NCBI GenBank assembly: GCA_964474755.1 | Contig: CAYYUG010000011.1 | Location: 8,698 to 72,697, forward strand | Reading direction: 5' to 3' | Source: an uncultured Rhodospirillaceae bacterium | Lineage (GTDB): Bacteria > Pseudomonadota > Alphaproteobacteria > UBA8366 > GCA-2717185 | DNA length: 64,000 nucleotides | Part shown: positions 1 through 64,000 of the stretch, piece by piece | Layout of the letters: each line of letters opens with the position of its first letter | How positions within the stretch are numbered: the first letter of the stretch is position 1 | Program-made: the position numbers and the translations under genes | Notes under the pieces: generated by a model | Databases searched by the model: none | The model's input: the letters and a program-made list of their open reading frames with translations, nothing else | Told to the model about the DNA's origin: nothing

Positions 1-66
1 GGCGGGAGTAGGCCAGCTTTTACCCGTGCCAACCTTCGAATTTTTGGGGAGAGTGAATTCAGCCAT
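1..66 (-). CDS. sdhB: succinate dehydrogenase iron-sulfur subunit, first 22 codons only (runs off window start)
   Basis: My translation from the ATG at 66..64 gives MAEFTLPKNSKVGTGKSWPTPA, which resembles remembered alphaproteobacterial SdhB N-termini. It lies about 48 nt downstream of the sdhA stop. Confidence 0.6.
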   Translation of the reverse strand, partial: MAEFTLPKNSKVGTGKSWPTPA

Positions 67-114
67 GATTACCCCTTCTTTTTTATCAACTGGTTATATG
101 ACGTGCAGCGCTCT

Positions 115-1905
115 CTAGTAGACGCGTGCTTTCGGCGGCACCGGTTGAATTTCGTTGGTCAACGTTTCCATATGGACAGGGCGATAGTCGATCTTGACGT
201 TGTAATCTTCATCAATCCACGCAATCGTGTGCTTCATCCAATTCTCGTCGTCACGATCCGGGATGTCATCTCTGGCATGCGCACCGCGCGATTCTTGGCG
301 GTTCGCCGCAGAACTCATGGTGACGGCCGCCTGTTCAACGAGATTCTCGAATTCCAACGTTTCTACAAGATCCGAGTTCCAGATCATTGACCGATCGCTA
401 ACCTTGATGCTGGCGATACCGTCCGTCACCTCCTTCATCATGGCCACACCCTCATTCATCACTTCCTGCGTCCGGAATACAGCGCAGTTGTTTTGCATAA
501 CTTCCTGCATACGTAGCCGTAGTTCCGCAGTTGGCGTATCGCCGCTGGAATGACGCAGCTTATCAAAACGGTCAAGTGCGTATTGCCCCGCGTCGGCAGG
601 CAGCGGCCTATGCGACTCATTCGGGTCGATGACATCGGCGCAGGTATTCGCCGCGGCGCGACCGAACACAACCAGGTCAAGCAACGAGTTGGAGCCAAGG
701 CGATTGGCACCATGCACCGAGACGCAGGCCGCTTCGCCGACAGCCATTAATCCCGATACTGCTGTGTCCGGATTGCCATCTTTTAGAGTCATAGCCTGAC
801 CGCGATAGTTGGTTGGCACGCCACCCATATTGTAGTGGCAAGTCGGGATTACCGGTATCGGTTCCGTCATCACGTCGACGCCAGCAAAAATCTGTGCCGT
901 TTCAGCAATGCCTGGAAGGCGCTCTGCAATCAGTGCCGCGTCAAGATGTTCGAGATGTAAAAAGATGTGGTCTTTGTTGTCGCCGACACCTCTTCCTTCA
1001 CGGATTTCCATCGTCATGGACCGGCTAACCACGTCACGGCTGGCCAAATCCTTCGCCGACGGGGCGTAGCGTTCCATGAACCGCTCGCCTTCGCTATTGG
1101 TCAAGTAGCCGCCCTCGCCGCGCGAACCTTCCGTAATCAGACAACCAGAACCGTAGATGCCGGTCGGATGGAATTGTACAAATTCCATATCCTGCATCGG
1201 TAATCCAGCGCGCAGCACCATGCCAGCACCATCACCCGTGCAGGTATGCGCTGAGGTGGCGGAAAAGTAGATACGTCCGCCGCCACCGGTCGCCAGGATC
1301 GTTTGCTTGGCACGGAAGCGATGGATCGAACCATCATCCAGGTTCCAGGCCATGACACCACGGCATTCCCCGTCTTCCATAATCAGATCAAGCGCGAAAT
1401 ACTCGATAAAAAACTCGGCCTCGTGCTTTAGTGACTGCTGGTACAGCGTGTGCAGCATAGCGTGACCAGTCCGGTCAGCGGCAGCGCAGGTGCGTTGCGC
1501 CTGCGGCCCTTCGCCATATTCCGTAGTCATACCACCAAAGGCACGCTGATAGATCTTGCCATCCGGCGTTCGGCTGAACGGAACACCGTAATGTTCCAGT
1601 TCGACGATCGCCGGTACCGCCTCACGGCACATATACTCAATCGCGTCCTGGTCGCCAAGCCAATCTGAACCCTTGACCGTGTCGAACATATGCCAGCGCC
1701 AATCGTCCTGGCCCATATTGCCAAGCGCTGCGGACACACCACCTTGCGCCGCTACAGTATGACTGCGCGTCGGGAAAACCTTGGTAAGGCAGGCCGTTTT
1801 GAGACCCTGTTCAGCCAGACCGAACGTGGCCCGCAACCCGGCACCACCAGCGCCTACGACAACGACGTCATAGGTATGATCAATAATTGGATATGCCTCG
1901 CCCAT
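115..1905 (-). CDS. sdhA: succinate dehydrogenase flavoprotein subunit
   Basis: 596-aa ORF. N-terminal FAD motif [13 protein letters not shown], then [11 protein letters not shown], and full-length SdhA-like sequence. Confidence 0.95.
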
Positions 1906-1911
1906 GATGCC

Positions 1912-2292
1912 TTAACCTCCAAACGATACTTTTAAAATTGCAAATACTGAGGCGACACCGAGCAACAGGCTCGCCCCTTTCACGATCACGAGCGAAGAAA
2001 TTTTGAGACCTTCGGCATGAATGTAATCTTCAATTACGACCTGCAAACCAAGCTGCATGTGATGAAACGTCGCGAAAACCAGGAGCAGCAGCAATACCGC
2101 ATTTACCGGCGACCGCATCCAAGCGGACGCCGCCGCGTGGTCACCACTGCCCAGCGCGAGGATCGAATAGACAAACCAGAGGGTCAGCGGGATCAGCGCA
2201 ACCGCTGTAACCCGTTGCGCCCAAAAATGTTCCGTCCCGCTCTTAGCGGAGCCGAGACCGCGAACCCGGCCGAGTGGGGACCTAAGGCTCAT
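1912..2292 (-). CDS. sdhD: succinate dehydrogenase membrane anchor subunit
   Basis: Internal ATG at 2292 (MSLRSPLGRVRGLGSAKSGTEHFW...) overlaps the sdhC stop as ATGA. The product has 3 TM segments. The 188-aa track ORF is an artefactual N-terminal extension. Confidence 0.85.
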   Translation of the reverse strand: MSLRSPLGRVRGLGSAKSGTEHFWAQRVTAVALIPLTLWFVYSILALGSGDHAAASAWMRSPVNAVLLLLLVFATFHHMQLGLQVVIEDYIHAEGLKISSLVIVKGASLLLGVASVFAILKVSFGG

Positions 2293-2684
2293 GACACACC
2301 TCCCATCGCTTGGCCAACGAGCCATGCAAGCCCAGTTAACACGATAGATGCCGCAAAAACGATGTAACCGGTATTCCGCGCGGTATCGAGTTCGAAACCC
2401 ACTCCAACATCCCAGCCAAGATGCCGGATACCGTTGCAAAGATGATAGAACAGTGCCCAAGTCCACCCGAGCAGACATATCTTGCCTAACCAGTGGGAAA
2501 CGAACCCCTGCACTAAATCAAACGATGCCACACCGCCTGCCAGCCCGAGCAGCCACCACACCATGAGTAACGTTCCCACGGACAAGCCCACACCAGATGC
2601 GCGGTGTAGAATCGAGAGCGCCATGGTCCATTGCCACGCGTATATCTGCAAATGCGGCGATAGCGGTCTGTCACCGTTACTCAT
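2289..2684 (-). CDS. sdhC: succinate dehydrogenase cytochrome b556 subunit
   Basis: MSNGDRPLSPHLQIY... is a typical SdhC N-terminus. The start is taken at the ATG at 2684; the track ORF extends to 2723. Confidence 0.85.
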   Translation of the reverse strand: MSNGDRPLSPHLQIYAWQWTMALSILHRASGVGLSVGTLLMVWWLLGLAGGVASFDLVQGFVSHWLGKICLLGWTWALFYHLCNGIRHLGWDVGVGFELDTARNTGYIVFAASIVLTGLAWLVGQAMGGVS

Positions 2685-3458
2685 AACCACCTCTTCAATT
2701 ACGATTCCAAATACCTGAACCACTTTGGCTCTATAAATAATATCATAGCTTTCGTCGCAGGTTGCAGTAAAAAGCCCTGCCGTCTCCTAATAGATAATGT
2801 TGAAAATCCACATAGCGACAAGTACCACAACGCTTAAAGCTTTGCCGTCCAGTTGTTGACGCTTATCCCAAGACGGTGTCGACAAAATATTGTGAACTAA
2901 TAATAAATCGCCATCATAAAAAATACCGCAGGACAATGGCGAAGTGGTTTGTATGTCAGTAGCCGATTTATACACAAGAAATAATGCGCGCCGCGCGCTA
3001 TTTTTGTAGACACGCCCTTCTATGGTTTCCACCATCGGTAGTGGCACTCGTTTACGTCGAATTCAACATGTCGCCATTCACCTTAAGTCATTTTCAGCTG
3101 ATCTCAGACCTGTTGGCGGCGGTCGACGGCGACAGTTTTGGAAACGGACATTGATTTCCAACCATATTCGTTCAACTCTGACGGGAATCGATGCAAATAT
3201 TGTGCTCGGATGCCGCCTGCGGGACATAAGTTTTCTGACGACACACAGATTAGGGAGAACGGTATTTTCTTCGGTTCGTCAAACCGCACTGAATGCCACC
3301 CTACCGCCAAGAATGCGAAGGGAAATGGTTCCCAGTGCTCTTCTTTCCCAATGACAATACCCAGCGTCGAGCATTGGAGACGTTTGTCACGCAGACGTGT
3401 CTGACGACCTGTTTCTGCGGTTGAACCATGAGCTAACTCTGACGCAAGATGCTGCCCC

Positions 3459-4298
3459 ATGAAAATACTTTCCATCCAATCCCGCGTCACGAGCGGCTAT
3501 GTTGGCAATGCTGCAGCTGTGCCAATTTTGCAACGCCTTGGCTGCACAGTCTGGCCGGTCGACACGGTGACGTTTTCCAACCACCCTGCTCACGGAGCAC
3601 ATACAGGTGGTATCCGACCCGCACCCGAAATTGAAATGCTTATCAGGGGGCTCTGCAATCAGAACTTGCTGGCCCAATGCGATGCTATCCTTACCGGTTA
3701 CCTGGGAAGCGCGAACATAGCTCCCATTATCATAGCTGCAGTGCAGAGGATACGGGATGCCAATCCAGCCGCACTATGGTGCTGCGACCCCGTAATGGGC
3801 GATCACGGCCAATTCTATGTCACCGAGGATATCCCACAATTCTTCCGTAACAAGGCACTACCCAATTCGAATATAATCTTGCCGAACGCCTTCGAAGCAG
3901 AACACCTGTCGGGTATTTCGGTGACGACGGTAAGCGAAGCAGCAAAAGCAGCCAGTTTATTGTTGGCCAAGGGCCCTAAAACAGTGATCATAACGGGAAT
4001 CATAGAGGGTGACCAAGTGGGCGCTGTTGCGGCGGACGCCAACGGATGCTGGGCGTGTTTGGCATCTGCCATAGCGGCCCCTACCTATGGCGCCGGCGAT
4101 GCGTTTACCTCTCTATTCGTATGTCATTACCTAAAAAGCAACAATTTGCGAAAGGCGCTCGGGCTCGCAGTAAATGGCATCCATAAAATTCTTTCCAGAA
4201 CTGCCAAAGCGCGCACCGCCGACCTGGACCTGATCGCCGCCTTGCCAGCCCTTGATGAGCTTGCACCGCTGCCGGTCAAGAAAATCGGGTGGTTTTAG
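3459..4298 (+). CDS. pdxY: pyridoxal kinase (PdxY type)
   Basis: 279 aa. ILSIQSRVTSGYVGNAAAVPILQRLG...WPVDTVTFSNHP and CDPVMGD align by eye with E. coli PdxY. Confidence 0.85.
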   Translation: MKILSIQSRVTSGYVGNAAAVPILQRLGCTVWPVDTVTFSNHPAHGAHTGGIRPAPEIEMLIRGLCNQNLLAQCDAILTGYLGSANIAPIIIAAVQRIRDANPAALWCCDPVMGDHGQFYVTEDIPQFFRNKALPNSNIILPNAFEAEHLSGISVTTVSEAAKAASLLLAKGPKTVIITGIIEGDQVGAVAADANGCWACLASAIAAPTYGAGDAFTSLFVCHYLKSNNLRKALGLAVNGIHKILSRTAKARTADLDLIAALPALDELAPLPVKKIGWF

Positions 4299-4430
4299 CC
4301 GCTTCGGTGCCCCGCGTTTCCAGCGCCTCGCAGAAGGAAGTCTCGCGACTAATTTGTCACTGGCACGAAATGTGCGGCTAGTGGCTCACACCAGCGATAC
4401 TAGAGCAGACCGTGGTTGGTTGGTATCAAC

Positions 4431-5456
4431 CTAAGCCACTTTGCCGAGATAGCCAGCGACCAATTCTTCGGCAATTTGTACCGCATTCAAGGCCGCGCCT
4501 TTTCGCAGGTTATCTGAAACGACCCAAATATTCAGCGCGTTCTCCTCGCTAATATCCTCGCGAATACGGCTGACATAGACCGCGTCCTCTCCCACGCACT
4601 CAACCGGGCTAACATACCCTTCATCAGCGCGATGATCGACGACCACGACACCTGGCGCAGCGGATAGCGCCGCACGCGCTTCCTCGACGTTGACTGGCCT
4701 ATCGAAGGTCATATTGACTGACTCGGCATGACCTATAAACACCGGCACTCGCACGCATGTCGCAGATATCTTGATCTTTGGATCAAGTATTTTTTTTGTC
4801 TCTGCAACCATCTTCCATTCTTCCTTGGTCGAGCCGTCATCCATGAAAACATCGATATGAGGGATGGCGTTGAAAGCAATTTGTTTCGTGAACTCCTGCC
4901 GGTCCAGCGGGTCGTTCACGAATACAGCGCGGGTCTGGTTGAATAGTTCGTCCATGCCGGCCCGGCCAGCCCCAGAAACGGATTGGTAGGTGCTAACAAC
5001 GACCCGTTTCAGTCCGGCCAAGTCGTGCAGAGGTTTTAAAGCGACAACCATCTGGATTGTAGAGCAATTAGGATTGGCGATGATGTTGCGCCGCCCATAT
5101 TCAGAAATGGCATGGGAATTTACTTCAGGCACGACTAGCGGCACATCCGGGTCCATGCGAAATTGCGACGTATTGTCAATAACGATAGCGCCCGCCTTGG
5201 TGGCTCGCGGCGCAAATTCGGCAGAGATCTTACCGCCTGCTGACGAAAGGACTATATCGGTCCCAGCGAAGTCGAATGACGACAGGCTCTGTACGCCGAG
5301 CTCTTTATCCTCGCCGAACGAAACCACACGCCCGTCGGAATTATCCGACGCCAACGCCGTAATCTTATCGATTGGAAAAGCCCGCTCCGACAATGTAGTC
5401 AATATCTCGCGCCCGACATTGCCGGTAGCACCCACTACCGCGATCTTGTAGCCCAT
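4431..5456 (-). CDS. asd: aspartate-semialdehyde dehydrogenase
   Basis: 341 aa. IAVVGATGNVGRE NAD(P) motif, NPNCSTIQMV active-site Cys motif, Asd-like throughout. Confidence 0.93.
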   Translation of the reverse strand: MGYKIAVVGATGNVGREILTTLSERAFPIDKITALASDNSDGRVVSFGEDKELGVQSLSSFDFAGTDIVLSSAGGKISAEFAPRATKAGAIVIDNTSQFRMDPDVPLVVPEVNSHAISEYGRRNIIANPNCSTIQMVVALKPLHDLAGLKRVVVSTYQSVSGAGRAGMDELFNQTRAVFVNDPLDRQEFTKQIAFNAIPHIDVFMDDGSTKEEWKMVAETKKILDPKIKISATCVRVPVFIGHAESVNMTFDRPVNVEEARAALSAAPGVVVVDHRADEGYVSPVECVGEDAVYVSRIREDISEENALNIWVVSDNLRKGAALNAVQIAEELVAGYLGKVA

Positions 5457-5954
5457 CGTTTTGTTCCTGTTTGTCTAATTTTGCTGCGCCTAGAGGGCAC
5501 AATAGCTTCAAGCGATGAGTTTTCCCCTCACCTGGATGCGTGTTGATATTTGGGTAATACTTGTTGGCGGCCCTTTTTCATTTTGGTCGTTTTCGCGGCC
5601 TACGTGGGCGCCATTTTTTGCCGCAATCGTTGTCTGCTTCACAGTATTTTTAATCATCACAGCCAGTTTAGGGGGCTCCACAGTCTTCGCTATATAGCCC
5701 CATCCGCTGCCACTGCCATCATTTACGCTAGCCGCAAATGCTGCCGAAGCCCATTCATAAATTGACATTAATAGGCAATTAAAGGGTCCGTCAGGCGTCC
5801 GCGACAACTTTGAATTTTTCTTCGTAGCCGCGACGATGTATTTGTTGGATTTCTGCACAAAATCATGTCCCACATCGATAGCCCAAGATGAGGCCGCAAG
5901 CGGCGCCTAAGTTAAAAAGGGCAGCGATAACAGTTCAAAGCATTCCGTGACATC

Positions 5955-7067
5955 CTAAGCTACCTGACTGTCCAACTCCCGCAAGATAGAGTCGCCCATT
6001 ACAGTTGTCGATACTCGAACTGCGCCCGGTGCCATGATATCCGAGGTGCGGACACCGGACTTGAGCACGGCCTGCACAGCGTTATCCACCAGACTGGCAT
6101 CCTCTTCCAAGTCGAAGGAATACCGCAATAACATGGCAAAGCTAAGCAGGCAGGCAAGTGGGTTGGCCATATCCTTGCCGGCAATGTCCGGCGCACTGCC
6201 ATGCACCGGTTCGTATAGCGCACGGCGGCGGCCGCTATCGTCCGGCGCCCCGAGTGTTGCCGAGGGCAGCATGCCAAGCGATCCAGTTAGCATAGCGGCA
6301 CAATCCGATAAAATATCACCAAACAGATTATCGGAGACAATGACGTCGAACTGGAGCGGATCGCGGACCAGCTGCATAGCGCAGTTATCTGCATACATAT
6401 GGCTTAGCTCCAGATCGGAATAAGATTCCTTGTGCAACTCGGTCACTACCTGACGCCACAATACGCCGCTTTCCATTACGTTGGCCTTCTCAACCGAGGT
6501 CACCTTGCCCCGGCGTTGTCGAGCAAGACCGAAGGCCACCGCGGCAACTCGGCGAATTTCCGATTCGGTATACGTCTGCGTGTCAAAACCACGGCGCTGT
6601 CCATCCTTAAGTGTCTCAATGCCGCGCGGTGTGCCAAAATAGATACCACCCGTCGATTCACGCACGATCATAAGATCGAGACCCTCAATCACCTCTGGCT
6701 TGAGAGACGAGGCGTCTAGCAGCGCGTTAAATGTCAGCGCAGGGCGCAGATTGGCGAACAGGTCGAGATCTTTACGTAGGCGTAGCAGTCCCATTTCCGG
6801 CCGCAAATCGCGCGGCGCATCATCATATTGCGGACCCCCCACCGAACCGAACAGTACCGCATCCGCGGCCATCGCATCCGCCATTGTTTCTTCGGTGACC
6901 GGGGTCCCGTGCGCGTCATAGGAGGCACCACCGACGAGCCCTTCCTTAACCTCGAATGTGACCTCTCGGCGCTGGTCAAACCAGTCGACGACCCGCCGCA
7001 CCTGAACCATAACCTCCGGTCCAATGCCATCGCCCGGCAAGATAAGAAGTGATTTGTTCGCTGCCAT
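5955..7067 (-). CDS. leuB: 3-isopropylmalate dehydrogenase
   Basis: 370 aa. [22 protein letters not shown] and full-length LeuB-like sequence. Confidence 0.95.
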
Positions 7068-7091
7068 TAGGATTCCCTTAAATATCCCTAA

Positions 7092-8516
7092 CTATTCTAT
7101 TGAACGTTTTTCGAGATCACGCACATCGGTCAGACGCCCCGTCACCGCCGCTGCGGCGACCATCGCCGGGCTGGCCAGATGAGTTCGTCCCTCGCGGCCT
7201 TGCCTGCCCTCAAAATTTCGATTGGAGGTCGACGCACAGCGCTGCCCTGGTTGGATGTAATCACCATTCATGGCGACGCACATGGAGCAGCCCGGCTCGC
7301 GCCAATCAAATCCAGCCTCCTTGAAAATCTTATCGAGTCCACGCGCTTCAGCTTGTTCCTTGACCAGGCCCGACCCCGGGACCACCATCGCCTCCACACC
7401 GTCCGCAACTTTTCGGCCGCGCGCAATCGCAGCAGCAGCTTCCAGGTCCTCGATCCTGCTGTTAGTGCAGGACCCAATGAAAGCGCGGTCTATAGTCACT
7501 TCCGTCATCGCCGTACCCGGTGCTAACCCCATATAATCAAGCGAGCGCTGGATCATCCGTCGCCGATCGTCATTGAGGGCATCTGCCGGATCCGGCACTA
7601 CTCCATCGATCGGTGCGACTTCTTCTGGATTGGTGCCCCAGGTCACCTGCGGTGCTATCGAATCCGCCACGAGAGTTATTTCCTTATCAAAGAAGGCACC
7701 TTCGTCGGTCGGCAGTGTCTTCCAATATGCAACGGCTCGGTCCCAATCCGCGCCTTTCGGCGCCCGCGGTCGACCTTCGCAATAGGCGAACGTCGTCTCG
7801 TCCGGTGCAATCAGACCAGCACGTGCACCGGCTTCTATAGTCATGTTCGACACTGTCATCCGCCCTTCCATCGACAGTCCGCGGATCGCTGATCCGGCGA
7901 ACTCAATAACATGCCCCGTGCCCCCCGCCGTGCCAATCGCACCAATAATCGCAAGAATTATGTCTTTGCCGGTGCACCCAGCGGACAAGTCGCCATCGAC
8001 TGTCACCCGCATATTCTGCGGTTTTGGAGTGCGCAGCGTTTGCGTTGCCAGGATATGCTCGATTTCTGAGGTGCCTACCCCCATAGCGAAGGCCCCAAAC
8101 GCGCCATGGGTCGCGGTGTGACTATCACCACAGAATAGGGTCACGCCCGGAAGAGTGAACCCTTGCTCCGGCCCGATGACATGAACAATGCCCTGGCGCT
8201 TGTCCATCAAATCGAACAGCTCCACGCCGAACTCTTCGTAATCTTTATAGGCTTGTTCGACAATTTTGCGCGCTACAGGATCCTCAATCGCCTGATCGCG
8301 GGGATGCGTCGGGATGACATGATCCATCACACCCAGAACCTTGTTCGGGCAACGCACCTTGAGCCCAGCCATCCGTAACCCCTCGAAGGCCTGTGGCTGC
8401 ATCTCCATTATAAGCAGTCGATCAGTATAGAGGATGCTGAGGCCGTCCTCAGTGGTGTCAACAAGATGGGCATCCCATATCTTGTCGAACAGCGTACGCG
8501 GTGCCGCCATGGTCAT
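7092..8516 (-). CDS. aconitase-family hydro-lyase large subunit, divergent LeuC paralog
   Basis: 474 aa, roughly two-thirds identical by eye to the LeuC at 9156..10562. It keeps GDSHT and the Fe-S Cys motifs ([21 protein letters not shown]). It carries [13 protein letters not shown] and DHVIPT where the neighbour has [14 protein letters not shown] and DHNIAT. Its start overlaps the leuD stop (ATGA). Confidence 0.8.
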
Positions 8517-9136
8517 GCCGGTGGCGAACTATTAAGCCAAGGCTGCGCTTGGTTCTGTTGCGCCTCGAAACTATCAATCTTATCGCCCTTCTGCATAGTA
8601 AGACCGATATCGTCGAGCCCATCCAGCAGGCATTCGCGGCGGAAGGCATCCAGCTCGAACGACACAGTCACACCGTTCGGGCGCTTGATCTCCATGTTGA
8701 CCAGATCAATCGTCAGCTCCGGATTTTCCGTGTCGCTGGCGTCGGCCATTAGGGCGTCAAGATGCTCCTTGGAAATGCGGATCGGCAGGATACCGTTCTT
8801 GAAGCAGTTGTTGTAGAAAATGTCGGCGAAGCTAGTCGAGATGACGCACCGGATGCCAAAATCCAGCAGCGCCCATGGCGCGTGCTCACGCGAGGACCCG
8901 CATCCGAAATTATCGCCCGCCACAATAATTTTAGCATCCCGATAGGGGTCCTTGTTCAGAATAAAGTCGGGCTTCTCTCTGCCGTCCGGCTCGAAACGCA
9001 TCTCTTCGAACAGCACCTTGCCAAGACCGGTGCGTTTAATGGTCCGGAGGTGCAATTTGGGGATGATCTTATCGGTATCGATGTTAATCATGTCCATCGG
9101 CGCCGCGACGCCGGTCAGCGTGTTAAATTTATCCAT
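8513..9136 (-). CDS. leuD: 3-isopropylmalate dehydratase small subunit
   Basis: 207 aa. [26 protein letters not shown], typical LeuD. Confidence 0.93.
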
Positions 9137-9155
9137 CGCTCTATCTACCTCCCCC

Positions 9156-10562
9156 TTATCCGTTCAATAATTCACGTACATCGGTCAGCTTGCCGGTAAC
9201 CGCGGCCGCTGCTGCCATCGCCGGACTAACCAGATGGGTCCGACCGCCGCGCCCTTGCCGACCCTCAAAATTGCGGTTTGAAGTCGCAGCACAACGTTCG
9301 CCCGGCTGCAACTGATCGACATTCATCGCCAGGCACATGGAGCAACCTGGCTCGCGCCAATCGAATCCGGCATCGATCAGGATCTGAGCCAGGCCTTCCT
9401 GCTCGGCCTGTTGCTTGACCAAACCGGATCCTGGCACGATCAGGGTGCGGATGCCTTCCTTGACCTTGCGGCCCTCGGCGACCTCGGCAATTGCCCGAAT
9501 GTCTTCGATTCGACCGTTAGTGCAGGCGCCAACGAAGATCGTGTCGATCTCGACATCGGTCATTTTAGTGCCCGGTTTCAGACCCATATACTCACAAGCA
9601 CGTTTGACCGCCGCTGCCTTGTCCGAATTTGGTGCGTCCTTCGGATCGGGTACCACACCGGTTATCGGCACCACGTCCTCAGGGCTGGTACCCCAGGTAA
9701 CCTGCGGCACAATCTCGCTAACATCCAAGGTCGCTTCTTTATCGTAAGTCGCGCCTTCGTCAGACGGCAAGTTCTTCCAGTGAGCGACGGCAGCGTCCCA
9801 ATCTGCTCCCTTCGGGGCATAGGGCCGACCTTTGAGATATTCAAAGGTTTTATCATCTGGTGCAATCAATCCAGCACGCGCGCCAGCTTCGATCGTCATG
9901 TTGGAGACCGTCATACGACCTTCCATCGATAGGGATGTAATCGCAGGCCCGGTGTACTCAATCACGTGACCGGTGCCAGCTGCAGTGCCTATTTTGCCAA
10001 TTAGTGCCAAGATCAGATCCTTAGCGGTGCAGCCAAACGGCAGATCGCCATCCACAGTGATCCGCATGCTCTTGACCGGCGCCTGCAACAGCGTTTGGCT
10101 CGCCATAACATGCTCAACCTCCGAAGTGCCTATACCAAAGGCGAGCGCGCCGAGGGCGCCGTGCGTCGCAGTGTGACTATCGCCGCACACCAATGTCACG
10201 CCCGGCAGGGTAAAGCCCTGTTCCGGGCCAATGATATGGACGATACCGTTGCGCGGATCGTCAATCTCGAAAAGAGTGACACCGAAATCAGAACAGTTAC
10301 GCCGCAAGGTGTCGATCTGCAGCTGTGAATCCTCCGGGATTGCCTCCGTTCGGTCGGTAGCGATGTTGTGGTCAATCACCCCGAGGGTCAGGTCCGGGCG
10401 GCGCAACTTGCGGCCGGCTAGGGTCAGGCCCTCGAAGGGCTGCGGGCTGGTTACCTCGTGGATTATGTGACGATCGATATACAGCAGGCAGGTCCCATCT
10501 TCCTGCGTATTCACCACATGATTGTCCCAAATCTTTTCGAGAAGTGTGCGCGGCTTGGACAT
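9156..10562 (-). CDS. leuC: 3-isopropylmalate dehydratase large subunit (canonical motifs)
   Basis: 468 aa. [48 protein letters not shown] and [10 protein letters not shown] are all present. Confidence 0.93.
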
Positions 10563-10641
10563 TAGGCTCCCTCGTCCTGGCTGAATTTCGCTTATGAGTG
10601 AACGCCGTTGCGATTATATCTGAAGTCGTCTCATACTTTAA

Positions 10642-10672
10642 CGCCTGCTATCGCAGGGCGGAGACCCTCCGC
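10642..10672 (-). terminator. tandem GC hairpins between rplS and leuC (possible terminator/attenuator)
   Basis: Minus strand reads GCGGA-GGGUC-UCCGC, then CGCCCUGC-GAUA-GCAGGCG, followed by UUAAAGUAU. This lies about 95-120 nt after the rplS stop. The U-tract is weak. Confidence 0.3.
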
Positions 10673-10764
10673 GAATTTGGTGACCACAACGATTTAAGCG
10701 TTTCCACTCCCATCTTTGCAAAGCAGAATATTTCACAATTCGATGAAACGCACTCTCAAGGTGA

Positions 10765-11193
10765 TCAACTCTTGCCACTGTCCAAAGGTTCAGCCGGCAT
10801 CGTTTCCACCGATGCCGCAGTTTCCGTGCGCCGGGCCGTCGTTCGTTCGGCGATCCGTGCGGACTTACCACGTCGTTCACGAAGGTAATAAAGCTTCGCG
10901 CGACGCACTGACCCGCGGCGCACAACCTCGATCTGCTCTATCCGCGGGCTGTATAACGGGAAAACACGCTCCACACCCTCGCCGTAGCTAATCTTACGAA
11001 CCGTAAACGCACTGTTCACCCCGTTATTTTTACGTGCAATGCAAACGCCCTCGAAGACCTGGATTCGCTCGCGCGAGCCCTCAATGACCTTGACATGGAC
11101 GCGCAGCGTGTCACCTGCCTGAAATTCGGGAATTGGTCGCGCTTCGGCAAGCTTCGCCACCTGCTCTTTTTCGAGCTGTTCGATAATATTCAT
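10765..11193 (-). CDS. rplS: 50S ribosomal protein L19
   Basis: 142 aa. [33 protein letters not shown] is a classic L19 sequence. It has a C-terminal low-complexity tail. Confidence 0.95.
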
Positions 11194-11903
11194 GTAATCG
11201 TCCTCACTTGCTTGGTCCGCGCGACGTACCGTTCCCAGAGATCGGGACGCCGTTCGCGGGTAATGCGTTCAGCCTGAGCCAATCGCCAGGCACGAATGTT
11301 CTTATGATGGCCGGATAGCAGAACGTCCGGCGTGTTGTGGCCTCGCCAGTTAGCCGGTCGCGTATATTGGGGATACTCCAAAAGTCCTCGGGCGAAGCTC
11401 TCCTCGACAAGCGATTCCTTGTCACCGACGACACCCGGCAGCAGACGGACGCAGGTGTCGATGACGCTCATGGCTGCGGGTTCGCCGCCGGACAGCACAA
11501 AATCCCCAACGCTAACCTCCTCAAAGCCCCTTTCTTCGATAACCCGTTCATCGATCCCTTCGAAACGGCCGCACAACAGTGTTACACCCGGCCCCGAAGC
11601 CAACGCTGCTGCGCGTTCCTGGTCAAAAGCGCTACCACGCGGCGTCAGGTAAATCACCGGTCCCGGCGCGTCTGCGACTGACTCCAACGCAGCATCGAGC
11701 ACATCGGCCCGCATCACCATACCCGGCCCACCACCGAAGGGTGAATCGTCAACCGTTCTGTGTACGTCGACAGCAAAGTCACGTATATCCACCGCCTTAA
11801 GGTCCCAAATTTTCTCCGCCATCGCGCGTCCAGCAAGGGAATGACCGAGAGGCCCTGGGAACATGCCCGGGAAGATCGTCAGGATATGGGCAGTCCAGGT
11901 CAC
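11190..11903 (-). CDS. trmD: tRNA (guanine37-N1)-methyltransferase
   Basis: 237 aa. [32 protein letters not shown]. 4-nt overlaps with rimM and rplS. Confidence 0.95.
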
Positions 11904-12439
11904 GCGCTATCCCCCGCCTCGGTTTCAGTCGGCGGCTCGACAGTGATACGACCGCTTTCGAGATCAATCTCCAGCACCACCGCGGAGGTGAAAGGCAGGA
12001 CTGACACACCGCCGCCTTCGAGAGAGATTTCGATCATGTCACCGGCCCCGAACTCATGTAGTGCCCGGACGGTCCCGAAAGCCGAACCGTCGGACAAAAC
12101 AGCTGGCAATCCAATCAAATCAGCGTGATAGAACTCTTCCTCATCTGCCTGCGGCAAGGCGTCACGGTTTATGAAAAGTTCTCTACCTTTCATCGCTTCC
12201 GCTGCATTACGATCGGCAATCCCATCTATCCTGGCAAGCAAAACGCCTTTGGCCGAACCGGTCACGTCGAGCACGTATTGACATGCGCCATCAGCATCGC
12301 CAAGGGGTCCATAGGCGGCGATATCAGCGGGTTTCTCGGTAAAGCTCTTGACGCGCACAAGGCCGCGCACGCCATGTGCACCCACTATAACGCCAACGCA
12401 AATTCGAGAATCCATCATGATTGCCGAGCGGGCCGACAT
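11900..12439 (-). CDS. rimM: 16S rRNA processing protein RimM
   Basis: 179 aa. [20 protein letters not shown], with the conserved rpsP-rimM-trmD-rplS order. The exact start among several N-terminal Met codons is uncertain. Confidence 0.88.
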
Positions 12440-12441
12440 AC

Positions 12442-12840
12442 TTAAGCCGGCTTCTCTTCTTCAGCCGGAGCCGCTTCTTCGGCTGGCGCTTCGGATGCTG
12501 CAGCAGCAGCTTCTTCAGCCTCGCGCAGGCGTTCTTGTGCTTTCGCCTTCGGCAGATGCTGACTGGTCTGCTTCGGGATCGCCGGCATCGGCATTATCTC
12601 CGCGCGGCCCAAGAAACGCGCAACACGGTCGGACGGCTTCGCGCCGACCGACATCCAGTGCCGGATGCGGTCCTCAACCAGTTGCACTCTGTTCGGATCA
12701 TCCTTTGCCAGCATCGGATTGTAGACCCCTACCCTTTCGATATATCGGCCGTCGCGCGGCATACGCGAATCGGCGACAACAATGCGGTAGTATGGGCGCT
12801 TTTTTGCACCGCCGCGGGCCAGTCTAATTTTCAGCGCCAT
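12442..12840 (-). CDS. rpsP: 30S ribosomal protein S16
   Basis: [32 protein letters not shown] is a classic S16 N-terminus. It has an Ala/Glu-rich C-terminal tail. Confidence 0.95.
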
Positions 12841-12889
12841 ATGGTTTGTTCTCCTTAAGTATGCGTGTCATTTGAAATATTAGTTGCTC

Positions 12890-14242
12890 TTACATGCGAG
12901 GCATCAGTCCCTGCATCCCATGACGCATCAGACCCTTCTCCCCCATTTTACTCATACGTTTCATCATTTTGCGCATCGTCTTATACTGCTTCAGCAGCTT
13001 ATTCACATCCTGGATCACGGTTCCCGATCCCTTTGCAATGCGTTTCTTACGCGAGGCATGGATCAACTTCGGCCGCTGCCGCTCCTTGGGCGTCATCGAA
13101 GAGATAATAGCTTCCTGCCGCAACAGCGCCGTTTCATCGATCTCGGCCTCCGCCATCTGCTTCTTCGCCTTAGCAACACCAGGCAGCAATTCCATCATTC
13201 CGGACAGACCACCCATCTTGCGCATCTGACTGAGTTGCTTGGCCATGTCATCTAGATCGAATTCACCCTTTTGAATTTTCTTCGCAAGCGCTTCTGCCTC
13301 TTCCTCCTCGATCGTTCCCTGCGCCTTTTCGACCAAGCTGACCACATCGCCCATACCGAGGATGCGTCCAGCAATCCGTTCCGGATGGAAATCTTCCAGC
13401 GCATCCAGTTTTTCACCGACACCTATGACCTTGATCGGACAGCCGGTGACCGCGCGCATCGATAGGGCCGCGCCGCCGCGCGCGTCGCCATCCACCCGGG
13501 TCAGAACGATACCAGTCAGCGGCAGGCGCGCCTTAAACCCTTCTGCCACATTAACCGCGTCCTGCCCGGTCATCGCATCAGCGACCAACAGAATTTCATA
13601 GGGATCGACTGCGTCTCGGACCGCCGCGGCTTCCGCCATCAGTGCTTCATCGATCTGCAACCGACCGGCGGTATCAAGCATAACCACGTCGTAGCCACCG
13701 AGCCGCGCCGCATCCTTCGCACGCTTTGCGATATCGACCGGCCGCTGGCCGGCGACAACCGGCAGAGTAGCAACACTCGCCTGCTCACCCAGAACCTTGA
13801 GCTGCTCCTGCGCCGCAGGCCTTTGGGTGTCAAGCGATGCCATCAGCACCTTCTTTTTGTCCCGCTCCTGCAATCGCGCAGCAATCTTTGCCGTCGTCGT
13901 CGTCTTACCGGAGCCCTGAAGCCCCACCAGCATGATACCGACCGGCGCCGGTGCTAACAGTTCCAGCCCTTCCGTCTCCGCACCCAGCATTTCGACCAGT
14001 TGATCGTGCACGACTTTTACGACCATCTGACCCGGTGTGACCGAGCGCAGCACTTCTTGGCCAACCGCCTCGTCTCGCACTTTCTTAATGAACTCACGCA
14101 CCACCGGTAGGGCGACGTCCGCTTCAAGCAAGGCGACCTGGACGTCACGCATCGCTTCCGACACGTCGGATTCACTCAACGCACCGCGGCGTTTAAGCTT
14201 CTCGAAGACGTCTGCCAAGCGGCCAGACAATGACTCGAACAT
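12890..14242 (-). CDS. ffh: signal recognition particle protein
   Basis: MFESLSGRL start at 14242 (the track ORF begins 5 codons earlier). GLQGSGKTTT, DTAGR, and a Met-rich M domain at the C-terminus. Confidence 0.95.
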   Translation of the reverse strand: MFESLSGRLADVFEKLKRRGALSESDVSEAMRDVQVALLEADVALPVVREFIKKVRDEAVGQEVLRSVTPGQMVVKVVHDQLVEMLGAETEGLELLAPAPVGIMLVGLQGSGKTTTTAKIAARLQERDKKKVLMASLDTQRPAAQEQLKVLGEQASVATLPVVAGQRPVDIAKRAKDAARLGGYDVVMLDTAGRLQIDEALMAEAAAVRDAVDPYEILLVADAMTGQDAVNVAEGFKARLPLTGIVLTRVDGDARGGAALSMRAVTGCPIKVIGVGEKLDALEDFHPERIAGRILGMGDVVSLVEKAQGTIEEEEAEALAKKIQKGEFDLDDMAKQLSQMRKMGGLSGMMELLPGVAKAKKQMAEAEIDETALLRQEAIISSMTPKERQRPKLIHASRKKRIAKGSGTVIQDVNKLLKQYKTMRKMMKRMSKMGEKGLMRHGMQGLMPRM

Positions 14243-14483
14243 GCGTGCCCCTATCACTTAAAGCTGTCACTAAAACGCCAAATGCGCCAGTGCGCGAAAC
14301 TCGCGGACTGGCGTAGCCCCTCGGGACTGGAAACCAACGTTTCCCGAATGAGAACGGGCTTTTACGCCGGCATTCAGCGCAAGTCAAGCAACCGCCTCCG
14401 CACAAACGGTGTTTACATCACCCCTAGTTTCGTACCAACATTAATGAAGCTGTTTTAAAAACAGGGGCAAAGAGGGGCTCGAC

Positions 14484-15773
14484 ATGACGACCAGCAAGAA
14501 CCCAGAGACTATCGTATTGCACACTGGATATCGATCCGATGAGTCGACTGGCTCGGTGGCCGTGCCCATCTACCAGACGACGTCATACCAGTTCCAAGAT
14601 ACCGGTCATGCCTCGCGCCTATTCGCACTGCAGGAACTTGGCAATATCTACACGCGCATCATGAACCCGACGCAGGATGCGCTCGAGCAACGGATTGCCG
14701 CTCTCGACGGAGGCGTTGCAGCTTTAGCGGTCTCATCCGGACAGGCGGCTTCAGCATTCGCGTTACAAAATTTGGCCTGGGCCGGCGACAATGTGGTCAG
14801 CTCGACGGATCTCTATGGCGGGACATGGAACCTATTCGCCAACACTTTGCGACAGCAGGGTGTCGAGGTGCGTTTCGTCGACCCGTCGGATCCAGAGAAT
14901 TTCCGTCGTGCGACGGACGATCGCACCCGCGCTTATTACGCGGAGACCTTGCCGAACCCAAAACTACACGTCTTCCCTATCCAAGAGGTCGCCGATATCG
15001 GTCGCCCGCTGGGTATCCCGCTGATCATGGATAACACTGCGGCCCCGATCTTGTGCCGCCCCTTCGACCACGGCGCTGCGATCAACGTCTATTCACTGAC
15101 AAAGTATATAGGAGGCCACGGGACTTCAATCGGAGGCATGATCGTCGATAGCGGCAATTTTGATTGGGAGGCTATCCCGGAACGGCAACCTGCCTTAAAT
15201 CAGCCAGACGAAAGCTATCATGGCGCGATTTGGACAGAGGCGGTTAAACCACTCGGCCCGATCGCTTACATCATCCGAGCCCGGGTCATTCTGTTGCGCG
15301 ACCTTGGCTCCGCCATCAGCCCGCAAAACGCCTTCCAGTTCATACAGGGGCTGGAAACCCTGCCGTTACGCATGCGCGAACACTGCCGGAACGCATCCGC
15401 GGTTGCGGAATATCTCGGCGGACAGGGTAATGTCACCAAAGTGATCCATCCAAGCAACCAGTCCGGCGAGGAAAAACGGCGCGCCGACGCCTATATGAAT
15501 GGAGGTTATGGTGGTCTCGTCGGTTTCGAACTAGGCGGCGGCAAGGAAGCCGGACAAAAATTCATCGAAGCGTTGAAGATGTTCTATCACGTTGCAAATA
15601 TAGGCGACGCGCGCAGCCTAGCAATCCACCCGGCGTCGACGACACATTCGCAGCTTACGCCCGAGGAACAGCTGGCGACCGGTGTCTCCGACGGCTATGT
15701 CCGCCTGTCGATCGGCATCGAGCATATTGACGACATCATCGCTGACCTGGACCAGGCGTTGGCCGCGGTCTGA
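14484..15773 (+). CDS. metY: O-acetylhomoserine aminocarboxypropyltransferase / sulfhydrylase (PLP)
   Basis: 429 aa. Cys/Met-metabolism PLP family: SLTKYIGGHG contains the PLP lysine, plus NPT and the RLSIGIEHIDDIIADL C-terminus. Confidence 0.9.
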   Translation: MTTSKNPETIVLHTGYRSDESTGSVAVPIYQTTSYQFQDTGHASRLFALQELGNIYTRIMNPTQDALEQRIAALDGGVAALAVSSGQAASAFALQNLAWAGDNVVSSTDLYGGTWNLFANTLRQQGVEVRFVDPSDPENFRRATDDRTRAYYAETLPNPKLHVFPIQEVADIGRPLGIPLIMDNTAAPILCRPFDHGAAINVYSLTKYIGGHGTSIGGMIVDSGNFDWEAIPERQPALNQPDESYHGAIWTEAVKPLGPIAYIIRARVILLRDLGSAISPQNAFQFIQGLETLPLRMREHCRNASAVAEYLGGQGNVTKVIHPSNQSGEEKRRADAYMNGGYGGLVGFELGGGKEAGQKFIEALKMFYHVANIGDARSLAIHPASTTHSQLTPEEQLATGVSDGYVRLSIGIEHIDDIIADLDQALAAV

Positions 15774-15789
15774 ACTGACAAATTCCGAA

Positions 15790-16500
15790 CGACATCCGCC
15801 TGTAAGATAGCGGCTTGCCGTGTATCGCACTTGCGCGGCTCGGTTGGCAGCAGGATCCACGTTTCCGACACCAGTCCGGGCGGCCCGCTCACCGGTATAG
15901 TGGTCGGGACCATGCCGTCCAGGACGGGTTCCCCATAGATATGCAGCCCCTCGGGCAATTCGGCACCACCACATGGCAGACGATTCGCTGTGGCAGGCTT
16001 CCAGAACCGCCATCAATGGCGGCGCTGACCATTCCTCCATCGTCAATAGCCACCGATACAGGCGGCGCGTCTTCTGCAATTTGAACCGGCCCAACGCGGC
16101 GTCGATGATGACTTCTGCGCTGTCGCGTTTCTTATAAGGGTCATGTAATAACTTCGCGACGACGACGCCGTCTCCGTCGGTCACGAACACCCCGATTTAC
16201 GGGATGTCTTAAAAAAAATCGTCTTCCGGCTCGATCTGAGTGTTCAGAATGCAGCAGCGCCGAATGACCACGAAATCCAGGTCGGACAAAAATCAAACGG
16301 GTATACTCTGCGTCTCGGCGTATACAGCTAGCACCTCCTGATCGTCATAGGAATTTGCGTGACCCTAGATTTCTAAGGCTTTGAACCTCTCAAACGCATC
16401 GCCCGGCTCCCCGAACTACGTCCAGCAGAGAGGTCACCACACGACAGAACAGTTGATCAAACGGGACAGGCCCATCGAAGCCGTGTTTATCGCGGTTCAA
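15790..16500 (-). pseudogene. decayed thioredoxin-fold redoxin (peroxiredoxin-like) with DsbD-N-like C-terminal part
   Basis: My codon-by-codon translation in the frame of the GTG at 16190 gives ...VVW*PLCWT*FGEPGDAFERFKALEI*GHANSYDDQEVLAVYAETQSIPV*FLSDLDFVVIRRCCILNTQIEPEDDFF*DIP*IGVFVTDGDGVVVAKLLHDPYKKRDSAEVIIDAAL. That is six in-frame stops. Frame changes occur upstream (FDGPVPFDQLF) and downstream (LPEGLHIYGEPVLDGMVPTTIPVSGPPGLV in another frame). The track ORF 15618..16190 runs into the metY 3' end. Confidence 0.45.
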
Positions 16501-16569
16501 GCGCTTGGTGCAATCCTCTGCTATCGTCTGTTCAAATACTTTTCCAAAGCAGGCAATGTCACTTCGATT

Positions 16570-18330
16570 TCAAAGAACCGACAGCGTAACAAAGGACGGT
16601 GTATCCGCGTCGTGATGCACGGTGTTGGTCGCAATGCGGATATCCGCATCGGTGTCGTTTGCCAAAACTGGATTGCCGCTGTTTGTGTTGCGTGCGCGCC
16701 GCGGAAAATTGCTGCTGGTGATATCAATCTGCAAGCTGTGACCCGCGCAAACGGTATGGTGGATATGCGCAAGGTCAATTTCAAAGGCGGTGGTCTCTCC
16801 CGGCAAGAGTGGCTCCTGTTTGCCATTGCGGTACAACGCACGGACGACCCCATCCATCAGCAGCATCGTCCGGCCATCAGGGTGAACTTCAATCAGCTTA
16901 GCGACGAAATCCGTGTCCGGACAATCTGAGCTCGCCTGCAACGTAAGACGCACTGGGCCTGCGATAGTTAGGTCTTCGGATAGCGGCGCGCCACGATAGG
17001 TTAGCCCGTAATGCGGCAGAGCCTGCACCGGTCGCTGGTCGCGTGGGCCGGCATCGATCAGCATATTTCGGCCGCCCAGCGTCGGAACTGGGTTGTGAGG
17101 ATCGTACACATATGAACGTGCATCGCCGCCCGGGCCATCAGCATCGAGTGTACCGCCGCCGTGAAGATAGAGCCGTAAAGAGTTTGCATTCTGCGGAGGC
17201 CACTGATCAGCGGAATGCCAATCCTTTGCAACGTAGCAGGCAGGATCATCGGTCCAGGCCTGCGGCGCGTAGCGGACAGGTGCCCCGTCCATCACGCCGT
17301 TTTCCACGCCCTTCAGCCAATGGTCGAACCATTCGAAATAGGGGTCGGTCGGCCAGAAATTAGCGTCGTAGATGAAGTAGTGATTGTTTGGCCCGATCCA
17401 GAGCCGCTGATTGCCGTTTTGCGCTTGGATCTCTTTGAAGGCGCGGATCATACTGGTCTGGAAGATGTCGTACCATGTTGTCGCTAGGAAGCCCGGCGCT
17501 TCTATCGACCGGCTGAAGTCATGCGCAGCGCGGAAATCGTCCGGTGCTGGATGGGAGACGATCTCGTCCAGGAAGGGCTGCCAGATCGAGAAATCAGGGT
17601 AGCCGGTCAAAGGCAAGCGCATCCAGTCTGGTGATTTCACATAAGGCAGATCGTCGTGGCGCGCCGCCTCAAGCCGGTCGTAGCGCGCCGCGGCACTCTC
17701 AGCTGCCTTATCCAAAGTAATAGGGTCGATACCGGCCTGTTGCATCACCGCTACCCGATGTGACAGCGACAATCCGGGGATGTTCTTTGACACCCAGAGC
17801 CATAGACGTTCCATCTCGATTGAGCCGCCCTCGCAAACGACATCGTCATAGATGCTGGCCGCCCCGACCTGCGCGAAATAGGCCTTTAGAGCTGGATGAC
17901 GCGTGCTTGCCCCGGCGAAGGTCGTCGTCGCCCCGGCCGAAGAGCCAGACATGCCTATATTGCCGTCGCACCAGGCTTGCGCTGCGATCCAGTCCAAAGT
18001 GTCGAGCCCGTCCGCCGCATCGTCCGCATAGACCCGATCTATACCCTCCGAGCCGTAGCGGCCGCGCGTGTCCTGATAGACGGCGACATAGCCTCGGCCG
18101 ATGATCGCCTGCCAGCCGCGCAGGATCGAGCCGCGCATCGGTGCCACGGGGTCCGGCAACCAGCCACACGCCGGGTCGTGGATCGCCTCGCCCTGCGGCT
18201 TCGTGATGCCGTAGGGCGTGCGCTGCAGGATGACCGGAAAAGGCCCCGCTCCGGCCTTCGGCAGATACACAAAGGTATTGAGTTTGACCCCGTCCCGCGA
18301 CGTGACGAAGGTCTGGAAGGCGTCGGTCAT
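16570..18330 (-). CDS. CocE/NonD family alpha/beta hydrolase (X-Pro dipeptidyl-peptidase S15 family)
   Basis: The start MTDAFQTFVTSRDGVKLNTFVYLP at 18330 overlaps the upstream stop (ATGA). VILQRTPYG, VAVYQDTRGRYGSEG and GMSGSSAG (nucleophile Ser) are typical of the family. Confidence 0.8.
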   Translation of the reverse strand: MTDAFQTFVTSRDGVKLNTFVYLPKAGAGPFPVILQRTPYGITKPQGEAIHDPACGWLPDPVAPMRGSILRGWQAIIGRGYVAVYQDTRGRYGSEGIDRVYADDAADGLDTLDWIAAQAWCDGNIGMSGSSAGATTTFAGASTRHPALKAYFAQVGAASIYDDVVCEGGSIEMERLWLWVSKNIPGLSLSHRVAVMQQAGIDPITLDKAAESAAARYDRLEAARHDDLPYVKSPDWMRLPLTGYPDFSIWQPFLDEIVSHPAPDDFRAAHDFSRSIEAPGFLATTWYDIFQTSMIRAFKEIQAQNGNQRLWIGPNNHYFIYDANFWPTDPYFEWFDHWLKGVENGVMDGAPVRYAPQAWTDDPACYVAKDWHSADQWPPQNANSLRLYLHGGGTLDADGPGGDARSYVYDPHNPVPTLGGRNMLIDAGPRDQRPVQALPHYGLTYRGAPLSEDLTIAGPVRLTLQASSDCPDTDFVAKLIEVHPDGRTMLLMDGVVRALYRNGKQEPLLPGETTAFEIDLAHIHHTVCAGHSLQIDITSSNFPRRARNTNSGNPVLANDTDADIRIATNTVHHDADTPSFVTLSVL

Positions 18331-19601
18331 AGTTCCATGAAAGGCTCGAAGCCCCAATCGAAGAGTGGCCGGCCACCATCTCCTTCGACCACGATGACAT
18401 CCTCGAGCCAAACCCGTTCGCTTTCGCCACCGGGATAAAGCAGGTGCAAAGGTACGACCATGTTCTCCTGCATGAGCCAGTCGCCGTTCGGTGCACCGTC
18501 CGCCGTCCTAAGTTCCAGGTCCATATGCGACAGGCCGAGGCCGTGAAAGAAGATTAACGCGGAGTCGGCATCAGGTACGCCGCACTTGCGGAAGGTCTCA
18601 CGTCCCATCGCCTGGATCTGGCTGACCGTATTGCCTGGCCGCATCGCCGCGCCCACTGTCTCAGCGACCGCTTCAACGGCCTTTGCCGTTTTTTTCGCCG
18701 CCACTGTCGGCGTGTCACCGACGCACCAGCTCTTGCCGCCGTCCCAGCAATAGAGATCGAGTGTGCCGTGGCAGTCAAATAAGATGTGGGTTCCGGCCTC
18801 AACCTCGAAATCCTCCAATCCAGTCTGCAGAGTGATTGCCGGGTCACTGCCACGCGGATGACCCCAGACCATGCCTCCAGGATCGCGGATAAAGCCGCCC
18901 AATTCGACCGCAGCCTGGTGATAGGCGCAATTGATCTCGCGCCAACTCGCACCCTTGTCCCAGAACGCAACGGTCCGCTCGATTGCCTTTTGGTTCAGCG
19001 CGGTCGCCCGTTCAATCAGCTTCAGTTCTTCAGGTGTCTTGACCATGCGGGCCGCCATCATCGGATCGTAGCCATCGCCAACCTCTACATCGCCGAGACG
19101 CAACCCATAGCCCATATCGTCGAAGCCTACCGCGCCAGTCGCCAGACCCAGATCGGTCAGGGCGCCGCGAACGACGCTGTCCATGTCGAAGCGGTAATGC
19201 TCCCGTGCCCGCACAATCCAATCTGCATCGCCACCGTGCCGCGGGATAAAACGGTCGATGTCGCTTGCCTGCGGCGCGATATCGAGGCCCATCATTACCG
19301 CACGGAACGGCCGTATATCCTCAATCCAGCTTGGCTGCACCATCAGGCTCGACAGATAATAATCGGCGACCACCATTATCGGATGGTCAGGCGCGTGACG
19401 CGATAGGATCACCGCGCAAGGCCGCGGCTCATCAGAATTATGCGCGATGCCGTTGAAACCCGAGATGTAGAAGACGTTCAACGGCGTTGTCGCGACAATC
19501 CCGTCGAGCCCTCTCGCTTCCAAGGCCTCCCACAGGCGGCCAATATTGCAGAACTGCCTTGGCAGCGGGTTGCGTTCGAACAGGGTATTGTCGGCTTTCA
19601 T
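18327..19601 (-). CDS. M24 family metallopeptidase (creatinase / Xaa-Pro aminopeptidase-like)
   Basis: 424 aa. Creatinase-type N-terminal domain (GLDGIVATTPLNVFYISGF) and a pita-bread C-terminal half (HGLGLSHMD, LED). Confidence 0.7.
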   Translation of the reverse strand: MKADNTLFERNPLPRQFCNIGRLWEALEARGLDGIVATTPLNVFYISGFNGIAHNSDEPRPCAVILSRHAPDHPIMVVADYYLSSLMVQPSWIEDIRPFRAVMMGLDIAPQASDIDRFIPRHGGDADWIVRAREHYRFDMDSVVRGALTDLGLATGAVGFDDMGYGLRLGDVEVGDGYDPMMAARMVKTPEELKLIERATALNQKAIERTVAFWDKGASWREINCAYHQAAVELGGFIRDPGGMVWGHPRGSDPAITLQTGLEDFEVEAGTHILFDCHGTLDLYCWDGGKSWCVGDTPTVAAKKTAKAVEAVAETVGAAMRPGNTVSQIQAMGRETFRKCGVPDADSALIFFHGLGLSHMDLELRTADGAPNGDWLMQENMVVPLHLLYPGGESERVWLEDVIVVEGDGGRPLFDWGFEPFMEL

Positions 19602-19652
19602 TCAAAGGCCCCCTAAGTTGTTTCGGGAAGAACCGGCTGCGGCCGCTGTCCA

Positions 19653-19725
19653 CCCCCTAAAGGGGGGAGACGGAAATTAGCTCTTAGGCAAACAATCTAT
19701 CCCTTTCCCCCTTTAGTGGGGAAGG
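19653..19725. repeat. pair of inverted G/C-tract hairpin motifs (REP/MITE-like intergenic element)
   Basis: CCCCCTAAAGGGGGG at 19653..19667 and CCTTTCCCCCTTTAGTGGGGAAGG at about 19702..19725. The reverse complement of the second (CCTTCCCCACTAAAGGGGGAAA) resembles the first. The spacer is about 35 nt. The element lies between the cupin and M24 genes. Confidence 0.45.
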
Positions 19726-19777
19726 TGAGGATGGCGCGGAAATGCGACGATTGCACATGAAGAATGCGCCCATAACT

Positions 19778-20308
19778 TCAACCCTCCCTTAAATGAGCGT
19801 CGCGCCGGTCAAACAGTTTGTCATCGGCGTAGCCCATTGCCTCCGGCTTGCCGCGCCCCAGCATGACCTGAAAATAAACCGGCTCTAAGCTCTTGTTCTC
19901 GAAGCCGTGGATGACGCCAGCCGGGCACGCGATGCATTCCCACGGCCCAAGCCGCGTCCAGAGCTGCTCGCCCGCCTCGTCTTCGATGAACACATCGAGG
20001 ATGCCCTGCAGCACGAAGAAGCATTCCTCGACCTCATGCGTGTGCGCCGCATTACCCTGCCCCGGCTCCACATACATGATCGACAGGGTGAAGTTGTCGG
20101 CAGGGATCGCGTTCGGATCTTCATGCTTACCAGACCCGCCGGCGCCAATAAAGCGGTGCTGCGCGCGCTTGTAGCCCTCGATCTTGGCGTCCTCGAAAGC
20201 AGCCCAGTCCGGCGTCTTCTCGCGGAAACGCCCAACATAACGGTCCATGATCTCCGGCAGCGGCACGCCGACCAGTTCAGGCGCGCGGGGATGGCGGGCG
20301 GCACTCAT
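19778..20308 (-). CDS. cupin domain protein
   Basis: ATG at 20308 is preceded by AAGGAGAA. The cupin metal motif GNAAHTHEVEECFFVLQG...PAGVIHGFEN is present. The track ORF is N-terminally over-extended. Confidence 0.75.
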   Translation of the reverse strand: MSAARHPRAPELVGVPLPEIMDRYVGRFREKTPDWAAFEDAKIEGYKRAQHRFIGAGGSGKHEDPNAIPADNFTLSIMYVEPGQGNAAHTHEVEECFFVLQGILDVFIEDEAGEQLWTRLGPWECIACPAGVIHGFENKSLEPVYFQVMLGRGKPEAMGYADDKLFDRRDAHLREG

Positions 20309-20395
20309 GACGGTTCTCCTTGGCAGCTTATGCGGTTCAAGATAGCCGGAGATTGTAGGTGGAGGGAACGAAGACTGTGCGGCTTGGTGCGCCAT

Positions 20396-21727
20396 TTACT
20401 CCACGATCCGCCGAACCGGCCGTTTCAGTCCGATATTTTCGCGCAGTGTACGGCCTTCGTATTCCGAGCGGAACAGGCCACGGCGCTGCAGCTCGGGCAC
20501 TACGAGGTGGGTGAAGCGTTCCATGCCGGTGGGCACCACGGGGGCGGCAATCATGAAACCGTCGCAGGCCTTGCCGCTATACCAGGCCTCCATGACGTCG
20601 GCGACTTGGACGGGGTCGCCGGTGAACATGTTGCCGGCCATCTGCGGCAGGATCCGCATATAGGTCTGCTGCACAGTCAGGCCTTCCTCCTGAGCGACCT
20701 GTACGATTGCGCCTGCTATACCAGTCGGGCCGTGATGTCCCTCGGGCCAATTGGGCATCGGGCCGTCGACCGGAAATGCCTTCATATTCAGCCCGGTCAT
20801 TTTGGACAAATAGTCGACGCCGACCGCCAGCGGCACAAGATCATCCAGTTCTCCAGCGATATCCGCCGCCTGCTGCGCTGTTTCGCCGACGATGATCGTG
20901 ACGCCAGAGAGAATTTTAAGATCCTCCGGTTCGCGGCCGTATTTCGCGAGGCGGTCCTTGAAGTCAGTGTAAAGTGCCTGGCCGGCCTCCAAACTCCCCT
21001 CGATGGCGAAGATGCAGTCAGCGTGGCGGGCGGACAGCTCGCGGCCGGCCTCGGACTGGCCGGCGGAGAACACTACCGGATGGCCTTGCGGCGGGCGCGG
21101 CGCGTTGAGCGGGCCTCTAACCTCGAAGTGCTTTCCCTTATGGCGGAGCGCCTGGACCTTTGACGGGTCGAGGAACCGCCCGCTCGCTTTGTCCTGCGGA
21201 AAGGCGTCGTCGGCCCAGGAATCCCAGAGACCCTTCACGATGTCAGCAAATTCGTTCGCGCGTTCGTAGCGCGTATCGCGCGCGACATGTTCGGTATGGC
21301 TGAAGTTCAGCGCGTCATTGGCGTTGGAGGTCGTCACCAAGTTCCAGCCTGCACGGCCGCCGCTAATATGATCGAGCGAGGCGAAGCGCCGAGCAACGTG
21401 AAAGGGTGCATCATAGGTCGTGGTGGTGGTGGCGACGAGGCCGATATGCTGCGTCACCATCGCCAAGGCGGACAGCAAAGTCACAGGCTCAAACACCCCC
21501 GGCCGGTCCGACGGCGAGGTGGCGGCAAACAGGTCTGGCTTGTCCATGTTACGGACACCGTTACCGTCGGCGAGAAAGAGCAGGTCCATCTTGCCGGCCT
21601 CGGCGATCTGCGCCAGCCGCATCGCATTACCGATATTGGCGGCCGGATTATCCCACGCATCAGGATGTCGCCACTCCCCCACATGACTGCCCTGAGCGTT
21701 GCCGTTGGCGGCGAGGATCATCGGCAT
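20396..21727 (-). CDS. LLM-class flavin-dependent monooxygenase (NtaA/SnaA/DszA subfamily)
   Basis: 443 aa. SHVGEWRHPDA, DLLFLADG, ISGGRAGWNLVTS; typical long NtaA/DszA-type luciferase-like monooxygenase. Confidence 0.85.
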   Translation of the reverse strand: MPMILAANGNAQGSHVGEWRHPDAWDNPAANIGNAMRLAQIAEAGKMDLLFLADGNGVRNMDKPDLFAATSPSDRPGVFEPVTLLSALAMVTQHIGLVATTTTTYDAPFHVARRFASLDHISGGRAGWNLVTTSNANDALNFSHTEHVARDTRYERANEFADIVKGLWDSWADDAFPQDKASGRFLDPSKVQALRHKGKHFEVRGPLNAPRPPQGHPVVFSAGQSEAGRELSARHADCIFAIEGSLEAGQALYTDFKDRLAKYGREPEDLKILSGVTIIVGETAQQAADIAGELDDLVPLAVGVDYLSKMTGLNMKAFPVDGPMPNWPEGHHGPTGIAGAIVQVAQEEGLTVQQTYMRILPQMAGNMFTGDPVQVADVMEAWYSGKACDGFMIAAPVVPTGMERFTHLVVPELQRRGLFRSEYEGRTLRENIGLKRPVRRIVE

Positions 21728-21758
21728 GTTGGGCCCATCCCGTTGCGTCGTCCATCAT

Positions 21759-24041
21759 TCATTTTTCCGCCGCCACCTGCAGCATCCGCCAGACATTCGG
21801 CGGCGACAACGGCAGGGCCATCGGTTCCACGCCAAAACTGGTGAGCGCCTGGGCGACGGCGTTGGCGATCACGCCGCCGACCGGGATTATCTCGCCCTCG
21901 CCCGCCCCTTTGGCGCCGAGCGGGTTGTGCGGCGAGGGCGCGAGCTCAAGCACAGTCGAGCGAATGTTCGGGAAGTCCGTCGCGGTCGGCAGCAAATAGT
22001 CGGCCAATGTGCCGGTCAGCAGCTGCCCTTGCGCGTCGTAGACGAACTCCTCCAGCAGCGCCCCGCCAAGCCCCTGCACGATCGAACCAACTGACTGGCC
22101 GTTCAGGGTCGCCGGATTGATCTTTCGGCCGACATCCTTGGTCGAAGCGATATCGAGCACGTCTACCTGGCCCGTCTTTGGGTCAACCGCCACATGCGCA
22201 GCCAGGCTGCCGTAGGAGTATGTGTATTTCTTGTTCTCGAACCGCGCCTCGACCGCAACTGGTTCGTCAGTCAGACCGGTATAGGCAACTGAATGTCCAG
22301 CAGCATCGCGGACGCCCTCGGCCTCAAACCGAACCGCATCTTCGGGGCAGCCGAGTGCCATAGCGGCCATCGGCCGGAGCTTGTCCTGCAACGCCTTCGC
22401 CGCCAGCATGATCGCGGAGCCACCCATGACCGTCGAACGCGAATGAAACGAGCCGTACCCTTCGGCAACGCACGCCGTCGATCCGTAATGCACGCGCACC
22501 CGTTCAAACGGAACGCCGAGCGCGTCGCCAGCGATCTGACCCATGATGGTTTCGATACCTTGACCAACCCCAGCCGAGCCGAGATAGACTGCGAAGGTTC
22601 CGCCGGTCTCCAAGACGATACGCGCATCCTCGCTCGGCCCCGCCGCACCGCCCTCGATGAAGCAGCCAACCGACACGCCATGATAGCACCCGTCGATGCA
22701 TTGCCCTTGCAGTTTAACCTTCTCGTCCCAACCAAATTCGTCCAGACAACGGTCAAGCAGCGCGTGATTATCGCCGCTGTCCAGCGACGTCACGCTTTCA
22801 AACGGCGTCATGGTGGCCAGCGGATAGGGCATCTTGTCAGCAGGCACGAGGTTGCGCCGCCGCACCGCGAGCGGATCGAGGCCGAGATCCTTGGCCATGA
22901 GATCGATCAGCCGTTCACGCACAAAATCCGGCTCGAACCTGCCCGGCCCGCGATAGGTGCCGGTAGGCGTCTTGTTCGTCGTCAGCGAATAGCTGGTCAG
23001 TCGAATATGCTCAATATCGTAGGCGCCAGACATGAACTGCGCGGCGTTGCGCGGCGCGATCGAGCCGTTAGTGCGGATATAGGCGCCATTATCCGTCCAG
23101 TTGGTGCCGCGCAAGGCGATAATCTTGCCGTCCCGTGTCGCCGCGATCGCCACATCGCACTCGATTTGCCGCGCATGGTTCGCCGCCATCATATGCTCAC
23201 AACGATCCTCGACCCATTTGATCGGCCGGCCGAGATAACGCGTGGCGAAGGGGATCAGGAAATCCTCGGGATAAAATTCGCCACGCGAGCCGAAGCTGCC
23301 GCCGACATCACCTTCGATCAGGTCGATCTGGTCGAGATCGAGGCCCATCGTAGCAGCGAGGATCTTACGGTTAGCGAAGGCAACCTTGGCCGCGCCCCAG
23401 ACGGTGAGCCTTTCCGCACCCGTGTCCCATTCGGCAACAAAGCCGCGCGGCTCCATAAAGAGCGCGGCGTGGCGTTGCACCGTAAAGGTTTCGCGACGCG
23501 TGTAGTCGGCTGTTTCGAACGCCACGTCGGCATCGCCCTTCACCGCATTCCAGCGCATGGAGACATTGGAACCGTGTTCGGGAAAAAGCAGCGTCTCAAC
23601 CGCCTCCGCCTGGTCGCGGCTGGTGATGGCGGGCAGGGAATCGATTTCGATTTTGATCAGGTCGAGAGCATCCTCAGCGATGGCAGGACTCTCGGCGATC
23701 ACGACAGCCATCGGTTCGCCGACATAGCGGACTTTCTCGTCCGCCAGCATCGGTTGGCAGAACTGCTCCAATTCCGGCAGTGGCTGCAGCCGGATCGGCA
23801 ACCGCGGTACGGTTTCACCTAGATCATGTGCCGTCAGCACCACGTGTACACCATCTAGTTTAAGAGCGGCGTCCGTTTCGATACCACGCAATAGCCCATG
23901 CGCGACCGGGCTGCGCAGGATCACTGCGTGCAACTGGTTCGGCCGGTTGATGTCAGCGACAAACTGCCCGCGCCCGCGCAGCAAGCGCAGATCTTCGACC
24001 CGCTCCAGCGCACTGCCGATTAGGCGATTCGGCGCGCTCAC
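21759..24041 (-). CDS. xanthine dehydrogenase-family molybdopterin-binding large subunit (CoxL-like, not CO dehydrogenase)
   Basis: A GTG start at 24041 overlaps the small-subunit stop (GTGA) and gives VSAPNRLIGSALERVEDLRLLRG. The active-site loop reads GTYRGPGR, not AYXCSFR. The track ORF extends upstream into coxS. Confidence 0.85.
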   Translation of the reverse strand: MSAPNRLIGSALERVEDLRLLRGRGQFVADINRPNQLHAVILRSPVAHGLLRGIETDAALKLDGVHVVLTAHDLGETVPRLPIRLQPLPELEQFCQPMLADEKVRYVGEPMAVVIAESPAIAEDALDLIKIEIDSLPAITSRDQAEAVETLLFPEHGSNVSMRWNAVKGDADVAFETADYTRRETFTVQRHAALFMEPRGFVAEWDTGAERLTVWGAAKVAFANRKILAATMGLDLDQIDLIEGDVGGSFGSRGEFYPEDFLIPFATRYLGRPIKWVEDRCEHMMAANHARQIECDVAIAATRDGKIIALRGTNWTDNGAYIRTNGSIAPRNAAQFMSGAYDIEHIRLTSYSLTTNKTPTGTYRGPGRFEPDFVRERLIDLMAKDLGLDPLAVRRRNLVPADKMPYPLATMTPFESVTSLDSGDNHALLDRCLDEFGWDEKVKLQGQCIDGCYHGVSVGCFIEGGAAGPSEDARIVLETGGTFAVYLGSAGVGQGIETIMGQIAGDALGVPFERVRVHYGSTACVAEGYGSFHSRSTVMGGSAIMLAAKALQDKLRPMAAMALGCPEDAVRFEAEGVRDAAGHSVAYTGLTDEPVAVEARFENKKYTYSYGSLAAHVAVDPKTGQVDVLDIASTKDVGRKINPATLNGQSVGSIVQGLGGALLEEFVYDAQGQLLTGTLADYLLPTATDFPNIRSTVLELAPSPHNPLGAKGAGEGEIIPVGGVIANAVAQALTSFGVEPMALPLSPPNVWRMLQVAAEK

Positions 24042-24517
24042 GACTCGCCCTCCGCCGTGCGATAGGCCGCGCGCGCTTCCAGCACGGCCTCGACGATGGG
24101 AACGTAGCCGGTACAGCGGCAAATGTTCCCGGACAAGACCTCGCGCACCCGATCTGCATCGGCGTTCGGCTCCTCGCTCAGCAGCGCATGCGCCGTGGTC
24201 ACCATGCCTGGTGTGCAGAAGCCACATTGCAACGCATGATGCTTACGGAAGGCTGCCTGCAGCGGAGTCAAATCGTCATCCCGGCTCAGACCTTCGACGG
24301 TCACAATATTTTCGCCGGCAACCTGCACCGCCAGGGTCAGACAAGACCGTACCGCCTCGCCATCGACGATTACCGTGCAGGCGCCGCAGACGCCGTGCTC
24401 GCAACCGAGATGGGTCCCGGTAAGGCCCAGCACGTCGCGCAGACAGTCGGCCAGACTAAGGCGCGGTTCCACATCGACCTCGAGCGCTTTGCCATTGACC
24501 TCGAAGGCGACCTTCAT
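24038..24517 (-). CDS. (2Fe-2S)-binding small subunit of Mo-hydroxylase (CoxS-like)
   Basis: 159 aa. CEHGVCGACTV and CGFCTPGMV...CRCTGY, the two [2Fe-2S] motifs. Confidence 0.92.
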   Translation of the reverse strand: MKVAFEVNGKALEVDVEPRLSLADCLRDVLGLTGTHLGCEHGVCGACTVIVDGEAVRSCLTLAVQVAGENIVTVEGLSRDDDLTPLQAAFRKHHALQCGFCTPGMVTTAHALLSEEPNADADRVREVLSGNICRCTGYVPIVEAVLEARAAYRTAEGES

Positions 24518-25371
24518 GACGCGGCGTCCTGCAAGGCGCGTTCAATCAGGATTGCGACCAGCGCGCGACGGTAGTCGGCCGGGGCATGATGGTCTTCCAT
24601 CGGTGAAACCTCACTGGACGCAGCTTCAGCCGCTGTTGCGATGGCCACCTCATCGACGTCCGTCCCGTCAATCGCCGCCTCCGCAGCATGCAGACGATGC
24701 GGCCGGTCGCACGCGCCAATCACACCGATATGGGCATCCCGAGCCCGGCCCTGCGCATCGAGATCGTAATGCAGCGCGATCCCGGCCAGTGCGAAATCAC
24801 CCTTGCGCCGCGCAAACTCCCGAAACGCCCAACGCCGCCCGCCGGGCCAAGCGGGAAATGTGATCGCCGTCAAAATTTCATCTGCGGCCAAATCCGTCGT
24901 CATCGGTCCAAGAAAAAATTCCGCCGCCGCAACGTGGCGTTCACCACCAGGTCCAAAGAGCGTCAACCGCGCATCGCAGGTCACCGCCACCCCTGGCAAT
25001 TCAGCAGCGGGATCGGCCAGCGCGAGGCTGCCGCCAGCCGTTCCCCGGTTACGAATATGGTAGTGCGCAATGTGCCGCGTCGCCGCGGACAGCAGCGGGT
25101 GCGCCGCGGACAGTCCAGTATGGCGCTCTATATCGCGCCAGCGCACACGGGCGCCAAGCGTAATGCCGTCCGCACCGATGTCGATCCGGTCAAGCGCTGG
25201 CACATTTTTCAGATCGACCAGCAGCGCCGGCGCCGCCATCCGGAACGCGAGTATCGGCATCAGGCTCTGCCCACCGGCGAGGAGCATTGCTTCGTCGCCA
25301 TGGTCGGCCAGCAGCGCAACCGCCTCGGACAGGCTGGTCGGTGATTCGTAGTCGAAGGCGGGAAACTTCAT
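24514..25371 (-). CDS. FAD-binding medium subunit of Mo-hydroxylase (CoxM-like)
   Basis: Start MKFPAFDYESPTSL at 25371. LLAGGQSLMPIL FAD motif. 4-nt overlap with the small subunit. Confidence 0.88.
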   Translation of the reverse strand: MKFPAFDYESPTSLSEAVALLADHGDEAMLLAGGQSLMPILAFRMAAPALLVDLKNVPALDRIDIGADGITLGARVRWRDIERHTGLSAAHPLLSAATRHIAHYHIRNRGTAGGSLALADPAAELPGVAVTCDARLTLFGPGGERHVAAAEFFLGPMTTDLAADEILTAITFPAWPGGRRWAFREFARRKGDFALAGIALHYDLDAQGRARDAHIGVIGACDRPHRLHAAEAAIDGTDVDEVAIATAAEAASSEVSPMEDHHAPADYRRALVAILIERALQDAAS

Positions 25372-25453
25372 GACCTCACGATATTGTAGCGAAAGGGAAG
25401 GTTCGACCAGTAGTCTATCGTGAGATTCATCGAATGCCAGAACGGACAATGAC

Positions 25454-26425
25454 ATGACCATACTCGACGGACAGCGCGTCATCGCTATCGAAGAACATTA
25501 TTCCGACCCGGAGGTGACATCCCTGTTCGAGGGCATCGACGGCAACGCCGCCCGCATGATGCATGAGCAGCTCGACGATGTCGGCGAGGCGCGTCTCAAA
25601 TCGATGGATGCGGCGGGCATCGACATGCAGGTCCTGTCGCACGCCCCACCGGGACCGCAGCGCCTTGACCCGGAGACCGCGGTCCGCGTCTCAAAGACGG
25701 CTAACGACCGGCTCCGCGATATCTGCAGTTCCCATCCCAACCGGTTCGCCGGGTTCGCCATGCTGCCGACCCCGGACCCCGCCGCAGCCGCGAACGAACT
25801 GGAACGCTGTGTAAATAAGCTCGGCTTCAAAGGCGCTCTAATCCATGGGCTGACGGGCGCGGAGCGGCTGTTCATTGACGATAAACGTTTCTGGCCCATC
25901 TTCGAGCGCGCCGAAGCGCTGGACGTACCGCTCTACATCCACCCGGCGATCCCGCACCCAGCCGTGATGGATGCCTATTTCAAGCCCTATGCCAAGGACC
26001 ATCCGGGTTTCCTAACCGCCGGCTGGGGATTCACCATGGAGACCGCTACGGCAGGCATCCGCATCATCCTGTCCGGCGTGCTAGAAAAATATCCCGGCAC
26101 CAAAATCATTATGGGCCATCTGGGTGAGACCCTGCCCTTCCTACTCTGGCGCATCGATCTCGCCTTGAACCGCCGCGGCGCGGCCGGCGTGCCGTTCCGC
26201 GAGATGTTCACGAAGCATTTCCACGTGACGACCAGCGGCTTCTTCTCTGATCCGGCGCTGCTGTGCTGTATCCAGGAGATGGGTACCGACCGCATCCTGT
26301 TCGCCGTCGACTATCCTTTCGTGCCGCAAGAGCCAGGACCTAAATGGATGGAAGGGTTGATGCTGAACGATGCGGACAAGGCCAAGATATTACACGGCAA
26401 TGCGGAAACGCTGCTCCGGCTATAG
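25454..26425 (+). CDS. amidohydrolase-2 family protein (ACMSD-like metal-dependent hydrolase/decarboxylase)
   Basis: 323 aa. IAIEEHY N-terminal metal motif, LYIHP, GHLGE, FAVDYPF C-terminal Asp motif. Divergent from the Mo-hydroxylase operon. Confidence 0.8.
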   Translation: MTILDGQRVIAIEEHYSDPEVTSLFEGIDGNAARMMHEQLDDVGEARLKSMDAAGIDMQVLSHAPPGPQRLDPETAVRVSKTANDRLRDICSSHPNRFAGFAMLPTPDPAAAANELERCVNKLGFKGALIHGLTGAERLFIDDKRFWPIFERAEALDVPLYIHPAIPHPAVMDAYFKPYAKDHPGFLTAGWGFTMETATAGIRIILSGVLEKYPGTKIIMGHLGETLPFLLWRIDLALNRRGAAGVPFREMFTKHFHVTTSGFFSDPALLCCIQEMGTDRILFAVDYPFVPQEPGPKWMEGLMLNDADKAKILHGNAETLLRL

Positions 26426-26499
26426 GAATTGCCTATCCAAACCATTGGACAGCCGCGCCGGGATGGCCATATAACGGCCGCGAAAGCGGATGGAACGCA

Positions 26500-27330
26500 A
26501 TGATACCGTTCACAAAAATGCATGGCATCGGCAATGACTGCGTGGTCATCGACGCGCGGGTCGAGCCCTATGCGCTGGATGGTGACCAAATCCGTCTGGT
26601 CGCTGACCGCCGGCGCGGTGTCGGCTGCGATCAGCTCGTCATGATCGAACCTCCGCGCAACGGCAGGGCGGCGGGCTTTCTAAGATTCTACAATTCGGAC
26701 GGCAGCGAGGCGCAGGCCTGCGGCAACGCAACACGCTGCGTCATCTCACGCCTGATGCGGGAAGAAGACACCGATGCATTAGCCGTCGAAACCGTCGCCG
26801 GACTGCTGCCAGGCCATGTCGATGAACGGGGTCTGATTGCCGTCGATATGGGCCCGGCCCAGTTGAACTGGCAGGACATCCCGCTGTCCCGCGCCATGGA
26901 CACCTTACATCTCGACGTTACAGCGGGTCCTTACGCAGACCCGGTCGCTGTCGGCATCGGCAACCCCCATTGTGTCTTCTTCGTCGAAGATGCTGATACG
27001 GTCGATCCGGCGACGCAGGGGCCGGAGGTCGAACACAATCCGCTGTTCCCAGAGCGTACCAATGTCGAATTCATCAGTATTCTGGACCACGGCCGCATCC
27101 GCATGCGGGTCTGGGAACGCGGTGCCGGCACGACACAAGCCTGCGGTTCGGGCGCCTGCGCAGTCGCCGTCGCCGCAGCGAGCCGCGGTCTCACCGCACG
27201 CCAGGTTGAAGTGGTGCTCGATGGCGGCTCACTGTTCATCGACTGGCGTACAGACAATCACGTAGTAATGAGCGGTCCCGTCGTGGTCGCCTTCACCGGG
27301 ACTTTGGAGATCGCGACGGGCGCGGCATGA
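26500..27330 (+). CDS. dapF: diaminopimelate epimerase
   Basis: Start MIPFTKMHGIGNDCVVID at 26500. The catalytic Cys motifs ACGNATRC and ACGSGACA are present. The track ORF is N-terminally over-extended. Confidence 0.92.
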   Translation: MIPFTKMHGIGNDCVVIDARVEPYALDGDQIRLVADRRRGVGCDQLVMIEPPRNGRAAGFLRFYNSDGSEAQACGNATRCVISRLMREEDTDALAVETVAGLLPGHVDERGLIAVDMGPAQLNWQDIPLSRAMDTLHLDVTAGPYADPVAVGIGNPHCVFFVEDADTVDPATQGPEVEHNPLFPERTNVEFISILDHGRIRMRVWERGAGTTQACGSGACAVAVAAASRGLTARQVEVVLDGGSLFIDWRTDNHVVMSGPVVVAFTGTLEIATGAA

Positions 27331-28565
27331 GCGGCCCACCAGACATCGTCACCTTCGGTTGCCGGCTCAACGCCTTCGAGTCCGAGGTTATTCGAGACCG
27401 TGCAGCCGGACTGGACGATACGATCATCTTCAACACCTGTGCCGTCACGAAGGAAGCCGAGCGCCAGGCGCGCCAAGCGATTCGCAAGGCGCGTCGACAG
27501 CGGCCCGGCTCGAAGATTATCGTAACTGGCTGTGCCGCCCAGGTGAATGCCAACACGTTTGCCAGTATGCCCGAAGTCGACCGAGTAATCGGGAATACCG
27601 AAAAACTAACAGAAGCCGCCTACCATTCCGAGACGCAAATCCTTGTCGGCGACATCATGACAGTGCAAGAAACAGCCGGCCATCTGGTAGAGGGGTTTGA
27701 GGGCCGCGCCCGCGCCTTCGTCCAGGTACAGCAGGGCTGCGACCACCGCTGTACCTTCTGCATTATCCCCTATGGTCGGGGCAACAGCCGATCGGCGCCT
27801 ATCGGCGAGATTACTAACCAGGTCCGCACCCTGGCCGAGAATGGCTACTCCGAGATCGTACTGACCGGCGTTGACATCACATCCTACGGCGCGGACCTGC
27901 CGGGACGGCCCTCGTTGGGTCAAATGATGCGCCGACTGCTGGCCCAGGTGCCGGAGCTGCCGCGCTTACGCCTGTCGTCGATTGACTGCGTTGAGATCGA
28001 CGACGATCTGATGCGATTGATCGAGACCGAGCCGCGTCTGATGCCGCACTTCCATCTGTCGCTGCAGGCCGGGGACGACATGACCCTGAAGCGTATGAAG
28101 CGACGGCACGGCCGCGACGACGCGATAGCGATATGCAATACGATTCGGGCACGGCGTCCCGACGTAGTGTTCGGTGCCGATCTGATAGCTGGTTTCCCGA
28201 CTGAAACGGAAGCCATGTTCCAGCGGTCGCTCGACCTGATAGACGAATGTGGCTTGACCTGGCTGCACGTCTTTCCGTACTCGACGCGACCCGGGACACC
28301 GGCGGCGCTTATGCCACAAGTTCCTGGTGACATCCGCCGCAAACGTGCAGCGCGGCTGCGCCAGGCCGGAGAAGCGGCTGCGACGCAATTTCTGGATAGT
28401 CTAGTGGGCGCAACCGCTACGGTGCTGATTGAGCAGAATAGCACTGGTCGCACCGAACACTTCGCCCCCGTCCAGTCGGATGTCGCACTGCACGACGGCA
28501 GCCTTGCAACACTGCGTATCGTGGGTCGTGAAGGCGACGCGTTAAGGGGGGAACTGACCACATGA
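27327..28565 (+). CDS. mtaB: MiaB-like radical-SAM methylthiotransferase (MtaB type)
   Basis: 412 aa. TFGCRLNAFE, NTCAVT, CDHRCTFCIIP radical-SAM motif. Overlaps dapF and ftsY by 4 nt. Confidence 0.8.
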   Translation: MSGPPDIVTFGCRLNAFESEVIRDRAAGLDDTIIFNTCAVTKEAERQARQAIRKARRQRPGSKIIVTGCAAQVNANTFASMPEVDRVIGNTEKLTEAAYHSETQILVGDIMTVQETAGHLVEGFEGRARAFVQVQQGCDHRCTFCIIPYGRGNSRSAPIGEITNQVRTLAENGYSEIVLTGVDITSYGADLPGRPSLGQMMRRLLAQVPELPRLRLSSIDCVEIDDDLMRLIETEPRLMPHFHLSLQAGDDMTLKRMKRRHGRDDAIAICNTIRARRPDVVFGADLIAGFPTETEAMFQRSLDLIDECGLTWLHVFPYSTRPGTPAALMPQVPGDIRRKRAARLRQAGEAAATQFLDSLVGATATVLIEQNSTGRTEHFAPVQSDVALHDGSLATLRIVGREGDALRGELTT

Positions 28566-29488
28566 ACAAGCCAAATTGGCTCAACAGGCTAAAATCTGGC
28601 TTGTCAAAATCAACCACCAAACTAACCGATGGCATCGCCGGGATCTTGACGAAGCGCAAGCTCGATGACGATGCGTTGGAGGAGCTTGAAGAAGTCCTGA
28701 TCACAGCCGACCTAGGCCCGGCAACCGCAGCAAAGCTCACCGCCAGCCTCGCCGCCACTCGCTTCAATAAGGAAGTCAGCGAAGAAGAGGTTCGGACCGC
28801 GTTGGCTGACGAAATCGACAAGATCCTAGAACCGATTGCCACGCCCCTAGCTATCGACGCGTCCCACAAACCACATGTTGTACTGGTTGTCGGCGTCAAC
28901 GGTAGCGGCAAGACCACGACCATTGGCAAGCTGGCGCAACATTATCGCGAACAAGGACTCAGCGTCACGCTAGGAGCCGGCGACACCTTCCGAGCGGCGG
29001 CCGTTGAGCAGTTAAAGATCTGGGGAGACCGTACCGGTTGTCCCGTTATTTCTGGCAAGCAAGGCGGCGATGCGGCGGGCCTAGCCTACGACGCATTGCA
29101 GGCTGCGCGCGAACAGGGCGCGGACCTTTTGTTGATAGACACGGCCGGGCGACTGCAAAACAAGACCGATCTCATGGCCGGACTGGAGAAGGTCAGCCGC
29201 GTACTAAAGAAACTGGATGAAGGCGCACCGCATGATTGCGTCCTAGTACTCGATGCGAGCGTCGGCCAGAACGCACACAGTCAGGTGAAAATTTTCCGAG
29301 ACATGGTTGCCGTGAGCGGGCTGGTCGTCACAAAGCTCGACGGTTCAGCGAAAGGTGGTGTTATCGTAGCGTTGGCAGAACGATTCGGCCTGCCGGTGCA
29401 CGCGATAGGCGTCGGCGAAGGAGCGGAAGATTTGCAGCCGTTCAACGCGAAAGACTACGCCCGCGACCTGATGGGTCTCGAAGCGTAA
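28562..29488 (+). CDS. ftsY: signal recognition particle receptor
   Basis: 308 aa. VGVNGSGKTTT, DTAGRL, TKLDG. Short form without an acidic A domain. Confidence 0.93.
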   Translation: MNKPNWLNRLKSGLSKSTTKLTDGIAGILTKRKLDDDALEELEEVLITADLGPATAAKLTASLAATRFNKEVSEEEVRTALADEIDKILEPIATPLAIDASHKPHVVLVVGVNGSGKTTTIGKLAQHYREQGLSVTLGAGDTFRAAAVEQLKIWGDRTGCPVISGKQGGDAAGLAYDALQAAREQGADLLLIDTAGRLQNKTDLMAGLEKVSRVLKKLDEGAPHDCVLVLDASVGQNAHSQVKIFRDMVAVSGLVVTKLDGSAKGGVIVALAERFGLPVHAIGVGEGAEDLQPFNAKDYARDLMGLEA

Positions 29489-29672
29489 TCTCACAAGCCA
29501 GTTCTTTCAGACCTACTTTTCAAGCATTCCTTGTTGCCCTGCACCTAACTAGCCAACAGCCATTCATCCGTCTGCAGGCAACTCAGCGTCAGCAAGCAAT
29601 AGGATCTTCCCAGAAAAGAAAAACCAGCGCAGCATTAAGCCAGTAATTAATTTAGAATCGATTACTTATATA

Positions 29673-30035
29673 TTAATTAATTGCTGCACTAACAGCCATC
29701 TCCACGAGCAATTCTTCCGGCGGATCGCGTGGCTCGAAGGTCACGCCAACGCAGACCCGCGCACAAGGATTGTTGCGGTCAGCCCAAGCGACCCAAACAT
29801 CGTTCATCGCCGACTTGTGCGCCATATCGGCGAGATAGACGGTAGCGGTAACCAGTTTCGATTTGTCGGTTCCCGCTTCAAAAAGGAATTTATCGATCCA
29901 ATCGAGGCATTGTTGGGTTTGTCCGGCCATTGTGTCCGTCTTGTCCGGCGCAGACACCACGACATGGATCAAGCCGTTATGTTCCACCGTCCGCGTCCGG
30001 CCGGGATAGCTCTCTGGGCCGCGTATTATTGTCAT
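29673..30035 (-). CDS. RidA/YjgF family protein
   Basis: 120 aa. YjgF-like pattern (GLIHVVV..., ATVYLADM, ARVCVGV). 4-nt overlap with the upstream oxidoreductase. Confidence 0.7.
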   Translation of the reverse strand: MTIIRGPESYPGRTRTVEHNGLIHVVVSAPDKTDTMAGQTQQCLDWIDKFLFEAGTDKSKLVTATVYLADMAHKSAMNDVWVAWADRNNPCARVCVGVTFEPRDPPEELLVEMAVSAAIN

Positions 30036-31177
30036 TGCGCCGTCTCCCCTAGTTTGTCGAAACGATCGATCCGAAACGGTTCAATGGGCAGGTTGGAATT
30101 GCCCTGGGTCACGAGATCTGCAATTACGCTGCCGACGATCGGGCCCAATTGGAAGCCGTGGCCACAATAGCCGAAGGCGTGATATGCATTTTCAGTGGTC
30201 TTGCTCGGCCCGATGAACGGGATGCCATCCGGTGTAAATCCTTCCATCCCGGCCCAGCAGCGGACGATCGAGGCGTCTTTCATGATCGGGAACAGGTGAC
30301 GGGTCGTTTTAGCGCTAATCGCGAGGCCATCGAAATCGATCACCGTGCGGTTTTCATCCGGATAGGCCGTACCGCGATGCCCACCGCCAATAATGACGGT
30401 CCCGTTCTCAGACTGTTTGAACGAAATTTGGCGGCCCTGCGAGCCAACAACCGGTTCGACGAAACGTGGCATGGGGGCTGTCACCATCATCATCAACGCT
30501 TCGATCCTAAGCGGTACGGCCTCGCCCAGCGCCGCCGCAACCCGATCGCCCCAGCCGCCGCTGCAATTAACCAACACGGGCGCTTCAAACTGGCCGCCCG
30601 ACGTCGAAACACGCCAAATCCCGCCGGTCTGTTCGAAACCCGTGGTGGAAAAACCTTCGAAAAACCGGACACCCAAGGATTCGCCTTTGCGTCGGAATGC
30701 AGCAGTGGTGCGCGCAGGATCCGCATAACCATCGCCCGCAACATGTATCCCGCCAATACAATGCGGGGTGACCGTGGGCAGCAGCTCGAACAATGTCTCC
30801 CTATCAATGAAGACCTCGTGTTCATAGCCTCGCTCGTTCAGATGCTGCACGCGAGTTGAAAGAGCTGCTAGTTCCTCTTCGGTTTCCGCGACCTTGACCT
30901 GGCCTGTGGGATGGAACCCGCAACCATCGTCAACCAGATCCTCAATACCGTGCCAAAGCTCGATCGAGGCGGCCGACAGCGGAACCTCGGCGAGATCGCG
31001 GCCAAGACGCCGCACGCCGCCCGCATTGACACCAGAGGCGTGTCGCCCGACATGATCCTTTTCGATGACCATGGAAGCGACACCGCGCCGCGCTAAATGC
31101 AACGCAGCCGAGCAACCATGTAGACCACCCCCGACGATAACCACGTCCGCAGTTTCAACCATGACTAACCTTGGCAC
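30032..31177 (-). CDS. FAD-dependent oxidoreductase (DAO family, sarcosine-oxidase-beta/D-amino-acid-dehydrogenase-like)
   Basis: 381 aa. DVVIVGGGLHGCSAALHLARRG dinucleotide motif and CGHGFQLGP C-terminal DAO motif. Confidence 0.8.
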   Translation of the reverse strand: MPRLVMVETADVVIVGGGLHGCSAALHLARRGVASMVIEKDHVGRHASGVNAGGVRRLGRDLAEVPLSAASIELWHGIEDLVDDGCGFHPTGQVKVAETEEELAALSTRVQHLNERGYEHEVFIDRETLFELLPTVTPHCIGGIHVAGDGYADPARTTAAFRRKGESLGVRFFEGFSTTGFEQTGGIWRVSTSGGQFEAPVLVNCSGGWGDRVAAALGEAVPLRIEALMMMVTAPMPRFVEPVVGSQGRQISFKQSENGTVIIGGGHRGTAYPDENRTVIDFDGLAISAKTTRHLFPIMKDASIVRCWAGMEGFTPDGIPFIGPSKTTENAYHAFGYCGHGFQLGPIVGSVIADLVTQGNSNLPIEPFRIDRFDKLGETAQ

Positions 31178-32574
31178 ATGGGTGGCTCACCGATCCGCTG
31201 CATCCGGTCACCCAGTAACTTTTCGAAGGCAAGCGCAACGGCGAGGGCGCGCTCGTCTTGGTCCAGTGGCGCCATGATTTGCAAACCAACCGGCATTCCC
31301 GCCTTGTCTAACGCAACCGGGATGGTCACCGCGGATAGGGCAAGCAGGTTGCCAGTGCGCGTGTTGCGCAGCGCCGCCATGTTGTTCATGCGGTAGCCGT
31401 CACCGTCGGAAACCGCATCTACGGTTGGCGGGGTGATCGTCACCGTCGGCCCGACGACGACATCCACCTCCGCCAACCGGTCATCCGCGGATGCGGCCAG
31501 TTCAACCAGCCGATCACGGCGCAGCAGATAGTCCACCGCGGTGATTGCTTCCATGCTCTCGAACCGGGACGCAACATTCGGATCCAGGGTTGCCTTGGAC
31601 TGCGCTATCTCGCCATTGATGAAAGCCGCAAATTCTGGCGCGGCCAGACCGCCCCGCATGAAAATCTCGTCCGCTGCCGCGGCTTCCGGCAGATCGAACT
31701 TGGTCATCTGGGCACCGGCGGCGACTAACTCGTCAAGAGCCGTATGCACACCCTCCGCAACGCCCGGATCGCAACCCTCGAAGAAATGATCGCAGACACC
31801 GATATGTACATCCGAGGGAATAAGTTCCGAGAGACCAGCCAGCAACACCTCACCCGGGGTATCGGTAAGCGGATCAATCGCCGCGAATGCAAGCACCGCG
31901 TCGGGGACCGTGCGGGCCAGCACACCCGCCGTATCCAAGCTGGGGCTGAGTGGGACGATCCCATCGAGAGACCAGCGCCCGAAGCTCGTCTTGACCCCGA
32001 CATTGCCGGTAAAGCTCGCTGGCACACGCACAGAACCCGCCGTATCACTGCCGAGCGCCAGTAGTGCGGAACCTTCGCAGAGACTGATCCCGGCACCGGC
32101 ACTGGAGCCGCCAGGCACCCGGTGCGTGGTTGGATCCCAGGGATTGCGTGGCGTGCCCCAATGCGCGTTGGAACCGATGCCGCCAAAGGCAAACTCGACC
32201 GTATGGGTCTTACCTGCGACCGGCGCCAGCGCCGCGCGCAGCGCACCGACCACCGGCCCTTCCCGATTCCATTTCTCAGGCAGAGGCGCCGGGCTACCGG
32301 CGAAGGTCTGGTAACCGGAAACGCCATAAAGATCCTTAACCGAAACGGGAATGCCTTGCAGTGGACCGAAATCAAGGCCCGCGGCGAAGGCCGCGTCGGC
32401 CGCTCGCGCCTCAGCCAGGAACTGGTCGTCCTGACGGCATTTATAGGCATCGAGCGAAACGCCCCACCGGCCGTGATTTTCGATCATCTCCTCCGCGAGC
32501 GCCACGCTAGTGGTCTTGCCATTGCGAAGCGCAACCGCAAGCAACGATATGGATTGTTGAAACAGCCCTGACAT
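31165..32574 (-). CDS. amidase-signature (AS) family amidase
   Basis: 469 aa. The Ser-cisSer-Lys elements are visible: PVSVKDL, GGSSAGAG, GSDTAGSVRVPAS. Confidence 0.88.
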   Translation of the reverse strand: MSGLFQQSISLLAVALRNGKTTSVALAEEMIENHGRWGVSLDAYKCRQDDQFLAEARAADAAFAAGLDFGPLQGIPVSVKDLYGVSGYQTFAGSPAPLPEKWNREGPVVGALRAALAPVAGKTHTVEFAFGGIGSNAHWGTPRNPWDPTTHRVPGGSSAGAGISLCEGSALLALGSDTAGSVRVPASFTGNVGVKTSFGRWSLDGIVPLSPSLDTAGVLARTVPDAVLAFAAIDPLTDTPGEVLLAGLSELIPSDVHIGVCDHFFEGCDPGVAEGVHTALDELVAAGAQMTKFDLPEAAAADEIFMRGGLAAPEFAAFINGEIAQSKATLDPNVASRFESMEAITAVDYLLRRDRLVELAASADDRLAEVDVVVGPTVTITPPTVDAVSDGDGYRMNNMAALRNTRTGNLLALSAVTIPVALDKAGMPVGLQIMAPLDQDERALAVALAFEKLLGDRMQRIGEPPMCQG

Positions 32575-33009
32575 ACGGATCCCTTTGTTTGCGACGACAC
32601 ATGGTAGCGCAAATCGTTACAAAATTTGCAAGAGACCACCATATAATCGAAATACGAGAACACTACCCTGGGACGACTTCTTCACCCCAGCCAACCACGA
32701 TTTCCCGAGAAGAGAAAAAAAGCCAAGAAAATTCGAATCCACAGACTTTCAAACGTTTGCCGACCAGCTAAATTCGCGCCGAGATTGCATAGAGGGCAGA
32801 CTGGCCTTCAGTGCTTCCGCATTTGTCACCGGCACCACAGGTCCAGGCGGTGTGTTAGCAACAAGCCGGCTCAGTTTCGAGCAAGTCGCGGCCAACAGCC
32901 TGGGGAGAGGGGTAGCAGTCATTTTCCCAGCGACGGCGGCACGGAACCGCACTCCAGCATCGTGGCAATCACCAAGAATGATGGTGGCTTCATCAAGTAA
33001 AATTTAATT

Positions 33010-34074
33010 TTAGAAAACACGGTCCTGTGCGACCTCGTTGCTGAACTCGAGCAGGCCCTCGGCCAAGGTGCCGAATTCCATAAAACGGGGATCGCCGGCG
33101 CCACCTTCACGGTAACGCCTGTGCAGCTGCTGGAAGATCACCGCGACGCGGAAGGTAGTTAGCACGCGGTACCATTTAAAACCGGAGAGGTCGCGGCCGG
33201 TGCGTTGGGCGTAGTCCTGCGCCACCTCCTCCCGTGTAGGGAAACCGAAGCTGCCCGTCGGCATCTGTTTTAGCTGCTGCATCGCTTCCGGATCACCGGC
33301 TTCGGTCCAATAGCCCAGCATCGCACCAAGATCGACCAGCGGGTCACCGCGGGTCCCCATATCCCAGTCGAGAACAGCAACCGGATCGAGACACTCAGGA
33401 TCGAGCACCACATTGTCGAGCTTAAAATCGTTGTGCAGGAAAGTAGTCTCCGGCTCCGGCAGTTTGCGGTCAACGGCGAGCCAGGCCTCGATCGCGTTGA
33501 GCACGGCCGGCGGCTCACCGTCCCAGGCTAAACGTGCGCGCTTGAACCAGCCCGCCACAGTGCGTTCTCGGAAGCCTTCCGGCCGTCCAAGGTCGTCAAG
33601 CCCAACGGATGCAGGATCTATCCGATGCAAATCATGCAGCAAGGTAACCAAAGTCTTGCCAACTTTAACACCCGGAGTTCCGCGCGCTGCCACCTCAGCG
33701 GGCATCTCGCCACCGATTACCAAACCCGGCCGGTACTCCATAATGAAGAAGGGCGCCCCCAATACATCCACATCGTCGCAGAACAGTAGACATTTTGGGG
33801 CCAATGGAAATTCACGCCAAAGGCTACTTAAGATTTTACTCTCGCGGCCCATATCATTCGCACCGGGCGGCACCGGGCCGGCCGGCGGGCGCCGTAACAC
33901 CCGCAACTCGCCATCCATTTGCAGCAGATAATTAATATTGCCGAAGCCGGAGGCAAATTGCTTCGGCGGCTCGGGGCCTGTCAAAGCGTGACCATGGTCC
34001 CGCAGATGTCGGTCGAGCGCGTCCCAGTCCTGCTTGACCTCATCATCACGCGACTTAAAGCAGGGTCCGTCCAC
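33010..34074 (-). CDS. phosphotransferase family protein (APH/choline-kinase fold, ACAD10/11-kinase-like)
   Basis: 354 aa. VLRRPP, FFIMEY, the Brenner-type HNDFKLDNVV motif and LDWDMGTRGDPLVDL. Confidence 0.75.
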   Translation of the reverse strand: MDGPCFKSRDDEVKQDWDALDRHLRDHGHALTGPEPPKQFASGFGNINYLLQMDGELRVLRRPPAGPVPPGANDMGRESKILSSLWREFPLAPKCLLFCDDVDVLGAPFFIMEYRPGLVIGGEMPAEVAARGTPGVKVGKTLVTLLHDLHRIDPASVGLDDLGRPEGFRERTVAGWFKRARLAWDGEPPAVLNAIEAWLAVDRKLPEPETTFLHNDFKLDNVVLDPECLDPVAVLDWDMGTRGDPLVDLGAMLGYWTEAGDPEAMQQLKQMPTGSFGFPTREEVAQDYAQRTGRDLSGFKWYRVLTTFRVAVIFQQLHRRYREGGAGDPRFMEFGTLAEGLLEFSNEVAQDRVF

Positions 34075-34081
34075 CGGACGG

Positions 34082-35482
34082 TCAGGCTGCTATCGGTGGG
34101 CGGCGCTCTGTCCAGTCAGTCGCCTGCTCGTAGGCGTGTGCGACCTGATAAATTACCGCCTCATCGAAGGGCTTGCCGACAATCTGCATCGATAGTGGCA
34201 GACCGCTGCTGGAGAACCCAGTCGGAACCGCCAGCGCTGGAGCACCTAGGACGTTGAATGGCGCGCGTGCCTGCCGACCGTACGTCCTCTCGGTCGCCTC
34301 CGCGTCTTCGATCTCGCAGGCGGGATCCATGCTGGACGCAGTGATTGCGACGTCGAAGTCTTCCATCGCCTCTTTGTAAGCCTGCACCAGCTGTGCCTTG
34401 ACCCGGGTCCCATTGACATAGTCCGCGGCGCGGATGAAGGCGCCACCCATAATCCTCTGGCGGGCGAGCTCACCGTAGTCCTCAGGCCGTTCTTGGAACC
34501 ATTTTTCGTGGATTGCATAAGCCTCCGACAGCAGGATCACACGGTTAGTAGCCGCATAGTGGTCGAGCGGCGCCAAGGTGATATCGCGTATTTCCGCGCC
34601 CATTCCACGCAGCACGTCGCGCGCATCCTCGATACCTTTAGCCATCTCCGGATCCGCGGCCATGTCGGTCTCGAAGAAATGCCGGATAACACCTATCCTC
34701 ATTCCCTTGATGCCTTGGCCAAGACGTGAGGTGAAGTCCGGCTTGCCGATGGGCGCACTGCCCGGGTCCTGCGGATCATGCCCGGCGATGACGTTCAGCA
34801 AAATCGCATTATCCTCAACGGTGCGGGTCATCGGACCAACATGATCCAAAGTAAAGGACAGAGGAAAGACCCCGCGACGACTGACCCGACCATACGTCGC
34901 CTTCATGCCAACCAGACCACACATGGACGCCGGGTTACGCACCGAGCCACCCGTATCCGTACCAATCGCTGCCGGCACAAAACCAGCGGCCAATGCGGCT
35001 CCCGATCCGCTCGACGAGCCACCGGTGAAATGCGCAGCGTTCCAAGGGTTGCGCGCCGGCGGCCAGGGAAGGTCAAAGGATGGGCCACCGATCGCAAACT
35101 CATGCGTCGCCGTCTTGCCCAGCAACACCGCGCCAGCCTTTTTGAAGCGATCAGTCACATCGGCATCCATCTCCGGCAGGCTGTTGCGCTGCATAACTTT
35201 AGAATGGCATGTCGTCGGAATACCCACCGCATCGACGATATCCTTCAAGGCGTAGGGTACACCGTGCAGCGGACCGCGCCATTTGCCGGCCATGATCTCA
35301 TCTTCAGCAGCACGTGCACCGTCGAGTGCTTGGTCGGCGGATACATGCAGGAAGGAATTAAAGGCACTGTCATGTGCTGCAATCCGGTCGAGCAACGCCT
35401 GGGTATATTCGACAGGAGAAATATTCTTGCCGCTGAGTAGTTTCGCCGCGTCGGCAATGGTCAGAAAAGCAAAGTCTGTCAT
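34082..35482 (-). CDS. amidase-signature amidase, GatA/AtzE-like
   Basis: 466 aa. PYALKDI, GGSSSGSGAA, GTDTGGSVRNPAS. Its start overlaps the stop of a 64-aa ORF (ATGA). Confidence 0.88.
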   Translation of the reverse strand: MTDFAFLTIADAAKLLSGKNISPVEYTQALLDRIAAHDSAFNSFLHVSADQALDGARAAEDEIMAGKWRGPLHGVPYALKDIVDAVGIPTTCHSKVMQRNSLPEMDADVTDRFKKAGAVLLGKTATHEFAIGGPSFDLPWPPARNPWNAAHFTGGSSSGSGAALAAGFVPAAIGTDTGGSVRNPASMCGLVGMKATYGRVSRRGVFPLSFTLDHVGPMTRTVEDNAILLNVIAGHDPQDPGSAPIGKPDFTSRLGQGIKGMRIGVIRHFFETDMAADPEMAKGIEDARDVLRGMGAEIRDITLAPLDHYAATNRVILLSEAYAIHEKWFQERPEDYGELARQRIMGGAFIRAADYVNGTRVKAQLVQAYKEAMEDFDVAITASSMDPACEIEDAEATERTYGRQARAPFNVLGAPALAVPTGFSSSGLPLSMQIVGKPFDEAVIYQVAHAYEQATDWTERRPPIAA

Positions 35483-35673
35483 AATTCACCTCCCGCAGCC
35501 CGATAAACATGCGCCGGTTCGTCTGCCGGTTCGACATCTATCGTGATACGTGTGCGCAACGATTGGGCGAATGCGAACGCGCGAGCCACATCGTCCGGAT
35601 AGCGATCCGCCATCCGGTCTAAACCTGCAGCGCGGGCTGCCTCCAAAGCCTTTTCAAAATCAATGTCGCCCAT
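35479..35673 (-). CDS. small GatC/AtzG-like (DUF4089-like) partner protein of the amidase
   Basis: 64 aa from the ATG at 35673, preceded by GGGAGGGG: MGDIDFEKALEAARAAGLDRMADRYPDDVARAFAFAQSLRTRITIDVEPADEPAHVYRAAGGEL. Size, position, ATGA coupling and the C-terminal E-P-A-x-V-Y motif recall AtzG. This is recollection, not a search result. Confidence 0.55.
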   Translation of the reverse strand: MGDIDFEKALEAARAAGLDRMADRYPDDVARAFAFAQSLRTRITIDVEPADEPAHVYRAAGGEL

Positions 35674-35750
35674 CCGCCCCTCCCTGGACCGCTGTTCTAG
35701 TGGGTAGAACCTACCAACAAGATAATGAAGCCATTCGCTCTCGGCGCTTG

Positions 35751-36440
35751 TCAAGCGAGGGCGAAGCACGCCGCGTAAGCGCCCGCCATAAAGGGCCATC
35801 GGTGAAGCAACCTGCCGAAGCCGCCATATGGCATCCCTTCACAAGCCACAAGACGCAACCCAACCGCTCGCGCCAATTGTGTCAGGCCGCGGGGCGTCAG
35901 ATGGTTCAAAGGCACCTCAAACCGGGGACCAAACCAGCGAGACCGCAGAATGTCCGGATTGCAAGGGTGCGGCATAATCACGACGAAGCGGCCCTCCCCG
36001 TCTAGCAAGCGTGCGGCAGCGACGAGGGCTGCACCCTGGTCCGGCATGTGTTCAAAAGACCCGACGCACATCGCGAGTTGAAAGCGGCCCAAATTCTCGG
36101 TTTTCGCCGTCGCGCTATCGCCGACATGAAAGGCGATGCTAATGTCAGCGCCGACACTGGCCGCATTCGCTCGCGCCTGGCCCACCATCCCCGGTGCAAT
36201 ATCGAGTCCGACCCCGCCATCAATGCAGTCTGCAAGATCGATCAATTGCCAGCCCGTCCCGCAGCCAAGATCGATAACCCGCGGCCGGCCCAACACTGCA
36301 CAGAGCTTGCGCAGATAGGAGGCGCGGACGGCAAAATCGGCGGCGCGGTTTGATCGTGGGCCGTGCGCCGCATCCCAGCCCGGCGCCTCACGATCAAAGA
36401 AAGTGGCGATGGATGAGCACGTTTTCAGCGTATAACTCAA
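35751..36440 (-). CDS. class I SAM-dependent methyltransferase (TTG start)
   Basis: 229 aa. VIDLGCGTGW SAM motif. The only start candidate in frame after the upstream TGA is the TTG at 36440, which overlaps the stop of the 59-aa ORF (TTGA). Confidence 0.8.
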   Translation of the reverse strand: MSYTLKTCSSIATFFDREAPGWDAAHGPRSNRAADFAVRASYLRKLCAVLGRPRVIDLGCGTGWQLIDLADCIDGGVGLDIAPGMVGQARANAASVGADISIAFHVGDSATAKTENLGRFQLAMCVGSFEHMPDQGAALVAAARLLDGEGRFVVIMPHPCNPDILRSRWFGPRFEVPLNHLTPRGLTQLARAVGLRLVACEGMPYGGFGRLLHRWPFMAGAYAACFALA

Positions 36441-36616
36441 TCGGTAGTGTTCAACGCTGGACCACCGAACGGCAGACGGATTGCCGCTCGGTCATCGTCC
36501 AGCAAGATACCGCTCTTGGTCAGCAGAGATTCGAGAGCTTTGACCTGCACCTTCCGTCCATCCGGCAATTGATCCCACGCCGACGCGAATAGTGCGTTAC
36601 CCCCCAGGTCGGACAT
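36437..36616 (-). CDS. unlisted 59-aa ORF, function unknown
   Basis: My translation: ATG at 36616 is preceded by GAAAGGTAGG, giving MSDLGGNALFASAWDQLPDGRKVQVKALESLLTKSGILLDDDRAAIRLPFGGPALNTTD*. It falls below the 60-aa track cut-off. Its stop is fused to the TTG start of the methyltransferase. Confidence 0.5.
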   Translation of the reverse strand: MSDLGGNALFASAWDQLPDGRKVQVKALESLLTKSGILLDDDRAAIRLPFGGPALNTTD

Positions 36617-36845
36617 TACCTACCTTTCATCGTAGAGCTTTCTATCTATAACCTCTTCACCACGCAAAGGCGTGATACTTAACTAACGTTAATACTATAA
36701 CAAAATGTCAAAATTTTCGTTTTGATTTATGCTGCAGCGTCCTTTGATTGCAGTAGGCAGCAAATTCAAAGCATTTAAGCATTTGGTAACTTGACGCCTT
36801 TCGCCGGCATCATTTCCCGGCGCGAAGAACAACTGGGAGACACCC

Positions 36846-37496
36846 GTGGAAGACCCCGTTCAAAGACACCCCACTCGCAGCGAACAACTCGATATTTTGG
36901 CAACGCTTATTGCAGACAACGTGCCGGAAGGCCAGGCCGTTCTGGAATTCGGTTGTGGCGTCGGTTACGTGGCGCATTTGATTTTGGAAAAACGCCCCGA
37001 CCTCGACATTGTTGGCGTCGACCGGAAGGTGGACGCACTGCAGCAGGCGGAAATCGACTTGCCGGCTGACCGTTTCACTGGCATCAAAGGTGACCTGGAA
37101 GCGATTGCTGACATCCCGATTCCGGACCGATCCTACGGCGCGATATTTACCGCCCTGACCTTCCACGACCTGCCGGATATGACGAAACAGGTGGTTATCG
37201 GCGCGGCAGCGGCGCGACTGGCCCCAGGCGGCTGTTTCTTATTGTACGACCGGCTGCGCCTGACCGAACCGTCGCTGTTTCCGCTGCAACAGAGCATCTG
37301 GTCCCGCATCGAGCGCGTGCATGGGCAAGGCATGCGCACAGCGGACAATTTCACGGCCTATGAAGAAGACCTTGGCACGGACAACCGCCCCGCATGCCTG
37401 GCCGACTATCTGGCCTGGTTCCCAGCCGCTGGACTAACGCCGCAAGTGTTGCATCTGCACGGGAATGTGGCATTGATTGGCGGTACCCGCGGTTAA
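36846..37496 (+). CDS. class I SAM-dependent methyltransferase
   Basis: 216 aa with a GTG start. VLEFGCGVGY SAM motif. Divergent from the 36616 operon across an AT-rich spacer. Confidence 0.78.
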   Translation: MEDPVQRHPTRSEQLDILATLIADNVPEGQAVLEFGCGVGYVAHLILEKRPDLDIVGVDRKVDALQQAEIDLPADRFTGIKGDLEAIADIPIPDRSYGAIFTALTFHDLPDMTKQVVIGAAAARLAPGGCFLLYDRLRLTEPSLFPLQQSIWSRIERVHGQGMRTADNFTAYEEDLGTDNRPACLADYLAWFPAAGLTPQVLHLHGNVALIGGTRG

Positions 37497-37505
37497 CCTG
37501 CGCCG

Positions 37506-37898
37506 TCAAAGGTATTTGTAGGTACCCTGGCCGGATGAATAGATCTTGCCAGTCTCCGCATCGACAACGCGGATGTCGGAGAAAAACATCGACCGTCCCT
37601 TGCGAATGATGCGTCCTTCGGCGTAAACGCTTTCGCCCATCGCGGTCGCAAGAAAATTGCAGTTCAGCGTGACGGTCACGGCCTTTCGCGTCTCACCGCT
37701 CGCCCGCCCGCCCGCCATGATTCCAGCGATATCCATTAGCGACATCAGCACACCGCCATGAATGTAGTCGCCGCGGTTGCGGTGATGGTTGAAGCCAGTC
37801 ATTTCCAGGCGCACGAACCCCTTGCTCCGTTCGACCACCTTGTAGTCGAGGAAGCGGTGATAGGAATCAGCAGGCGGCGCCGGAAGGGTGTCGTTCAT
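37506..37898 (-). CDS. PaaI-family hotdog-fold thioesterase
   Basis: 130 aa. YIHGGVLMSLMDIAG is the typical PaaI/4HBT motif. Confidence 0.75.
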   Translation of the reverse strand: MNDTLPAPPADSYHRFLDYKVVERSKGFVRLEMTGFNHHRNRGDYIHGGVLMSLMDIAGIMAGGRASGETRKAVTVTLNCNFLATAMGESVYAEGRIIRKGRSMFFSDIRVVDAETGKIYSSGQGTYKYL

Positions 37899-38026
37899 GA
37901 GAGCTCCAATCAGAACCGCCCCTCTTTTAACGATAAATATCGTTGTTTCAAGAGCGCGAAACCCTTGTGCAACAAGCGGGACGTTGTCAAAGTTACTGCG
38001 CGTTGTTGAATTTTGGGAGGCAATTG

Positions 38027-39493
38027 ATGGCGGCTTATGATCTGGTCATTCGAGACGGTGAGGTCGTCACGGCAACGGACCGCATAGCCTGCGATGTAGG
38101 CGTACGCGACGGCAAGGTCGCGGCGCTGGGACAAAGGTTGGATGCGGGGACCCGCGAAATCGACGCCGCGAGTAAGCTGGTACTGCCCGGCGGGATAGAC
38201 AGCCACTGCCATATCGAACAGATGTCTGGCATGGGCGTCATGTGCGCAGACGATTTTTACAGCGGCACCGTAGCCGCCGCGTTTGGCGGAACGACGACGA
38301 TTATCCCTTTCGCGGCCCAGCATCGCGGTCAGTCGGCGCGCGCCGTGGTCGAGGATTATCGAGCGCGCGGCGATGCCAAGGCGGTGATCGACTATGCGGT
38401 CCATCTGATCATCACCGACCCAACCGAACAGGTGCTCGGCCAGGAACTGCCGGCGCTGATCCGTGACGGCTACACTTCCTTCAAGGTCTACATGACCTAT
38501 GAGGGCACCAAGCTCGACGACTACCAAATGCTGGAAGTACTTTCTACAGCCAGGCGCGAGGGCGCGCTGACCATGATCCATGCGGAGAACTGGGACATGA
38601 TCCGCTGGTTGGCGCAACGCCTGATCGATGGCGGTAACCGGGCACCTGTCTATCACGGTATTAGCCATGCGCAGGTCGCCGAGGGGGAGGCGACGCACCG
38701 CGCGATCGCGCTGGGCCGACTACTCGACACGCCATTGCTGATCGTCCACGTCTCCGCCGAAGAGGCGATGGAGGAGATCCGCATGGCCCAGGCAAAGGGG
38801 CTAAAGGTCTATGGTGAGACCTGCCCACAATATCTCTTCCTCACGCTGGACGATCTCGACCGCGAAGGTATGGAGGGCGCGATGTTCTGCTGTAGCCCGC
38901 CGCCGCGAGACAAGGAGGGGCAGGAAGCGATTTGGCGCGGCATCCAGACGGGCGTTTTCCAAGTCGTTTCCTCCGATCACGCGCCCTATCGGTTCGACGA
39001 GACAGGCAAGCTGAAGGCCGGGCCAAACCCATCCTTCAAAGAGATCGCCAATGGCGTGCCGGGCATTGAACTACGCCTGCCTATGCTGTTCTCGGAAGGT
39101 GTCGGCAAGGGGCGCATAGACATCCACCGCTTCGTCGACATCACGTCTACGGCACACGCCAAGATCTATGGTCTCTACCCGCGCAAGGGCACAATCGCGG
39201 TCGGGACTGATGCGGACATAACGATCTGGGATCCGGACCTCAAGGTCACCGTCACGGCGGACATGCTACATGACAATACAGGCTACACGCCCTATGAGGG
39301 CATGCAGCTGACGGGCTGGCCGGTGCAAGTGGTGAGCCGCGGCCGGATCGTGGTCGAGGATGGCACACTGCATGCTGAGCACGGCAGCGGCCTGTTCCAG
39401 CCCTGCAAAAAGCCGGACAGCGCCAAGCCGCTCGGTCTCATTCAGCGCGAACTTGATCCAAAACGAAACTTTGGCGCCCAAATCCTGTTTTAA
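38027..39493 (+). CDS. dihydropyrimidinase / D-hydantoinase
   Basis: ATG at 38027 after GGGAGG. DLVIRDGEVV, PGGIDSHCHIEQ metal motif and FKVYMTY (carboxylated Lys region); cyclic amidohydrolase throughout. Confidence 0.88.
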   Translation: MAAYDLVIRDGEVVTATDRIACDVGVRDGKVAALGQRLDAGTREIDAASKLVLPGGIDSHCHIEQMSGMGVMCADDFYSGTVAAAFGGTTTIIPFAAQHRGQSARAVVEDYRARGDAKAVIDYAVHLIITDPTEQVLGQELPALIRDGYTSFKVYMTYEGTKLDDYQMLEVLSTARREGALTMIHAENWDMIRWLAQRLIDGGNRAPVYHGISHAQVAEGEATHRAIALGRLLDTPLLIVHVSAEEAMEEIRMAQAKGLKVYGETCPQYLFLTLDDLDREGMEGAMFCCSPPPRDKEGQEAIWRGIQTGVFQVVSSDHAPYRFDETGKLKAGPNPSFKEIANGVPGIELRLPMLFSEGVGKGRIDIHRFVDITSTAHAKIYGLYPRKGTIAVGTDADITIWDPDLKVTVTADMLHDNTGYTPYEGMQLTGWPVQVVSRGRIVVEDGTLHAEHGSGLFQPCKKPDSAKPLGLIQRELDPKRNFGAQILF

Positions 39494-39495
39494 AA

Positions 39496-40350
39496 ATGCA
39501 CCCTCATATCACCGTTATTCCGTCGCGCGGCAAACCCGCCCCCGTCGTCTTCGACTCGCCACACAGCGGCAGTCACTACCCTGACGATTTTGATTACATC
39601 GTGCCCCTCTGGATGCTGCGCCGAGGCGAAGACCCGTGCGTCGAAGAATTGTTCGCCGCAGCCCCAGATTACGGCGCGCCGCTGATCGCCGCGGAGTTCA
39701 GCCGTATGTATATTGATCCGAACCGGTCCGCGGCCGATATCGATCCGGACATGCTGGACGGCGAGTGGCCACACCCGATCGAGATCAGCCATAAAACACG
39801 GTCCGGTATGGGTCTAATCCGCAGTCGATCGGGACGCGACCGCAAACTGATATACGAAGGCAAACTGTCGATCGAAGAAGTACAATATCGCATCGAAAAT
39901 TATTGGCGGCCCTATCACGACACCCTGCGCAATCATCTCGATACCACACATGCAACTTTCGGCGCAGCCTGGCACATCAACTGCCATTCGATGCCGTCGA
40001 AATGGGCCACCGGTTTTGAGAAGGCTGGCGAGCCGAACGAGAACGACTACGTGCTTGGCAATCGTGACGGCACCACTGCCGGTTCCGAGTTCACCGAGCT
40101 CGTCCGCGAGACCTTAGCCGGCTTCGGGTTCCATGTCGGCATCAATGACGGACAAAAGGGGGTGGAACTCGTACGTGCCTATAGTGATCCCCCGCAGAAG
40201 CGCCATAGTCTACAAATCGAGATCAACCGCCGGCTCTATTGGGACGAGCGCAACATGAAAAAGCGCGAGGGCCATTTCGAAGAGCAGCAGGCGGTAATGA
40301 CCAAGCTAATCGAGGTAGTCTGCGACTATGCGCGCAGCCGAGTAGGTTAG
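39496..40350 (+). CDS. N-formylglutamate amidohydrolase family protein
   Basis: 284 aa. FDSPHSG, YIDPNR and INCHSMP are FGase-family motifs. Confidence 0.8.
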   Translation: MHPHITVIPSRGKPAPVVFDSPHSGSHYPDDFDYIVPLWMLRRGEDPCVEELFAAAPDYGAPLIAAEFSRMYIDPNRSAADIDPDMLDGEWPHPIEISHKTRSGMGLIRSRSGRDRKLIYEGKLSIEEVQYRIENYWRPYHDTLRNHLDTTHATFGAAWHINCHSMPSKWATGFEKAGEPNENDYVLGNRDGTTAGSEFTELVRETLAGFGFHVGINDGQKGVELVRAYSDPPQKRHSLQIEINRRLYWDERNMKKREGHFEEQQAVMTKLIEVVCDYARSRVG

Positions 40351-40369
40351 TGGCGACTAGCGAATCGTT

Positions 40370-41554
40370 ATGACGGAAGAACGCGTCTTTATTGCCGGTG
40401 CCGGTCCCGTTGGGCTTTCAGCGGCAGCGCGCCTGATCCACCACGGTGTCCCTGTGACTGTGTTCGAGTCCGGCCCCGGCCTAGCCACGGAGTCGCGCGC
40501 TTCTACGTTCCACCCATCGACCCTCGACATGCTGGAAGAAATCGGCGCTGCGGCACCGCTGCAAGCACAGGGGCTTCGCGCACCCCACCTGCAATATCGC
40601 AGCAAGCGCGACGGCCTGATCGCGCGCTTTGATTTTGGCGACATCGACGACCTGACTAAGCATCCGTTTCGGCTGCAATGCGAACAGTGGCGTTTGACAC
40701 AAATTCTCCTCAACAAGCTAACACTTGAATCGGACTTCGAGATCGTCTTCGCTAATGGCGTCGAGGATTGCCACCAGGACGCGGACAGCGTCACCGTCGT
40801 ACTGACAAAGGGAGAAAGGACGGGCCGTTGGCTTATCGGAGCGGACGGTGCAAGCAGTCATGTGCGACACGCGATCAATGTCACGTTCGAAGGCTTCACC
40901 TGGCCAGACCGCTTTCTGGTGCTCAGCACCCCCTTCGAATTCACCAACGAAATCCCTAATCTAGACCCCGTCAGCTATGTAGCCGATCCGCAGCAATGGC
41001 ACTTCCTGCTGCGGATACCGGGCCTGTGGCGGGTCATGCTGCCGATCGCCACAGACATGACGGATGATGCTGCGCTGAATCCGGATTATGGCTGCCGCTG
41101 TCTGGATTGGGTGGCCGCTGGAGCCGGCTCCTCAGAGGTCGTACATCGTACGCTATATCGGGTTCACCAGCGTGTAGCCAAAACGTTTCGCAAGGGCCGA
41201 GTGTTCCTGGCCGGCGATGCAGCGCATATAAACAATCCGCTCGGCGGTATGGGCATGAATGGAGGAATACACGATGCGTTCAATCTGACAGACCGTCTGG
41301 CCCACGTCTGGATGGGACTGTCAGATGCAGCACAACTCGACCTTTACGATTTGCAACGGCGGACGGTCACCATGGAAGCGGTGCAAGTCCAGACCATTCA
41401 AAACAAGAAGGACATGGAATCTGCTGATGAAAACGATCAAGCCCAATTCCGGAACCGTCTGCGTAACATCATGAGAGACCCAGAAAAAAATCGTGCCTAC
41501 CTGCAACGGATTTCCATGATCGAGTCCTTGCAACGCGCAGCGAAAATCAGCTGA
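40370..41554 (+). CDS. FAD-dependent aromatic-ring-type monooxygenase
   Basis: 394 aa. VFIAGAGPVGLSAA and LAGDAAHINNPLGGMGMNGGIHDA are class A flavoprotein monooxygenase motifs. Confidence 0.82.
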   Translation: MTEERVFIAGAGPVGLSAAARLIHHGVPVTVFESGPGLATESRASTFHPSTLDMLEEIGAAAPLQAQGLRAPHLQYRSKRDGLIARFDFGDIDDLTKHPFRLQCEQWRLTQILLNKLTLESDFEIVFANGVEDCHQDADSVTVVLTKGERTGRWLIGADGASSHVRHAINVTFEGFTWPDRFLVLSTPFEFTNEIPNLDPVSYVADPQQWHFLLRIPGLWRVMLPIATDMTDDAALNPDYGCRCLDWVAAGAGSSEVVHRTLYRVHQRVAKTFRKGRVFLAGDAAHINNPLGGMGMNGGIHDAFNLTDRLAHVWMGLSDAAQLDLYDLQRRTVTMEAVQVQTIQNKKDMESADENDQAQFRNRLRNIMRDPEKNRAYLQRISMIESLQRAAKIS

Positions 41555-41595
41555 CAGCATTGATTCCAAAAATTACAGCTGTCCCGATTCCGATT

Positions 41596-41613
41596 CGCGG
41601 CGATAGTGCCGCG
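41596..41613. terminator. GC hairpin between convergent genes
   Basis: CGCGGC-GATAGT-GCCGCG, a perfect 6-bp stem between the monooxygenase and racemase 3' ends. There is no clear U-tract. Confidence 0.25.
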
Positions 41614-41710
41614 GCCCAGTCCAAGCCTAATAATAACCGGTCTCATGGCCCGACAGCACGAGCAGCCAATTACCGTCCCTGATCGGACGACCTAATATGT
41701 GACTAAAGTG

Positions 41711-42367
41711 TTACCCACGGCACAGCCGCCCCATCGCCATTGCGACTGCAGCCTGACTAGGTTCAACTACGGGTAGGTTGACCGCGTCGGAGACCTGGTC
41801 GCGGCAGCGCGCCATGCCGGCGCAGCCAAGGATCAGCACATCGGCACCATCTTCGTCGCGCAACGCGCGGCCCGTCTCAATCATACGATCGAGCAACTTT
41901 TCCTCCTGCGCCAATTCAACAACGCCCAAACCGATTGCACGGTCGCCCGCGCTGCGGGCCTCAATCCCCATCTGCCGCACGTAGCGGCCGTGTCTCTTAA
42001 CCGACGGTTCCAGGATCGAGATGACACCGAACCTCTCACCCTGCGTCATCGCGGTCAGATATGCGGATTCGGCGATACCCAGTACGGGGTGTTCCGTCCG
42101 CTCACGCGCAGTGTGCAGGCCAGGGTCGCTGAAACAAGCGATCACGAACGCACCGGCATCGTTGTCCCTTGCATTAATGTAGTCGCAGAGCGGCAGAATA
42201 ATACTGTCGGAATCATGCTGGCTTTCGATCCCCGGCGGCCCTTCATTCATGGTGACGCACTCGATCGTCGGTCCACCCTCAAGTCGTAAAGGTTGCATCG
42301 CGGTATTGATCGCCTCGGTACAAGCAGCCGTCGAGTTCGGGTTAATGACAACTATGGATTCGGTCAT
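41711..42367 (-). CDS. Asp/Glu/hydantoin racemase family protein
   Basis: 218 aa. VINPNS, CFSDPGL and LGCAGM give two Cys-containing motifs like hydantoin racemases. Confidence 0.78.
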   Translation of the reverse strand: MTESIVVINPNSTAACTEAINTAMQPLRLEGGPTIECVTMNEGPPGIESQHDSDSIILPLCDYINARDNDAGAFVIACFSDPGLHTARERTEHPVLGIAESAYLTAMTQGERFGVISILEPSVKRHGRYVRQMGIEARSAGDRAIGLGVVELAQEEKLLDRMIETGRALRDEDGADVLILGCAGMARCRDQVSDAVNLPVVEPSQAAVAMAMGRLCRG

Positions 42368-42371
42368 GGCC

Positions 42372-43313
42372 TCACTCCTCCGGCGGCGGAACAGCGCCTA
42401 CCTGTTCGGTAATGATCTTGTAGTGCTCCGGCCGCCGGTGTGCTTCAAAGTTAAAGATAGTCGTTTTGTTGAATGTGCAATCGTCAAGATCGCAATCGGC
42501 AACGATCAATTCATCGCCAAGCGTATGCGCCTGCGCCACGATTTCACCCGACGGCGCGACAATGATACTGCCGCCCATCAGGTCGCACCCCTCCTCCAGC
42601 CCGGCCTTGGCCACGCCGACGACCCATGTGCCGTTCTGATAGGCGCCCGCCTGCATGGTAATGTGGTTATGCATCATGCGTACGTGGAACGGTTCTGGCC
42701 CTACTGCGTTGGCTGCCGGCGTATTGTATCCGAGCATCACCATCTCAACTCCCTGCATACCCATTACGCGGAAGGTCTCCGGCCAACGCCGGTCATTGCA
42801 AAGGCACATACCCATTACCCCCCCCATGGTGCGCCAAACCGGAAAACCGAAATTGCCAACCTCAAAATATCCTTTCTCGAGATGCTGCCAAGGCCGTTCC
42901 GGCTCGTGTTCCGAATGGCCCGGCAGATGCACCTTGCGGTAGCGGCCAACAATATTGGACTCGCGATCAACCAGGATCGAAGTGTTGTACCGGTGCGTCT
43001 CTCCATCTTCGACCGTCTTCTCCGCATAACCGAGATAGAAGCCAATTCCGTACTCCCGCGCGCGATCGAAAAGGGGCTTCGTCTTCCGATCTGGCATTTT
43101 GCTTTCAAAAAAAGAATCAATCTCGCTCTGGCTTTCCATCCACCAGCGCGGGAAGAAAGTCGTCAGGGCCAATTCGGGAAAGACAACCAAATCGCAGCCA
43201 CGCGCGTGTGCTGTATCCAAAAGTGCCAGCATACGGTCGACGACGGCCGTCCGGCTGTCGGCACGCGCGATCGGTCCCATCTGCGCACCACCAACGGTAA
43301 TTACTCTCGACAT
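42372..43313 (-). CDS. N-carbamoyl-D-amino-acid hydrolase (nitrilase-superfamily carbamoylase)
   Basis: 313 aa. VVFPELALTTFFPRWW (catalytic Glu), YRKVHLPG (Lys) and MCLCNDRRWPE (Cys) closely recall D-carbamoylase. Confidence 0.85.
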   Translation of the reverse strand: MSRVITVGGAQMGPIARADSRTAVVDRMLALLDTAHARGCDLVVFPELALTTFFPRWWMESQSEIDSFFESKMPDRKTKPLFDRAREYGIGFYLGYAEKTVEDGETHRYNTSILVDRESNIVGRYRKVHLPGHSEHEPERPWQHLEKGYFEVGNFGFPVWRTMGGVMGMCLCNDRRWPETFRVMGMQGVEMVMLGYNTPAANAVGPEPFHVRMMHNHITMQAGAYQNGTWVVGVAKAGLEEGCDLMGGSIIVAPSGEIVAQAHTLGDELIVADCDLDDCTFNKTTIFNFEAHRRPEHYKIITEQVGAVPPPEE

Positions 43314-43666
43314 CGTCGTTTCCCCTATTCGCTGTGTCGCTTCGTATCTAAAAGCAACCCGATTGACGTTGCAACGAATCCATTAAGGCGACAGCAGCGC
43401 GAAGTTACGTTGACGCAATATTGATCCATTTGCAGAGATGTGTATGATTCGTTGCATTAATAATAAGAGCGCTTTGCCACCGCCTGTGGCATCCGAGGCA
43501 GCTGAATTTTGTTGTGCGGTCGAACGTCGCAGTCAGTGAAATTCGGCGACGGATCGCTTTTGCGGTCTGGGAAATAGCCTCGGCAGATATCCGAAAGGCG
43601 TAACGTACTCACGAAGGTCTTAGACCTTCCGGTAGCGGCGCGTCGTTATTGCAGGAGGAAGTTCGA

Positions 43667-44890
43667 GTGTCCGACGACACAAAATCGGAAACTGACGAAA
43701 CCGACGAGAAAAAAACGGAATCAGCACCCCTGCCGTCTCGACGTAATCGTGGTTGGGTTCGCTACATCATCCTTTTTCTCGTGCTAGTTATCGGCGGCTA
43801 CTGGGGCTTCCAAGAAGTCCGCGGTCGTTTCACCCATGTCTACGAATACGATGCTCGCATCGCTGGCAGTCTGATCACCGTTAGCAGCCGCGTTGCCGGC
43901 TGGGTCACGCAAATGAATATTAGCGAGGGTGACGATATCAGCAAGGGCCAGGTCATCGTCCAAATTGATGCACGGGAATCCGAACTCCTGACCGAACAAC
44001 TCGTAGCTCGCGTGCGAGGGGTCGACGCGGAGCGCAACCGTCTTATCGCTGAGAAAGGCCTTGTCGACAAGCAGACGCGGAGTCGCTATCAGACGCAGAA
44101 GTCTGAGCTAGCCGCCGCCGAGGCTGAGGTTTCCTCGCTCAAACCACAGCTCGAACTAGCGGGAACTGAGCTCAACCGAACCAAATCACTATTCCAAAAA
44201 AAGATCATATCTCGTAAGCAATACGACGCAGACTTGGCACGCGAGCAGCAGCTTTCTGGCGAATTTCGTACTGCGGTCGCAGAAGTACAGGCGGCACGCG
44301 CCAAGCTGCTGGAGGCGGAAGCGGATCGAGCGCGCCTGAATGTTCTGGATGGCGAGGTCGCCAAACTGAAATACGAAGAAGGCTGGCTGCGCGCACAACT
44401 CCAGCAGCAAAAGCTAGACCTGTCAGACCGTAATATCCGGGCACCAGTCAAAGGTGTGGTAGACAAGACATTTGTTGAGGTGGGTGAATATGTCACACCA
44501 GGTCAGCGTTTGGCGCTCGTTCACAATCCGGATCGTATATGGATTGAAGCGAACGTTAAGGAAACAGAAGTTCGAAAACTCAGTATTGGCCAACAGGTCG
44601 ACGTATCGGTCGACGCTTATCCTGGCGAAGGCTCGATTGATAAGATCCTTAGCATGGTCGGTATAGAATCGCATGACAACGGCAGTACTGAAGAGGGTTT
44701 CGTAGGCCATGTCATCGCCATCGGCAACTCCACGACGGCGGAATTCGCACTACTACCCAGCCCGAACCCGAGCGGCAACTTCACCAAGATCACGCAGCGG
44801 CTTCCTGTGCGCATTGCAATTGACCAGAAGGAGCGCAAGCTCCGTCCAGGGATGATGGTCGAGATTAATATTGACATCCGCGACAAGTAG
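43667..44890 (+). CDS. HlyD/EmrA-type membrane fusion protein
   Basis: GTG at 43667 lies 8 nt after AGGAGG. N-terminal TM segment, long coiled-coil, and the C-terminal NFTKITQRLPVRI motif typical of EmrA. Confidence 0.85.
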   Translation: MSDDTKSETDETDEKKTESAPLPSRRNRGWVRYIILFLVLVIGGYWGFQEVRGRFTHVYEYDARIAGSLITVSSRVAGWVTQMNISEGDDISKGQVIVQIDARESELLTEQLVARVRGVDAERNRLIAEKGLVDKQTRSRYQTQKSELAAAEAEVSSLKPQLELAGTELNRTKSLFQKKIISRKQYDADLAREQQLSGEFRTAVAEVQAARAKLLEAEADRARLNVLDGEVAKLKYEEGWLRAQLQQQKLDLSDRNIRAPVKGVVDKTFVEVGEYVTPGQRLALVHNPDRIWIEANVKETEVRKLSIGQQVDVSVDAYPGEGSIDKILSMVGIESHDNGSTEEGFVGHVIAIGNSTTAEFALLPSPNPSGNFTKITQRLPVRIAIDQKERKLRPGMMVEINIDIRDK

Positions 44891-44975
44891 AGACCCGGTG
44901 CCGGGCGCTCGCATCCCGCCCTATTATAACGTTTCCGCCTAAGCAGCCACATTTAAGCGAGGACAGGAAGGCAGC

Positions 44976-46541
44976 GTGGCGTCAGGCCCGACGATCGAAG
45001 ACCGCTTTGCACAATTCGGTCCCAGCTATCGCTATTTAGTCACCTTCACCGGCATGCTAGGTGTCATTGCAATGGTGCTGTCGATCACCATTGTCAACGT
45101 CGCTGTACCAAGCGTCATGGGCGCATACGGTATTGGGCAGGACCTGGCACAGTGGATGGCCACCGCCTTCATCGCCACAATGACAATCAGTCAGTTGCTC
45201 AACAATTGGTTGGTAGAAGCGTTCGGTCAACGCCTGACATTTCTACTAATTATCGTGGTCTTTTTTATCGGCACGGCAATCGCGGCGACCAGCCCGACTT
45301 ACGATTTCATTATCCTAGGGCGCATCCTGCAAGGCTTTTCGGCCGGGGTCAGCCAACCTCTAGTGATGGTCCTACTATTCCAGGTATTCCCGAAAAACCG
45401 TCGCGGCCTCGCTATGGGGTTGTACGGCATGGCTATCATGTTAGCGCCAGGGATCGGCCCGTTCATTGGCGGCCTCGCAATTGATAACCTTTCCTGGCGC
45501 TACATATTCTATATTCCCTTGCCGCTCTGCGCCGCCGCCTTCGTATTGGGAGCAATGTTAATGCCAGGCCCAATCGAGTGGCGCCGCCTGCCACCATTCG
45601 ACTGGGCCGGGATCATTGTCCTAAGCATTGCTCTGATCAATCTATTGTCCGCCATGGCTGACGGGCAGCGATTCGGCTGGTCTTCAGACTTGATCCTGAC
45701 AAGAACGATAACGGCGCTGGGCGCCATCACAATATTTGTCGCATTGCAGCTGAAAGCGAAATCGCCTCTCCTGGACATGACCTTATTCACTAATCCTGCC
45801 TTTTCTGCTGCGGTGCTAGTTGCGATTGTCTTTGGCTTTGGCAACATGGCATCAAGCTACGCGATCCCCGTCTTCGTGCAGACTGTAGGCGGTTATTCCG
45901 CTACGGCAGCAGGCCTTGTCCTGATTCCAGCTGGGATCGTCCTGATAGTCCTGTTCCCCGTCTCTGGACGGGTGTCGGACCAGATACCTGCTCACTATCC
46001 GATCGCGATCGGCCTGTTATTTTTCGCCCTCGGTACGGCACTGATGACGACCACAGACACCAATACCGCCTTCTGGACGGTCGCAATCTACACCGTGATC
46101 GGCCGCTTCGGGATGGGATTGATCATGCCGCCGCTGGTCTCCAGTGCTATGCGAACCTTGGAGACGGATCAGCTCAATCGCGGATCCGGCGCCCTAAACT
46201 TTATGCGCCAGCTCGGCGGCTCGATCGGCATCAACTCGGTGGTCGTCCTTATCTCGCAACGCACCCTTTTCCATAGCGACTCATTGACTACAACTCAGAC
46301 CCCGGCCAATCCAGTGAGCCGTGAATTCCTCGAAGCTGTGGAACACCTGCTCAATGAGAGCGGGGTGCCAGCAGCGATCCACCAACACGGCGCGTTGCAC
46401 TATTTGGGTAGTGTTATAGAAGCCCAGGCAGCGACCTACGGCTTCCAAGACGGCTTTAGTTTCATTAGCATTGTTTTTGTTTGCGCCTTGATCCCGGTTT
46501 GGATATTGAAACGGGCAGGGCAGGGGAAAACCAATGTATAA
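44976..46541 (+). CDS. MFS transporter, DHA2 (EmrB/QacA, 14-TMS) family
   Basis: 521 aa, about 14 hydrophobic segments. LGRILQGFSAG motif C-like region. Follows the MFP gene. Confidence 0.85.
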   Translation: MASGPTIEDRFAQFGPSYRYLVTFTGMLGVIAMVLSITIVNVAVPSVMGAYGIGQDLAQWMATAFIATMTISQLLNNWLVEAFGQRLTFLLIIVVFFIGTAIAATSPTYDFIILGRILQGFSAGVSQPLVMVLLFQVFPKNRRGLAMGLYGMAIMLAPGIGPFIGGLAIDNLSWRYIFYIPLPLCAAAFVLGAMLMPGPIEWRRLPPFDWAGIIVLSIALINLLSAMADGQRFGWSSDLILTRTITALGAITIFVALQLKAKSPLLDMTLFTNPAFSAAVLVAIVFGFGNMASSYAIPVFVQTVGGYSATAAGLVLIPAGIVLIVLFPVSGRVSDQIPAHYPIAIGLLFFALGTALMTTTDTNTAFWTVAIYTVIGRFGMGLIMPPLVSSAMRTLETDQLNRGSGALNFMRQLGGSIGINSVVVLISQRTLFHSDSLTTTQTPANPVSREFLEAVEHLLNESGVPAAIHQHGALHYLGSVIEAQAATYGFQDGFSFISIVFVCALIPVWILKRAGQGKTNV

Positions 46542-46998
46542 GAAGATACTACTCGCGTATGATGGCAGTCCAGAGTACAGGGCCGCTTTGCGTCAAGGTG
46601 CCGAGATAGCTGAGTTCTGCAAGGCGGAAACCCATCTACTAGCCGTCATCACCTCTTCTACGACTATGCCCATTGCGGGCGGTGTTAACCCTTCGGATCT
46701 GGTGAACGAAGAACAGCGAGAAATCCGCAGCTATCTAGATGAGGGCGTCGAGCGGCTGCGCAGGCGGGGTATCAAGGCCGAAGGCAGGCTAGGCTACCGC
46801 GACCCAGTCGACGAAATCACCGCGTCGGCACAGGAAATTAGGGCTGACTTGATAGTTGTCGGCCACCGACGCCGCAACACCATCGAGCGTTGGTGGCGTA
46901 AATCCACGTCGAAAAATCTGCTTACCGTATCGCCGTGCGATGTGTTGGTATCGTTTTTACCTTCCGATTTCGAAGACGACTGGGGTACTTCGAATTAA
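46534..46998 (+). CDS. universal stress protein (UspA family)
   Basis: 154 aa. ILLAYDGS, LIVVGHRRR, VSPCDVLV. Overlaps the MFS 3' end by 8 nt. Confidence 0.8.
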   Translation: MYKKILLAYDGSPEYRAALRQGAEIAEFCKAETHLLAVITSSTTMPIAGGVNPSDLVNEEQREIRSYLDEGVERLRRRGIKAEGRLGYRDPVDEITASAQEIRADLIVVGHRRRNTIERWWRKSTSKNLLTVSPCDVLVSFLPSDFEDDWGTSN

Positions 46999-47285
46999 CT
47001 GAATACCACCTGTTGCTTGAACACAAAGCGATCCAAGAAACTCATGCCGCCGCGAAATTTTGATCACAAAACGCCCTACCGTAGAGGCTACAACGACATT
47101 TAGCAGAAAGGCTTCCGATCGGTTTGCCATCGAGATGCGTGATCATGTTGCCCTATTTCAACACGGCCTGTTCCGTAGCACTGCAAAAGCAGAATTATGC
47201 GATTTCAGGTAGCAGTCTTGGCGGAACGCAGAGCCCCACCCTTTGCAACTCCGAAAAAGCCAGGATCTCAACCGCTTAATCCTGC

Positions 47286-47753
47286 TCAGCGCGCTTTCTG
47301 TGCGTAGTTTTGCAATATCGTGTGACTAGCGGTATCAGACAAAAGTGCTATCAGTCCAAAATGCGCCGGTTCCGGCCAGTCGCCAAACACAAACCATTCG
47401 AAGCCTTGGGTCTCCCAATTGATGTTTGGCTCGAATTCCGCCGCGACTGTCACTAAAAAATTGTAATAACGGAATCCGGAGGTGTGTTCGAAAACAAAGA
47501 GCGGGATAATTTCTTCCGGAGCCGCAAGACCGGCTTCCTCAGCCAGCTCGCGCAGAACCGCTTGCTCTGGTGATTCGCCCGAATCAATCGCTCCGCCCCA
47601 GGTGCCCCAGGTGTTAGGCTGCTGGCAATGTTCGGACCGATGCGGGATCAGGATACGGCCCGTCTCGCGCGCCAAGATCAGGCAACCGGCGGCGGCCCGG
47701 CCCCAAAAGCCAGTTTCACGCAAAGCCTTCATATGAGCGTGCCGATCTGTCAT
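47286..47753 (-). CDS. NUDIX hydrolase
   Basis: ATG at 47753 (MTDRHAHM). NUDIX box GGAIDSGESPEQAVLRELAEEAGL. The track ORF is N-terminally over-extended. Confidence 0.78.
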   Translation of the reverse strand: MTDRHAHMKALRETGFWGRAAAGCLILARETGRILIPHRSEHCQQPNTWGTWGGAIDSGESPEQAVLRELAEEAGLAAPEEIIPLFVFEHTSGFRYYNFLVTVAAEFEPNINWETQGFEWFVFGDWPEPAHFGLIALLSDTASHTILQNYAQKAR

Positions 47754-47890
47754 GATTTTGGCACCATATACAAATACATTCCCTGTTTGCTCGACAGGGA
47801 ACCTAACGCAGGCCCTTGAACCATCGCAACTGTGCAGGCAAAAAGCCCATATCGCTGGAACTATCCCAGCGCTGTCCGCAGGAGAAACCG

Positions 47891-48793
47891 ATGGCCACTG
47901 GAACACACGCCTACGAAGAAGACCCCAGGAACGAAACCGTTCTCATATACGTCAACGGCGAACTAGCGCCGCGCCCTGAGGCAAAAATTTCCGTCTTCGA
48001 CAGCGGTTTTCTGCTGGGCGATGGGATGTGGGAAGGCATGCGTCTACATAACGGTAAGCTCGCATTCCAAGATCAGCATCTAGGCCGGCTGTACGAAAAC
48101 CTGAAAGCCGTCGATATCGATATCGACATGTCGCAAGACGCGCTTACGGCGGAGATCATGCGTACCTGCAACGCCAACGATATGACAGACGACGTGCATA
48201 TCCGCCTGATCGTAAGCCGCGGCCTAAAGAAAACCCCCTATCAGCATCCGAATGCCAATGTTGGCGGTACGACGATTGTCATCATTCCGGAGTACAAGAA
48301 GGCACGGGAGGTCGAACCCCTCAGCCTCTTCACCGTGCATGTGCATCGTGGCACACCAGACACCCAGGATCCAAAATGGAACAGCCTGTCCAAGCTGAAC
48401 TGCATCGCCGCCTGTATCCAGGCCGATAAGGCAGGTGCTGACGAAGCGCTGATGCTCGACCCGCACGGCTTCGTTGCAACCTGCAACTCGACGCACTTCT
48501 TCATCGTGCGGCAGGGCGAAGTTTGGACCTCAACTGGTGACTACTGTCTGCCCGGCATCACGCGCGGCAACATCGTAGCGCTGTGCCGCGAAAACGATAT
48601 CCCAGTCTTTGAAAAAAACTTCTCTCTCACTGAAGTATATTGTGCAGAGGAAGCGTTCGTTACAGGCACCTTCGGTGGCTTGAGCCCAGTCGCCAGCGTC
48701 GATGGCAGGACCTTGGGGCCCGGAAAACTTGGCCCCATGACGATGCAGCTGCGCGAGCTTTATCGCAATCTGATCGAGCAGGACTGCGCATGA
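47891..48793 (+). CDS. class IV (fold-type IV) PLP aminotransferase (BCAT/DAAT/ADC-lyase family)
   Basis: ATG at 47891 after GGAG. VFDSGFLLGDGMWEG, the SKLNCI region and PGITRG. Confidence 0.8.
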   Translation: MATGTHAYEEDPRNETVLIYVNGELAPRPEAKISVFDSGFLLGDGMWEGMRLHNGKLAFQDQHLGRLYENLKAVDIDIDMSQDALTAEIMRTCNANDMTDDVHIRLIVSRGLKKTPYQHPNANVGGTTIVIIPEYKKAREVEPLSLFTVHVHRGTPDTQDPKWNSLSKLNCIAACIQADKAGADEALMLDPHGFVATCNSTHFFIVRQGEVWTSTGDYCLPGITRGNIVALCRENDIPVFEKNFSLTEVYCAEEAFVTGTFGGLSPVASVDGRTLGPGKLGPMTMQLRELYRNLIEQDCA

Positions 48794-49524
48794 CCGCGCC
48801 ACTGCGCATCGCAATGTGGTCCGGCCCACGCAACATTTCCACCGCGATGTTGCGATCCTTCGGCAACCGGGCCGACACATTCGTCACCGACGAACCATTT
48901 TACGGCCACTATCTACGACAGACCGGACTGGACCACCCCGGACGCGACGAGGTTATCGCAGCACAGCCAGATGATTGGCGAAAGGTGGCAAAATGGCTTT
49001 GCGGACCTGTACCAGAAGGCCAAGCCATCTGGTACCAGAAGCATATGTCACATCACTTGCTGCCGGAGATTGAACAGGAATGGCTCAGTGGCCTCTCCCA
49101 CTGCTTCTTAATCCGCGATCCACGCGAAGTACTGGTGTCTTACACACAAGTGCGCGAGACCGTAACGCTCGAAGATATCGGGCTGCCGCAACAGGCGGCT
49201 CTATTCAACCGACTGCTCGACGAAAAGGGAACACCGCCGCCAGTGCTTGATGCTAAGGACGTACTCAGCGATCCAGAAAAATTGTTGCGTGCGCTGTGCG
49301 AGGCCATCGGCATGACGTTCACCGAGGCAATGCTATCCTGGCCACCAGGGCCGCGGACGACCGACGGCGTCTGGGGTAAATACTGGTACAGTTCAGTGAA
49401 AAATTCGAAGGGTTTCGTCGCCTACAAACCGAAGCAAGTCCGTCTCTCACCTAATCTGGAAGAACTGGCTGCCAAATGTGCCCCCTATTATGAGCGCCTG
49501 CACACCCACCGGCTGGGACAGTAA
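48790..49524 (+). CDS. sulfotransferase-like P-loop protein (family assignment from memory)
   Basis: The ATG at 48790 overlaps the upstream stop (ATGA). WSGPRNISTAMLRSF resembles a PAPS-binding 5'-PSB loop. Confidence 0.45.
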   Translation: MTAPLRIAMWSGPRNISTAMLRSFGNRADTFVTDEPFYGHYLRQTGLDHPGRDEVIAAQPDDWRKVAKWLCGPVPEGQAIWYQKHMSHHLLPEIEQEWLSGLSHCFLIRDPREVLVSYTQVRETVTLEDIGLPQQAALFNRLLDEKGTPPPVLDAKDVLSDPEKLLRALCEAIGMTFTEAMLSWPPGPRTTDGVWGKYWYSSVKNSKGFVAYKPKQVRLSPNLEELAAKCAPYYERLHTHRLGQ

Positions 49525-49757
49525 GGAATGTTCCGTAGAAGGCTGCAGCGCGAAAGCTTCCATTGTCAAATTTAGGCGCAGGTAACCCCACTATGCCAGA
49601 GCGTGAAATCCGTTGCGGCTCGACCAGAATATTCTCCTGTCCCCTATGCCACTTCACGCGTTCCGCGCTTTTCTCGTCACTCAGCGAGCAATCGCCCGGT
49701 TACTTTTCATAAAGACAACCTGTCCCACTGCAGCTCGAGCGTGGTAGAAATGCTTCC

Positions 49758-50951
49758 ATGTTTCAAACGTTAGACGACCTTGATTTCACCGGTCGCCGCG
49801 TCATCCTGCGTGGTGATCTCAATGTGCCCATGAGCGATGGGCAGGTTACCGACGCGACCCGCCTCAACCGGCTCGCCCCTACTATCAACCAGCTCACGGA
49901 AGGCGGCGCCAAGGTCATAGTCATCTCCCATTTCGGCAGACCGAAAGGAAAGGTCGTGCCGGAGATGTCCTTGCGGCCCGTCGCTGCGGCCCTGTCCAAA
50001 TCGCTGGGCGGAAGGCCGGTTAATTTCGCAGCTGACTGCATTGGCGAAATTGCGCAACAAGCGGTGGACGCGCTGTCCAATGGTGACGTCCTGCTAACAG
50101 AAAACCTGCGCTATCACCCTGGCGAAGAAGCAAACGATCCAGCCTTCGTGGCGCAACTCGCTGCCCTGGGCGACCTATACGTCAACGATGCTTTCTCCGC
50201 GGCCCATCGTGCGCATGCATCCACCGAAGGTATCGCACACAAACTTCCCGCCGCCGCGGGCCGCAACATGGATGAGGAACTTAAAGCGCTCAGTGGAGCT
50301 TTAGACAACCCACAACGTCCGCTCGCCGCCATAGTCGGTGGCGCAAAGATATCGAGTAAGCTGGATGTGCTAGGCCATCTTGTGGCCAAGGTGGACCGAC
50401 TAATTATAGGCGGTGGCATGGCGAATACCTTCCTTTACGCTCAGGGTGTTGCGATCGGCGCAAGTCTGTGCGAGCACGATCTGGCCGATACTGCACGCGA
50501 TATCCTGGCGCAAGCCGAGACAAAGAACTGCAGTATCATGTTGCCAGAGGATGCCGTCGTCGCCGCAAAATTTGAAGCAGGTATGCCGTGCAAAACCGTG
50601 GCGTTGGATGCGGTACCGCAAGACCAGATGATCCTCGATTTCGGGTCAAAGAGCATCGCTGCGATCGAAGCACAGCTCACCGATTGCCGTACCCTGGTTT
50701 GGAACGGTCCGCTTGGTGCGTTCGAGGTTCCACCGTTCGATGCAGCAACCGTCGCAGTGGCACAAGCCGCCGCGAAGATGACTGACGCTGGCAACATGGC
50801 GACGGTGGCCGGTGGCGGTGACACGGTAGCGGCACTCGTCCATGCAGGCGTGTCAGAACGTTTTAGCTACGTTTCGACCGCGGGCGGCGCATTCCTGGAA
50901 TGGCTTGAAGGCCGGACACTACCTGGCGTGGCAGCCCTGCAGCAGAATTAA
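49758..50951 (+). CDS. pgk: phosphoglycerate kinase
   Basis: 397 aa. [37 protein letters not shown]. Confidence 0.95.
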
Positions 50952-50998
50952 TCAATACCGCTATCGATTTTAGTTGTTCAGCTGGGCATCACCGTCCA

Positions 50999-51616
50999 GT
51001 GACAAACAACCAAATCCCGGAAGGGCTTGTCTGGGCAGCGTCCACGGTCCAGATTGCCGGCATGTCCGATACAAGGCCCCCGGCCTCAAAACCTTTCAAG
51101 CCACCGCAAATCGGTCCGCGCATCCGGGAAATTCCGGAGGGCGACAACCGACCACGGCTAATCTGTCCCGAATGTGCATATATTCAATACGATAATCCAT
51201 TGGTCGTCGTTGGCGCGGTCGTAACATACCAGGATCGTATCCTGCTGTGCCGGCGCGCCATCGAGCCGCGAAGCGGTTTTTGGACCATCCCCGCCGGTTA
51301 TCTTGAGCTGAACGAAAATGCGGAGATGGGTGCTATTCGGGAAGCGAAGGAAGAAGCCTGCGCCGATATCGAAATAGATGCGCTGCTCGCCGTCTACAAC
51401 GTGACCCGCATCAGCCAGATTCAACTCATCTATCGCGCGACGCTACCGTCACCCGACATCGCGGCGGGCGAAGAAAGTTTGGAAGTCGCCCTCTTCTCCT
51501 GGGACAAAATCCCATGGGACGATCTCGCTTTCCCGTCAAACCACTGGGCTTTAAAACACCATCGTGAGGTAGCAAACAAACCAGTCTTCACCGCACGGAC
51601 CAATCCTCCGGATTAA
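50999..51616 (+). CDS. NUDIX hydrolase with N-terminal zinc-ribbon
   Basis: [12 protein letters not shown], then NUDIX box [24 protein letters not shown]. The start is uncertain (an alternative ATG is at 51062). Confidence 0.78.
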
Positions 51617-52191
51617 TCCCTTTCAGGTGGCGCAGGTTCTTCAGAATCGATTTGATAGCGGCTGATCAAGGGCGCCTGACAGGCCATAAAAGCGAAGGTA
51701 ATCGCAATTGCCCCAAAAATTTTGTAATTCACCCAAAAATCAGTGCTCTGCGTGCGCCATATAATTTCGTTTGCGATCGCCATCGCCGCAAAAAACAGGC
51801 CAAACCGCAACGTTAGAAGGTTCCACCCTTTGTCTGTTAAGGTCCACGCCGCGCTAAACAGCGGTCGAAGCAGTGGCTTTTTCAGGGCGAGGCCGCCAAG
51901 CAGAACAATTGCAAACAAGGCTTGAACTATCGTCGGCTTCATCTTGATGAAACGCTCATCGTCCAGGAGCAAGGTAAGCCCACCAAACACCATAACGATA
52001 ACAGCCGTCACCACCAGCACGATGGGAACGCGACGTTCGATGATAAAAGAAATGGCTAGTGCCACCCCAGTGGCGGCCATAAACCAGGCCGTCGCCATGA
52101 GCAGGTCAGCCTTGTAATAGGCGATCAGAAATATGCCAAGAGGGCCATATTCGATCGTCGGACGCAGCCAGGTTGGAGACTTGTTTTCCAT
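51613..52191 (-). CDS. yciB: intracellular septation protein A
   Basis: Start [11 protein letters not shown] at 52191. Five hydrophobic segments and the KMKPTIV motif typical of YciB/IspZ. Confidence 0.8.
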
Positions 52192-52635
52192 AGCGTGAAT
52201 ATAGAGGCCCAGCAACTGGGCTGAAAGGGCACTGTTCGGATACTGTCCGCAAGCCTAGGACAACTGAACGCAGCTGACGCGCCCAGCCAACGAAGGGGCA
52301 GCACATAGAGAGATTCCATCCCATTACGATATTCTATGAAAAGAAGGTTTCCATTCGCATCGAAATCCCACTGATCCAAAACGGCCCTGAAGTACTTATA
52401 AATCTGATTTACAATCTGCAGGAGTGCATCAACGCACAAAACACTTATGAATTTTTTTAGTGTATCTGACCGGTTACTCGGCTATGGCAACAACTATTTA
52501 ACGCGTGAAAAGAGGGTAAAGGGGACTGCACCGACACAGCAGTCGCCTAACAATAGGAAGGGCCGACTGAATGGTGTGTATTTTTACAGTGACCTAAGCA
52601 AAATGTTTAACGACACGGGATTGGTAGCACACTAG

Positions 52636-53823
52636 TTAGCTAATCGAACCTATCCCGTAGACACCAGTAAGTAATTGGCCCGTCTCGAACCGATCCAGCC
52701 CGTAGCCTCTGATGTCCACATCGGTCGCCTGACCGAGGGCGGTTTGAGCCTGCACCTTACCGATCGCTGGTGCCAGCTTGAAGCCATGGCCGGAGAACCC
52801 AAAATTCACCATCAGTCCGCCGATCCCCGGCACGAATCCTAACACCGGGTTCCAGTCCGGCGTGATATCGTAGGCTCCAACCCAACTGTCTGTGAACTCC
52901 GCGCTGGCGAAACTAGGCATACGGTGTGCGACCAAACCGCCCATATGCAAAATGAAATCATCGCCAACATTTTCGTCAATTGTATCAGCATCGGTGATCG
53001 GGTCGCCATGATCGCCAGTCCCCACCAAGACAACGCCGCCGGTTGCCGGCCGGAAATACATCTTATTATCCGTTGCTAAGTCTTTAACAATCGGCAGCAT
53101 GCGTCCGTATTCCGATCCCGACCGCATAGTCAGCACTGTGTGGCGAGAGACGTCTAGCGGAATGTCGAGGCCTATTTCATCAGTCAGGGACCGCGACCAG
53201 GGACCGATTGCGACGATTACGGTTTCTGCATACAAAATACCCTGGACCGTCTTCACACCCTTTACTTTGCCGCCCTCCAAAATCAAGGAGGTAACGGAGC
53301 ACTCCGTTTTTACCGTAATCCCCTTACGCCGAGCGGCGTTGAGAAAGCTAGTCGTAGTCAGGTAGGGATCAGCGTAACCGGAATCCGGTTCGTAGCCGAT
53401 CACATGAGCATCGTCTACCGACAGCAACGGATGCCGTTCAAGTGCCTCCTCCTTGGAAATTTCATACGTATCGGCACCAACGCCCGCCTGCATAGCTAGA
53501 TTGTCTGCTAGCTTGTTCGCGAAATCGCCTTCAGGCGCGACGATGATATACCCGGAATTTGTAAAGCCGGATTCCGCCTCATCATCTTCCAACCAGTCCT
53601 TGAATTGGCGGAACATTTCAATGCTTTTTACCGTCAGTTGCGTGTTGGTCGGCACGGAATAGTGACTGCGGATGATGGCACAGGACTTCGCGGTACCGCC
53701 GCTGCAAACCGGCCCTCGATCGACAACACAGACATTCAGTTTGCCAAGCTTAGCCAAATGAAACGCGGTTGACGCCCCTATCACACCGGCTCCGACTACG
53801 ATCGCATCAAACGTTTCTGTCAT
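52636..53823 (-). CDS. FAD-dependent oxidoreductase (DAO family)
   Basis: ATG at 53823 after AAAGGA. DAIVVGAGVIGASTAFHLAKLG and the SGHGFKLAP C-terminal motif. Confidence 0.8.
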   Translation of the reverse strand: MTETFDAIVVGAGVIGASTAFHLAKLGKLNVCVVDRGPVCSGGTAKSCAIIRSHYSVPTNTQLTVKSIEMFRQFKDWLEDDEAESGFTNSGYIIVAPEGDFANKLADNLAMQAGVGADTYEISKEEALERHPLLSVDDAHVIGYEPDSGYADPYLTTTSFLNAARRKGITVKTECSVTSLILEGGKVKGVKTVQGILYAETVIVAIGPWSRSLTDEIGLDIPLDVSRHTVLTMRSGSEYGRMLPIVKDLATDNKMYFRPATGGVVLVGTGDHGDPITDADTIDENVGDDFILHMGGLVAHRMPSFASAEFTDSWVGAYDITPDWNPVLGFVPGIGGLMVNFGFSGHGFKLAPAIGKVQAQTALGQATDVDIRGYGLDRFETGQLLTGVYGIGSIS

Positions 53824-53934
53824 ATCGACGTCCTTTATCGTTTCACTGCACGTTAACCGCGCCCCGGAGCGGGTGCAATTGCACCGCGCCAGTCGCTGTA
53901 ATAACTTCGGACTAATCGAAAAAGGGAGACAGTG

Positions 53935-54813
53935 ATGTCGAAGGGTAAGCAATTACGCGATTTGATGACCAGTGATGGAATGGTCCTAGCACCGGGCGCC
54001 TATGACGGGCTGACGGCAAAACTAGTCGCCCAGGCCGAATTCTCGGCCGTCTACATGACCGGGGCAGGCACGTCCTGCAGCCATGGCTACCCCGATTACG
54101 GACTAATCACGATGAGTGAGATGGTCGCCAACGCTGGCCGTATGGCGGACGCGGTAAATCAGCCTGTGATTTCTGATGCCGACAACGGGTATGGCAACGA
54201 ACTCAATACTTTTCGCACGATTCAGGAGTTCGAGAAGGCAGGTGTCGCAGGGGTTCATTTGGAAGATCAGGCATTCCCAAAACGTTGTGGCCATCTGGAA
54301 GACAAAGAACTAATCCCGCTTGACGACTATCTAGCCAAAATTCGCGCCGCAGCCGACGCCAGACGCGATCCAAACTTCGTCATCATCGCGCGCACAGACG
54401 CACGTGCCTCGCTCGGCTTTGAGGAGGCGGTCAAGCGGTGTAACGCGGCGTTGCAGGCCGGCGCCGACGTGGCGTTCCTGGAAGCACCGCAGAACATGGA
54501 TGAGATCGCCGCAGCACCACGCGAAATTAACGGACCCTGCCTGTTAAACGTGGTACGAGGCGGCAAAACGCCGGAGATCGAATTCGTACAGGCAAAAGAA
54601 ATGGGCTACCGCATCGCCATCGTCCCGGGCCTGCTTTTCGTCCAGGTTATCGGAGCATGTGAAAAAATACTGGCCGCGATGAAGGCGGAAGGGAAGCATC
54701 CAGCACCAATCACCGAAATGAGCCCAGGGGGAGCCTTCGGCCGGGCCGGCGCATCTGACTGGGATCCCCGACGCGAGATCTACCGGGAGGCACCACAGCA
54801 AGCCGCCGAATGA
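53935..54813 (+). CDS. isocitrate lyase/PEP mutase superfamily C-C lyase (methylisocitrate-lyase/oxaloacetate-decarboxylase-like)
   Basis: DADNGYG and HLEDQAFPKRCGH (K-R-C-G-H lyase-type loop). ATG at 53935 lies 5 nt after AAGGGAGA. Confidence 0.78.
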   Translation: MSKGKQLRDLMTSDGMVLAPGAYDGLTAKLVAQAEFSAVYMTGAGTSCSHGYPDYGLITMSEMVANAGRMADAVNQPVISDADNGYGNELNTFRTIQEFEKAGVAGVHLEDQAFPKRCGHLEDKELIPLDDYLAKIRAAADARRDPNFVIIARTDARASLGFEEAVKRCNAALQAGADVAFLEAPQNMDEIAAAPREINGPCLLNVVRGGKTPEIEFVQAKEMGYRIAIVPGLLFVQVIGACEKILAAMKAEGKHPAPITEMSPGGAFGRAGASDWDPRREIYREAPQQAAE

Positions 54814-55967
54814 CTATCACGGGAAGTCGCGCGTCAGATCTAGCGACTCGGGACGGGCTGAGCGCGCTTGAGCGCGCAAAGCGCCAACCGCTCATATTGG
54901 GCTTGTTTCTGCCGATTCAAAATGGTGGCTGGACCATCTCGTCTGCAGCGCGCAATACGGACTGGTCCTTCGACTATAACGCGAAACTGATCGTGAAGGC
55001 GGAAGAGGCCGGCTTTGATCTTGCCTTCGGTCTTGCCCAGTGGCTTGGTTCCGAGGGACACGGCGGTGCCACCAAATACCGTAAATTCTCAATCGATCCG
55101 CTGCTAGTCACCTCCGGTGTTGCGGCGCTCACCCGCAACATCATGCTGATCTCCACAGTACACGTATTGTACGGTTGGCATCCGCTGCATCTGGCTAAGC
55201 TCGGCGCCACCATGGATCATATGACCGGCGGCCGATGGGGCCTGAACCTGGTAACCGGATTCCGGCCAAACGAAATTGAAATGTTCGGGCTCGACCCAAT
55301 ACCGCGTGACGAACGTTATGTCCGGGCAGCAGAGTTCACAGACATACTGGATACGTTGTGGCGATCGGAAGAAGATATTAGCTGGGAAGGGGACTACTGG
55401 TCTCTGAAAAGCGCATACGTCTCGCCCAAACCAGTGCATGGCCGCCCGATCCTGGTCAACGCTGGCAGCTCCAAGGCGGGTCTTGCCTATGCTGCGAAAT
55501 ATTCCGACCTGATTTTTATCACCAGCCCCGGTGGCGCGGAAATCAGTGCTGCGCTGAAAACGCTGCCTGCACACACGGCAGAGATTAAGGCTTTGGCCGC
55601 TGAACAGGGCCGAGAAATTCGAACCGTTATTAATCCGCACGTCATCTGCCGAGATACGGAGCGTGAAGTGGATCAGGTTTGCAAGGCTATTCTCGTCGGC
55701 GAGGACGCGCCCGCTGTCAACAGCCTGGTAGGCACTATGCGCCAAGGCGACCAGTCATCCTGGCGCGGCCATGAAAGACGGCAGCGAATAATCGGCGGTA
55801 ATGTTCAAATTTTTGGCACTCCAGAGCAGGTCGTCGAGCAGTTTGCCGCCCTAAAAGACGCCGGTTGCGATGGTTTGCAGATCAATTTTTTCGATTTTGC
55901 GCCAGACTTAGCCTATTTCGCAAAAAATGTCCTACCGTTGATGAAACAGGCCGGCCTGCGAGTCTAG
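54810..55967 (+). CDS. LLM-class flavin-dependent monooxygenase (RutA/SfnG-like subfamily)
   Basis: 385 aa. LGLFLPIQNGGWTIS...DWSFDYN and MTGGRWGLNLVTGF resemble RutA/SfnG. ATGA overlap with the upstream lyase gene. Confidence 0.8.
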   Translation: MTITGSRASDLATRDGLSALERAKRQPLILGLFLPIQNGGWTISSAARNTDWSFDYNAKLIVKAEEAGFDLAFGLAQWLGSEGHGGATKYRKFSIDPLLVTSGVAALTRNIMLISTVHVLYGWHPLHLAKLGATMDHMTGGRWGLNLVTGFRPNEIEMFGLDPIPRDERYVRAAEFTDILDTLWRSEEDISWEGDYWSLKSAYVSPKPVHGRPILVNAGSSKAGLAYAAKYSDLIFITSPGGAEISAALKTLPAHTAEIKALAAEQGREIRTVINPHVICRDTEREVDQVCKAILVGEDAPAVNSLVGTMRQGDQSSWRGHERRQRIIGGNVQIFGTPEQVVEQFAALKDAGCDGLQINFFDFAPDLAYFAKNVLPLMKQAGLRV

Positions 55968-56033
55968 TTGGTAGCTTTACAAAATACCCGAAAAACCGGA
56001 TAGCGACACAACGCTTGCACCTTCAGCGTGATA

Positions 56034-58478
56034 CTAGCTATGCAGTTTTTCGCCGCCGGGATCATATACCGGTCGGAAACTCGCGGTCGCGGCGAACCGC
56101 CGGCTAGCAATTTCGACCTCAAATCCACCAGCCGACACCATATCATCAACGCTCTTTTCACCCGCCTGCACCAATCCTATCGCAACAGTGCGGTCGACAG
56201 TGTGGCCGAAGGCCGCACTAGACACTTGCCCGACAAAGGCACCATTCCATAGGATCGGTTCGCCACCGATTGCTAGTGCCTCCTTCTCCACCACAGTGAA
56301 TATAACGAGCCTTTTGCGCAGGCCCACTTCCCTCTGTCGCCGCAGGGCTTCCTGGCCGATGAACGGCGTGTCGAGGTCAATTTTAGCCGCAAAGCCCAAC
56401 CCCGCTTCCAACGGTGTGGTCTCCGGTGTCAAATCATGGCCCCAAGCGCGGTAACCCTTCTCGAGCCGCAGACAAGTCATGGCGGTGGTGCCGGCGTCGC
56501 GCAAGCCAAAGTCTCCGCCCACCTCAAACAACATGTCATATACGGCACCGGCGAAACTGATAGGCATGAAGAGTTCCCAACCAAGTTCACCGACATATGA
56601 TAACCGGGCCGCCCGGACCGGCCAGCGCCCCACCGTGATGTCTTGCCAGGACATGTAGGGGAAATCCGCGTTAGATAGGACCCCATCGCTTACGGCACCA
56701 ATGAGATCACGAGCCTTTGGCCCAGCAAGCGCCAGCACCGCAGTGCTCTCTGTCACGTCTTCGATGGTGACCCTTTCATTCCTGAGATTTCGCGTAACCC
56801 AATCGTGGTCGCGGACCGGTTGCGCTGTGCTGGTGACAATCAAATAGTCGTCCGTCGCATAGCGGAAGACAGTGCAATCGGATTCGTAGCCGCCGCGCTC
56901 ATTTAGCATACCGGTGTAGATTACGCGGCCCGGCGCAGCCGACATATCGTTCGCGCAAAGCCGCTGCATCAGCCTCTCCGCTTCTAGGCCTCGCACTCGG
57001 AGCTTGCCGTAGCTGCTCTGATCGAACAAGGCGACATCATTACGTGCAACGGCATGCTCCGCGGCAACATAGTGCTCGAAGTCCGGTCGAGAGAACGTCG
57101 GAGATATGTTAACGGCCACACCATCAGTGGCAAAGAAGCTCGGTCGCTCCCACCCCATTCGCTGGCTGAAATGCGCCCCTTTCATCTTCTGGCGTTCGTG
57201 CAGCGGGCCGTGGCGGACGTCCCGCGCAGACTTAAACTCACGGTGCGGCGCTTCGGTGACGTAGTGCATCGAAAGCACTTCCGGTGCCCGTTCCCGCAAC
57301 ATACGCATATTGTTGTGAAACGGCGCAAAACGACGAATGTCGACCGGCCACAGATCGAGCGTTGGCTCACCCGAAATGATCCATTCGGCCAGCCAGCGTC
57401 CTGCGCCACCACTGCTTGCCATACCGGCCGAATTCATGCCGCAGCCGAGAAAAAACCCGCGCAACTCTGGGGATTCGCCAAGCAGGAAGCGTCCATCTGG
57501 CGTAAAGCTTTCTGGCCCATTCAACAGCATGCGGGCCTCAGCCTGCTCCAAAGCCGGGACGCGGTGTATACCGTTTTTCAGCATTGGTTCAAAATGATCC
57601 CAATCCTCGGCCAATAGATCAAAGGCAAAATCCTTTGGCAGCTGGTTGAGACCGATGGCGCGCGCATTCGGTTCGAAGCTACCAACTAGCAGGCCGCCAA
57701 CATCGTCGCGCAGATAGAGATGCGCATCGTGATCGCCCAGTGTCGGCAAATGCCCTTCGACCTCTTCCAACGGCTGAGTTAGCAGATAAAAATGCTCGCA
57801 GGCGTGCAACGGCGCCGAAACGCCGGCCAGTGCGGCGACCGAATGTGACCACAGTCCAGCGCAGAGCGCCACCGCCTCGCAAGCGATGGTGCCGTGAGGC
57901 GTTTCTACTCCGGTGACTTGTCGGTTCTCAACCGTAAAGCCAGTGACCGGCGCATCCTCCACAATATGTGCACCATTCGCTCGCGCCGCCTTAGTCAGCG
58001 CGGCGCAGAGATCGCTTGGATTGACGCGACCGTCTTCCGGGGACCAGACCGCACCAACCAAATCGTCGGTTCGGATCAAAGGCCACAATCGACCCGCCTC
58101 CTCCGGCGAGACAACGTTCACCTCAATGCCGAATAGCCTGGCCAGCGAGGCTTGGCGCTTGATGTGTATGAAACGTTCCTTGTTTGTCGCAAGACTGAGG
58201 CTGCCAGTTTGCAACCAACCGGTCGACTGCCCAGTCTCTTCCTCCAGACTCTGATATAGCTTGGTGCTGTACTGGATCATCCGTGTCAGGTTCTCGCTGG
58301 AGCGCAATGCACGCACCTGAGCCGCGGAGTGCCAGCTCGTACCCGAAGTAAGCTGCTTGCGCTCAAGCAGAACAACATCGCGACACCCCGCCTTAGCAAG
58401 GTGATAAGCCGTGCTGCATCCCATGACACCACCGCCAATAACAACAACACTAGCGTTGGTTGGGAAAATGTTAGACAT
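56034..58478 (-). CDS. dimethylglycine/sarcosine dehydrogenase-like enzyme (DAO FAD domain fused to GcvT aminomethyltransferase domain)
   Basis: 814 aa. VVVIGGGVMGCSTAYHLAKAG N-terminus and a folate-binding GcvT-like C-terminal half (SYVGELGWELF). Confidence 0.85.
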   Translation of the reverse strand: MSNIFPTNASVVVIGGGVMGCSTAYHLAKAGCRDVVLLERKQLTSGTSWHSAAQVRALRSSENLTRMIQYSTKLYQSLEEETGQSTGWLQTGSLSLATNKERFIHIKRQASLARLFGIEVNVVSPEEAGRLWPLIRTDDLVGAVWSPEDGRVNPSDLCAALTKAARANGAHIVEDAPVTGFTVENRQVTGVETPHGTIACEAVALCAGLWSHSVAALAGVSAPLHACEHFYLLTQPLEEVEGHLPTLGDHDAHLYLRDDVGGLLVGSFEPNARAIGLNQLPKDFAFDLLAEDWDHFEPMLKNGIHRVPALEQAEARMLLNGPESFTPDGRFLLGESPELRGFFLGCGMNSAGMASSGGAGRWLAEWIISGEPTLDLWPVDIRRFAPFHNNMRMLRERAPEVLSMHYVTEAPHREFKSARDVRHGPLHERQKMKGAHFSQRMGWERPSFFATDGVAVNISPTFSRPDFEHYVAAEHAVARNDVALFDQSSYGKLRVRGLEAERLMQRLCANDMSAAPGRVIYTGMLNERGGYESDCTVFRYATDDYLIVTSTAQPVRDHDWVTRNLRNERVTIEDVTESTAVLALAGPKARDLIGAVSDGVLSNADFPYMSWQDITVGRWPVRAARLSYVGELGWELFMPISFAGAVYDMLFEVGGDFGLRDAGTTAMTCLRLEKGYRAWGHDLTPETTPLEAGLGFAAKIDLDTPFIGQEALRRQREVGLRKRLVIFTVVEKEALAIGGEPILWNGAFVGQVSSAAFGHTVDRTVAIGLVQAGEKSVDDMVSAGGFEVEIASRRFAATASFRPVYDPGGEKLHS

Positions 58479-58725
58479 GAGGATCTCTAAAAATTTTTGA
58501 ACCGCTATCGAAGGTCGTTTTCAGGACACGACGATGCACCGTTACTCCCACAAATGCCATTCATTCATCTCTACTTTGTCGGAAATTTCAGACCTGTTGC
58601 AGTTATAACGGTAAAGCCTAATCATTTCGCCGGTCAGCACGACCTGATCCTTGCTATACACTCACTCAACCCTGAAGGCCGATGCTTTGCACCACTGCCA
58701 CCGATAGTCATTGGTAGAAAGTACT

Positions 58726-58739
58726 ACGCAAGCTTGCGT
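58726..58739. terminator. perfect 14-bp palindrome, bidirectional terminator-like
   Basis: ACGCAAGCTTGCGT, flanked by TGTGTATTTTGA on the plus strand and AGUACUUUCU on the minus strand. It lies about 65 nt after the 2-hydroxyacid dehydrogenase stop. Confidence 0.4.
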
Positions 58740-58802
58740 TGTGTATTTTGATCCGTGCCGCTCCGCAAATGCAGCCACCCCGTTCTTTGCCGGTATCGTC
58801 GT

Positions 58803-59726
58803 CTACTTAGGTTCTTCGAGCCCATCGCGTAGTTTCTCTATTCCCATACGCAGAAGCCTCTCCGCAGCTTCCGGCGAGGCCCAGGCAGCGTGCGGGGTCA
58901 GTGTAACGTTATCCAGTTCGCAGAACTGGTTATCCGCTGGAAGCGGTTCATCACCGAATACGTCGAGTGCAGCATAACCGATACGGCCCTGGGCCAGTAG
59001 ATCAGCGAGCGCCACCTCATCAACCAGAGCCCCGCGGGCCGCATTGACCAACACAGCATGTGGCTGTAGCAGTTCGAGCCGACGCCGGTCGATGATCTTT
59101 TCGGTTTCCGGAACCAGGTCTATATGCAAGGTAACCACGTCTGACCGACGCATTAGATCGTCTATCTCGACCGCCTCGCAGTCGACTTCGCCAGACACAC
59201 CACTACGGTTCCATGCGATCACCTTCATTCCAAGCGCAGCCCCAAGCTGCGCCATCGTGCAGCCGACACCACCTAGGCCGATCACACCCAGGGTCTTGCC
59301 TTCCAGTTCGAACCCACCATCGGGCCGCCAGGTACCGCTCCGCACTTCTCGGTCGAGTTGCACGACACGTCGCACGCCAGAAAGTATCAGTGCCAGGGTG
59401 TGTTCCGCGATGGTGCGATTTCCATAGCCAGCAACCCCACAGACAGCAATCCCGCACGTTGCTGCGGCATCCAAGTCAACATAGCTGGCAACCCCGGTGC
59501 CTAGAAAGACTATGACTTTGAGGTCCGGCAACACCTGCAGCAGCTCGGAAGACATCTTCGTGTGACCGTTGAGCACGCCGGTGTACCCCACCAACAGCTC
59601 CGGCAAGTCTACCGGATCTGGATCGCCAATGTGGATATCCAGGAATGGCAAAATATCCGAGATTCCTGGGGTGGTGTCATAGAGCGCCTTTAGCTCAGCA
59701 CTGCAATCGAAGTAGAGCGCCCGCAT
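58803..59726 (-). CDS. D-isomer-specific 2-hydroxyacid dehydrogenase (NAD-binding)
   Basis: 307 aa. GVIGLGGVG, NAARG and TPHAAW (catalytic His). Starts 12 nt after the selenoprotein gene stop. Confidence 0.85.
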   Translation of the reverse strand: MRALYFDCSAELKALYDTTPGISDILPFLDIHIGDPDPVDLPELLVGYTGVLNGHTKMSSELLQVLPDLKVIVFLGTGVASYVDLDAAATCGIAVCGVAGYGNRTIAEHTLALILSGVRRVVQLDREVRSGTWRPDGGFELEGKTLGVIGLGGVGCTMAQLGAALGMKVIAWNRSGVSGEVDCEAVEIDDLMRRSDVVTLHIDLVPETEKIIDRRRLELLQPHAVLVNAARGALVDEVALADLLAQGRIGYAALDVFGDEPLPADNQFCELDNVTLTPHAAWASPEAAERLLRMGIEKLRDGLEEPK

Positions 59727-59738
59727 AATGCTGATGCC

Positions 59739-60632
59739 CTATGATGCGGCGATAAAACTGCGTTTGTCTTGCACCTGACGCGCCCGCCGCGCCTCGCCCT
59801 CAGCACGCAACGCGTTGCGATTTTCCGGGCCGATATAGTTATAGACGTGCCGCCAGCCCTCGCCTCCCGGCCAGAGGACCGGCGAATGCACCGTGGTACG
59901 TGGTCCAGAAGCGGACTCAAGCAGGTCGATCGCTTGAGCGGCTATAAGCGCTTGCGCTGCACGGTCGTAGGGAGGACCAGCCGGATTACCGAGTGGGAAG
60001 TCGGTGAAGACCAACCTTGGAACCCCACAATGTTCGACAATGTCGCGACCTGACCCAATGATCACAGTCGGAATACCAGCTTCTTCGATCGCACGTGCAA
60101 CCAAACTCACGGTTTGGTGGCAGACTGGTCATATGGGGACCAAAACGGCAGCGTCAGCCTGATCCTCCTGGCACAGCCGCACGATATGCGCGGCGTCTTG
60201 GTCAAGGGTCTGACGGTGGCTATAGGTCGTCGGGACTCCATGAAAGCGCTCTGTCAGCCCTCCTATGCGGCTTTCCGTCGCCAAAGCGTGTAGCGCCAGC
60301 ACTGGTAGATAACTCTCCCTGTCTCGCATATGGGTCGTTTCCTTATCCCAGGCGAGATATTCGGTGTGCAGATCTGCCGGCGTGTCCTTAGTCAGCCCGC
60401 TCCAAACCTCCTTGAGCTTGCGGTTTCCATCCTTCGGCCCACCAGGCGGGCTCGAAGTGGTAACGATCACGACTCTGCTCTCCGTCAGAGAATTTTTCAG
60501 AGTTGTGAAGGGCACGTCGTCATATCGAGACCACTGATAGTCGTTGTTGTAGCCGAGCGCACGGTAATAGCGCCGCGTGCGCTCCATATAACCGACCGGA
60601 TCAGTCCTACCAATCTCTGTATTTAGGTTCAC
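59739..60632 (-). CDS. selenocysteine-containing GrdB/PrdB-like reductase-family protein (UGA-Sec at 60131..60129, residue 168 of 297)
   Basis: ORFs 60129..60632 and 59739..60110 are in the same frame and are separated only by one TGA. Read-through gives ...QADAAVLVPI-U-PVCHQTVSLVARAIEEAGIPTVIIGSGRDIVEHCGVPRL.... The 'M' of the second ORF is an internal GTG (Val). A SECIS-like hairpin follows the TGA. The N-terminal start is uncertain (GTG at 60632 or ATG at 60587). Confidence 0.75.
60096..60122 (-). promoter_or_regulatory. candidate bacterial SECIS stem-loop
   Basis: The mRNA reads UGA-CCAGUC-UGCCACCAAAC[CGUGA]GUUUGGUUGCA. That is an 11-position helix with one C/U mismatch and a perfect 6-bp apical stem. 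The 5-nt loop contains G and U at +18..+22 after the UGA. Confidence 0.6.
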
Positions 60633-61353
60633 GCTTCACTCCATCCACATAAAGTTGCGACATATTGATTGAACAAGGGGACCCAGTCTAGGAATTCGCT
60701 AGCTCTAATTATTAAGGAAGGCTGCGAGCACCGCCAGCGGCTCGCTGCTGGCAAAGGCTTCCTCTTGGCCAACCATGCCTGCCCTAACCGCCTCGTCGAT
60801 TCTCGCGAAACTATAGTTTGGTGTGTTTCCAACAGAAAGAAGACGTGCCGGCGAATTCCGCTGCGATCTCACAGGCTTTCTACACGAAATTTTCGACCGT
60901 GATTAGATGGCTAACTAGACCAGGTAGTTGGGCTCTTTTGACAAACGGATCGAGGCCTAAAACATTGAGTGGCCACACTCAGCCATCGACGAAAGATCGC
61001 CGTTGGAAACCACATGCACTCACCGACCCGCGGATATGATCGAAAAGGCTCTCACCATTTGTATCCTGCGATGATAAGATTGCGTAAATGGATTTACGGG
61101 GAATTTATCTCGGCAATTTTATTGATCGGGACGGCAAGGCACAGAGTGTGACCATCATGACCTAATGGGGATTCCAAGGTATCACTTTTCAATACGAAAG
61201 AATTTTTGATCTGTATGGAAAATTGGAGACCATACCAACGACATTCATGATAATTAAAAAAAAATTTATTCCTTTTATGGGCGAGCCACTGATGATACCA
61301 GCATGAAAATAGGACATGGCAGAATGACAATATTTCGGTGGGAAATTTAGTTT

Positions 61354-63318
61354 ATGTGCGGCTTTGCCGGATTCTTATCTCTCCAGAGTTATGGCTCACA
61401 GAAACATAGCGCAGACCGATTAACGAAAATCGCCCATCAAATGGGCGATGTTATGATACATCGTGGCCCGGATGGCGGCGGCATATGGACCGATCCCAGG
61501 GTAGGCCTTGCGCTATCCCATCGCCGTCTGTCGATCATTGATCTGTCAAAGGCTGGACGCCAGCCCATGGTTTCCGGACAAGGACGGATGGCAATCAGTT
61601 ATAATGGCGAGGTCTACAACGCGAACGAATTGCGTGCGGAATTACAAGACATCGGCGTTGCGTTTCAGGGGCATTCGGACACAGAGGTCATACTGGAAAG
61701 CTGCGTTCAATGGGGCGTCGTCAACACAGTACAGAAACTTGTTGGTATGTTCGCCTTTGTGCTTTGGGATACGGTGGAAAAACAGCTTTGGCTGGTGCGC
61801 GACCGGCTTGGGATAAAGCCGCTTTATTACACGATTACACCGGATCAGACATTGATCTTTGGATCAGAGCTTAAAGCGCTCCGCGCTCATCCCAATTGCC
61901 CCAGTGAGATTAACCGCGATGCCGTCTCCGCTTTTATGCGACACAACTATATTCCCGGACCATTCAGTATTTTCAAGGGAATCCAAAAGCTTCAACCTGG
62001 ACATATACTGAAGCTAAATATCGATGATTACGAACCAAGTGTGGAGCCTTATTGGTCACTGGACGACGCAGCGCGCCATGGCGAGACCTATCCGTTCAAG
62101 GGAGACGAACCAGCGGCGCTTGAAGCCCTAGAGGCCCTGTTCGCTGACGCGGTGTCCCGGCGCATGATCGCCGATGTGCCCTTGGGAGCATTTCTGTCGG
62201 GAGGAATCGACAGCTCCACCGTAGTCGCCTTGATGCAGGCGAACAGCACCCAGCCTGTTCGCACATTTTCCATTGGTTTTTCCGAGGACGGCTTCGACGA
62301 AGCCGTTCATGCCAAGGCGGTCGCTGCGCATATCGGCACAGATCACACCGAAATGTATGTGACATCGGAAGAAGCAAGAGCGGTGATTCCAAATTTGCCC
62401 GATTACTACGACGAACCTTTTGCCGACTCTTCGCAAATTCCAACCTATTTAGTTTCCGCCATGACACGGGACCACGTCACCGTTGCTTTGTCCGGTGATG
62501 GCGGCGATGAGTTGTTCACTGGTTACAATCGATATTTTCAGGCGCAGAAAATTAAACGCATGCTTACCCTTGTGCCCAGCTCTTTACGTGCTGCGGCGGG
62601 ATCAACAATCCGCGCTTTTCCGCCGTCGTTCTGGAATGATGTTTTCAAGCTGGTTCCACCGTCAAAACGACCGCCTCAGGCAGGCGATAAAATGCACAAA
62701 CTGTCGGAGGTGCTTAACACAGACCAAGACGGGTTTTATCGCCGAATTATCAGCCATTGGCCACAACCGGATGAAATCGTAATTGATGGTAGAGAACCCA
62801 AAGGCATTATCTGGGACGACGGGTTGCAACAGCGCATTCCTGATTTTATACGGCGCATGCAATATCTCGATACGCTAACCTATCTTCCAGACGACATCCT
62901 CACAAAGGTGGATCGTGCGAGCATGGCGGTGTCGTTAGAGGCCCGGCTGCCAATATTGGACCACCGATTGGTGGAATTCGCTTGGCGTTTGCCAGAAGCC
63001 ATGAAGATAAGAAACGGAGAAGGGAAATGGTTATTGCGCCAGTTGCTTTATAAATATGTGCCCCGCACTTTAATCGATCGGCCAAAAATGGGATTTGGCG
63101 TACCCATTGGGGATTGGATGCGGGGGCCCTTGCTGGATTGGGCCGAAGATTTGCTTTCTGAGTCGACATTTAAGAAGCACGGGCTTTTGCATGCCGCGCC
63201 AGTTTTAGAAAAATGGCGAGATCACAAATCGGGCCGACATAACTCGCAATATCTATTATGGAACGTGCTAATGCTGCACGCCTGGGCGGAAAAATATTGC
63301 GCTAGAGGCGCAACGTGA
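61354..63318 (+). CDS. asnB: asparagine synthase (glutamine-hydrolysing) family amidotransferase
   Basis: 654 aa. MCGFAGF N-terminal nucleophile Cys, LSGGIDSS PP-loop; the long form often found in polysaccharide loci. Confidence 0.9.
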   Translation: MCGFAGFLSLQSYGSQKHSADRLTKIAHQMGDVMIHRGPDGGGIWTDPRVGLALSHRRLSIIDLSKAGRQPMVSGQGRMAISYNGEVYNANELRAELQDIGVAFQGHSDTEVILESCVQWGVVNTVQKLVGMFAFVLWDTVEKQLWLVRDRLGIKPLYYTITPDQTLIFGSELKALRAHPNCPSEINRDAVSAFMRHNYIPGPFSIFKGIQKLQPGHILKLNIDDYEPSVEPYWSLDDAARHGETYPFKGDEPAALEALEALFADAVSRRMIADVPLGAFLSGGIDSSTVVALMQANSTQPVRTFSIGFSEDGFDEAVHAKAVAAHIGTDHTEMYVTSEEARAVIPNLPDYYDEPFADSSQIPTYLVSAMTRDHVTVALSGDGGDELFTGYNRYFQAQKIKRMLTLVPSSLRAAAGSTIRAFPPSFWNDVFKLVPPSKRPPQAGDKMHKLSEVLNTDQDGFYRRIISHWPQPDEIVIDGREPKGIIWDDGLQQRIPDFIRRMQYLDTLTYLPDDILTKVDRASMAVSLEARLPILDHRLVEFAWRLPEAMKIRNGEGKWLLRQLLYKYVPRTLIDRPKMGFGVPIGDWMRGPLLDWAEDLLSESTFKKHGLLHAAPVLEKWRDHKSGRHNSQYLLWNVLMLHAWAEKYCARGAT

Positions 63319-64000
63319 CCGGAAATTGCGTGGCAATTTCGCGCAGTGAGCGTTTCGATTTTGGCTAACACTGGTTCAACATCCTGAATTCCTGAACGAA
63401 AAGACACAAGGCAAGAGCGAAATAATCGTTGAAAGGAATACTGGATATGTAGTCTCTGGCTTACGTTCATGCGAGACCACAACGCAACGCCTGGTGTGCA
63501 GCACTGTCTCGTGCTTTGAACCGCCATTTTGCGCCTTTGTAGGCAGACGACGATACGCACTTCGATCGCATAGCGCGCCGTTGAAAAGCTGCCTCTTTGC
63601 ACCAACAAAACACACGGAGCATGCCGCTATGGCGGGACGTCGTAGATTGGTTTGGAAACTTGCATTTTGAAGTCGCGAGCCTGGAGGAAGTGTTAGAGTT
63701 TCAGAAATAACGTAAATATTGCTAGGAAAAACTATGGGCATACGTGAGCAAGCTCAGCTGAAATGAGTATTTGTTTACTCACAAACGCTAGCTGGCAAAT
63801 TGTGCCATCAAAGCCAGCAAGAGAAGAGCTAGTAAATGCGGGGCCCAGCGCCAAACCAGTAATGCGGCGATCAAAATGATAAAATGTGAGAAGTGCCCAT
63901 CGCCATATTATTCTGCGTCCCGGGAAACAAATATCTGATCAAGCGCCCATGGAGAAACTTTGTGATCCGCGTGGCTTTCGTCGACTAACACCAAAAAGGC

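Follow-up and report, generated by a model that had tools for sequence, protein, structure and literature searches.

What does a second large-subunit gene, here called leuC2, do in a leu operon that carries a canonical leuC (leuC1) and a single leuD? A sequence-only reading of the window (the whole stretch of 64,000 nucleotides analyzed) had taken leuC2 for a neofunctionalized paralogue that shares LeuD with its neighbor. Its description of the locus was confirmed throughout: leuC1, leuD, leuC2 and leuB follow one another on the minus strand, the ORFs lie exactly where that reading had placed them, the two large subunits differ in the motifs it named, and both retain GDSHT and the Fe-S cysteines (Table 1).

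Table 1. Features of the leuC1-leuD-leuC2-leuB locus (positions in the window).
Feature	Position	Strand	Description
leuC1	9156-10562	(-)	468 aa; canonical 3-isopropylmalate dehydratase large subunit
leuD	8513-9136	(-)	207 aa; small subunit, K23 after DTD motif
leuC2	7092-8516	(-)	474 aa (472 aa if start = 8510); divergent large-subunit paralogue
leuB	5955-7067	(-)	370 aa; 3-isopropylmalate dehydrogenase, 24 nt downstream of leuC2
ATGA, overlap of leuD stop and leuC2 start	8513..8516	(-)	read directly
Alternative leuC2 ATG	8508-8510	(-)	second ATG
LeuC2 residues 32-44, altered substrate-recognition loop	codons 8385..8423	(-)	translation checked
LeuC2 residues 65-70, DHVIPT	codons 8307..8324	(-)	translation checked
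LeuB RESTGG motif	codons 6645-6662	(-)	unusual vs RELTGG

The ATGA by which leuC2 was said to overlap leuD is present. The closest relatives (92% identical) start leuC2 instead at the second ATG, 2 nt past the TAA stop, so the true start may be the one at 8510 (472 aa). Judged by this spacing, leuC2 is tightly coupled to leuD with either start. Among 28 loci, leuC2 starts at -4 relative to the leuD stop in 16, and at no more than +19 in any. More than 25 loci, from lineages with no more than 72-78% identity, share the order leuC1-leuD-leuC2-leuB; the genes are separated by tight spacers, and a search for a terminator within the four genes found none. This order occurred in 12 of 185,579 species representatives, all of them uncultured marine Alphaproteobacteria, and the MEMQPQAF motif of LeuC2 was likewise found in a LeuC in only 12; DNA-pattern matches that fell outside LeuC by chance (5 of 17 in genomes and 2 of 15 in metagenomes) had been removed. 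The pattern of gene order, coupling and motifs is far beyond chance. As to the sharing of LeuD, no second leuD homologue was found in the 64-kb window, which establishes a single leuD for the locus only.

Of the two large subunits, LeuC1 is encoded by the copy that lies next to rplS, in conserved synteny, in every relative, even where leuC2 is missing, and its clade (C1) was recovered in 198 of 200 bootstraps; by synteny and tree, the LeuC orthologue is LeuC1, not LeuC2. The two proteins are 65% identical, and LeuC2 is 65-71% identical to alphaproteobacterial LeuC. Against TIGR00170, the NCBIfam leuC equivalog with a curated cut-off of 560 bits, LeuC1 scored 751 and LeuC2 733 bits, LeuD reached 249 bits against TIGR00171 (cut-off 116) and LeuB 469 bits against TIGR00169, also above the cut-off. 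LeuC2 did not reach the HacA profiles NF040615 (240 bits vs a cut-off of 550) and TIGR01343 (319 vs 386), and its loop reads M-E-M-Q, unlike the homoaconitase-type H-D-G-T. PF00330, the three-domain aconitase fold, matched LeuC2 residues 11-460 with 553 bits. The AlphaFold model of LeuC2 (pLDDT 83) had 4KP1 and 4KP2 as top Foldseek matches, with target-normalized TM-scores of 0.86-0.90. The TIGR00170 model does not separate the LeuC2 paralogue from true LeuC. Automatic annotation calls both genes '3-isopropylmalate dehydratase large subunit', so metabolic reconstructions treat the second copy as redundant.

The LeuC2 clade comprised 63 distinct sequences sharing 70-100% mutual identity, with at most 71% identity to any canonical LeuC. 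It was monophyletic in 200 of 200 bootstraps of an E. coli-rooted distance tree, from which P0064, a chimeric-looking sequence, was left out as outgroup; a separate clade unites LeuC2 with the other post-leuD paralogues. The dN/dS of leuC2 was 0.04-0.10, similar to that of the neighboring housekeeping genes. By these measures the LeuC2 paralogue is old and monophyletic, and it evolves under strong purifying selection; no mention of it was found in the literature searched. The sequence-only reading had maintained that the second copy is neither a pseudogene nor a redundant recent duplicate, and both points stood: the low dN/dS, the 70%-deep clade and the invariant catalytic residues rule these possibilities out. 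The variant motif was also ruled out as a common LeuC polymorphism, being absent from 163 canonical sequences, from E. coli LeuC and from the solved archaeal enzymes. The opposite outcome named by that reading, a recent duplication whose variant motif is widespread among genuine LeuC, was examined and not found.

The differences between the copies are concentrated near the N-terminus. LeuC1 has a 14-residue loop and DHNIAT, LeuC2 a 13-residue loop and DHVIPT; in LeuC1 numbering, the loop changes are H35M, V37M, loss of T38 and S39Q. The signature of the LeuC2 clade, an M-E-M-Q-P-Q-A-F loop one residue shorter than the canonical one together with DHV[IV]PT, is invariant. M37, M39 and the deletion were present in 63 of 63 members, whereas H, V and T were found in 163 of 163 canonical sequences, and the residue after the Asp-His pair was V in all 63 of the former and N in all 163 of the latter. 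D-R-H-x-x-H-E-[VI]-T-[ST]-P-Q and D-H-N are invariant in the 163 canonical alphaproteobacterial LeuC and in E. coli; LeuC2 has neither. E. coli LeuC and the archaeal large subunits of known structure (4KP1, 4NQY and 4KP2) retain the H-[DE]-x-T core, and its x tracks the side group of the substrate (V or I in isopropylmalate isomerases, G in homoaconitase); in LeuC2 it is Met. Altogether, 19 positions were clade-specific in LeuC2, 14 of them within the first 145 residues (binomial P = 1.4e-4), among them H35M, V37M, the T38 loss, R51L and N66V. From motif matching, H35 would correspond to Gln72 of aconitase; the pig aconitase profile alignment begins only at position 87, past the N-terminal loop. 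The counterpart of the changed loop in aconitase is said to have been classed as substrate recognition by Lauble and colleagues in 1992. A literature search for large-subunit residues contacting the substrate found nothing.

The catalytic apparatus was retained. Both large subunits keep GDSHT, the three cluster cysteines and one further 10-residue stretch, and C350, C410, C413, D65-H66, D131-S132-H133, N224, E228, N432-R433 and R438 were invariant in all 63 LeuC2-clade sequences, with H112 kept in 62. The suggestion that the altered segments hold substrate-binding and catalytic residues was too broad: the recognition loop and the residue beside Asp-His are changed, but the catalytic residues and ligands are all kept.

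We propose that LeuC2, presumably a functional [4Fe-4S] hydro-lyase large subunit, goes back to an ancient duplication within the leu operon of Alphaproteobacteria and that its substrate-recognition loop was then remodelled. Translationally coupled with LeuD, it may form a second heterodimer, LeuC2-LeuD, beside the LeuC1-LeuD isopropylmalate isomerase. This enzyme would dehydrate and rehydrate a 2-alkylmalate-type substrate other than 2-isopropylmalate, or handle the latter differently, and its product would be passed to the single co-adapted LeuB; it would be the large rather than the small subunit that determines specificity. Having lost an active-site motif that all characterized relatives retain, LeuC2 probably has a function related to theirs but distinct from it. 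That LeuC2-LeuD is a second 2-alkylmalate hydro-lyase expressed alongside the canonical enzyme is the explanation we prefer, tentatively and with somewhat less than even confidence. Co-transcription and coupling fit two activities needed simultaneously rather than a stress-specific isozyme. At a guess, the simplest substrate candidate would be citramalate/citraconate for isoleucine synthesis; the homoaconitate and methyl-branched substrates named by the sequence-only reading are likewise guesses. Counting against this explanation, both copies score as LeuC equivalogs, and the approximately 45 annotated ORFs of the 64-kb window include no cimA, leuA (first or second), ilvA or other pathway partner.

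The neighboring proteins differed together with LeuC2. LeuD Q23K and the change of LeuB RELTGG to RESTGG co-occur perfectly with it: K23 and L162 were found in 24 of 24 LeuD adjoining LeuC2 and in none of six others, and LeuB had RES in 26 of 26 cases adjoining leuC2, with REL in the six others and in all three solved IPMDH sequences compared (1A05, Arabidopsis IPMDH2 and 4IWH). Since a single lineage accounts for both correlations, each may be a one-off coincidence. LeuD keeps its 11-residue GSSRE-type stretch, and its adjacency to leuC2 and coupling with it are conserved, also in the stand-alone pairs described below. The recognition region of the small subunit, KLHLRT, is identical with and without LeuC2, which argues for a similar hydrophobic side group on the LeuC2-LeuD substrate.

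The unchanged small-subunit loop counts against the preferred explanation and speaks for an isozyme, i.e. a LeuC2-LeuD that is still an isopropylmalate (and citramalate) isomerase and differs physically, in a shielded, oxidant-tolerant or iron-sparing cluster pocket, or in its kinetics. The scores of both copies above the LeuC equivalog cut-off and the full retention of catalytic residues and cluster ligands point the same way. Superoxide and peroxide target isopropylmalate isomerase, and aconitase and fumarase have stress-stable paralogues; the replacement of polar residues by Met, Val, Leu and Phe around the LeuC2 pocket could limit access of solvent or oxidant. A new glutamine on the altered loop, Gln40, may simply take over from the missing His without a change of substrate. 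We nevertheless consider an isozyme rather unlikely. Both large-subunit genes lie in one tightly coupled operon with no internal promoter or terminator signal, so they would not be regulated separately at the transcriptional level, unlike the known stress isozymes. Since the His and Thr missing from LeuC2 are retained in E. coli as well as in the archaeal isomerases and homoaconitase, losing them should affect substrate binding. An isozyme also leaves unexplained the LeuB change, in the same lineage, in a motif conserved across every IPMDH compared.

A nested subclade of LeuC2 (187 of 200 bootstraps) consists of stand-alone leuD-leuC2 pairs, and on this tree the stand-alone form is derived. 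Its persistence suggests that LeuC2 and LeuD may function together outside the leu operon. These pairs could be the sole isopropylmalate isomerase of their genomes, which would make LeuC2 a true LeuC, and the lack of a consistent partner gene, as for a housekeeping enzyme, again speaks for the isozyme. Their neighbors encode TauD, PhyH, Rieske and GMC enzymes, a family III CoA-transferase and M20/M24 peptidases. A conserved partner gene was rejected: TauD-family genes recur, but their products are mutually only 29-35% identical, so they are not orthologues and there is no conserved linkage.

The setting of these pairs, among oxygenases and oxidoreductases in other bacteria, raises the possibility that LeuC2-LeuD is a hydro-lyase outside amino-acid synthesis, e.g. 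a catabolic one like maleate hydratase or dimethylmalate dehydratase, merely riding in the leu operon. Catabolic LeuCD homologues are known, and at one stand-alone locus (L034) a TauD-family gene starts 5 nt past leuC2. However, the neighbors vary by locus and the TauD genes are not orthologues, whereas in more than 25 loci leuC2 is flanked by leuD and leuB at distances of 2-24 nt, LeuB co-varies with LeuC2, and the stand-alone form is both derived and nested. We find such a role unlikely.

In a sister lineage, a single leuD is accompanied by three large-subunit genes. The sister clade C3 also carries DHVVPT, with the loop H-E-G-S-T, closer to the homoaconitase loop than that of LeuC2. The lineage with three large subunits bears on a highly improbable alternative in which the two large subunits split the half-reactions (dehydration of 2-isopropylmalate vs hydration of the alkene to 3-isopropylmalate) or join in a LeuC1-LeuD-LeuC2 assembly. 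The superfamily offers precedents: the fungal and Thermus homoaconitases only hydrate, and methylcitrate dehydratase works with aconitase. Predicted co-expression in a fixed ratio would agree with such a division of labor, as would a changed loop that reportedly belongs to the substrate-recognition class in aconitase. But one large subunit suffices in close relatives, stand-alone leuD-leuC2 pairs have no leuC1 nearby, and the three large subunits of the sister lineage would be left unexplained.

Compared with the E. coli-type LeuCD (TIGR00170/TIGR00171), LeuC2 has the same fold, length, cluster ligands and catalytic residues, and it shares the leu operon setting and a LeuD-type partner. It differs in lacking the invariant His and Thr of H-E-V-T-S-P-Q, in the loop shorter by one residue, in N66V and R51L, and in coming in addition to a canonical LeuC. 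Methanocaldococcus jannaschii, whose isomerases (PDB 4KP1, 4NQY, 4KP2) matched the LeuC2 model best in structure, likewise has paralogous hydro-lyases of one superfamily serving parallel 2-oxoacid elongation in one organism: MJ0499/MJ1277 for isopropylmalate/citramalate and MJ1003/MJ1271 as homoaconitase. There, every large subunit comes with a dedicated small subunit and both large subunits keep H-D-x-T, whereas here one small subunit is encoded and it is the large one that has changed, with H-D-x-T lost. In the archaeal isomerases, specificity was reportedly mapped to the small subunit by Jeyakanthan and colleagues in 2010.

LeuC/LeuD homologues have been recruited beyond leucine synthesis as DmdAB (dimethylmalate dehydratase), HbzIJ (maleate hydratase) and the alternative isomerase supQ/newD of Salmonella, and small subunits are able to pair with large subunits of another system. 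Unlike leuC2, these systems, compared by description only, lie outside the leu operon, and each has a dedicated pair of subunits. A shared partner with alternative subunits is also found in Arabidopsis, where LSU1 of isopropylmalate isomerase combines with SSU1-3 in leucine synthesis and derived chain elongation (PMC7308503). The plant enzyme is a mirror image of the present locus: its small subunits vary and define function, whereas here one small subunit is accompanied by two large ones, or by three in the sister lineage.

A bolder version of the preferred second-enzyme explanation, which we hold to be doubtful, is that one LeuD and its large subunits of differing specificity, of which there are two here and three in the sister lineage, make up a combinatorial enzyme. 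Substrate choice would lie with the large subunit, which, if true, would reverse the plant and archaeal paradigm. LeuC2-LeuD would then catalyze a reaction new to LeuCD enzymes, the RESTGG LeuB would oxidize its product, and the operon would encode an unrecognized branch of 2-oxoacid elongation. Should LeuC2-LeuD have its own substrate, amino-acid or 2-oxoacid metabolism would gain a step or an entire branch, the large subunit would be seen to be capable of setting specificity in this family, which is relevant to engineers of 2-oxoacid elongation, and a natural set of about 19 substitutions turning one specificity into another would become available. As an isozyme, LeuC2-LeuD would represent the first instance in which a duplicate large subunit of isopropylmalate isomerase is retained for robustness. 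The hosts of leuC2 are abundant, uncultured marine bacteria.

The second large-subunit gene of the window, leuC2, is a real and conserved feature. It encodes a divergent paralogue (65% identity) of the canonical LeuC1, with a single leuD small-subunit gene between the two. The motifs quoted for both large subunits in the sequence-only reading exactly matched the translated sequence, and GDSHT and the three cysteines were kept in LeuC1 and LeuC2 alike. The ATGA coupling of leuD to leuC2 was likewise found at the locus, the leuD stop overlapping the first leuC2 ATG. The closest relatives have a TAA leuD stop and, 2 nt further, an ATG matching the second leuC2 ATG of the window, so the real leuC2 start may lie at 8510. 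Relative to the leuD stop, leuC2 starts at -4 in 16 of 28 loci and no further away than +19 in any. The leuC1-leuD and leuC2-leuB spacers are 19 and 24 nt long, and no terminator-like sites were found on the coding strand inside the leu block.

Features of the leu locus in the window and of the compared loci
Feature	Position	Strand	Remark
ffh, rpsP, rimM, trmD, rplS		minus	precede leuC1
leader before leuC1	10563-10764		rplS-leuC1 gap
leuC1	9156-10562	minus	NCBIfam LeuC cut-off passed; Pfam Aconitase end to end
leuD	8513-9136	minus	above curated NCBIfam LeuD cut-off
LeuD K23 codon	9068-9070
leuC2	7092-8516	minus	NCBIfam LeuC cut-off passed; Pfam Aconitase end to end
leuB	5955-7067	minus	above curated NCBIfam LeuB cut-off
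LeuB RESTGG	6645-6662		LeuB residues 136-141; strand with substrate-binding Arg and catalytic Tyr
asd		minus	next after leuB
Rfam ffh sRNA (RF01793)	14277-14328	minus	directly upstream of ffh
stand-alone leuD-leuC2 pairs	L022 7072-9116; L023 6427-8471; L027 7381-9416; L028 7381-9416; L034 1521-3559		outside any leu operon
three-large-subunit loci	L019 5721-12041; L045 2311-8608; L046 2311-8642
71-73-aa ORF	L019 7127-7348; L020 9401-9616; L045 3711-3932		between leuC and leuD

Among 5.8 billion proteins searched, LeuC2 relatives formed a graded series from 100% to 70% identity with the variant signature in every member, followed by ordinary alphaproteobacterial LeuC of ≤71% identity. M37, M39, the one-residue deletion and V67 were invariant in 63 distinct clade sequences and Q40 was present in 62 of them; canonical LeuC has invariant H, V, T and N at those columns (163 sequences). 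Nineteen positions cleanly separated the clade from canonical LeuC, 14 of them within the first 145 residues (P = 1.4e-4); two of the nineteen, R356E and E389R, resemble a salt bridge whose partners have traded places. The clade has kept the catalytic residues and the cluster ligands, and dN/dS of leuC2 against its relatives (0.04-0.10) was like that of leuC1, leuD, leuB and trmD. The AlphaFold model was confident (pLDDT 83), with solved archaeal large subunits as best matches. As the sequence-only reading had held, leuC2 is neither a pseudogene, given the dN/dS and the intact catalytic residues, nor a redundant recent duplicate, since it forms a distinct conserved clade with a signature absent from the 163 canonical sequences. 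A harmless polymorphism was excluded too, the variant motif being invariant in the clade and absent from canonical LeuC. Fold, score and catalytic residues place LeuC2 in the LeuC/HacA branch of the aconitase superfamily; databases name it plain LeuC. Two features of a bona fide LeuC are missing, the invariant recognition loop and the position of the syntenic orthologue. The 472-aa metagenome protein P0064, whose first ~200 residues are those of a different LeuC (with DLHLVHEITSAQAF) and whose remainder is nearly identical to the LeuC2 of the window, looks like a chimera, produced by misassembly or by recombination.

The lost loop motif, H-[DE]-x-T, is on sequence comparison common to enzymes of very ancient divergence. 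E. coli LeuC has DRHLVHEVTSPQAF, GRPVR and DHNVST, the solved large subunit of the M. jannaschii isopropylmalate/citramalate isomerase V-H-D-I-T-G-P and DHQ, and the solved M. jannaschii homoaconitase large subunit T-H-D-G-T-T-P and DHN; LeuC2 has M-E-M-Q at this site. At position x, isopropylmalate enzymes carry V or I and homoaconitase carries G, a pattern suggesting that this residue points towards the substrate's variable side group. In aconitase, Gln72 is reportedly a substrate-recognition residue, and Ala74, Thr567, Asp568 and Ser571 are said to support active-site side chains. We take LeuC H35 and V37 and the LeuD T-D-x-x-I stretch to be their counterparts by motif matching only, as the aconitase profile alignment begins at 87. 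The leuC2 product is a hydro-lyase subunit that looks active and whose recognition loop has been remodelled, being shorter and more hydrophobic.

With a degenerate DNA pattern for MEMQPQAF, LeuC2 was detected in 12 of 185,579 species-representative genomes, all metagenome-assembled and from uncultured marine Alphaproteobacteria or 'Rhodospirillaceae', and in 13 metagenome contigs, one identical to the window. The order (trmD-rplS-)leuC1-leuD-leuC2-leuB(-asd) was found wherever contig extent permitted, and the four genes kept it even in lineages with proteins just 72-82% identical to those of the window. In a more distant relative, which lacks LeuC2, the order is rplS-leuC-orf71-leuD-leuB-asd. 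In three independent loci of an alphaproteobacterial sister lineage, three large subunits accompany one small subunit (leuC1-orf73-leuD-leuC2b-leuC3-leuB). C2b has HEVLSPQAF and CDSHT; C3, a family of its own with 28 clusters, has HE[GA][ST]TPQAF and DHVVPT. On the E. coli-rooted tree, LeuC2 joined C3 with a support of 173/200, and C2b plus C3 with 123/200; a single old duplication within Alphaproteobacteria is therefore the probable origin of the extra large subunits downstream of leuD. LeuB of this lineage has LPGDY[AV]GPE in place of LPGDGIGPE. The conserved 71-73-aa ORF shares the motifs G-x-D-x-x-F-G-R-D and C-terminal W-A-L-R-x-R-R and had no Pfam match; the window lacks it.

The partner proteins differ as well. 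In 24/24 LeuD proteins encoded beside LeuC2, among them those of the stand-alone pairs, residue 23, the next after the DTD motif, is K and residue 162 is L; six LeuD proteins without LeuC2 have Q or A at the first site and I or F at the second. LeuB adjoining LeuC2 has RESTGG in the Arg...Tyr active-site strand (26/26); without LeuC2 it has REL in 6/6 and RES in 0/6 (LeuB genes compared across loci L001-L043), and REL also occurs in three solved isopropylmalate dehydrogenases (Acidithiobacillus 1A05, Arabidopsis IPMDH2 and Burkholderia 4IWH). These changes are compatible with pathway-level adaptation; each correlation may reflect one historical event, because all come from a single lineage.

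Since leuC2 probably shares a transcript with leuD and leuB, to which it is coupled, the two large subunits would be made simultaneously, as is more readily expected of two distinct activities than of an isozyme for particular conditions. Hence we tentatively favour, at slightly under an even chance, LeuC2 as a second 2-alkylmalate hydro-lyase sharing LeuD and feeding LeuB; a same-substrate isozyme of different robustness is unlikely, and a split of the two half-reactions between the large subunits highly improbable. Citramalate/citraconate is the simplest candidate substrate, with no specific support found among the window genes. An unrelated LeuC2-LeuD hydratase, a little less likely than the isozyme, is hinted at by stand-alone leuD-leuC2 pairs (overlap -4 or -1), a subclade nested within LeuC2 (bootstrap 187/200). 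No leuC1 or leuB was found near these pairs, and their neighbours, among them genes for oxygenases, oxidoreductases and peptidases, vary; the TauD-family genes adjoining them in two loci are not orthologous. One pair lies in a genome labelled Gammaproteobacteria. The closest functional analogues of the LeuC1/LeuC2 arrangement are the paired archaeal isomerases and the Arabidopsis isopropylmalate isomerase. The plant enzyme, in which a single large subunit is combined with three small ones (PMC7308503), is its mirror image. The literature searched contained no description of two large subunits with one LeuD.

LeuC1 of the window is 88% identical to LeuC of the L020/L021 lineage, whose TrmD, RplS, LeuD, LeuB and Asd are just 65-75% identical, and 71-75% identical to LeuC1 in closer relatives; leuC1 may have been replaced through transfer or recombination. 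The 202-nt untranslated leader before it contains a GC-rich inverted repeat (GCGGAGGGTCTCCGC) and could serve to regulate the leu genes. The ffh sRNA match scored 36.4 bits (threshold 35). In the interval from the succinate dehydrogenase anchor gene to pdxK (about 2500-3450), GC falls to 0.49 and no long ORF is present; in relatives the corresponding place is occupied by TPR or transposase genes.

Follow-up and report, generated by a model that had tools for sequence, protein, structure and literature searches.

We suggest that a 64-aa ORF and the GatA-like amidase gene directly downstream of it, in a 64,000-nucleotide stretch of DNA from an uncultured Rhodospirillaceae bacterium (here called the window), encode an obligate two-subunit amidase in the style of GatC-GatA and AtzG-AtzE, a reading to which we give a probability of about 70%. 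The small protein would most likely be a required partner subunit of this enzyme, which we term amidase 1. The family to which the small protein belongs is unnamed yet widespread. All ORFs of the locus lie on the minus strand, where a first-pass annotation had placed them, and Pfam agrees with the identities it proposed (Amidase, APH, class I methyltransferase, DAO and RidA). The features are:

36437-36616, minus strand: 59-aa ORF
35751-36440, minus strand: 229-aa class I SAM-dependent methyltransferase (Pfam)
35684-35677, minus strand: Shine-Dalgarno sequence GGGAGGGG (read from the sequence)
35479-35673, minus strand: 64-aa small ORF
35500-35523, minus strand: hallmark motif DEPAHVYR, small-protein residues 51-58
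35479-35482, minus strand: ATGA overlap of the small ORF stop and the amidase 1 start (read from the sequence)
34082-35482, minus strand: 466-aa amidase 1 (Pfam Amidase, 363 bits)
35243-35245, 35015-35017 and 34943-34945, minus strand: amidase 1 triad codons K80, S156 and S180
33010-34074, minus strand: 354-aa APH kinase (Pfam APH, 119 bits)
32575-33009, no strand: 435-bp gap
32729-32994, plus strand: ends of a phoX remnant inside the gap (tblastn)
31165-32574, minus strand: 469-aa amidase 2 (Pfam Amidase, 241 bits)
30032-31177, minus strand: DAO-family FAD oxidoreductase (Pfam DAO, 237 bits)
29673-30035, minus strand: RidA-family deaminase (Pfam Ribonuc_L-PSP, 55 bits)

In the window the methyltransferase lies upstream of the small ORF/amidase 1 pair and the APH kinase downstream; the methyltransferase gene starts with TTG and overlaps the 59-aa ORF by 4 nt.

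The strong Shine-Dalgarno sequence GGGAGGGG stands 3 nt ahead of the small ORF's ATG, and the TGA of the small ORF and the ATG of amidase 1 share an ATGA, both as first reported; the overlap implies that translation of the two genes would be coupled. Some gene callers give a 106-aa version of the small ORF. We reject it and take the 64-aa start to be correct, because the reading frame of relatives opens just 5-6 codons 5' of that ATG. The small ORF is a genuine coding gene, since it has homologues and since the differences among its relatives fall mainly at third codon positions (9, 10 and 34 substitutions at positions 1, 2 and 3 in the comparison of the window with locus L001). There are 12 close homologues, and a family search of cluster representatives returned 61 matches at E <= 0.001, of which 57 are 40-118 aa long; the protein sequence is under purifying selection. 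Family members are typically about 60-70 aa in length and carry a C-terminal EPAH[VT][YF] motif, with E52 and P53 invariant among 52 diverse members, and none of the partner ORFs of orthologous amidases lacks the hallmark motif. The window protein matches no family in Pfam or NCBIfam, and NCBI annotates it as a hypothetical protein, the label that it bears in every public record checked. Its AlphaFold2 model (mean pLDDT 86.8) has helices at residues 6-15, 19-24 and 26-42, followed by an extended tail.

Amidase 1 belongs to the amidase signature family (PF01425) and has an intact Lys/cis-Ser/Ser triad, comprising K80, S156 within GGSSSG at residues 154-159 (the GGSS[GS]G motif) and S180 within GGS at 178-180. 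Neither K80 nor S156 varies among 23 orthologues, and the S180 column is invariant in an alignment of 21 pairs (fused position 274). The GatA-like nature originally ascribed to the enzyme is borne out, as its nearest solved structures are GatA (271 bits) and then AtzE (211 bits), to which it is 33% identical. It scores 333 bits against the GatA model TIGR00132 (cut-off 481) and 286 and 298 bits against the AtzE models TIGR02715 and NF006631 (cut-offs 425.75 and 461); real AtzE, used as a control, scores 771 and 668 bits on the latter two. In the S. aureus GatCAB structure, Y309, R358 and D425 are what we take to be the glutamine-binding residues of GatA. The arginine is kept in amidase 1, Y309 is replaced by His and D425 by Gln. 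With a score below the GatA cut-off, no gatB among the neighbouring genes and two of three glutamine-binding positions changed, identity with GatA itself was rejected. The substrate of amidase 1 probably carries a carboxylate, because the carboxylate-binding arginine of GatA is conserved, and is probably not glutamine, because the two other positions are altered. Relatives of amidase 1 fall into more than 100 sequence clusters at identities of at least 64%.

The pair is strictly maintained. The small ORF stands directly upstream of the amidase 1 orthologue in all 34 loci examined, 25 of them located via the small protein and nine sampled from the amidase side alone, and these loci cover Alpha- and Betaproteobacteria, Tectimicrobiota and Chloroflexota, with the pairing put at four phyla or more. 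Three more distant loci, one of them cyanobacterial, were also noted, and more divergent versions of the pair occur in cyanobacterial and rhizobial plasmids. In the 25 small-protein loci (one of which, L019, is frameshifted) the adjoining amidase orthologues are 55-91% identical and either overlap the small ORF by an ATGA-type junction or follow it after no more than 14 nt; the overlap is 4 nt in 12 of 22 related loci, with gaps of 2-14 nt in the remainder. L018 and L021 are short contigs that end within the amidase gene. Each of the nine amidase-side loci has an unannotated 62-100-aa ORF directly upstream. The surrounding genes vary widely by lineage, and the pair alone is conserved. The two proteins have also diverged together: their pairwise identities correlate with r = 0.89, a value reached by none of 2000 Mantel permutations, although conserved adjacency and co-divergence are expected of any tightly linked gene pair and are not proof of a complex. 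The likeness of layout to GatC-GatA and AtzG-AtzE that had been pointed out in the window, an ORF of some 60-70 aa immediately 5' of an amidase gene and coupled to it, thus holds well beyond it.

The first-pass annotation had further proposed a resemblance of the small protein's C-terminus to DUF4089/AtzG proteins and a comparison with the DUF4089 and GatC HMMs. We made this comparison and reject membership of either family. On PF13318 (AtzG-like, formerly DUF4089; gathering cut-off 24 bits), neither the window protein nor any of 51 relatives matched at E <= 1, nor did three more divergent partner ORFs match, whereas AtzG of pADP-1 scores 36.2 bits; on the GatC model PF02686, the small protein and its relatives gave no match, whereas S. 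aureus GatC scores 81.7 bits. An HpxX match was likewise missing at E <= 1 from five other family members and from the NCBIfam scan of the window protein, and real AtzG matches the HpxX model weakly, under its cut-off. What stands of the C-terminal resemblance is a remote similarity between profiles. An hhalign comparison of the small family with the AtzG family gave 77% probability (E = 2e-5, 51 columns, score 29.2) and, with another alignment, 48% over 23 columns; both real scores lie above all of 150 column shuffles (mean 10.0, SD 2.1, maximum 18.4). The signal is mostly C-terminal, and the hallmark motif aligns with E-L-A-E-I-Y-R of the AtzG family. The small-family profile retrieves neither AtzG nor GatC from PDB sequences. 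Its hhalign probability against GatC is below 1%, a test that is powerless here because the bona fide AtzG family also falls below 1%. When the model of the small protein was run with Foldseek against 350,542 PDB chains, GatC chains 9a62_B and 2f2a_C took ranks 1 and 2, although these matches are non-significant (E = 0.78 and 6.6; TM-scores 0.33-0.36), and AtzG was not retrieved; in a control, the model of real AtzG placed GatC only at rank 37. On balance, the case for a distant kinship of the small protein with AtzG and GatC is modest.

Two of the genes around the pair have a more recent history. The 354-aa kinase is of the ACAD10/11 type, as first assigned: it matches APH (PF01636), aligns at full length with PDB 9o56_A (270 bits) and the ACAD11 kinase domain 8v3v (136 bits), and contains the catalytic-loop motif HNDFKLDN (HxDxxxxN) and DWD, with its metal-binding Asp. 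The methyltransferase matches Methyltransf_25, 23, 31 and 11 in Pfam and has VIDLGCGTG at residues 55-63. However, both genes flank the pair only in relatives with at least 81% amidase identity. L001-L010 are the only loci with the methyltransferase ahead of the pair (in L001 as a tblastn match without a called gene), and the kinase adjoins the pair in L001 and L004-L010, which are those of the ten loci that extend that far. In the relatives at 70-73% (L033 and L043) there is no kinase beside the pair, and the small ORF, amidase 1 and amidase 2 are directly contiguous, the amidase 2 orthologues (64-68% identity) lying directly 3' of the amidase 1 orthologue. No small partner accompanies amidase 2. 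The DAO oxidoreductase and RidA are kept after amidase 2 in L001, L007, L008 and L010, and in L006 the oxidoreductase is seen there before the contig ends. The kinase and methyltransferase therefore do not make up a conserved hydrolysis, phosphorylation and methylation module with the pair, as the first-pass annotation had it, and its idea of surveying synteny for kinase neighbours led to a pair that recurs widely and a kinase confined to one narrow lineage. Judged from these comparisons, the two genes are lineage-specific additions to the locus. Amidase 2, which had been placed outside the module, is the ancestral direct neighbour of amidase 1, because the 70-73% relatives have it directly adjacent and lack the kinase and methyltransferase.

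Two further features are marks of deletion. A DNA alignment to L005 shows the 59-aa ORF, earlier counted as a partner in the module, to be a fusion in which a DUF2336 gene supplies the first codons and a PAS/LuxR regulator gene the last, and relatives carry about 2.5 kb of extra DNA at this site; the ORF is a chimeric deletion scar. The 435-bp gap contains the two ends of an internally deleted phoX gene, as tblastn with the L001 PhoX matches residues 3-59 and 576-609 there and relatives have an intact PhoX of 610 aa in its place. We suggest that the ancestral unit in this lineage consisted of the small ORF, amidase 1 and amidase 2, that it later gained the methyltransferase and the ACAD10/11-type kinase, and that the PAS/LuxR regulator was lost from the locus in the window's lineage.

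The proposed enzyme would work as follows. The large subunit, a catalytically competent Ser-cisSer-Lys amidase, would hydrolyse an amide and free ammonia. The small, non-catalytic protein would be produced in step with it by translational coupling and may bind it through its helices and the extended EPAHV[YF]R tail. By a chaperone-like role, it would be necessary for amidase 1 to be soluble and active, much as AtzE is insoluble in the absence of AtzG, itself non-catalytic (PMC6219798).

Other explanations can be offered. The small ORF could be conserved upstream of the amidase for a separate function, such as that of a regulator or a translational-coupling device, and gene linkage and weak remote similarities are what the subunit proposal has to set against this; we nevertheless consider it unlikely, given the purifying selection on the protein, its invariant motif and co-divergence with amidase 1, a pairing that outlasts complete turnover of neighbouring genes across phyla, and best remote matches that are precisely the known amidase partner subunits. 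A true orthologue of AtzG-AtzE or HpxX-HpxY, acting on 1-carboxybiuret or oxalurate, would have the identical architecture; AtzE models also rank with the stronger NCBIfam matches of amidase 1, and hhalign ties the two small families together. Yet amidase 1 stays far under the cut-offs (426 and 461) at only 33% identity to AtzE, the small protein misses both PF13318 and HpxX where AtzG matches the two (HpxX below cut-off), and the locus has no AtzH/NTF2, AtzD or AtzF genes, so that orthology seems very improbable to us.

The kinase suggests two other schemes. In the GatCAB transamidosome, GatB activates the acceptor by phosphorylation, and a small-molecule counterpart might use ammonia from the amidase to amidate an acceptor phosphorylated by the kinase. 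The methyltransferase would then finish the product, and the enzyme would be a biosynthetic amidotransferase and not a catabolic amidase. GatC-like, GatA-like and ATP-dependent kinase genes do share one operon, and the score of amidase 1 is slightly better with the GatA model than with that of AtzE. But the kinase accompanies the pair in a single narrow lineage and is absent from the 70-73% relatives, only the arginine among the three glutamine-binding residues is retained, the C-terminal half with which GatC contacts GatB has no counterpart in the 64-aa protein, and APH-type kinases usually phosphorylate hydroxyl groups; the scheme as a whole, including the methyltransferase step and the biosynthetic role, has a very slim chance of being right. 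Slimmer still is the chance that the product of the small ORF is a RiPP-like precursor or scaffold peptide on which the kinase, methyltransferase and amidase act as modifying enzymes. Weak NCBIfam matches hint at it, with the kinase scoring 23 bits on LxmK, a lanthipeptide kinase, and the methyltransferase 24 bits on ApyS, a RiPP methyltransferase, but they are far under their cut-offs of 315 and 400, the kinase is far closer to 9o56 and the ACAD11 domain, the peptide has no Cys/Ser/Thr-rich core, and in most lineages the pair occurs without any kinase or methyltransferase. We thus return to the two-subunit amidase as our preferred reading; of the earlier interpretation overall, it keeps the subunit-like layout and the kinase type and gives up the HMM membership and the conserved module.

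To our knowledge, the only amidase-signature enzymes described as depending on a small partner are GatA with GatC and AtzE/HpxY with AtzG/HpxX, and the present locus suggests that there is another group of partnered amidases, one that is much larger. If the small protein is required, many enzymes labelled "amidase", or mislabelled GatA, would be two-subunit enzymes, their expression without the partner would be prone to fail in biocatalysis or metagenomic enzyme discovery, and gene callers that skip or mis-start ORFs of 60-70 aa would conceal the partner.

Among known systems, the closest in layout is AtzG-AtzE, the 1-carboxybiuret hydrolase of Pseudomonas sp. ADP (PDB 6C62), in which a gene for about 65 aa also lies directly 5' of a GatA-like amidase gene. 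Like AtzG, the small protein is helical in its N-terminal part and has an extended tail, and both carry a C-terminal motif of the E-x-A-x-[VI]-[YF]-R type. However, the motif of the small family is EPAHV[YF]R and not ELAEIYRPAPFP, atzH, atzD and atzF are lacking, the gene neighbourhoods differ, and the cut-offs for PF13318 and AtzE are failed. As in GatC-GatA of the tRNA-dependent amidotransferase GatCAB (PDB 2DF4/2F2A), the small gene comes first, and GatA is the closest solved relative of the amidase, but the small protein has 64 aa in place of about 95-100, lacks the C-terminal half of GatC, does not match PF02686 and is encoded at a locus without gatB. HpxX-HpxY of Klebsiella (NCBIfam NF033624), an AtzG/AtzE-type small-protein/amidase pair in nitrogen (oxalurate) catabolism, is likewise a small protein with an amidase, whereas hpxW and hpxZ do not neighbour our pair and the small family misses the HpxX model. 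Although no acyl-CoA dehydrogenase domain or gene stands beside it, unlike in ACAD10/ACAD11, the 354-aa kinase resembles the N-terminal kinase domain of those proteins and stand-alone bacterial kinases (8V3V, 3DXP and 9O56) in full-length alignment and in its HxDxxxxN and DWD motifs.

The conserved unit at this locus is the pair formed by the small ORF and the 466-aa amidase (amidase 1). All genes are on the minus strand, at exactly the positions given by the first-pass annotation, and both of its readings of the translation signals hold in the sequence: a strong Shine-Dalgarno element, GGGAGGGG, ends 3 nt before the ATG of the small ORF, and the end of that ORF is shared with the start of the amidase gene in an ATGA overlap. 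The features are as follows.

36437-36616, minus strand: 59-aa ORF
35751-36440, minus strand: methyltransferase, 229 aa (Pfam class I methyltransferase)
35479-35673, minus strand: small ORF, 64 aa
34082-35482, minus strand: amidase 1, 466 aa (Pfam Amidase)
33010-34074, minus strand: APH kinase, 354 aa (Pfam APH)
32575-33009: gap of 435 bp between the APH kinase and the 469-aa amidase
beyond the 435-bp gap, minus strand: 469-aa amidase (amidase 2), DAO oxidoreductase and RidA (Pfam Amidase, DAO and RidA)

One genome per GTDB species was scanned with the small protein, yielding 25 loci in alpha- and betaproteobacterial MAGs. In every one of them the match lies directly upstream of an orthologue of amidase 1 (55-91% identity), although two short contigs end within the amidase and one amidase is frameshifted. 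In this last case, a betaproteobacterial MAG (L019:10180-11700), the amidase 3' of the small ORF is split over two frames at about residue 235, reflecting either a pseudogene or an assembly error. Twelve of the 22 measured junctions overlap by 4 nt in the ATGA manner, and gaps of 2-14 nt make up the remainder. Because these loci had been picked via the small protein, the sampling was repeated from the amidase side: all six loci chosen by amidase similarity alone (66-73% identity, Tectimicrobiota and Chloroflexota among them) have an unannotated 62-82-aa ORF with an EPAH[VT]F motif directly upstream. Plasmid-borne amidases of Planktothrix agardhii PCC7805 (plasmid p1), Agrobacterium sp. T29 (NZ_CP040642) and Cupriavidus taiwanensis STM 8555 (NZ_LT984809), at 46-48% identity, likewise have an abutting small upstream ORF (3/3), with related yet more divergent C-terminal motifs (SPFAHQFQV, EPSTVFHL and EASHIFRAG). 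Pairwise identities of the small protein and of the amidase are correlated (r = 0.89, reached by none of 2000 permutations).

The genes around the pair, by contrast with the pair itself, are wholly different between lineages. Distant pairs have as neighbours TctC binding proteins/receptors, luciferase-like monooxygenases, DUF1028 proteins, TPP enzymes, ABC binding proteins and LysR/LuxR regulators, and a search for a substrate clue in neighbours common to these pairs gave no theme beyond uptake and nitrogen/amide catabolism. On Agrobacterium sp. T29 plasmid NZ_CP040642 (L039, 654-8804), a divergent pair sits amid CoA-handling genes, namely an acetate-CoA ligase family gene, a PaaI thioesterase, a CaiB CoA-transferase and an NTF2-family gene. 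Taken with the hotdog thioesterase and the ACAD11-type (acyl-CoA) kinase at the window locus, this setting hints at a connection with CoA-thioester metabolism.

The kinase was correctly labelled "ACAD10-type" from the outset: the alignment with PDB 9o56_A (270 bits), an unpublished entry labelled "aminoglycoside phosphotransferase", spans the full length of the protein, and the ACAD11 kinase domain aligns at 136 bits. Only the closest relatives of the window (L001-L010, amidase identity at least 81%) have the kinase and the 229-aa methyltransferase on either side of the pair. At two loci of 70-73% identity (L033 and L043) the kinase and a methyltransferase of the 229-aa type are both absent, and the gene order is DUF2336, PAS/LuxR regulator, small ORF, amidase 1, with amidase 2 following directly. 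For this reason we rejected the kinase and the methyltransferase as core components, and the first-pass proposal that phosphorylation and methylation form one module with amide hydrolysis is not borne out as the conserved unit. From the arrangement at L033 and L043, the ancestral module consists of the small protein and two amidases, and the kinase and methyltransferase are recent additions.

The 59-aa ORF had been counted among the operon partners; we rejected it in that role because it is a chimeric deletion scar (36437-36616, and 36500-36536), in which the promoter and first codons of a DUF2336 gene are joined to the last codons of a PAS/LuxR gene. About 2.5 kb have been lost here relative to L005, one of the closest relatives, and the window genome has therefore lost the locus's own PAS/LuxR regulator. 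The gap at 32575-33009 retains, on the plus strand, the two terminal parts (residues 3-59 and 576-609) of a phoX alkaline phosphatase gene whose interior has been deleted; in relatives the gene is intact (610 aa). Two deletion scars within 4 kb may reflect genome streamlining. On the other side of the locus lies a block (36846-42367), also kept in relatives, that resembles a nitrogen-catabolic cluster of the hydantoin or N-carbamoyl type, with genes for a 216-aa methyltransferase, a hotdog thioesterase, a hydantoinase-like amidohydrolase (516 aa), an N-formylglutamate amidohydrolase-family protein, an FAD monooxygenase and an Asp/Glu racemase; in relatives a CN-hydrolase comes next. This block might supply substrates to the amidases.

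In many public annotations the start of the small gene is set at an ATG further upstream, in overlap with the 3' end of the gene for the methyltransferase, which gives 106 aa (35479-35799). We rejected this version: in relatives the frame is shut 5-6 codons upstream of the ATG they share with the 64-aa form, which is therefore the real one. Differences between relatives fall mostly at third codon positions (e.g. 9/10/34), so the gene is protein-coding and under purifying selection. Nor is the product without homologs, an outcome that the first-pass annotation had allowed for. HMMER gave 61 matches at E <= 0.001 among 1.84 billion cluster representatives, 57 of them proteins of 40-118 aa. Three long proteins from that search, P0015 (942 aa), P0020 (684 aa) and P0067 (690 aa), match profile positions ~16-45, the helical middle, in 3-11 repeated stretches, and may be repeat proteins with a shared helix motif or a compositional artefact. 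The family consensus is ...A...GL.RL...FP.....A.A.....RLP.D..PADEPAHVFRA, and the E and P of its motif are invariant in the family alignment. All public copies looked up are annotated "hypothetical protein", the window's own being MEC9153395.1 from a Pseudomonadota MAG.

The window protein and 51 diverse relatives had no match at E <= 1 to DUF4089 (PF13318, now AtzG-like) or GatC (PF02686), and NCBIfam (AtzG-like, HpxX, GatC) gave no specific match for it and the five relatives tested. As controls, AtzG of plasmid pADP-1 (L032:2719-2925) scored 36.2 bits on PF13318 and S. aureus GatC 81.7 bits on PF02686. The small protein is a member of a real family that lies outside every described one. The likeness to AtzG/DUF4089 noted at first survives as a remote profile similarity: hhalign of the small family with 16 AtzG-family proteins gave 77% probability (E = 2e-5, 51 columns), and 48% with a broader alignment. 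The respective scores, 29.2 and 24.8, exceed all 150 column-shuffled controls (mean 10, SD about 2, maximum 19), and the aligned core sets PADEPAHVYRA of the small family against PE.ELAEIYRPA of the AtzG family. Against five GatC sequences the probability was <1%, a comparison that has no power since real AtzG, a GatC descendant, also scores <1%. PDB sequence profile searches with two different small-family alignments returned chance-level matches only. The AlphaFold2 model (mean pLDDT 86.8) has helices at 6-15, 19-24 and 26-42, then an extended tail. Among 350,542 PDB chains, its best two Foldseek matches are GatC chains at non-significant values (E = 0.78 and 6.6; TM-scores 0.33-0.36); for a control AtzG model the top match was the AtzG crystal structure, with GatC no higher than rank 37. 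These comparisons point, short of proof, to a putative distant relative of the GatC/AtzG kind beyond the described families.

Amidase 1 is a complete amidase-signature enzyme, with catalytic residues K80 in LKD, S156 in GGSSSG and S180 in GGSVR. Neither K80 nor S156 varies among 23 orthologues, and S180 is likewise constant throughout the 21-pair alignment. Among solved structures GatA (271 bits) is the closest, followed by AtzE (211 bits). We consider a true AtzEG orthologue less likely: identity to AtzE is 33%, and NCBIfam scores fall under every curated cut-off (GatA 333 vs 481, AtzE 286 vs 426). Compared with S. aureus GatA, the arginine at position 358 is kept, whereas Y309 is replaced by His and D425 by Gln, the latter within the invariant YGRQARAPFN segment. 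Y309, R358 and D425 we take, from GatCAB structure work, to be glutamine-binding residues, and on that assumption the pattern faintly suggests a carboxylate-bearing substrate other than glutamine. A transamidosome-like amidotransferase making use of the kinase would suit the GatA likeness and the kinase next door; given these replacements and the loci that lack the kinase, we favour it less.

The small ORF could also be an independent upstream gene or a RiPP precursor. Its constant place before the amidase amid changing neighbours, and the correlated divergence of the two proteins, make the first of these less likely than a partnership, and the second is less likely too. We suggest, with a probability of roughly 70%, that the small protein and amidase 1 form an obligate two-subunit amidase, a complex that we infer and in which the translationally coupled small protein would be the non-catalytic partner. 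This unnamed partner family appears to go with a very large group of "stand-alone" amidases. Literature searches on DUF4089, PDB entry 9O56 and GatC-like amidase partners brought up nothing relevant besides the AtzH paper. The proposed enzyme would be built like AtzEG and GatCA, and a precedent for the pair is found in AtzE, which is insoluble without AtzG (PMC6219798).

Follow-up and report, generated by a model that had tools for sequence, protein, structure and literature searches.

The closest described relatives of the selenoprotein considered here are clostridial D-proline reductase PrdB and selenoprotein B of glycine, sarcosine and betaine reductases (GrdB, GrdF and GrdH). PrdB is of similar size and likewise combines a UxxC motif, selenocysteine (Sec) first, with a bacterial SECIS inside the coding sequence, while a glycine reductase locus is recognised by grdA, grdC/D, grdE and trxA/trxB occurring together. 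A family listed as ‘proline reductase PrdB’ has also been catalogued among UxxC selenoproteins of the surface ocean, with 42 members in the Sargasso Sea survey (Zhang, Fomenko & Gladyshev, 2005; PMC1088965) and 235 in the GOS survey (Zhang & Gladyshev, 2008; PMC2398784), and makes up 6.4% of the selenoprotein genes of a subsequent marine survey (PMC9402790). The passages of the Sargasso and GOS surveys that deal with this family assign the name by homology only and do not consider partners, gene context or proline-reductase capacity.

We analysed a 64-kb stretch of DNA (the window; Table 1) carrying a gene whose family, judged by sequence, is the same as this marine ‘PrdB’, known since 2005. 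Visual comparison places two Sargasso supplement entries, AACY01093821 (...LLVPLuPVCHQTVGLVARHLESNGIPTVIAGSARDIIEQCGVPRFLFTDFPLGNP...) and AACY01353529, with the core of the window protein around uPVCHQT, and hence the latter in the marine group. The common core reads ...LLVPLuPVCHQTVGLVARHLE..GIPTV..GSARDI.E.CGVPRF.FTDFPLGNP..., and the published segments of the group, which has Sec and Cys forms, retains UxxC and is abundant in aerobic surface-ocean bacteria, reveal no sequence-level difference from the window protein.

Table 1. Features of the Sec gene and its surroundings, in window coordinates
Feature	Position	Strand	Basis and remarks
PrdB-like selenoprotein gene	60632..59739	(-)	translation; 297 codons including Sec; GTG start; redox motif U-P-V-C (UxxC)
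In-frame TGA, predicted Sec codon	60131..60129	(-)	Cys-homologue alignment and related loci
Bacterial SECIS hairpin	60097..60121	(-)	fold and covariation; begins 7 nt after TGA; UGC.ACCAAAC[CGUGA]GUUUGGU.GCA
D-isomer-specific 2-hydroxyacid dehydrogenase (HADH)	59726..58803	(-)	PF02826 2.8e-55, PF00389
Decayed remnant of glutathione-dependent formaldehyde-activating enzyme (GFA)	58802..58479	(-)	tblastn, blastn
DMGDH/sarcosine-dehydrogenase-type FAD oxidoreductase fused to GcvT folate domain	58478..56034	(-)	DAO 5e-77, FAO_M, GCV_T 9e-80, GCV_T_C
Terminator-like hairpin, 7 bp stem and T-run, just 3' of DMGDH-like gene	55985..56002	(-)	pattern match only
Luciferase-like monooxygenase (LLM), SfnG/NtaA type	54810..55967	(+)	Pfam/NCBIfam; convergent with DMGDH-like gene
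ICL/PEP-mutase family gene	53932..54813	(+)	Pfam/NCBIfam; overlaps LLM gene by 4 nt
DAO-family oxidase, N-methyltryptophan/sarcosine oxidase-like	53952..52636	(-)	Pfam/NCBIfam

The Sec gene has a GGAG Shine-Dalgarno-like sequence 5' of its GTG start, and its frame is kept up to a TAG at 59741..59739; the upper limit of 60832 given in an earlier, sequence-only reading of this DNA belongs to an out-of-frame ORF. The in-frame TGA aligns with the invariant Cys of LCPVCHQT in the [U/C]PVCHQT motif found in every full-length homologue, and identity to full-length Cys homologues is 49-55% across the whole length, on both sides of the TGA. Of the 80 most similar genomic loci, 79 keep TGA at this codon; the remaining one (L053) has TGT, and its SECIS stem and loop are degraded. 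Elsewhere the stem pairs in 98.1% of cells in 76 distinct sequences, compared with 21-37% when partners are slid, and shows compensatory changes (AU:38/GC:35/GU:3 at one pair, CG:68/UA:7 at another). With an in-frame UGA, a SECIS hairpin, conservation in orthologues and Cys in homologues, the gene has the marks of a bacterial selenoprotein and is predicted to be a real one, its conserved UGA decoded as Sec. No Sec-insertion genes had been noticed in the window, in agreement with our failure to detect SelA/B/D in a Pfam scan of its 49 ORFs of at least 150 aa, or a tRNA of any kind in the whole 64 kb.

Homology to the described reductases is partial. The window protein scores 66.3 bits against the NCBIfam equivalog TIGR04483 (PrdB; E=2.7e-18, cut-off 300), residues 102-240 aligning with profile positions 81-220 of 238, so that it is the Sec-bearing half that is homologous. 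Similarity to GrdB/GrdF/GrdH (PF07355, TIGR01917/01918, NF040794/5) is weak and limited to the C-terminal, Sec-bearing third (profile positions about 258-403 of 431), with 31-38 bits against cut-offs of 65-800 (33.2 against 65.45 for TIGR01918) and a protein ~140 residues shorter. All PrdB/GrdB family cut-offs are missed, by a factor put at 4-25; about 80-100 N-terminal residues lie outside the model matches; and no Pfam family, including PF07355 GRDB (gathering score 22), matches at E<=1e-3, a few relatives having a precomputed or weak PF07355 match. The UxxC with Sec (or Cys) first, here U-P-V-C, places the protein in the GrdB/PrdB superfamily at the level of homology, the match of its Sec to theirs being taken from HMM coordinates and not residue by residue. 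The family has no PDB sequence match and no Foldseek match. The AF2 model has high confidence (pLDDT 89). In the model of a Cys homologue, the residue aligned with Sec is a Cys that has a beta-strand on one side and the N-terminus of a helix on the other, the active-site geometry being read from the secondary structure of the model only. Dozens of polar residues outside U-P-V-C are invariant, and the N-terminal half contains family-specific invariant blocks (YxERTRxYYxxLGY, AWDxExTH and FHxxPTxYS).

We therefore regard the window protein as a stand-alone PrdB-like selenoprotein, homologous to PrdB and GrdB/F/H but outside their families, and give this explanation as a whole, including the role and setting discussed below, a probability of about 60%. 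Its own family is a large one, of ~290 residues with Sec and Cys forms, which occurs in aerobic Alphaproteobacteria and in part of the other Proteobacteria; soil Bradyrhizobium very commonly has the Cys form. The core and [U/C]PVCHQ recur in AMP-binding (class I adenylate-forming)::PrdB-like fusions and in a 311-aa ‘NCPVCHQT’ sister subfamily from Bradyrhizobium, which also stand alone, lacking Grd/Prd partners, but differ from the window protein in being Cys forms that carry an additional insertion. The acyl-adenylate-forming domain of the fusions is N-terminal to the PrdB-like domain, whereas the window protein is not fused and adjoins no AMP-binding gene.

The gene order described by the sequence-only reading was largely recovered. 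HADH starts exactly 12 nt past the Sec gene stop on the same strand; it reaches no NCBIfam equivalog cut-off, its best matches being glyoxylate reductase, PGDH and 2-HADH models. The DMGDH-like FAD/GcvT fusion gene follows, and the LLM, ICL-family and DAO genes lie beyond it, the ICL/LLM block being syntenic in loci L001 and L012 and an 81% identical DAO orthologue occurring in the same block of L012 and L088. What had been taken for a palindromic terminator after HADH (58726-58739, ACGCAAGCTTGCGT) is a weak palindrome within a decayed GFA gene; its stem has 5-6 bp, its T-tract is poor, and terminator-like matches in the region (6, versus 5.2 +/- 2.5 in shuffles) are not above chance. The GFA remnant itself aligns with the L012 GFA in two collinear tblastn segments (43-45% identity, E=6e-9) and with the L002 GFA gene by blastn (79% over 72 nt), the gene being intact in relatives. 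The minus-strand transcription unit likely ends at the hairpin 3' of the DMGDH-like gene. GrdA/C/D/E, PrdA, thioredoxin and thioredoxin reductase are all missing from the 49 scanned ORFs (those below 150 aa being listed and read by eye), and the sole C[GPA]PC match in the window falls in a stretch with stop codons. The gene combination of a glycine reductase locus is thus not present in the window, nor does the Sec gene have prdA, prdC, prdD, prdE or prdF beside it or a thioredoxin system nearby. With scores far below the cut-offs and no partner subunit seen, the view that the locus is not of the Stickland grd/prd kind stands; the window carries SDH plus O2-dependent monooxygenases and oxidases, and the setting of the Sec gene in this clade appears to be an aerobic N-methyl-amine/amino-acid catabolic island.

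Comparison across loci indicates that HADH is not a conserved partner of the selenoprotein. Among 101 immediate neighbours in 55 dereplicated loci, assigned to 102 Pfam families (families seen once not being listed), the commonest are LLM (5) and 2-Hacid_dh (4), none exceeding 5, and no prd/grd partner family recurs. The Sec gene adjoins an HADH orthologue (73-81% identical) on the same strand only in the window, L001, L003/L086 and L012, the selenoproteins of these other loci being 71-88% identical to that of the window; in L002 an amidohydrolase gene lies between the two. The eight relatives L004-L011, at 58-67% identity, have other neighbours and no adjoining HADH, as do a Bradyrhizobium Cys homologue and a member of the sister subfamily (P0121-like), both in unrelated, housekeeping-type contexts; the neighbours also differ in all more distant relatives. 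The adjacency is accordingly limited to the window's clade (at least 71% identity). Orthologues of HADH with at least 70% identity and readable 3' sequence are in all cases followed by the DMGDH-like gene (window, L001, L002, L003, L012, L086, L087 and L088), and L088 has HADH-DMGDH-MOSC-DAO without a PrdB-like gene within 5 kb, suggesting that HADH belongs with the DMGDH/DAO unit and not with the selenoprotein. As the arrangement is kept among the 71-88% identical orthologues, a functional tie of Sec gene, HADH and DMGDH within the clade is possible. A further point against our explanation is that, on the unrelated L172 contig, a DMGDH-like gene lies ~6 kb from an AMP-binding::PrdB-like fusion gene.

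Several other readings have to be weighed against a stand-alone selenoprotein. That the TGA is a true stop, the locus being a pseudogene or two separate ORFs from which no selenoprotein is made, is scarcely credible: gene callers do split the locus (P0001 and P0104 are 167-aa fragments) and Sec machinery is absent from the window, but the frame continues across the TGA, the same codon recurs in loci spanning many genera, the hairpin covaries and independent surveys list the family as a selenoprotein. A genuine B-type subunit of D-proline, glycine, sarcosine or betaine reductase, with PrdA/GrdE, GrdA and GrdC/D encoded elsewhere in the genome, would account for the significant similarity to the PrdB/GrdB/GrdH/GrdF models over the half that contains Sec, the shared UxxC, the source names of homologues (‘D-proline reductase (dithiol) PrdB’ or ‘glycine reductase’), and nearby DMGDH-like and DAO genes of types acting on sarcosine- or betaine-derived compounds. 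It is nevertheless very improbable given the scores, the unmatched N-terminus, and the absence of a partner gene from the window and of any recurring partner family from the surveyed neighbours. The hosts also argue against it: Bradyrhizobium and Reyranella are aerobes, the window is that of an aerobe, and one homologue (L083) is flanked by cytochrome c oxidase genes.

A dedicated two-gene module, in which HADH for example supplies or removes a 2-oxo/2-hydroxy acid or recycles reducing equivalents, was the proposal of the sequence-only reading and is supported by the short same-strand gap, the order kept in L001, L003/L086 and L012, the second rank of 2-Hacid_dh among immediate neighbours (4/55 loci), and a distant HADH (about 30% identity) that lies convergently in L036 and L064. 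It fails the synteny comparison proposed with it beyond close relatives, and we consider it improbable: three of the four 2-Hacid_dh cases come from the window's own clade, an amidohydrolase gene intervenes in L002, the eight relatives at 58-67% identity lack the pair, HADH pairs with DMGDH in L088 without a Sec gene, and HADH is not found next to Cys homologues or sister-subfamily members in Bradyrhizobium and other genomes. A somewhat stronger contender, though still unlikely, is a protein of general thiol/selenol redox function (disulfide reductase, peroxidase-like or repair enzyme) in place of a C-N/C-X reductase with a specific substrate. It would fit with the lack of a conserved metabolic partner, the position of the Reyranella gene 14-33 nt after one for an AhpD-like (CMD family) selenoprotein with CxxU, a glutathione peroxidase gene adjoining the fused form in L172, and the dominance of redox-type families in the marine selenoproteome as the Sargasso and GOS surveys describe it (PMC1088965; PMC2398784). 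Against it, numerous His, Arg, Asp and Tyr residues far from UxxC are invariant and the length is tightly conserved, which together suggest a defined substrate pocket, the only recognisable homologues are reductive-cleavage selenoenzymes, and the neighbours are mostly catabolic enzymes.

The most likely role of the stand-alone protein is that of a putative self-contained selenol/thiol (UxxC) reductase. In the manner of the PrdB/GrdB half-reaction, its selenolate would attack a small substrate at an electrophilic centre; the vicinal Cys would then resolve the adduct to an Se-S bond, and a general cellular thiol system would re-reduce that bond, all without a pyruvoyl partner (PrdA/GrdE), GrdA, GrdC/D or any other conserved neighbour. 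A PrdA/GrdE-like partner or a dedicated reductase may nevertheless be encoded far away in the genome, beyond the 64 kb analysed. In the window's clade the gene would have been placed, as a lineage-specific trait, at the 5' end of a HADH-(GFA)-DMGDH-like transcription unit in the N-methyl-amine catabolic island, where HADH would serve the DMGDH/DAO unit rather than the selenoprotein, plausibly as a glyoxylate/2-oxoacid reductase. A more specific proposal, of rather low probability, is that orphan PrdB-like proteins are self-sufficient reductive-cleavage enzymes of aerobes, the N-terminal half with its invariant blocks replacing the pyruvoyl subunit in substrate activation and Sec/Cys performing C-N/C-X cleavage or acyl-(seleno)ester chemistry; for the latter, the recurrent fusion to adenylate-forming domains is a hint. 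If true, a selenoprotein that ranks among the most abundant in the surface ocean would gain a new reaction.

The labels ‘D-proline reductase PrdB’ and ‘glycine reductase’ persist in annotations and are unsupported by the gene contexts examined; the PrdB label is therefore unfit for inferring Stickland-type metabolism in aerobic MAGs. We agree with the sequence-only reading that the function cannot yet be named, and searches for it should be aimed at an enzyme that stands alone instead of proceeding from the neighbouring dehydrogenase. What the window contributes is a single clue, specific to its clade: the gene shares its location with an N-methyl-amine oxidation island, which does not reveal the substrate.

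The PrdB-like gene stays in one reading frame from its start through the in-frame TGA to the terminal TAG (see table), and both halves of its product are 49-55% identical over the whole length to homologues in an alignment with 13 full-length proteins. The TGA aligns with the first Cys of L-C-P-V-C-H-Q-T, which is Cys in 13/13 homologues. The upper coordinate originally given for the locus, 60832, belongs to an out-of-frame ORF. A scan of 185,579 species at one genome per species identified 305 relatives; among the 80 closest loci, 79 have TGA as the homologous codon and the remaining one has TGT. Seven bases past the UGA begins a hairpin (UGC then ACCAAAC, loop CGUGA, GUUUGGU then GCA) whose pairing is kept in 98.1% of cells across 76 distinct sequences, compared to 21-37% with slid partners. 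One pair varies as AU:38/GC:35/GU:3 and another as CG:68/UA:7 in this set, the compensatory changes being accommodated by synonymous CAA/CAG and TTG/CTG codons and by a His-codon change paired with a Val-to-Ile replacement. The hairpin of L053, the sole Cys locus, is degraded in stem and loop alike. Many shortened “proteins” in a library of 1.84 billion sequences stop exactly one residue before the selenocysteine (Sec) position, being Sec forms that gene callers truncated. A pseudogene or a true stop is ruled out by the alignment of TGA with Cys, the conservation of the codon and the covarying hairpin, and we consider this a real, if predicted, selenoprotein gene with Sec at the conserved UGA.

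Among NCBIfam models the strongest similarity is to PrdB (TIGR04483; E=2.7e-18), with residues 102-240 matching profile positions 81-220 at 66 bits against a cut-off of 300. Matches to the GrdH, GrdF, GrdB and TIGR01918 models are weaker (31-38 bits against cut-offs of 65-800), and no Pfam family was matched. Because the similarity is significant but far below threshold in NCBIfam and absent in Pfam, the protein is, on sequence grounds, a homologue of the catalytic selenoprotein subunits of the PrdB/GrdB type that falls below every membership threshold. It shares the UxxC motif listed for GrdB and PrdB, in the form U-P-V-C. The family comprises 4101 clusters at 90% identity (E<=1e-3) and has ~60 invariant positions, among them many a His, Arg, Asp or Tyr away from the motif. 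A 311-residue sister subfamily carries NCPVCHQT; it numbers at least 7998 clusters, most of them Bradyrhizobium-like, and is abundant in Bradyrhizobium. A set of ~800-residue fusions (P0125, P0389-P0398, P0122, P0123 and the L172 gene) carries a class I adenylate-forming (AMP-binding) domain N-terminal to a PrdB-like domain of the Cys form. The Cys homologue P0002, which is 57% identical and stands in for the window protein, gives a confident AlphaFold model (pLDDT 89, pTM 0.89) with an alpha/beta fold; the Cys at the Sec position of the alignment falls after strand 151-155 and before helix 159-174. No solved relative was found by sequence search or by Foldseek.

Proteins of this kind have already been catalogued in marine surveys, as 42 “proline reductase PrdB” UxxC selenoproteins forming the third most abundant family in the Sargasso Sea (PMC1088965), as 235 PrdB selenoproteins and 110 Cys forms in GOS (PMC2398784) and as 6.4% of all selenoprotein genes in a later survey (PMC9402790). 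The Sargasso supplement sequence AACY01093821 (LLVPLuPVCHQTVGLVARHLESNGIPTVIAGSARDIIEQCGVPRFLFTDFPLGNP; PMC1088965) plainly belongs to the same family, so finding such a selenoprotein in aerobic marine bacteria is not new. The survey passages on marine PrdB do not treat whether the family can be proline reductase, and a literature search returned no title on orphan PrdB homologues and nothing under “PrdB-like”.

Coordinates of features in the window and in related loci
Feature	Sequence	Position	Strand	Remarks
PrdB-like Sec gene	window	60632..59739	-	GTG start, GGAG 9 bases upstream; 297 codons; TAG at 59741..59739
In-frame TGA of Sec gene	window	60131..60129	-	Same frame through to TAG
D-isomer-specific 2-hydroxyacid dehydrogenase (HADH)	window	59726..58803	-	PF02826 2.8e-55, PF00389; starts 12 nt after Sec-gene stop
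HADH-DMGDH gap, 324 nt	window	58479-58802	-	Decayed GFA gene
DMGDH/sarcosine dehydrogenase-type protein	window	58478..56034	-	814 aa; DAO+FAO_M+GCV_T+GCV_T_C
Terminator-like hairpin	window	56002..55985	-	After DMGDH-like gene
ICL/PEP-mutase family gene and LLM	window	53932..55967	+	4-nt overlap; convergent with DMGDH-like gene
DAO oxidase	window	53952..52636	-	Domain search
Exopolysaccharide-type genes	window	61354-63318	+	XrtA/PEP-CTERM-type asparagine synthase
Exopolysaccharide-type genes	L088	2197-4801		GT4 and Wzy_C
Amidohydro-type metal hydrolase	L002	8914-10149
Amidohydro-type metal hydrolase	L087	12-1085
Amidohydro-type metal hydrolase	L005	11180-12418
Amidohydro-type metal hydrolase	L007	5905-7143
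CMD/AhpD-like TGA gene	L048	5979-6530
CMD/AhpD-like TGA gene	L051	3356-3907
CMD/AhpD-like TGA gene	L054, L058, L059, L060, L062, L070, L073, L076, L080	~7350-7980
Sister-subfamily gene	L168, L170	7001-7936		Alone between SLT/SPOR lytic transglycosylase and PilZ/ClpA genes
Adenylate-forming/PrdB-like fusion gene	L172	2760-5213

The sequence-only reading had described a Sec gene followed by a dehydrogenase, a DMGDH-like FAD/GcvT fusion gene and then luciferase-like monooxygenase (LLM), ICL-family and DAO genes, with grd, prd, thioredoxin and Sec-insertion genes absent, and domain searches (Pfam/NCBIfam) bear out this description. A Pfam scan of the 49 ORFs of at least 150 aa in the entire 64 kb (shorter ORFs were listed and judged by eye) detected no SelA/B/D, thioredoxin, thioredoxin reductase, GrdA/C/D/E or PrdA, ARAGORN found no tRNA in the window, and the sole C[GPA]PC match falls within a stretch containing stop codons. 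The exception is a proposed palindromic terminator between the dehydrogenase and DMGDH-like genes (58726-58739), which has a stem of only 5-6 bp and a poor T-run and shows no excess of terminator-like matches around it (6, against 5.2 +/- 2.5 in shuffles). This palindrome lies inside the 324-nt “gap”, which we identify as the remnant of a glutathione-dependent formaldehyde-activating enzyme (GFA) gene based on its similarity (tblastn E=6e-9; blastn 79% over 72 nt) and on the intact GFA gene at this place in L001, L002 and L012.

A two-gene module of selenoprotein and dehydrogenase had also been proposed, and here the comparison with relatives is unfavourable. In a tblastn search with the window proteins, the only loci where the Sec gene is directly followed on the same strand by an orthologous dehydrogenase (73-81% identical) were L001, L003/L086 and L012, and their selenoproteins share 71-88% identity with the one in the window; ORFs in high-GC loci came from GC3-filtered calling, which is still imperfect, and the dehydrogenase ORFs of L001 and L003 were set by hand from tblastn coordinates. 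An amidohydrolase gene separates the two genes in L002 and L087, and all eight marine relatives at 58-67% identity (L004-L011), together with all more distant ones, have other neighbours. Amidohydro copies, 50% identical, also occur ~2.7 kb downstream of the Sec gene in L005 and L007. After dereplication at 85% identity, 55 loci remain, and their 101 immediate neighbours represent 102 Pfam families, the commonest being LLM (five) and 2-Hacid_dh (four, three of them in the window's clade), followed by TctC, ECH and acyl-CoA dehydrogenase (three each); GrdE/PrdA, GrdA and thioredoxin families are not recurrent among them. The dehydrogenase is thus not a conserved partner of the selenoprotein, and of the earlier interpretation the non-Stickland setting stands and the two-gene module does not.

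Conversely, searching metagenome contigs with the dehydrogenase showed the DMGDH-like gene to be next in L086, L087 and L088, which are all of the loci where the dehydrogenase is at least 70% identical and the downstream sequence can be read. On the 1.8-Mb contig L088 the order is glycosyltransferase, dehydrogenase, DMGDH-like, MOSC and DAO, and no PrdB-like gene lies within 5 kb. DAO, LLM and ICL-like genes are syntenic with the pair in L001 and L012. As the DMGDH-like gene follows the dehydrogenase in all of these loci, even where the Sec gene is absent, dehydrogenase, GFA (where present) and DMGDH-like genes with the syntenic DAO, LLM and ICL-like genes form the more stable unit, with the Sec gene as an optional extra at the 5' end. 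Both the window and L088 have exopolysaccharide-type genes upstream of the dehydrogenase unit, which suggests a conserved boundary at which the Sec gene has been gained or lost. Family membership and linkage to DMGDH indicate that the dehydrogenase is best read as a putative glyoxylate/2-oxoacid reductase of an oxidase/dehydrogenase island.

Contexts elsewhere offer weak clues to function. LLM monooxygenases are the only family enriched within the nearest 1.5 kb of the Sec gene (nine, against ~1 per farther bin), the matches coming from only ~3-4 lineages. An acyl-CoA theme (ACAD, ECH, CoA-transferase and AMP-binding genes) was dropped because these genes show no enrichment by proximity. In 12 Reyranella-like loci a CMD/AhpD-like gene with its own in-frame TGA (VATINGCPF-TGA-IDINS; CxxU) lies immediately upstream of the PrdB-like gene, at 14-33 nt in the seven loci with a reliably measurable gap, so that two selenoprotein genes stand side by side and may encode a redox pair. 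The L172 fusion gene adjoins a glutathione peroxidase gene and itself lies ~6 kb from another DMGDH-like gene; the contigs of P0125 and P0121 are too short for informative context, and no PrdB-like gene lies beside the unfused orthologue of the adenylating domain in Roseovarius. By Pfam, the Bradyrhizobium Cys homologue P0079 and the sister members P0373 (B. canariense) and P0274 have neighbours unrelated to amine catabolism (MFS and a TPR protein in one case; SLT/SPOR, PilZ and ClpA in others), those of P0373 and P0274 being housekeeping-like. Another Cys homologue lies between acetyl-CoA-synthetase-like and MFS genes, with cytochrome c oxidase genes a few kb away.

The PrdB-like family therefore has no conserved partner gene. 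Sec is the first residue of UxxC and, in the Cys-homologue model, sits at a strand-helix junction. By analogy with the PrdB/GrdB half-reaction, the selenoprotein most likely acts as a self-contained selenol/thiol reductase. The selenolate would attack a small substrate at an activated centre, the adduct would be resolved to an Se-S bond by the vicinal Cys, and a general thiol system would re-reduce this bond. Given the co-location with an N-methyl-amine oxidation island in the window's clade, an alpha-substituted acid of that pathway is a reasonable first guess at the substrate there; extending this guess to the whole family is unsupported by the family-wide data. The original observation is largely confirmed, the terminator excepted, and its interpretation holds in part: the locus represents neither a Stickland reductase nor a novel two-gene system, but a clade-specific placement of an already known, probably mis-named, selenoprotein family.

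The remaining gene content (sdhA/sdhC-type, leuB/C/D-type, ffh, ftsY, pgk, amidases, hydrolases, molybdopterin dehydrogenase and a second LLM by Pfam) is that of a typical aerobic alphaproteobacterial chromosome. A second catabolic cluster (19778-25482, -) comprises a cupin, the second LLM, a molybdopterin large subunit of the xanthine dehydrogenase/CO-dehydrogenase type and an FAD subunit; it has no relation to the Sec locus but marks the genome as rich in catabolic islands. Directly upstream of ffh (SRP54; 12890-14257) is a match to the ffh sRNA (Rfam RF01793; 14277-14328, -) at 36.4 bits against a gathering score of 35.

Follow-up and report, generated by a model that had tools for sequence, protein, structure and literature searches.

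Does the TGA that closes a 167-codon reading frame on the minus strand of this 64-kb stretch of DNA (the window) end a gene, or does it encode selenocysteine (Sec) within a longer one? The frame, read directly from the sequence, begins with GTG and runs from 60632 to 60129, closing at TGA (60131..60129). Past this codon the same frame stays open for 129 further codons, as far as a TAG at 59741..59739 (minus strand), and the joined product of the two listed frames has 297 residues and a mass of ∼33 kDa. Both the TGA-ended frame and its continuation are as the initial annotation had described them, and its read-through translation is reproduced: the junction reads ...QADAAVLVPI-[TGA]-PVCHQTVSLVARAIEEAGIPTVIIGSG... 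or, in a shorter view, ...AAVLVPI-[TGA]-PVCHQTVSLVARAIEEAGIPTVIIG. The predicted Sec-containing peptide is ...AAVLVPI-U-PVCHQTVSLVAR, with the junction motif U-P-V-C-H-Q. The GTG with which the second listed frame opens (60110..60108) lies inside a hairpin loop and no purine-rich Shine–Dalgarno motif precedes it, again in agreement with what had been noted. On the evidence presented below, we consider it very probable that 60632..59739 (minus strand) is a single gene for a 297-residue selenocysteine protein (Table 1).

Table 1. Features of the predicted selenoprotein gene and of its neighbours.
Feature	Position	Strand	Remarks
Shine–Dalgarno-like GGAG, 6 nt upstream of GTG	60639..60642	-	Read directly; putative function
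GTG start codon of the selenoprotein gene	60630..60632	-	Same GTG (VNLNT/VDLNT) in relatives L001-L009
N-terminal part (codons 2-167), a 167-residue ORF of its own in the gene calls	60132..60629	-	
TGA, predicted selenocysteine codon 168 (U of U-P-V-C)	60129..60131	-	Cys in homologs
TGC, Cys171, predicted resolving Cys of U-x-x-C; in outer 5' arm of extended hairpin	60120..60122	-	
Extended hairpin, 11 stacked positions, one universal C.U/C.C mismatch	60096..60122	-	Outermost pair not conserved
Core of predicted SECIS hairpin, 7-bp stem ACCAAAC/GUUUGGU	60100..60118	-	Fold, covariation, frozen synonymous sites
Codons 169-297, C-terminal part, mechanically listed as a 123-residue GTG ORF	59742..60128	-	In-frame conservation in all relatives
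TAG, predicted true stop of the 297-residue product	59739..59741	-	
D-isomer 2-hydroxyacid dehydrogenase gene, 12 nt downstream, same strand	58803..59726	-	Pfam, NCBIfam
Dimethylglycine/sarcosine-dehydrogenase-like gene, 814 residues, DAO + FAO_M + GCV_T	56034..58478	-	Pfam, NCBIfam

A homolog search with the joined 297-residue sequence returned 4015 matches. Homologs of ∼290 residues (50–57% identity over 91–98% of the joined product) bridge the junction, and every full-length one carries C-P-V-C-H-Q with cysteine exactly in the column of the TGA, a position that is invariant among 16 full-length homologs in one alignment and 53 in another. This alignment with Cys-containing homologs bears out the earlier proposal that the TGA occupies the first position of a C-x-x-C-type motif. 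The second cysteine of the motif, Cys171, is itself invariant, among the 82 Sec forms without exception as well as in every Cys homolog. The seven closest protein matches (81–99% identity) are only 167–171 residues long, and the six that were aligned all end at ...LVPI. Nine contigs of close relatives, drawn from marine metagenomes and from a Rhodospirillaceae MAG, all have TGA as the codon at this point, followed by the same conserved frame. A wider survey, in which one genome per species was scanned, yielded 80 loci with TGA at the U-P-V-C-H-Q position in 79 and TGC in one (Dankookia rubra). The taxa covered were Rhodospirillaceae, Reyranella, Hyphomicrobiaceae, Burkholderiales, Pseudomonadales, Azotimanducaceae and Myxococcota, and they included the isolates Reyranella soli NBRC 108950, Rhodospirillales bacterium URHD0017 and Rhodospirillaceae bacterium SYSU D60007; since cultured isolates also carry the TGA, it is no artefact of metagenome assembly. 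Comparison of the window with five relatives gave dN/dS ratios of 0.04–0.12 upstream of the TGA and 0.06–0.09 downstream (dS > 1), and the halves on either side are constrained to the same degree as coding sequence. A scan of the window for in-frame TGA codons flanked on either side by 90 or more open codons gave no other convincing selenoprotein candidate.

Were the TGA a true stop, the locus would hold two genes, of 167 and 123 residues, the second started independently at GTG 60110. Gene callers annotate it in just this way on every related contig (167 residues followed by 121 or 123 on nine of nine, a split that the initial annotation had anticipated), and no Sec machinery is in sight, with selA, selB, selD and tRNA-Sec found neither in the 64-kb window nor in the flanking DNA retrieved for 60 related loci. 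Such a second gene, however, would have to start without a Shine–Dalgarno motif at a GTG inside the hairpin loop, and the homologs with cysteine at the TGA position are single proteins of 290 residues. The frame and the 21-nt ‘gap’ between the two listed ORFs, which encodes P-V-C-H-Q-T, are moreover perfectly conserved in 79 genomes, and a modelled homolog forms one domain with a sheet built from both halves. Two separate genes are in our view highly improbable, and the claim that the two frames form one gene has held up, both through the full-length Cys homologs that span the junction and through the single modelled domain. Alternatively, the TGA could stem from faulty sequencing or assembly, or from an inactivating mutation, the locus then being a Cys-form gene or a pseudogene. 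A single substitution would suffice to turn TGC or TGT into TGA, but it would have to have produced the same TGA in 79 of 80 independent genomes and nine metagenomic contigs (50–99% protein identity) while leaving dN/dS at 0.06–0.09 downstream and a covarying hairpin at the correct distance; we assign this explanation a negligible probability. Reassignment of UGA in the genetic code was also considered and rejected: TGA is the ordinary stop of 17 of the 43 other Pfam-supported genes of the window, and a reassigned code is therefore excluded.

The UGA is followed by a hairpin. In its extended form, UGCCACCAAAC-CGUGA-GUUUGGUUGCA (60122..60096), ten of 11 positions are paired. The core hairpin starts 10 nt after the UGA, leaving 17 nt between the UGA and the five-nucleotide loop CGUGA (60111..60107, minus strand). 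The 27-nt hairpin has a folding energy of −10.7 kcal/mol (z = −2.7) and was equalled in stability by 2 of 200 shuffled sequences, and in a longer context of 66 nt the single-sequence fold is unexceptional (z about −0.9; −0.96). As the fold of a single sequence is unconvincing when taken alone, the hairpin was judged on comparative data, for which 82 distinct Sec-form sequences were assembled into a gap-free alignment.

The core consensus of these sequences is ACCARAC-CGUGA-GUYUGGU, and the ACCARAC/GUYUGGU stem is paired in essentially every one of the 82. Pair 27–37, which joins the third position of a Gln codon (A/G) to the first of a Leu codon (U/C), is G-C in 49 sequences, A-U in 31 and G-U in two; pair 24–40, between the third position of a His codon and the first of a Val/Ile codon, is C-G in 77, U-A in four and U-G in one. 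Neither is unpaired in any sequence, and the compensatory change at 24–40 alters the amino acid from Val to Ile. The observed covariation score was matched in none of 500 shuffles, and sliding the 3' partners by 1–3 columns as a control lowered pairing from 84% to 24–44%. Towards the base of the stem, pair 20–44 is G-C in 80 of 82 sequences, 21–43 is paired in 77 of 82 and 19–45 in 36 of 82, and 22–42 is a universal mismatch that is never paired. The hairpin with ten of 11 paired positions that had been described is thus confirmed as a covarying structure; of the 11-bp stem, the 7-bp core stands as conserved and the three outermost pairs are less so.

Synonymous sites within the hairpin are frozen: for Thr ACC, Val GUG, Ser AGU and Leu YUG, which are codons +6 to +9, the third-position entropy over the 82 sequences is ∼0 bits, as against 1.4–2.0 bits at flanking fourfold-degenerate codons. 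Part of the nucleotide conservation of the hairpin as a whole is accounted for by the conserved peptide H-Q-T-V-S-L-V. The peptide encoded across the hairpin is nearly the same in six Cys-form genes; all seven core pairs are present in 76 of the 82 Sec forms versus none of these six, and the Ser codon is AGC in all six, whereas U occupies the same third position in 81 of 82 Sec forms. Two of the Cys forms still have six of the seven core pairs.

The published model of bacterial SECIS elements (bSECIS; PMC13188914) specifies a loop of 3–9 nt, a stem of 4–16 bp, a spacing of 16–37 nt between UGA and loop, a G as the first or second nucleotide of the loop with a G or U after it, and a minimum free energy of −7.5 kcal/mol or lower. 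The window hairpin lies within each of these bounds, with a loop of 5 nt, a stem of 7 bp, a spacing of 17 nt, G-U at positions 2–3 of the loop C-G-U-G-A and a minimum free energy of −10.7 kcal/mol. With a stem that also covaries, the SECIS-like geometry first noted in the single sequence is substantiated, and the hairpin is identified, on comparative grounds, as a conserved RNA structure and predicted bacterial SECIS element. An Rfam scan of 58000..62000 (E ≤ 10) gave chance matches only and no SECIS family. Bacterial SECIS elements are gene-specific and poorly represented in Rfam, which is why this miss is weak counter-evidence.

The proposed mechanism is as follows. Translation would initiate at GTG 60632 and the ribosome would reach the UGA at codon 168, where the 7-bp hairpin with its CGUGA loop, lying within the codons for C-H-Q-T-V-S-L-V, would act as the SECIS. 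Judging from its anatomy, the hairpin would be expected to recruit SelB-GTP together with Sec-tRNA(Sec), the UGA would be decoded as selenocysteine, and translation would then run on to the TAG at 59741. In the product, Sec168 and Cys171 (U-P-V-C) would sit, within a single α/β domain, between a β-strand and the N-terminal end of a helix, where they most likely form a selenol/thiol redox pair; like the pairs postulated for PrdB and GrdB, it would cycle via a selenenylsulfide.

An NCBIfam search matched residues 102–240 to D-proline reductase PrdB (TIGR04483; E = 2.7e-18, 66.3 bits against an equivalog cut-off of 300) and, more weakly, the same residues to GrdH, GrdF, GrdB and the selenoprotein-B family TIGR01918 (E = 2.6e-08, 33.2 bits against a cut-off of 65.45). 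Pfam gave no match for the window protein, PF07355 being absent at E ≤ 0.01. Two homologs (P0111 and P0118) have a precomputed PF07355 match, which places the relationship at the superfamily level. The earlier assignment to a GrdB/PrdB-like family therefore stands for the superfamily (through the PrdB and GrdB-family matches) and fails for the individual families, the scores falling below their cut-offs; on these profiles the protein is placed in the selenoprotein-B superfamily of GrdB and PrdB, in its proteobacterial branch. The Cys homolog P0002, 57% identical to the window protein, was modelled with AlphaFold (pLDDT 77, pTM 0.81); the model is a single α/β domain to which both sides of the junction contribute strands. 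In this model the cysteine equivalent to Sec168 lies between strand 151–155 and helix 161–174, with the second cysteine at the helix N-terminus, which is the usual geometry of C-x-x-C redox sites. A sequence search of the PDB gave chance matches only (E > 0.2) and no related solved structure, and none was found with Foldseek.

The window is an ordinary stretch of alphaproteobacterial chromosome (sdhA/C, leuB/C/D, trmD, rimM, ffh, ftsY, pgk, amidases and oxidoreductases), and the closest genomes are those of uncultured marine Rhodospirillaceae (88% protein identity). A promoter and terminator scan of 55900..61400 stayed at chance level. The 2-hydroxyacid dehydrogenase neighbour is present in the window and at four related loci (L008 and L010–L012) and absent at two others (L001 and L005); it is possibly an operon partner limited to the clade of the window. 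Linkage of the 814-residue dehydrogenase-like gene to the selenoprotein gene is found only in the window's own clade (seven loci). Clustering of the ORFs within ∼6 kb over 84 loci revealed no conserved partner gene, and the commonest neighbour clusters, enoyl-CoA hydratase and ABC ATPase, occur at 14 of the 84 loci each, at scattered offsets. Lookalikes of PrdA, PrdC, GrdA and GrdE were likewise absent from the vicinity of the gene over the 84 loci; such genes may lie elsewhere in the genome. Function is not simply transferable from clostridial D-proline reductase.

This context bears on whether the protein is a genuine PrdB subunit of D-proline reductase, which would join a pyruvoyl-containing PrdA in cleaving D-proline to 5-aminovalerate. 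Such an assignment has the best NCBIfam match, the common U-x-x-C motif and the filing of the family in the literature as ‘proline reductase PrdB’ on its side, but the match of 66 bits is far under the 300-bit equivalog cut-off and aligns only residues 102–240, no PrdA-, PrdC- or GrdA-like product is encoded by the 43 window ORFs scanned with Pfam, and no neighbour is conserved over the 84 loci. The hosts, to judge their physiology from taxon names, are mostly aerobic Alpha-, Beta- and Gammaproteobacteria and not Stickland fermenters. We regard a genuine PrdB subunit as unlikely; the window protein is probably not a bona fide component of D-proline reductase, and the absence of a PrdA-like partner suggests that the name ‘PrdB’ is misleading. 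Going by homology and motif, our best guess is that the enzyme may be a PrdB/GrdB-like selenol/thiol reductase, with a nucleophilic Sec resolved by Cys171 to a selenenylsulfide, that acts on a different substrate. A more tentative suggestion, which we would hold with some doubt, is that the whole family labelled ‘PrdB’ is not a proline reductase and could be a selenoenzyme that stands alone and has a substrate of its own, in Proteobacteria that are mostly aerobic. If so, the same-strand cluster with the 2-hydroxyacid dehydrogenase and the dimethylglycine/sarcosine-dehydrogenase-like gene in the window's clade of marine Rhodospirillaceae hints at methylated-amine or osmolyte catabolism, for instance by a reductive C–N cleavage that needs neither PrdA nor GrdE.

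This family has been in the literature, Sec codon included, for some twenty years (since 2005). A survey of the Sargasso Sea recorded 42 U-x-x-C genes of ‘proline reductase PrdB’, the third most abundant family (Zhang, Fomenko & Gladyshev, 2005; PMC1088965), and the GOS survey counted 235 Sec forms against 110 Cys forms (Zhang & Gladyshev, 2008; PMC2398784). Both papers listed the family by homology under the name PrdB and left the gene context unanalysed. ‘Proline reductase’ selenoproteins were also recorded in 2006 in Anaeromyxobacter and Geobacter genomes (PMC1794560). Over 176 residues the window protein shares 51% identity (E = 7e-64) with entry AACY01093821, ‘Proline reductase PrdB’, of the Sargasso supplement (PMC1088965), which reads ...LLVPLuPVCHQTVGLVARHLESNGIPTVIAGSARDIIEQCGVPRFLFTDFPLGNP..., and the Sec of the entry lies opposite the TGA. 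As a family with Sec at the same place was published in 2005 and 2008, the window locus is one more member of it and the recoding event is not new.

The value of the locus lies instead in correcting a systematic split in annotation and in flagging the ‘PrdB’ label of an abundant orphan family as probably wrong. Annotation has split or truncated the gene on all the related contigs examined, and what enters the protein databases is the 167-residue fragment; a protein search then finds the closest relatives only as fragments of 167–171 residues, with only the Cys forms looking complete, and joining the two parts restores the predicted 297-residue enzyme. Ranking third in the Sargasso Sea and counting 235 genes in GOS, the family is among the most abundant selenoproteins of the surface ocean; it is also widespread in soil Proteobacteria, and its functional label rests on weak analogy to clostridial PrdB.

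Among known systems, the minimal SECIS element of Escherichia coli fdhF begins about 11 nt after the UGA. The window hairpin shares with this element and with the bSECIS consensus a small apical loop with G then U and a short upper stem; in sequence it is unrelated to the E. coli elements, and no bulged U is evident in its 7-bp core. GrdB, GrdF and GrdH (PF07355, TIGR01918) have the U-x-x-C motif in common with the window protein, together with weak homology to their C-terminal third (profile positions 258–403 of 431). They differ in that the window protein is ∼140 residues shorter, has U-P-V-C-H-Q where U-x-x-C-x-x-C is described for GrdB (PMC13188914), and has none of the GrdB-type neighbours grdA, grdC, grdD and grdE near its gene. 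Clostridial PrdB (TIGR04483; described by Kabisch et al., 1999, as cited in PMC13188914) is homologous over ∼140 residues, the Sec site among them, has the U-x-x-C motif in common (here U-P-V-C) and likewise has its Sec inserted through a hairpin inside the coding region. Unlike PrdB, the window protein has ∼100 N-terminal and ∼55 C-terminal extra residues that remain unaligned, its gene has no prdA, prdC or further prd genes in the vicinity, and its hosts are Proteobacteria and Myxococcota, in contrast to the amino-acid-fermenting Firmicutes that carry PrdB. The marine U-x-x-C family filed as ‘PrdB’ has the same junction peptide, LLVP[LI]-U-PVCHQTV[SG]LVAR, with Sec at the same position, and a shared preponderance of Sec over Cys forms in the surveys (235 versus 110 in GOS); between it and the window protein there is no essential difference.

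The syntenic block beyond the dimethylglycine/sarcosine-dehydrogenase-like (DMGDH-like) gene encodes a DAO-family amine oxidase, a PEP-mutase/methylisocitrate-lyase-like protein and a luciferase-like (SfnG/NtaA-like) monooxygenase. Its synteny with the selenoprotein/DMGDH cluster is kept in all of the close relatives (L001-L009), and block and cluster together may form a larger catabolic island. Within the cluster, the order selenoprotein gene, 2-hydroxyacid dehydrogenase, DMGDH-like gene is found in the window and at the related loci L008 and L010-L012. The L001 and L005 lineages lack the dehydrogenase gene, a short gap remaining between its two neighbours, which in the L001 lineage contains a 44-residue ORF; the dehydrogenase thus appears to have been gained or lost in a clade-specific manner.

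Features of the selenoprotein neighbourhood, related loci and other parts of the window
Feature	Sequence	Position	Strand	Remark
Asparagine-synthase-type amidotransferase	Window	61354..63318	+	Divergent upstream neighbour of selenoprotein gene
2-Hydroxyacid dehydrogenase	Window	58803..59726	-	Between selenoprotein and DMGDH-like genes
Corresponding site	L001	10894..11523		Gene absent
Corresponding site	L005	10894..11122		Gene absent
Block syntenic with selenoprotein/DMGDH cluster	Window	52636..55967		Matching genes in L001-L009
TGA ending class-IV aminotransferase ORF	Window	48791..48793	+
Aconitase-family region	Window	7092..10562	-
Cys-form homolog, Bradyrhizobium	L090	6001..6876
Cys-form homolog	L095	6001..6879

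The upstream side of the selenoprotein gene looks variable, because the polysaccharide-synthesis genes found there differ among relatives. Among protein models, the amidotransferase on this side comes closest to that of the XrtA/PEP-CTERM system amidotransferase, scoring 613 bits against a cut-off of 817 bits.

Beyond the aminotransferase TGA, its reading frame stays open for another 105 codons, a stretch covered by a sulfotransferase ORF (48640..49524) in a different frame. This TGA is probably not a recoding site. Elsewhere in the window, a single small-subunit ORF (8513..9136) sits between two aconitase-family large-subunit ORFs (7092..8516 and 9156..10562), adjoined by an isopropylmalate-dehydrogenase-like gene (5955..7067).

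In L090 and L095, two homologs with cysteine at the TGA codon, six of the seven pairs of the core SECIS-like hairpin still form, with folds of -12.1 and -9.7 kcal/mol, respectively, and a loop of 9 nt. This pairing may be maintained by the coding constraint of H-Q-T-V-S-L-V alone, or it may represent the relic of a SECIS element lost after Sec-to-Cys conversion.
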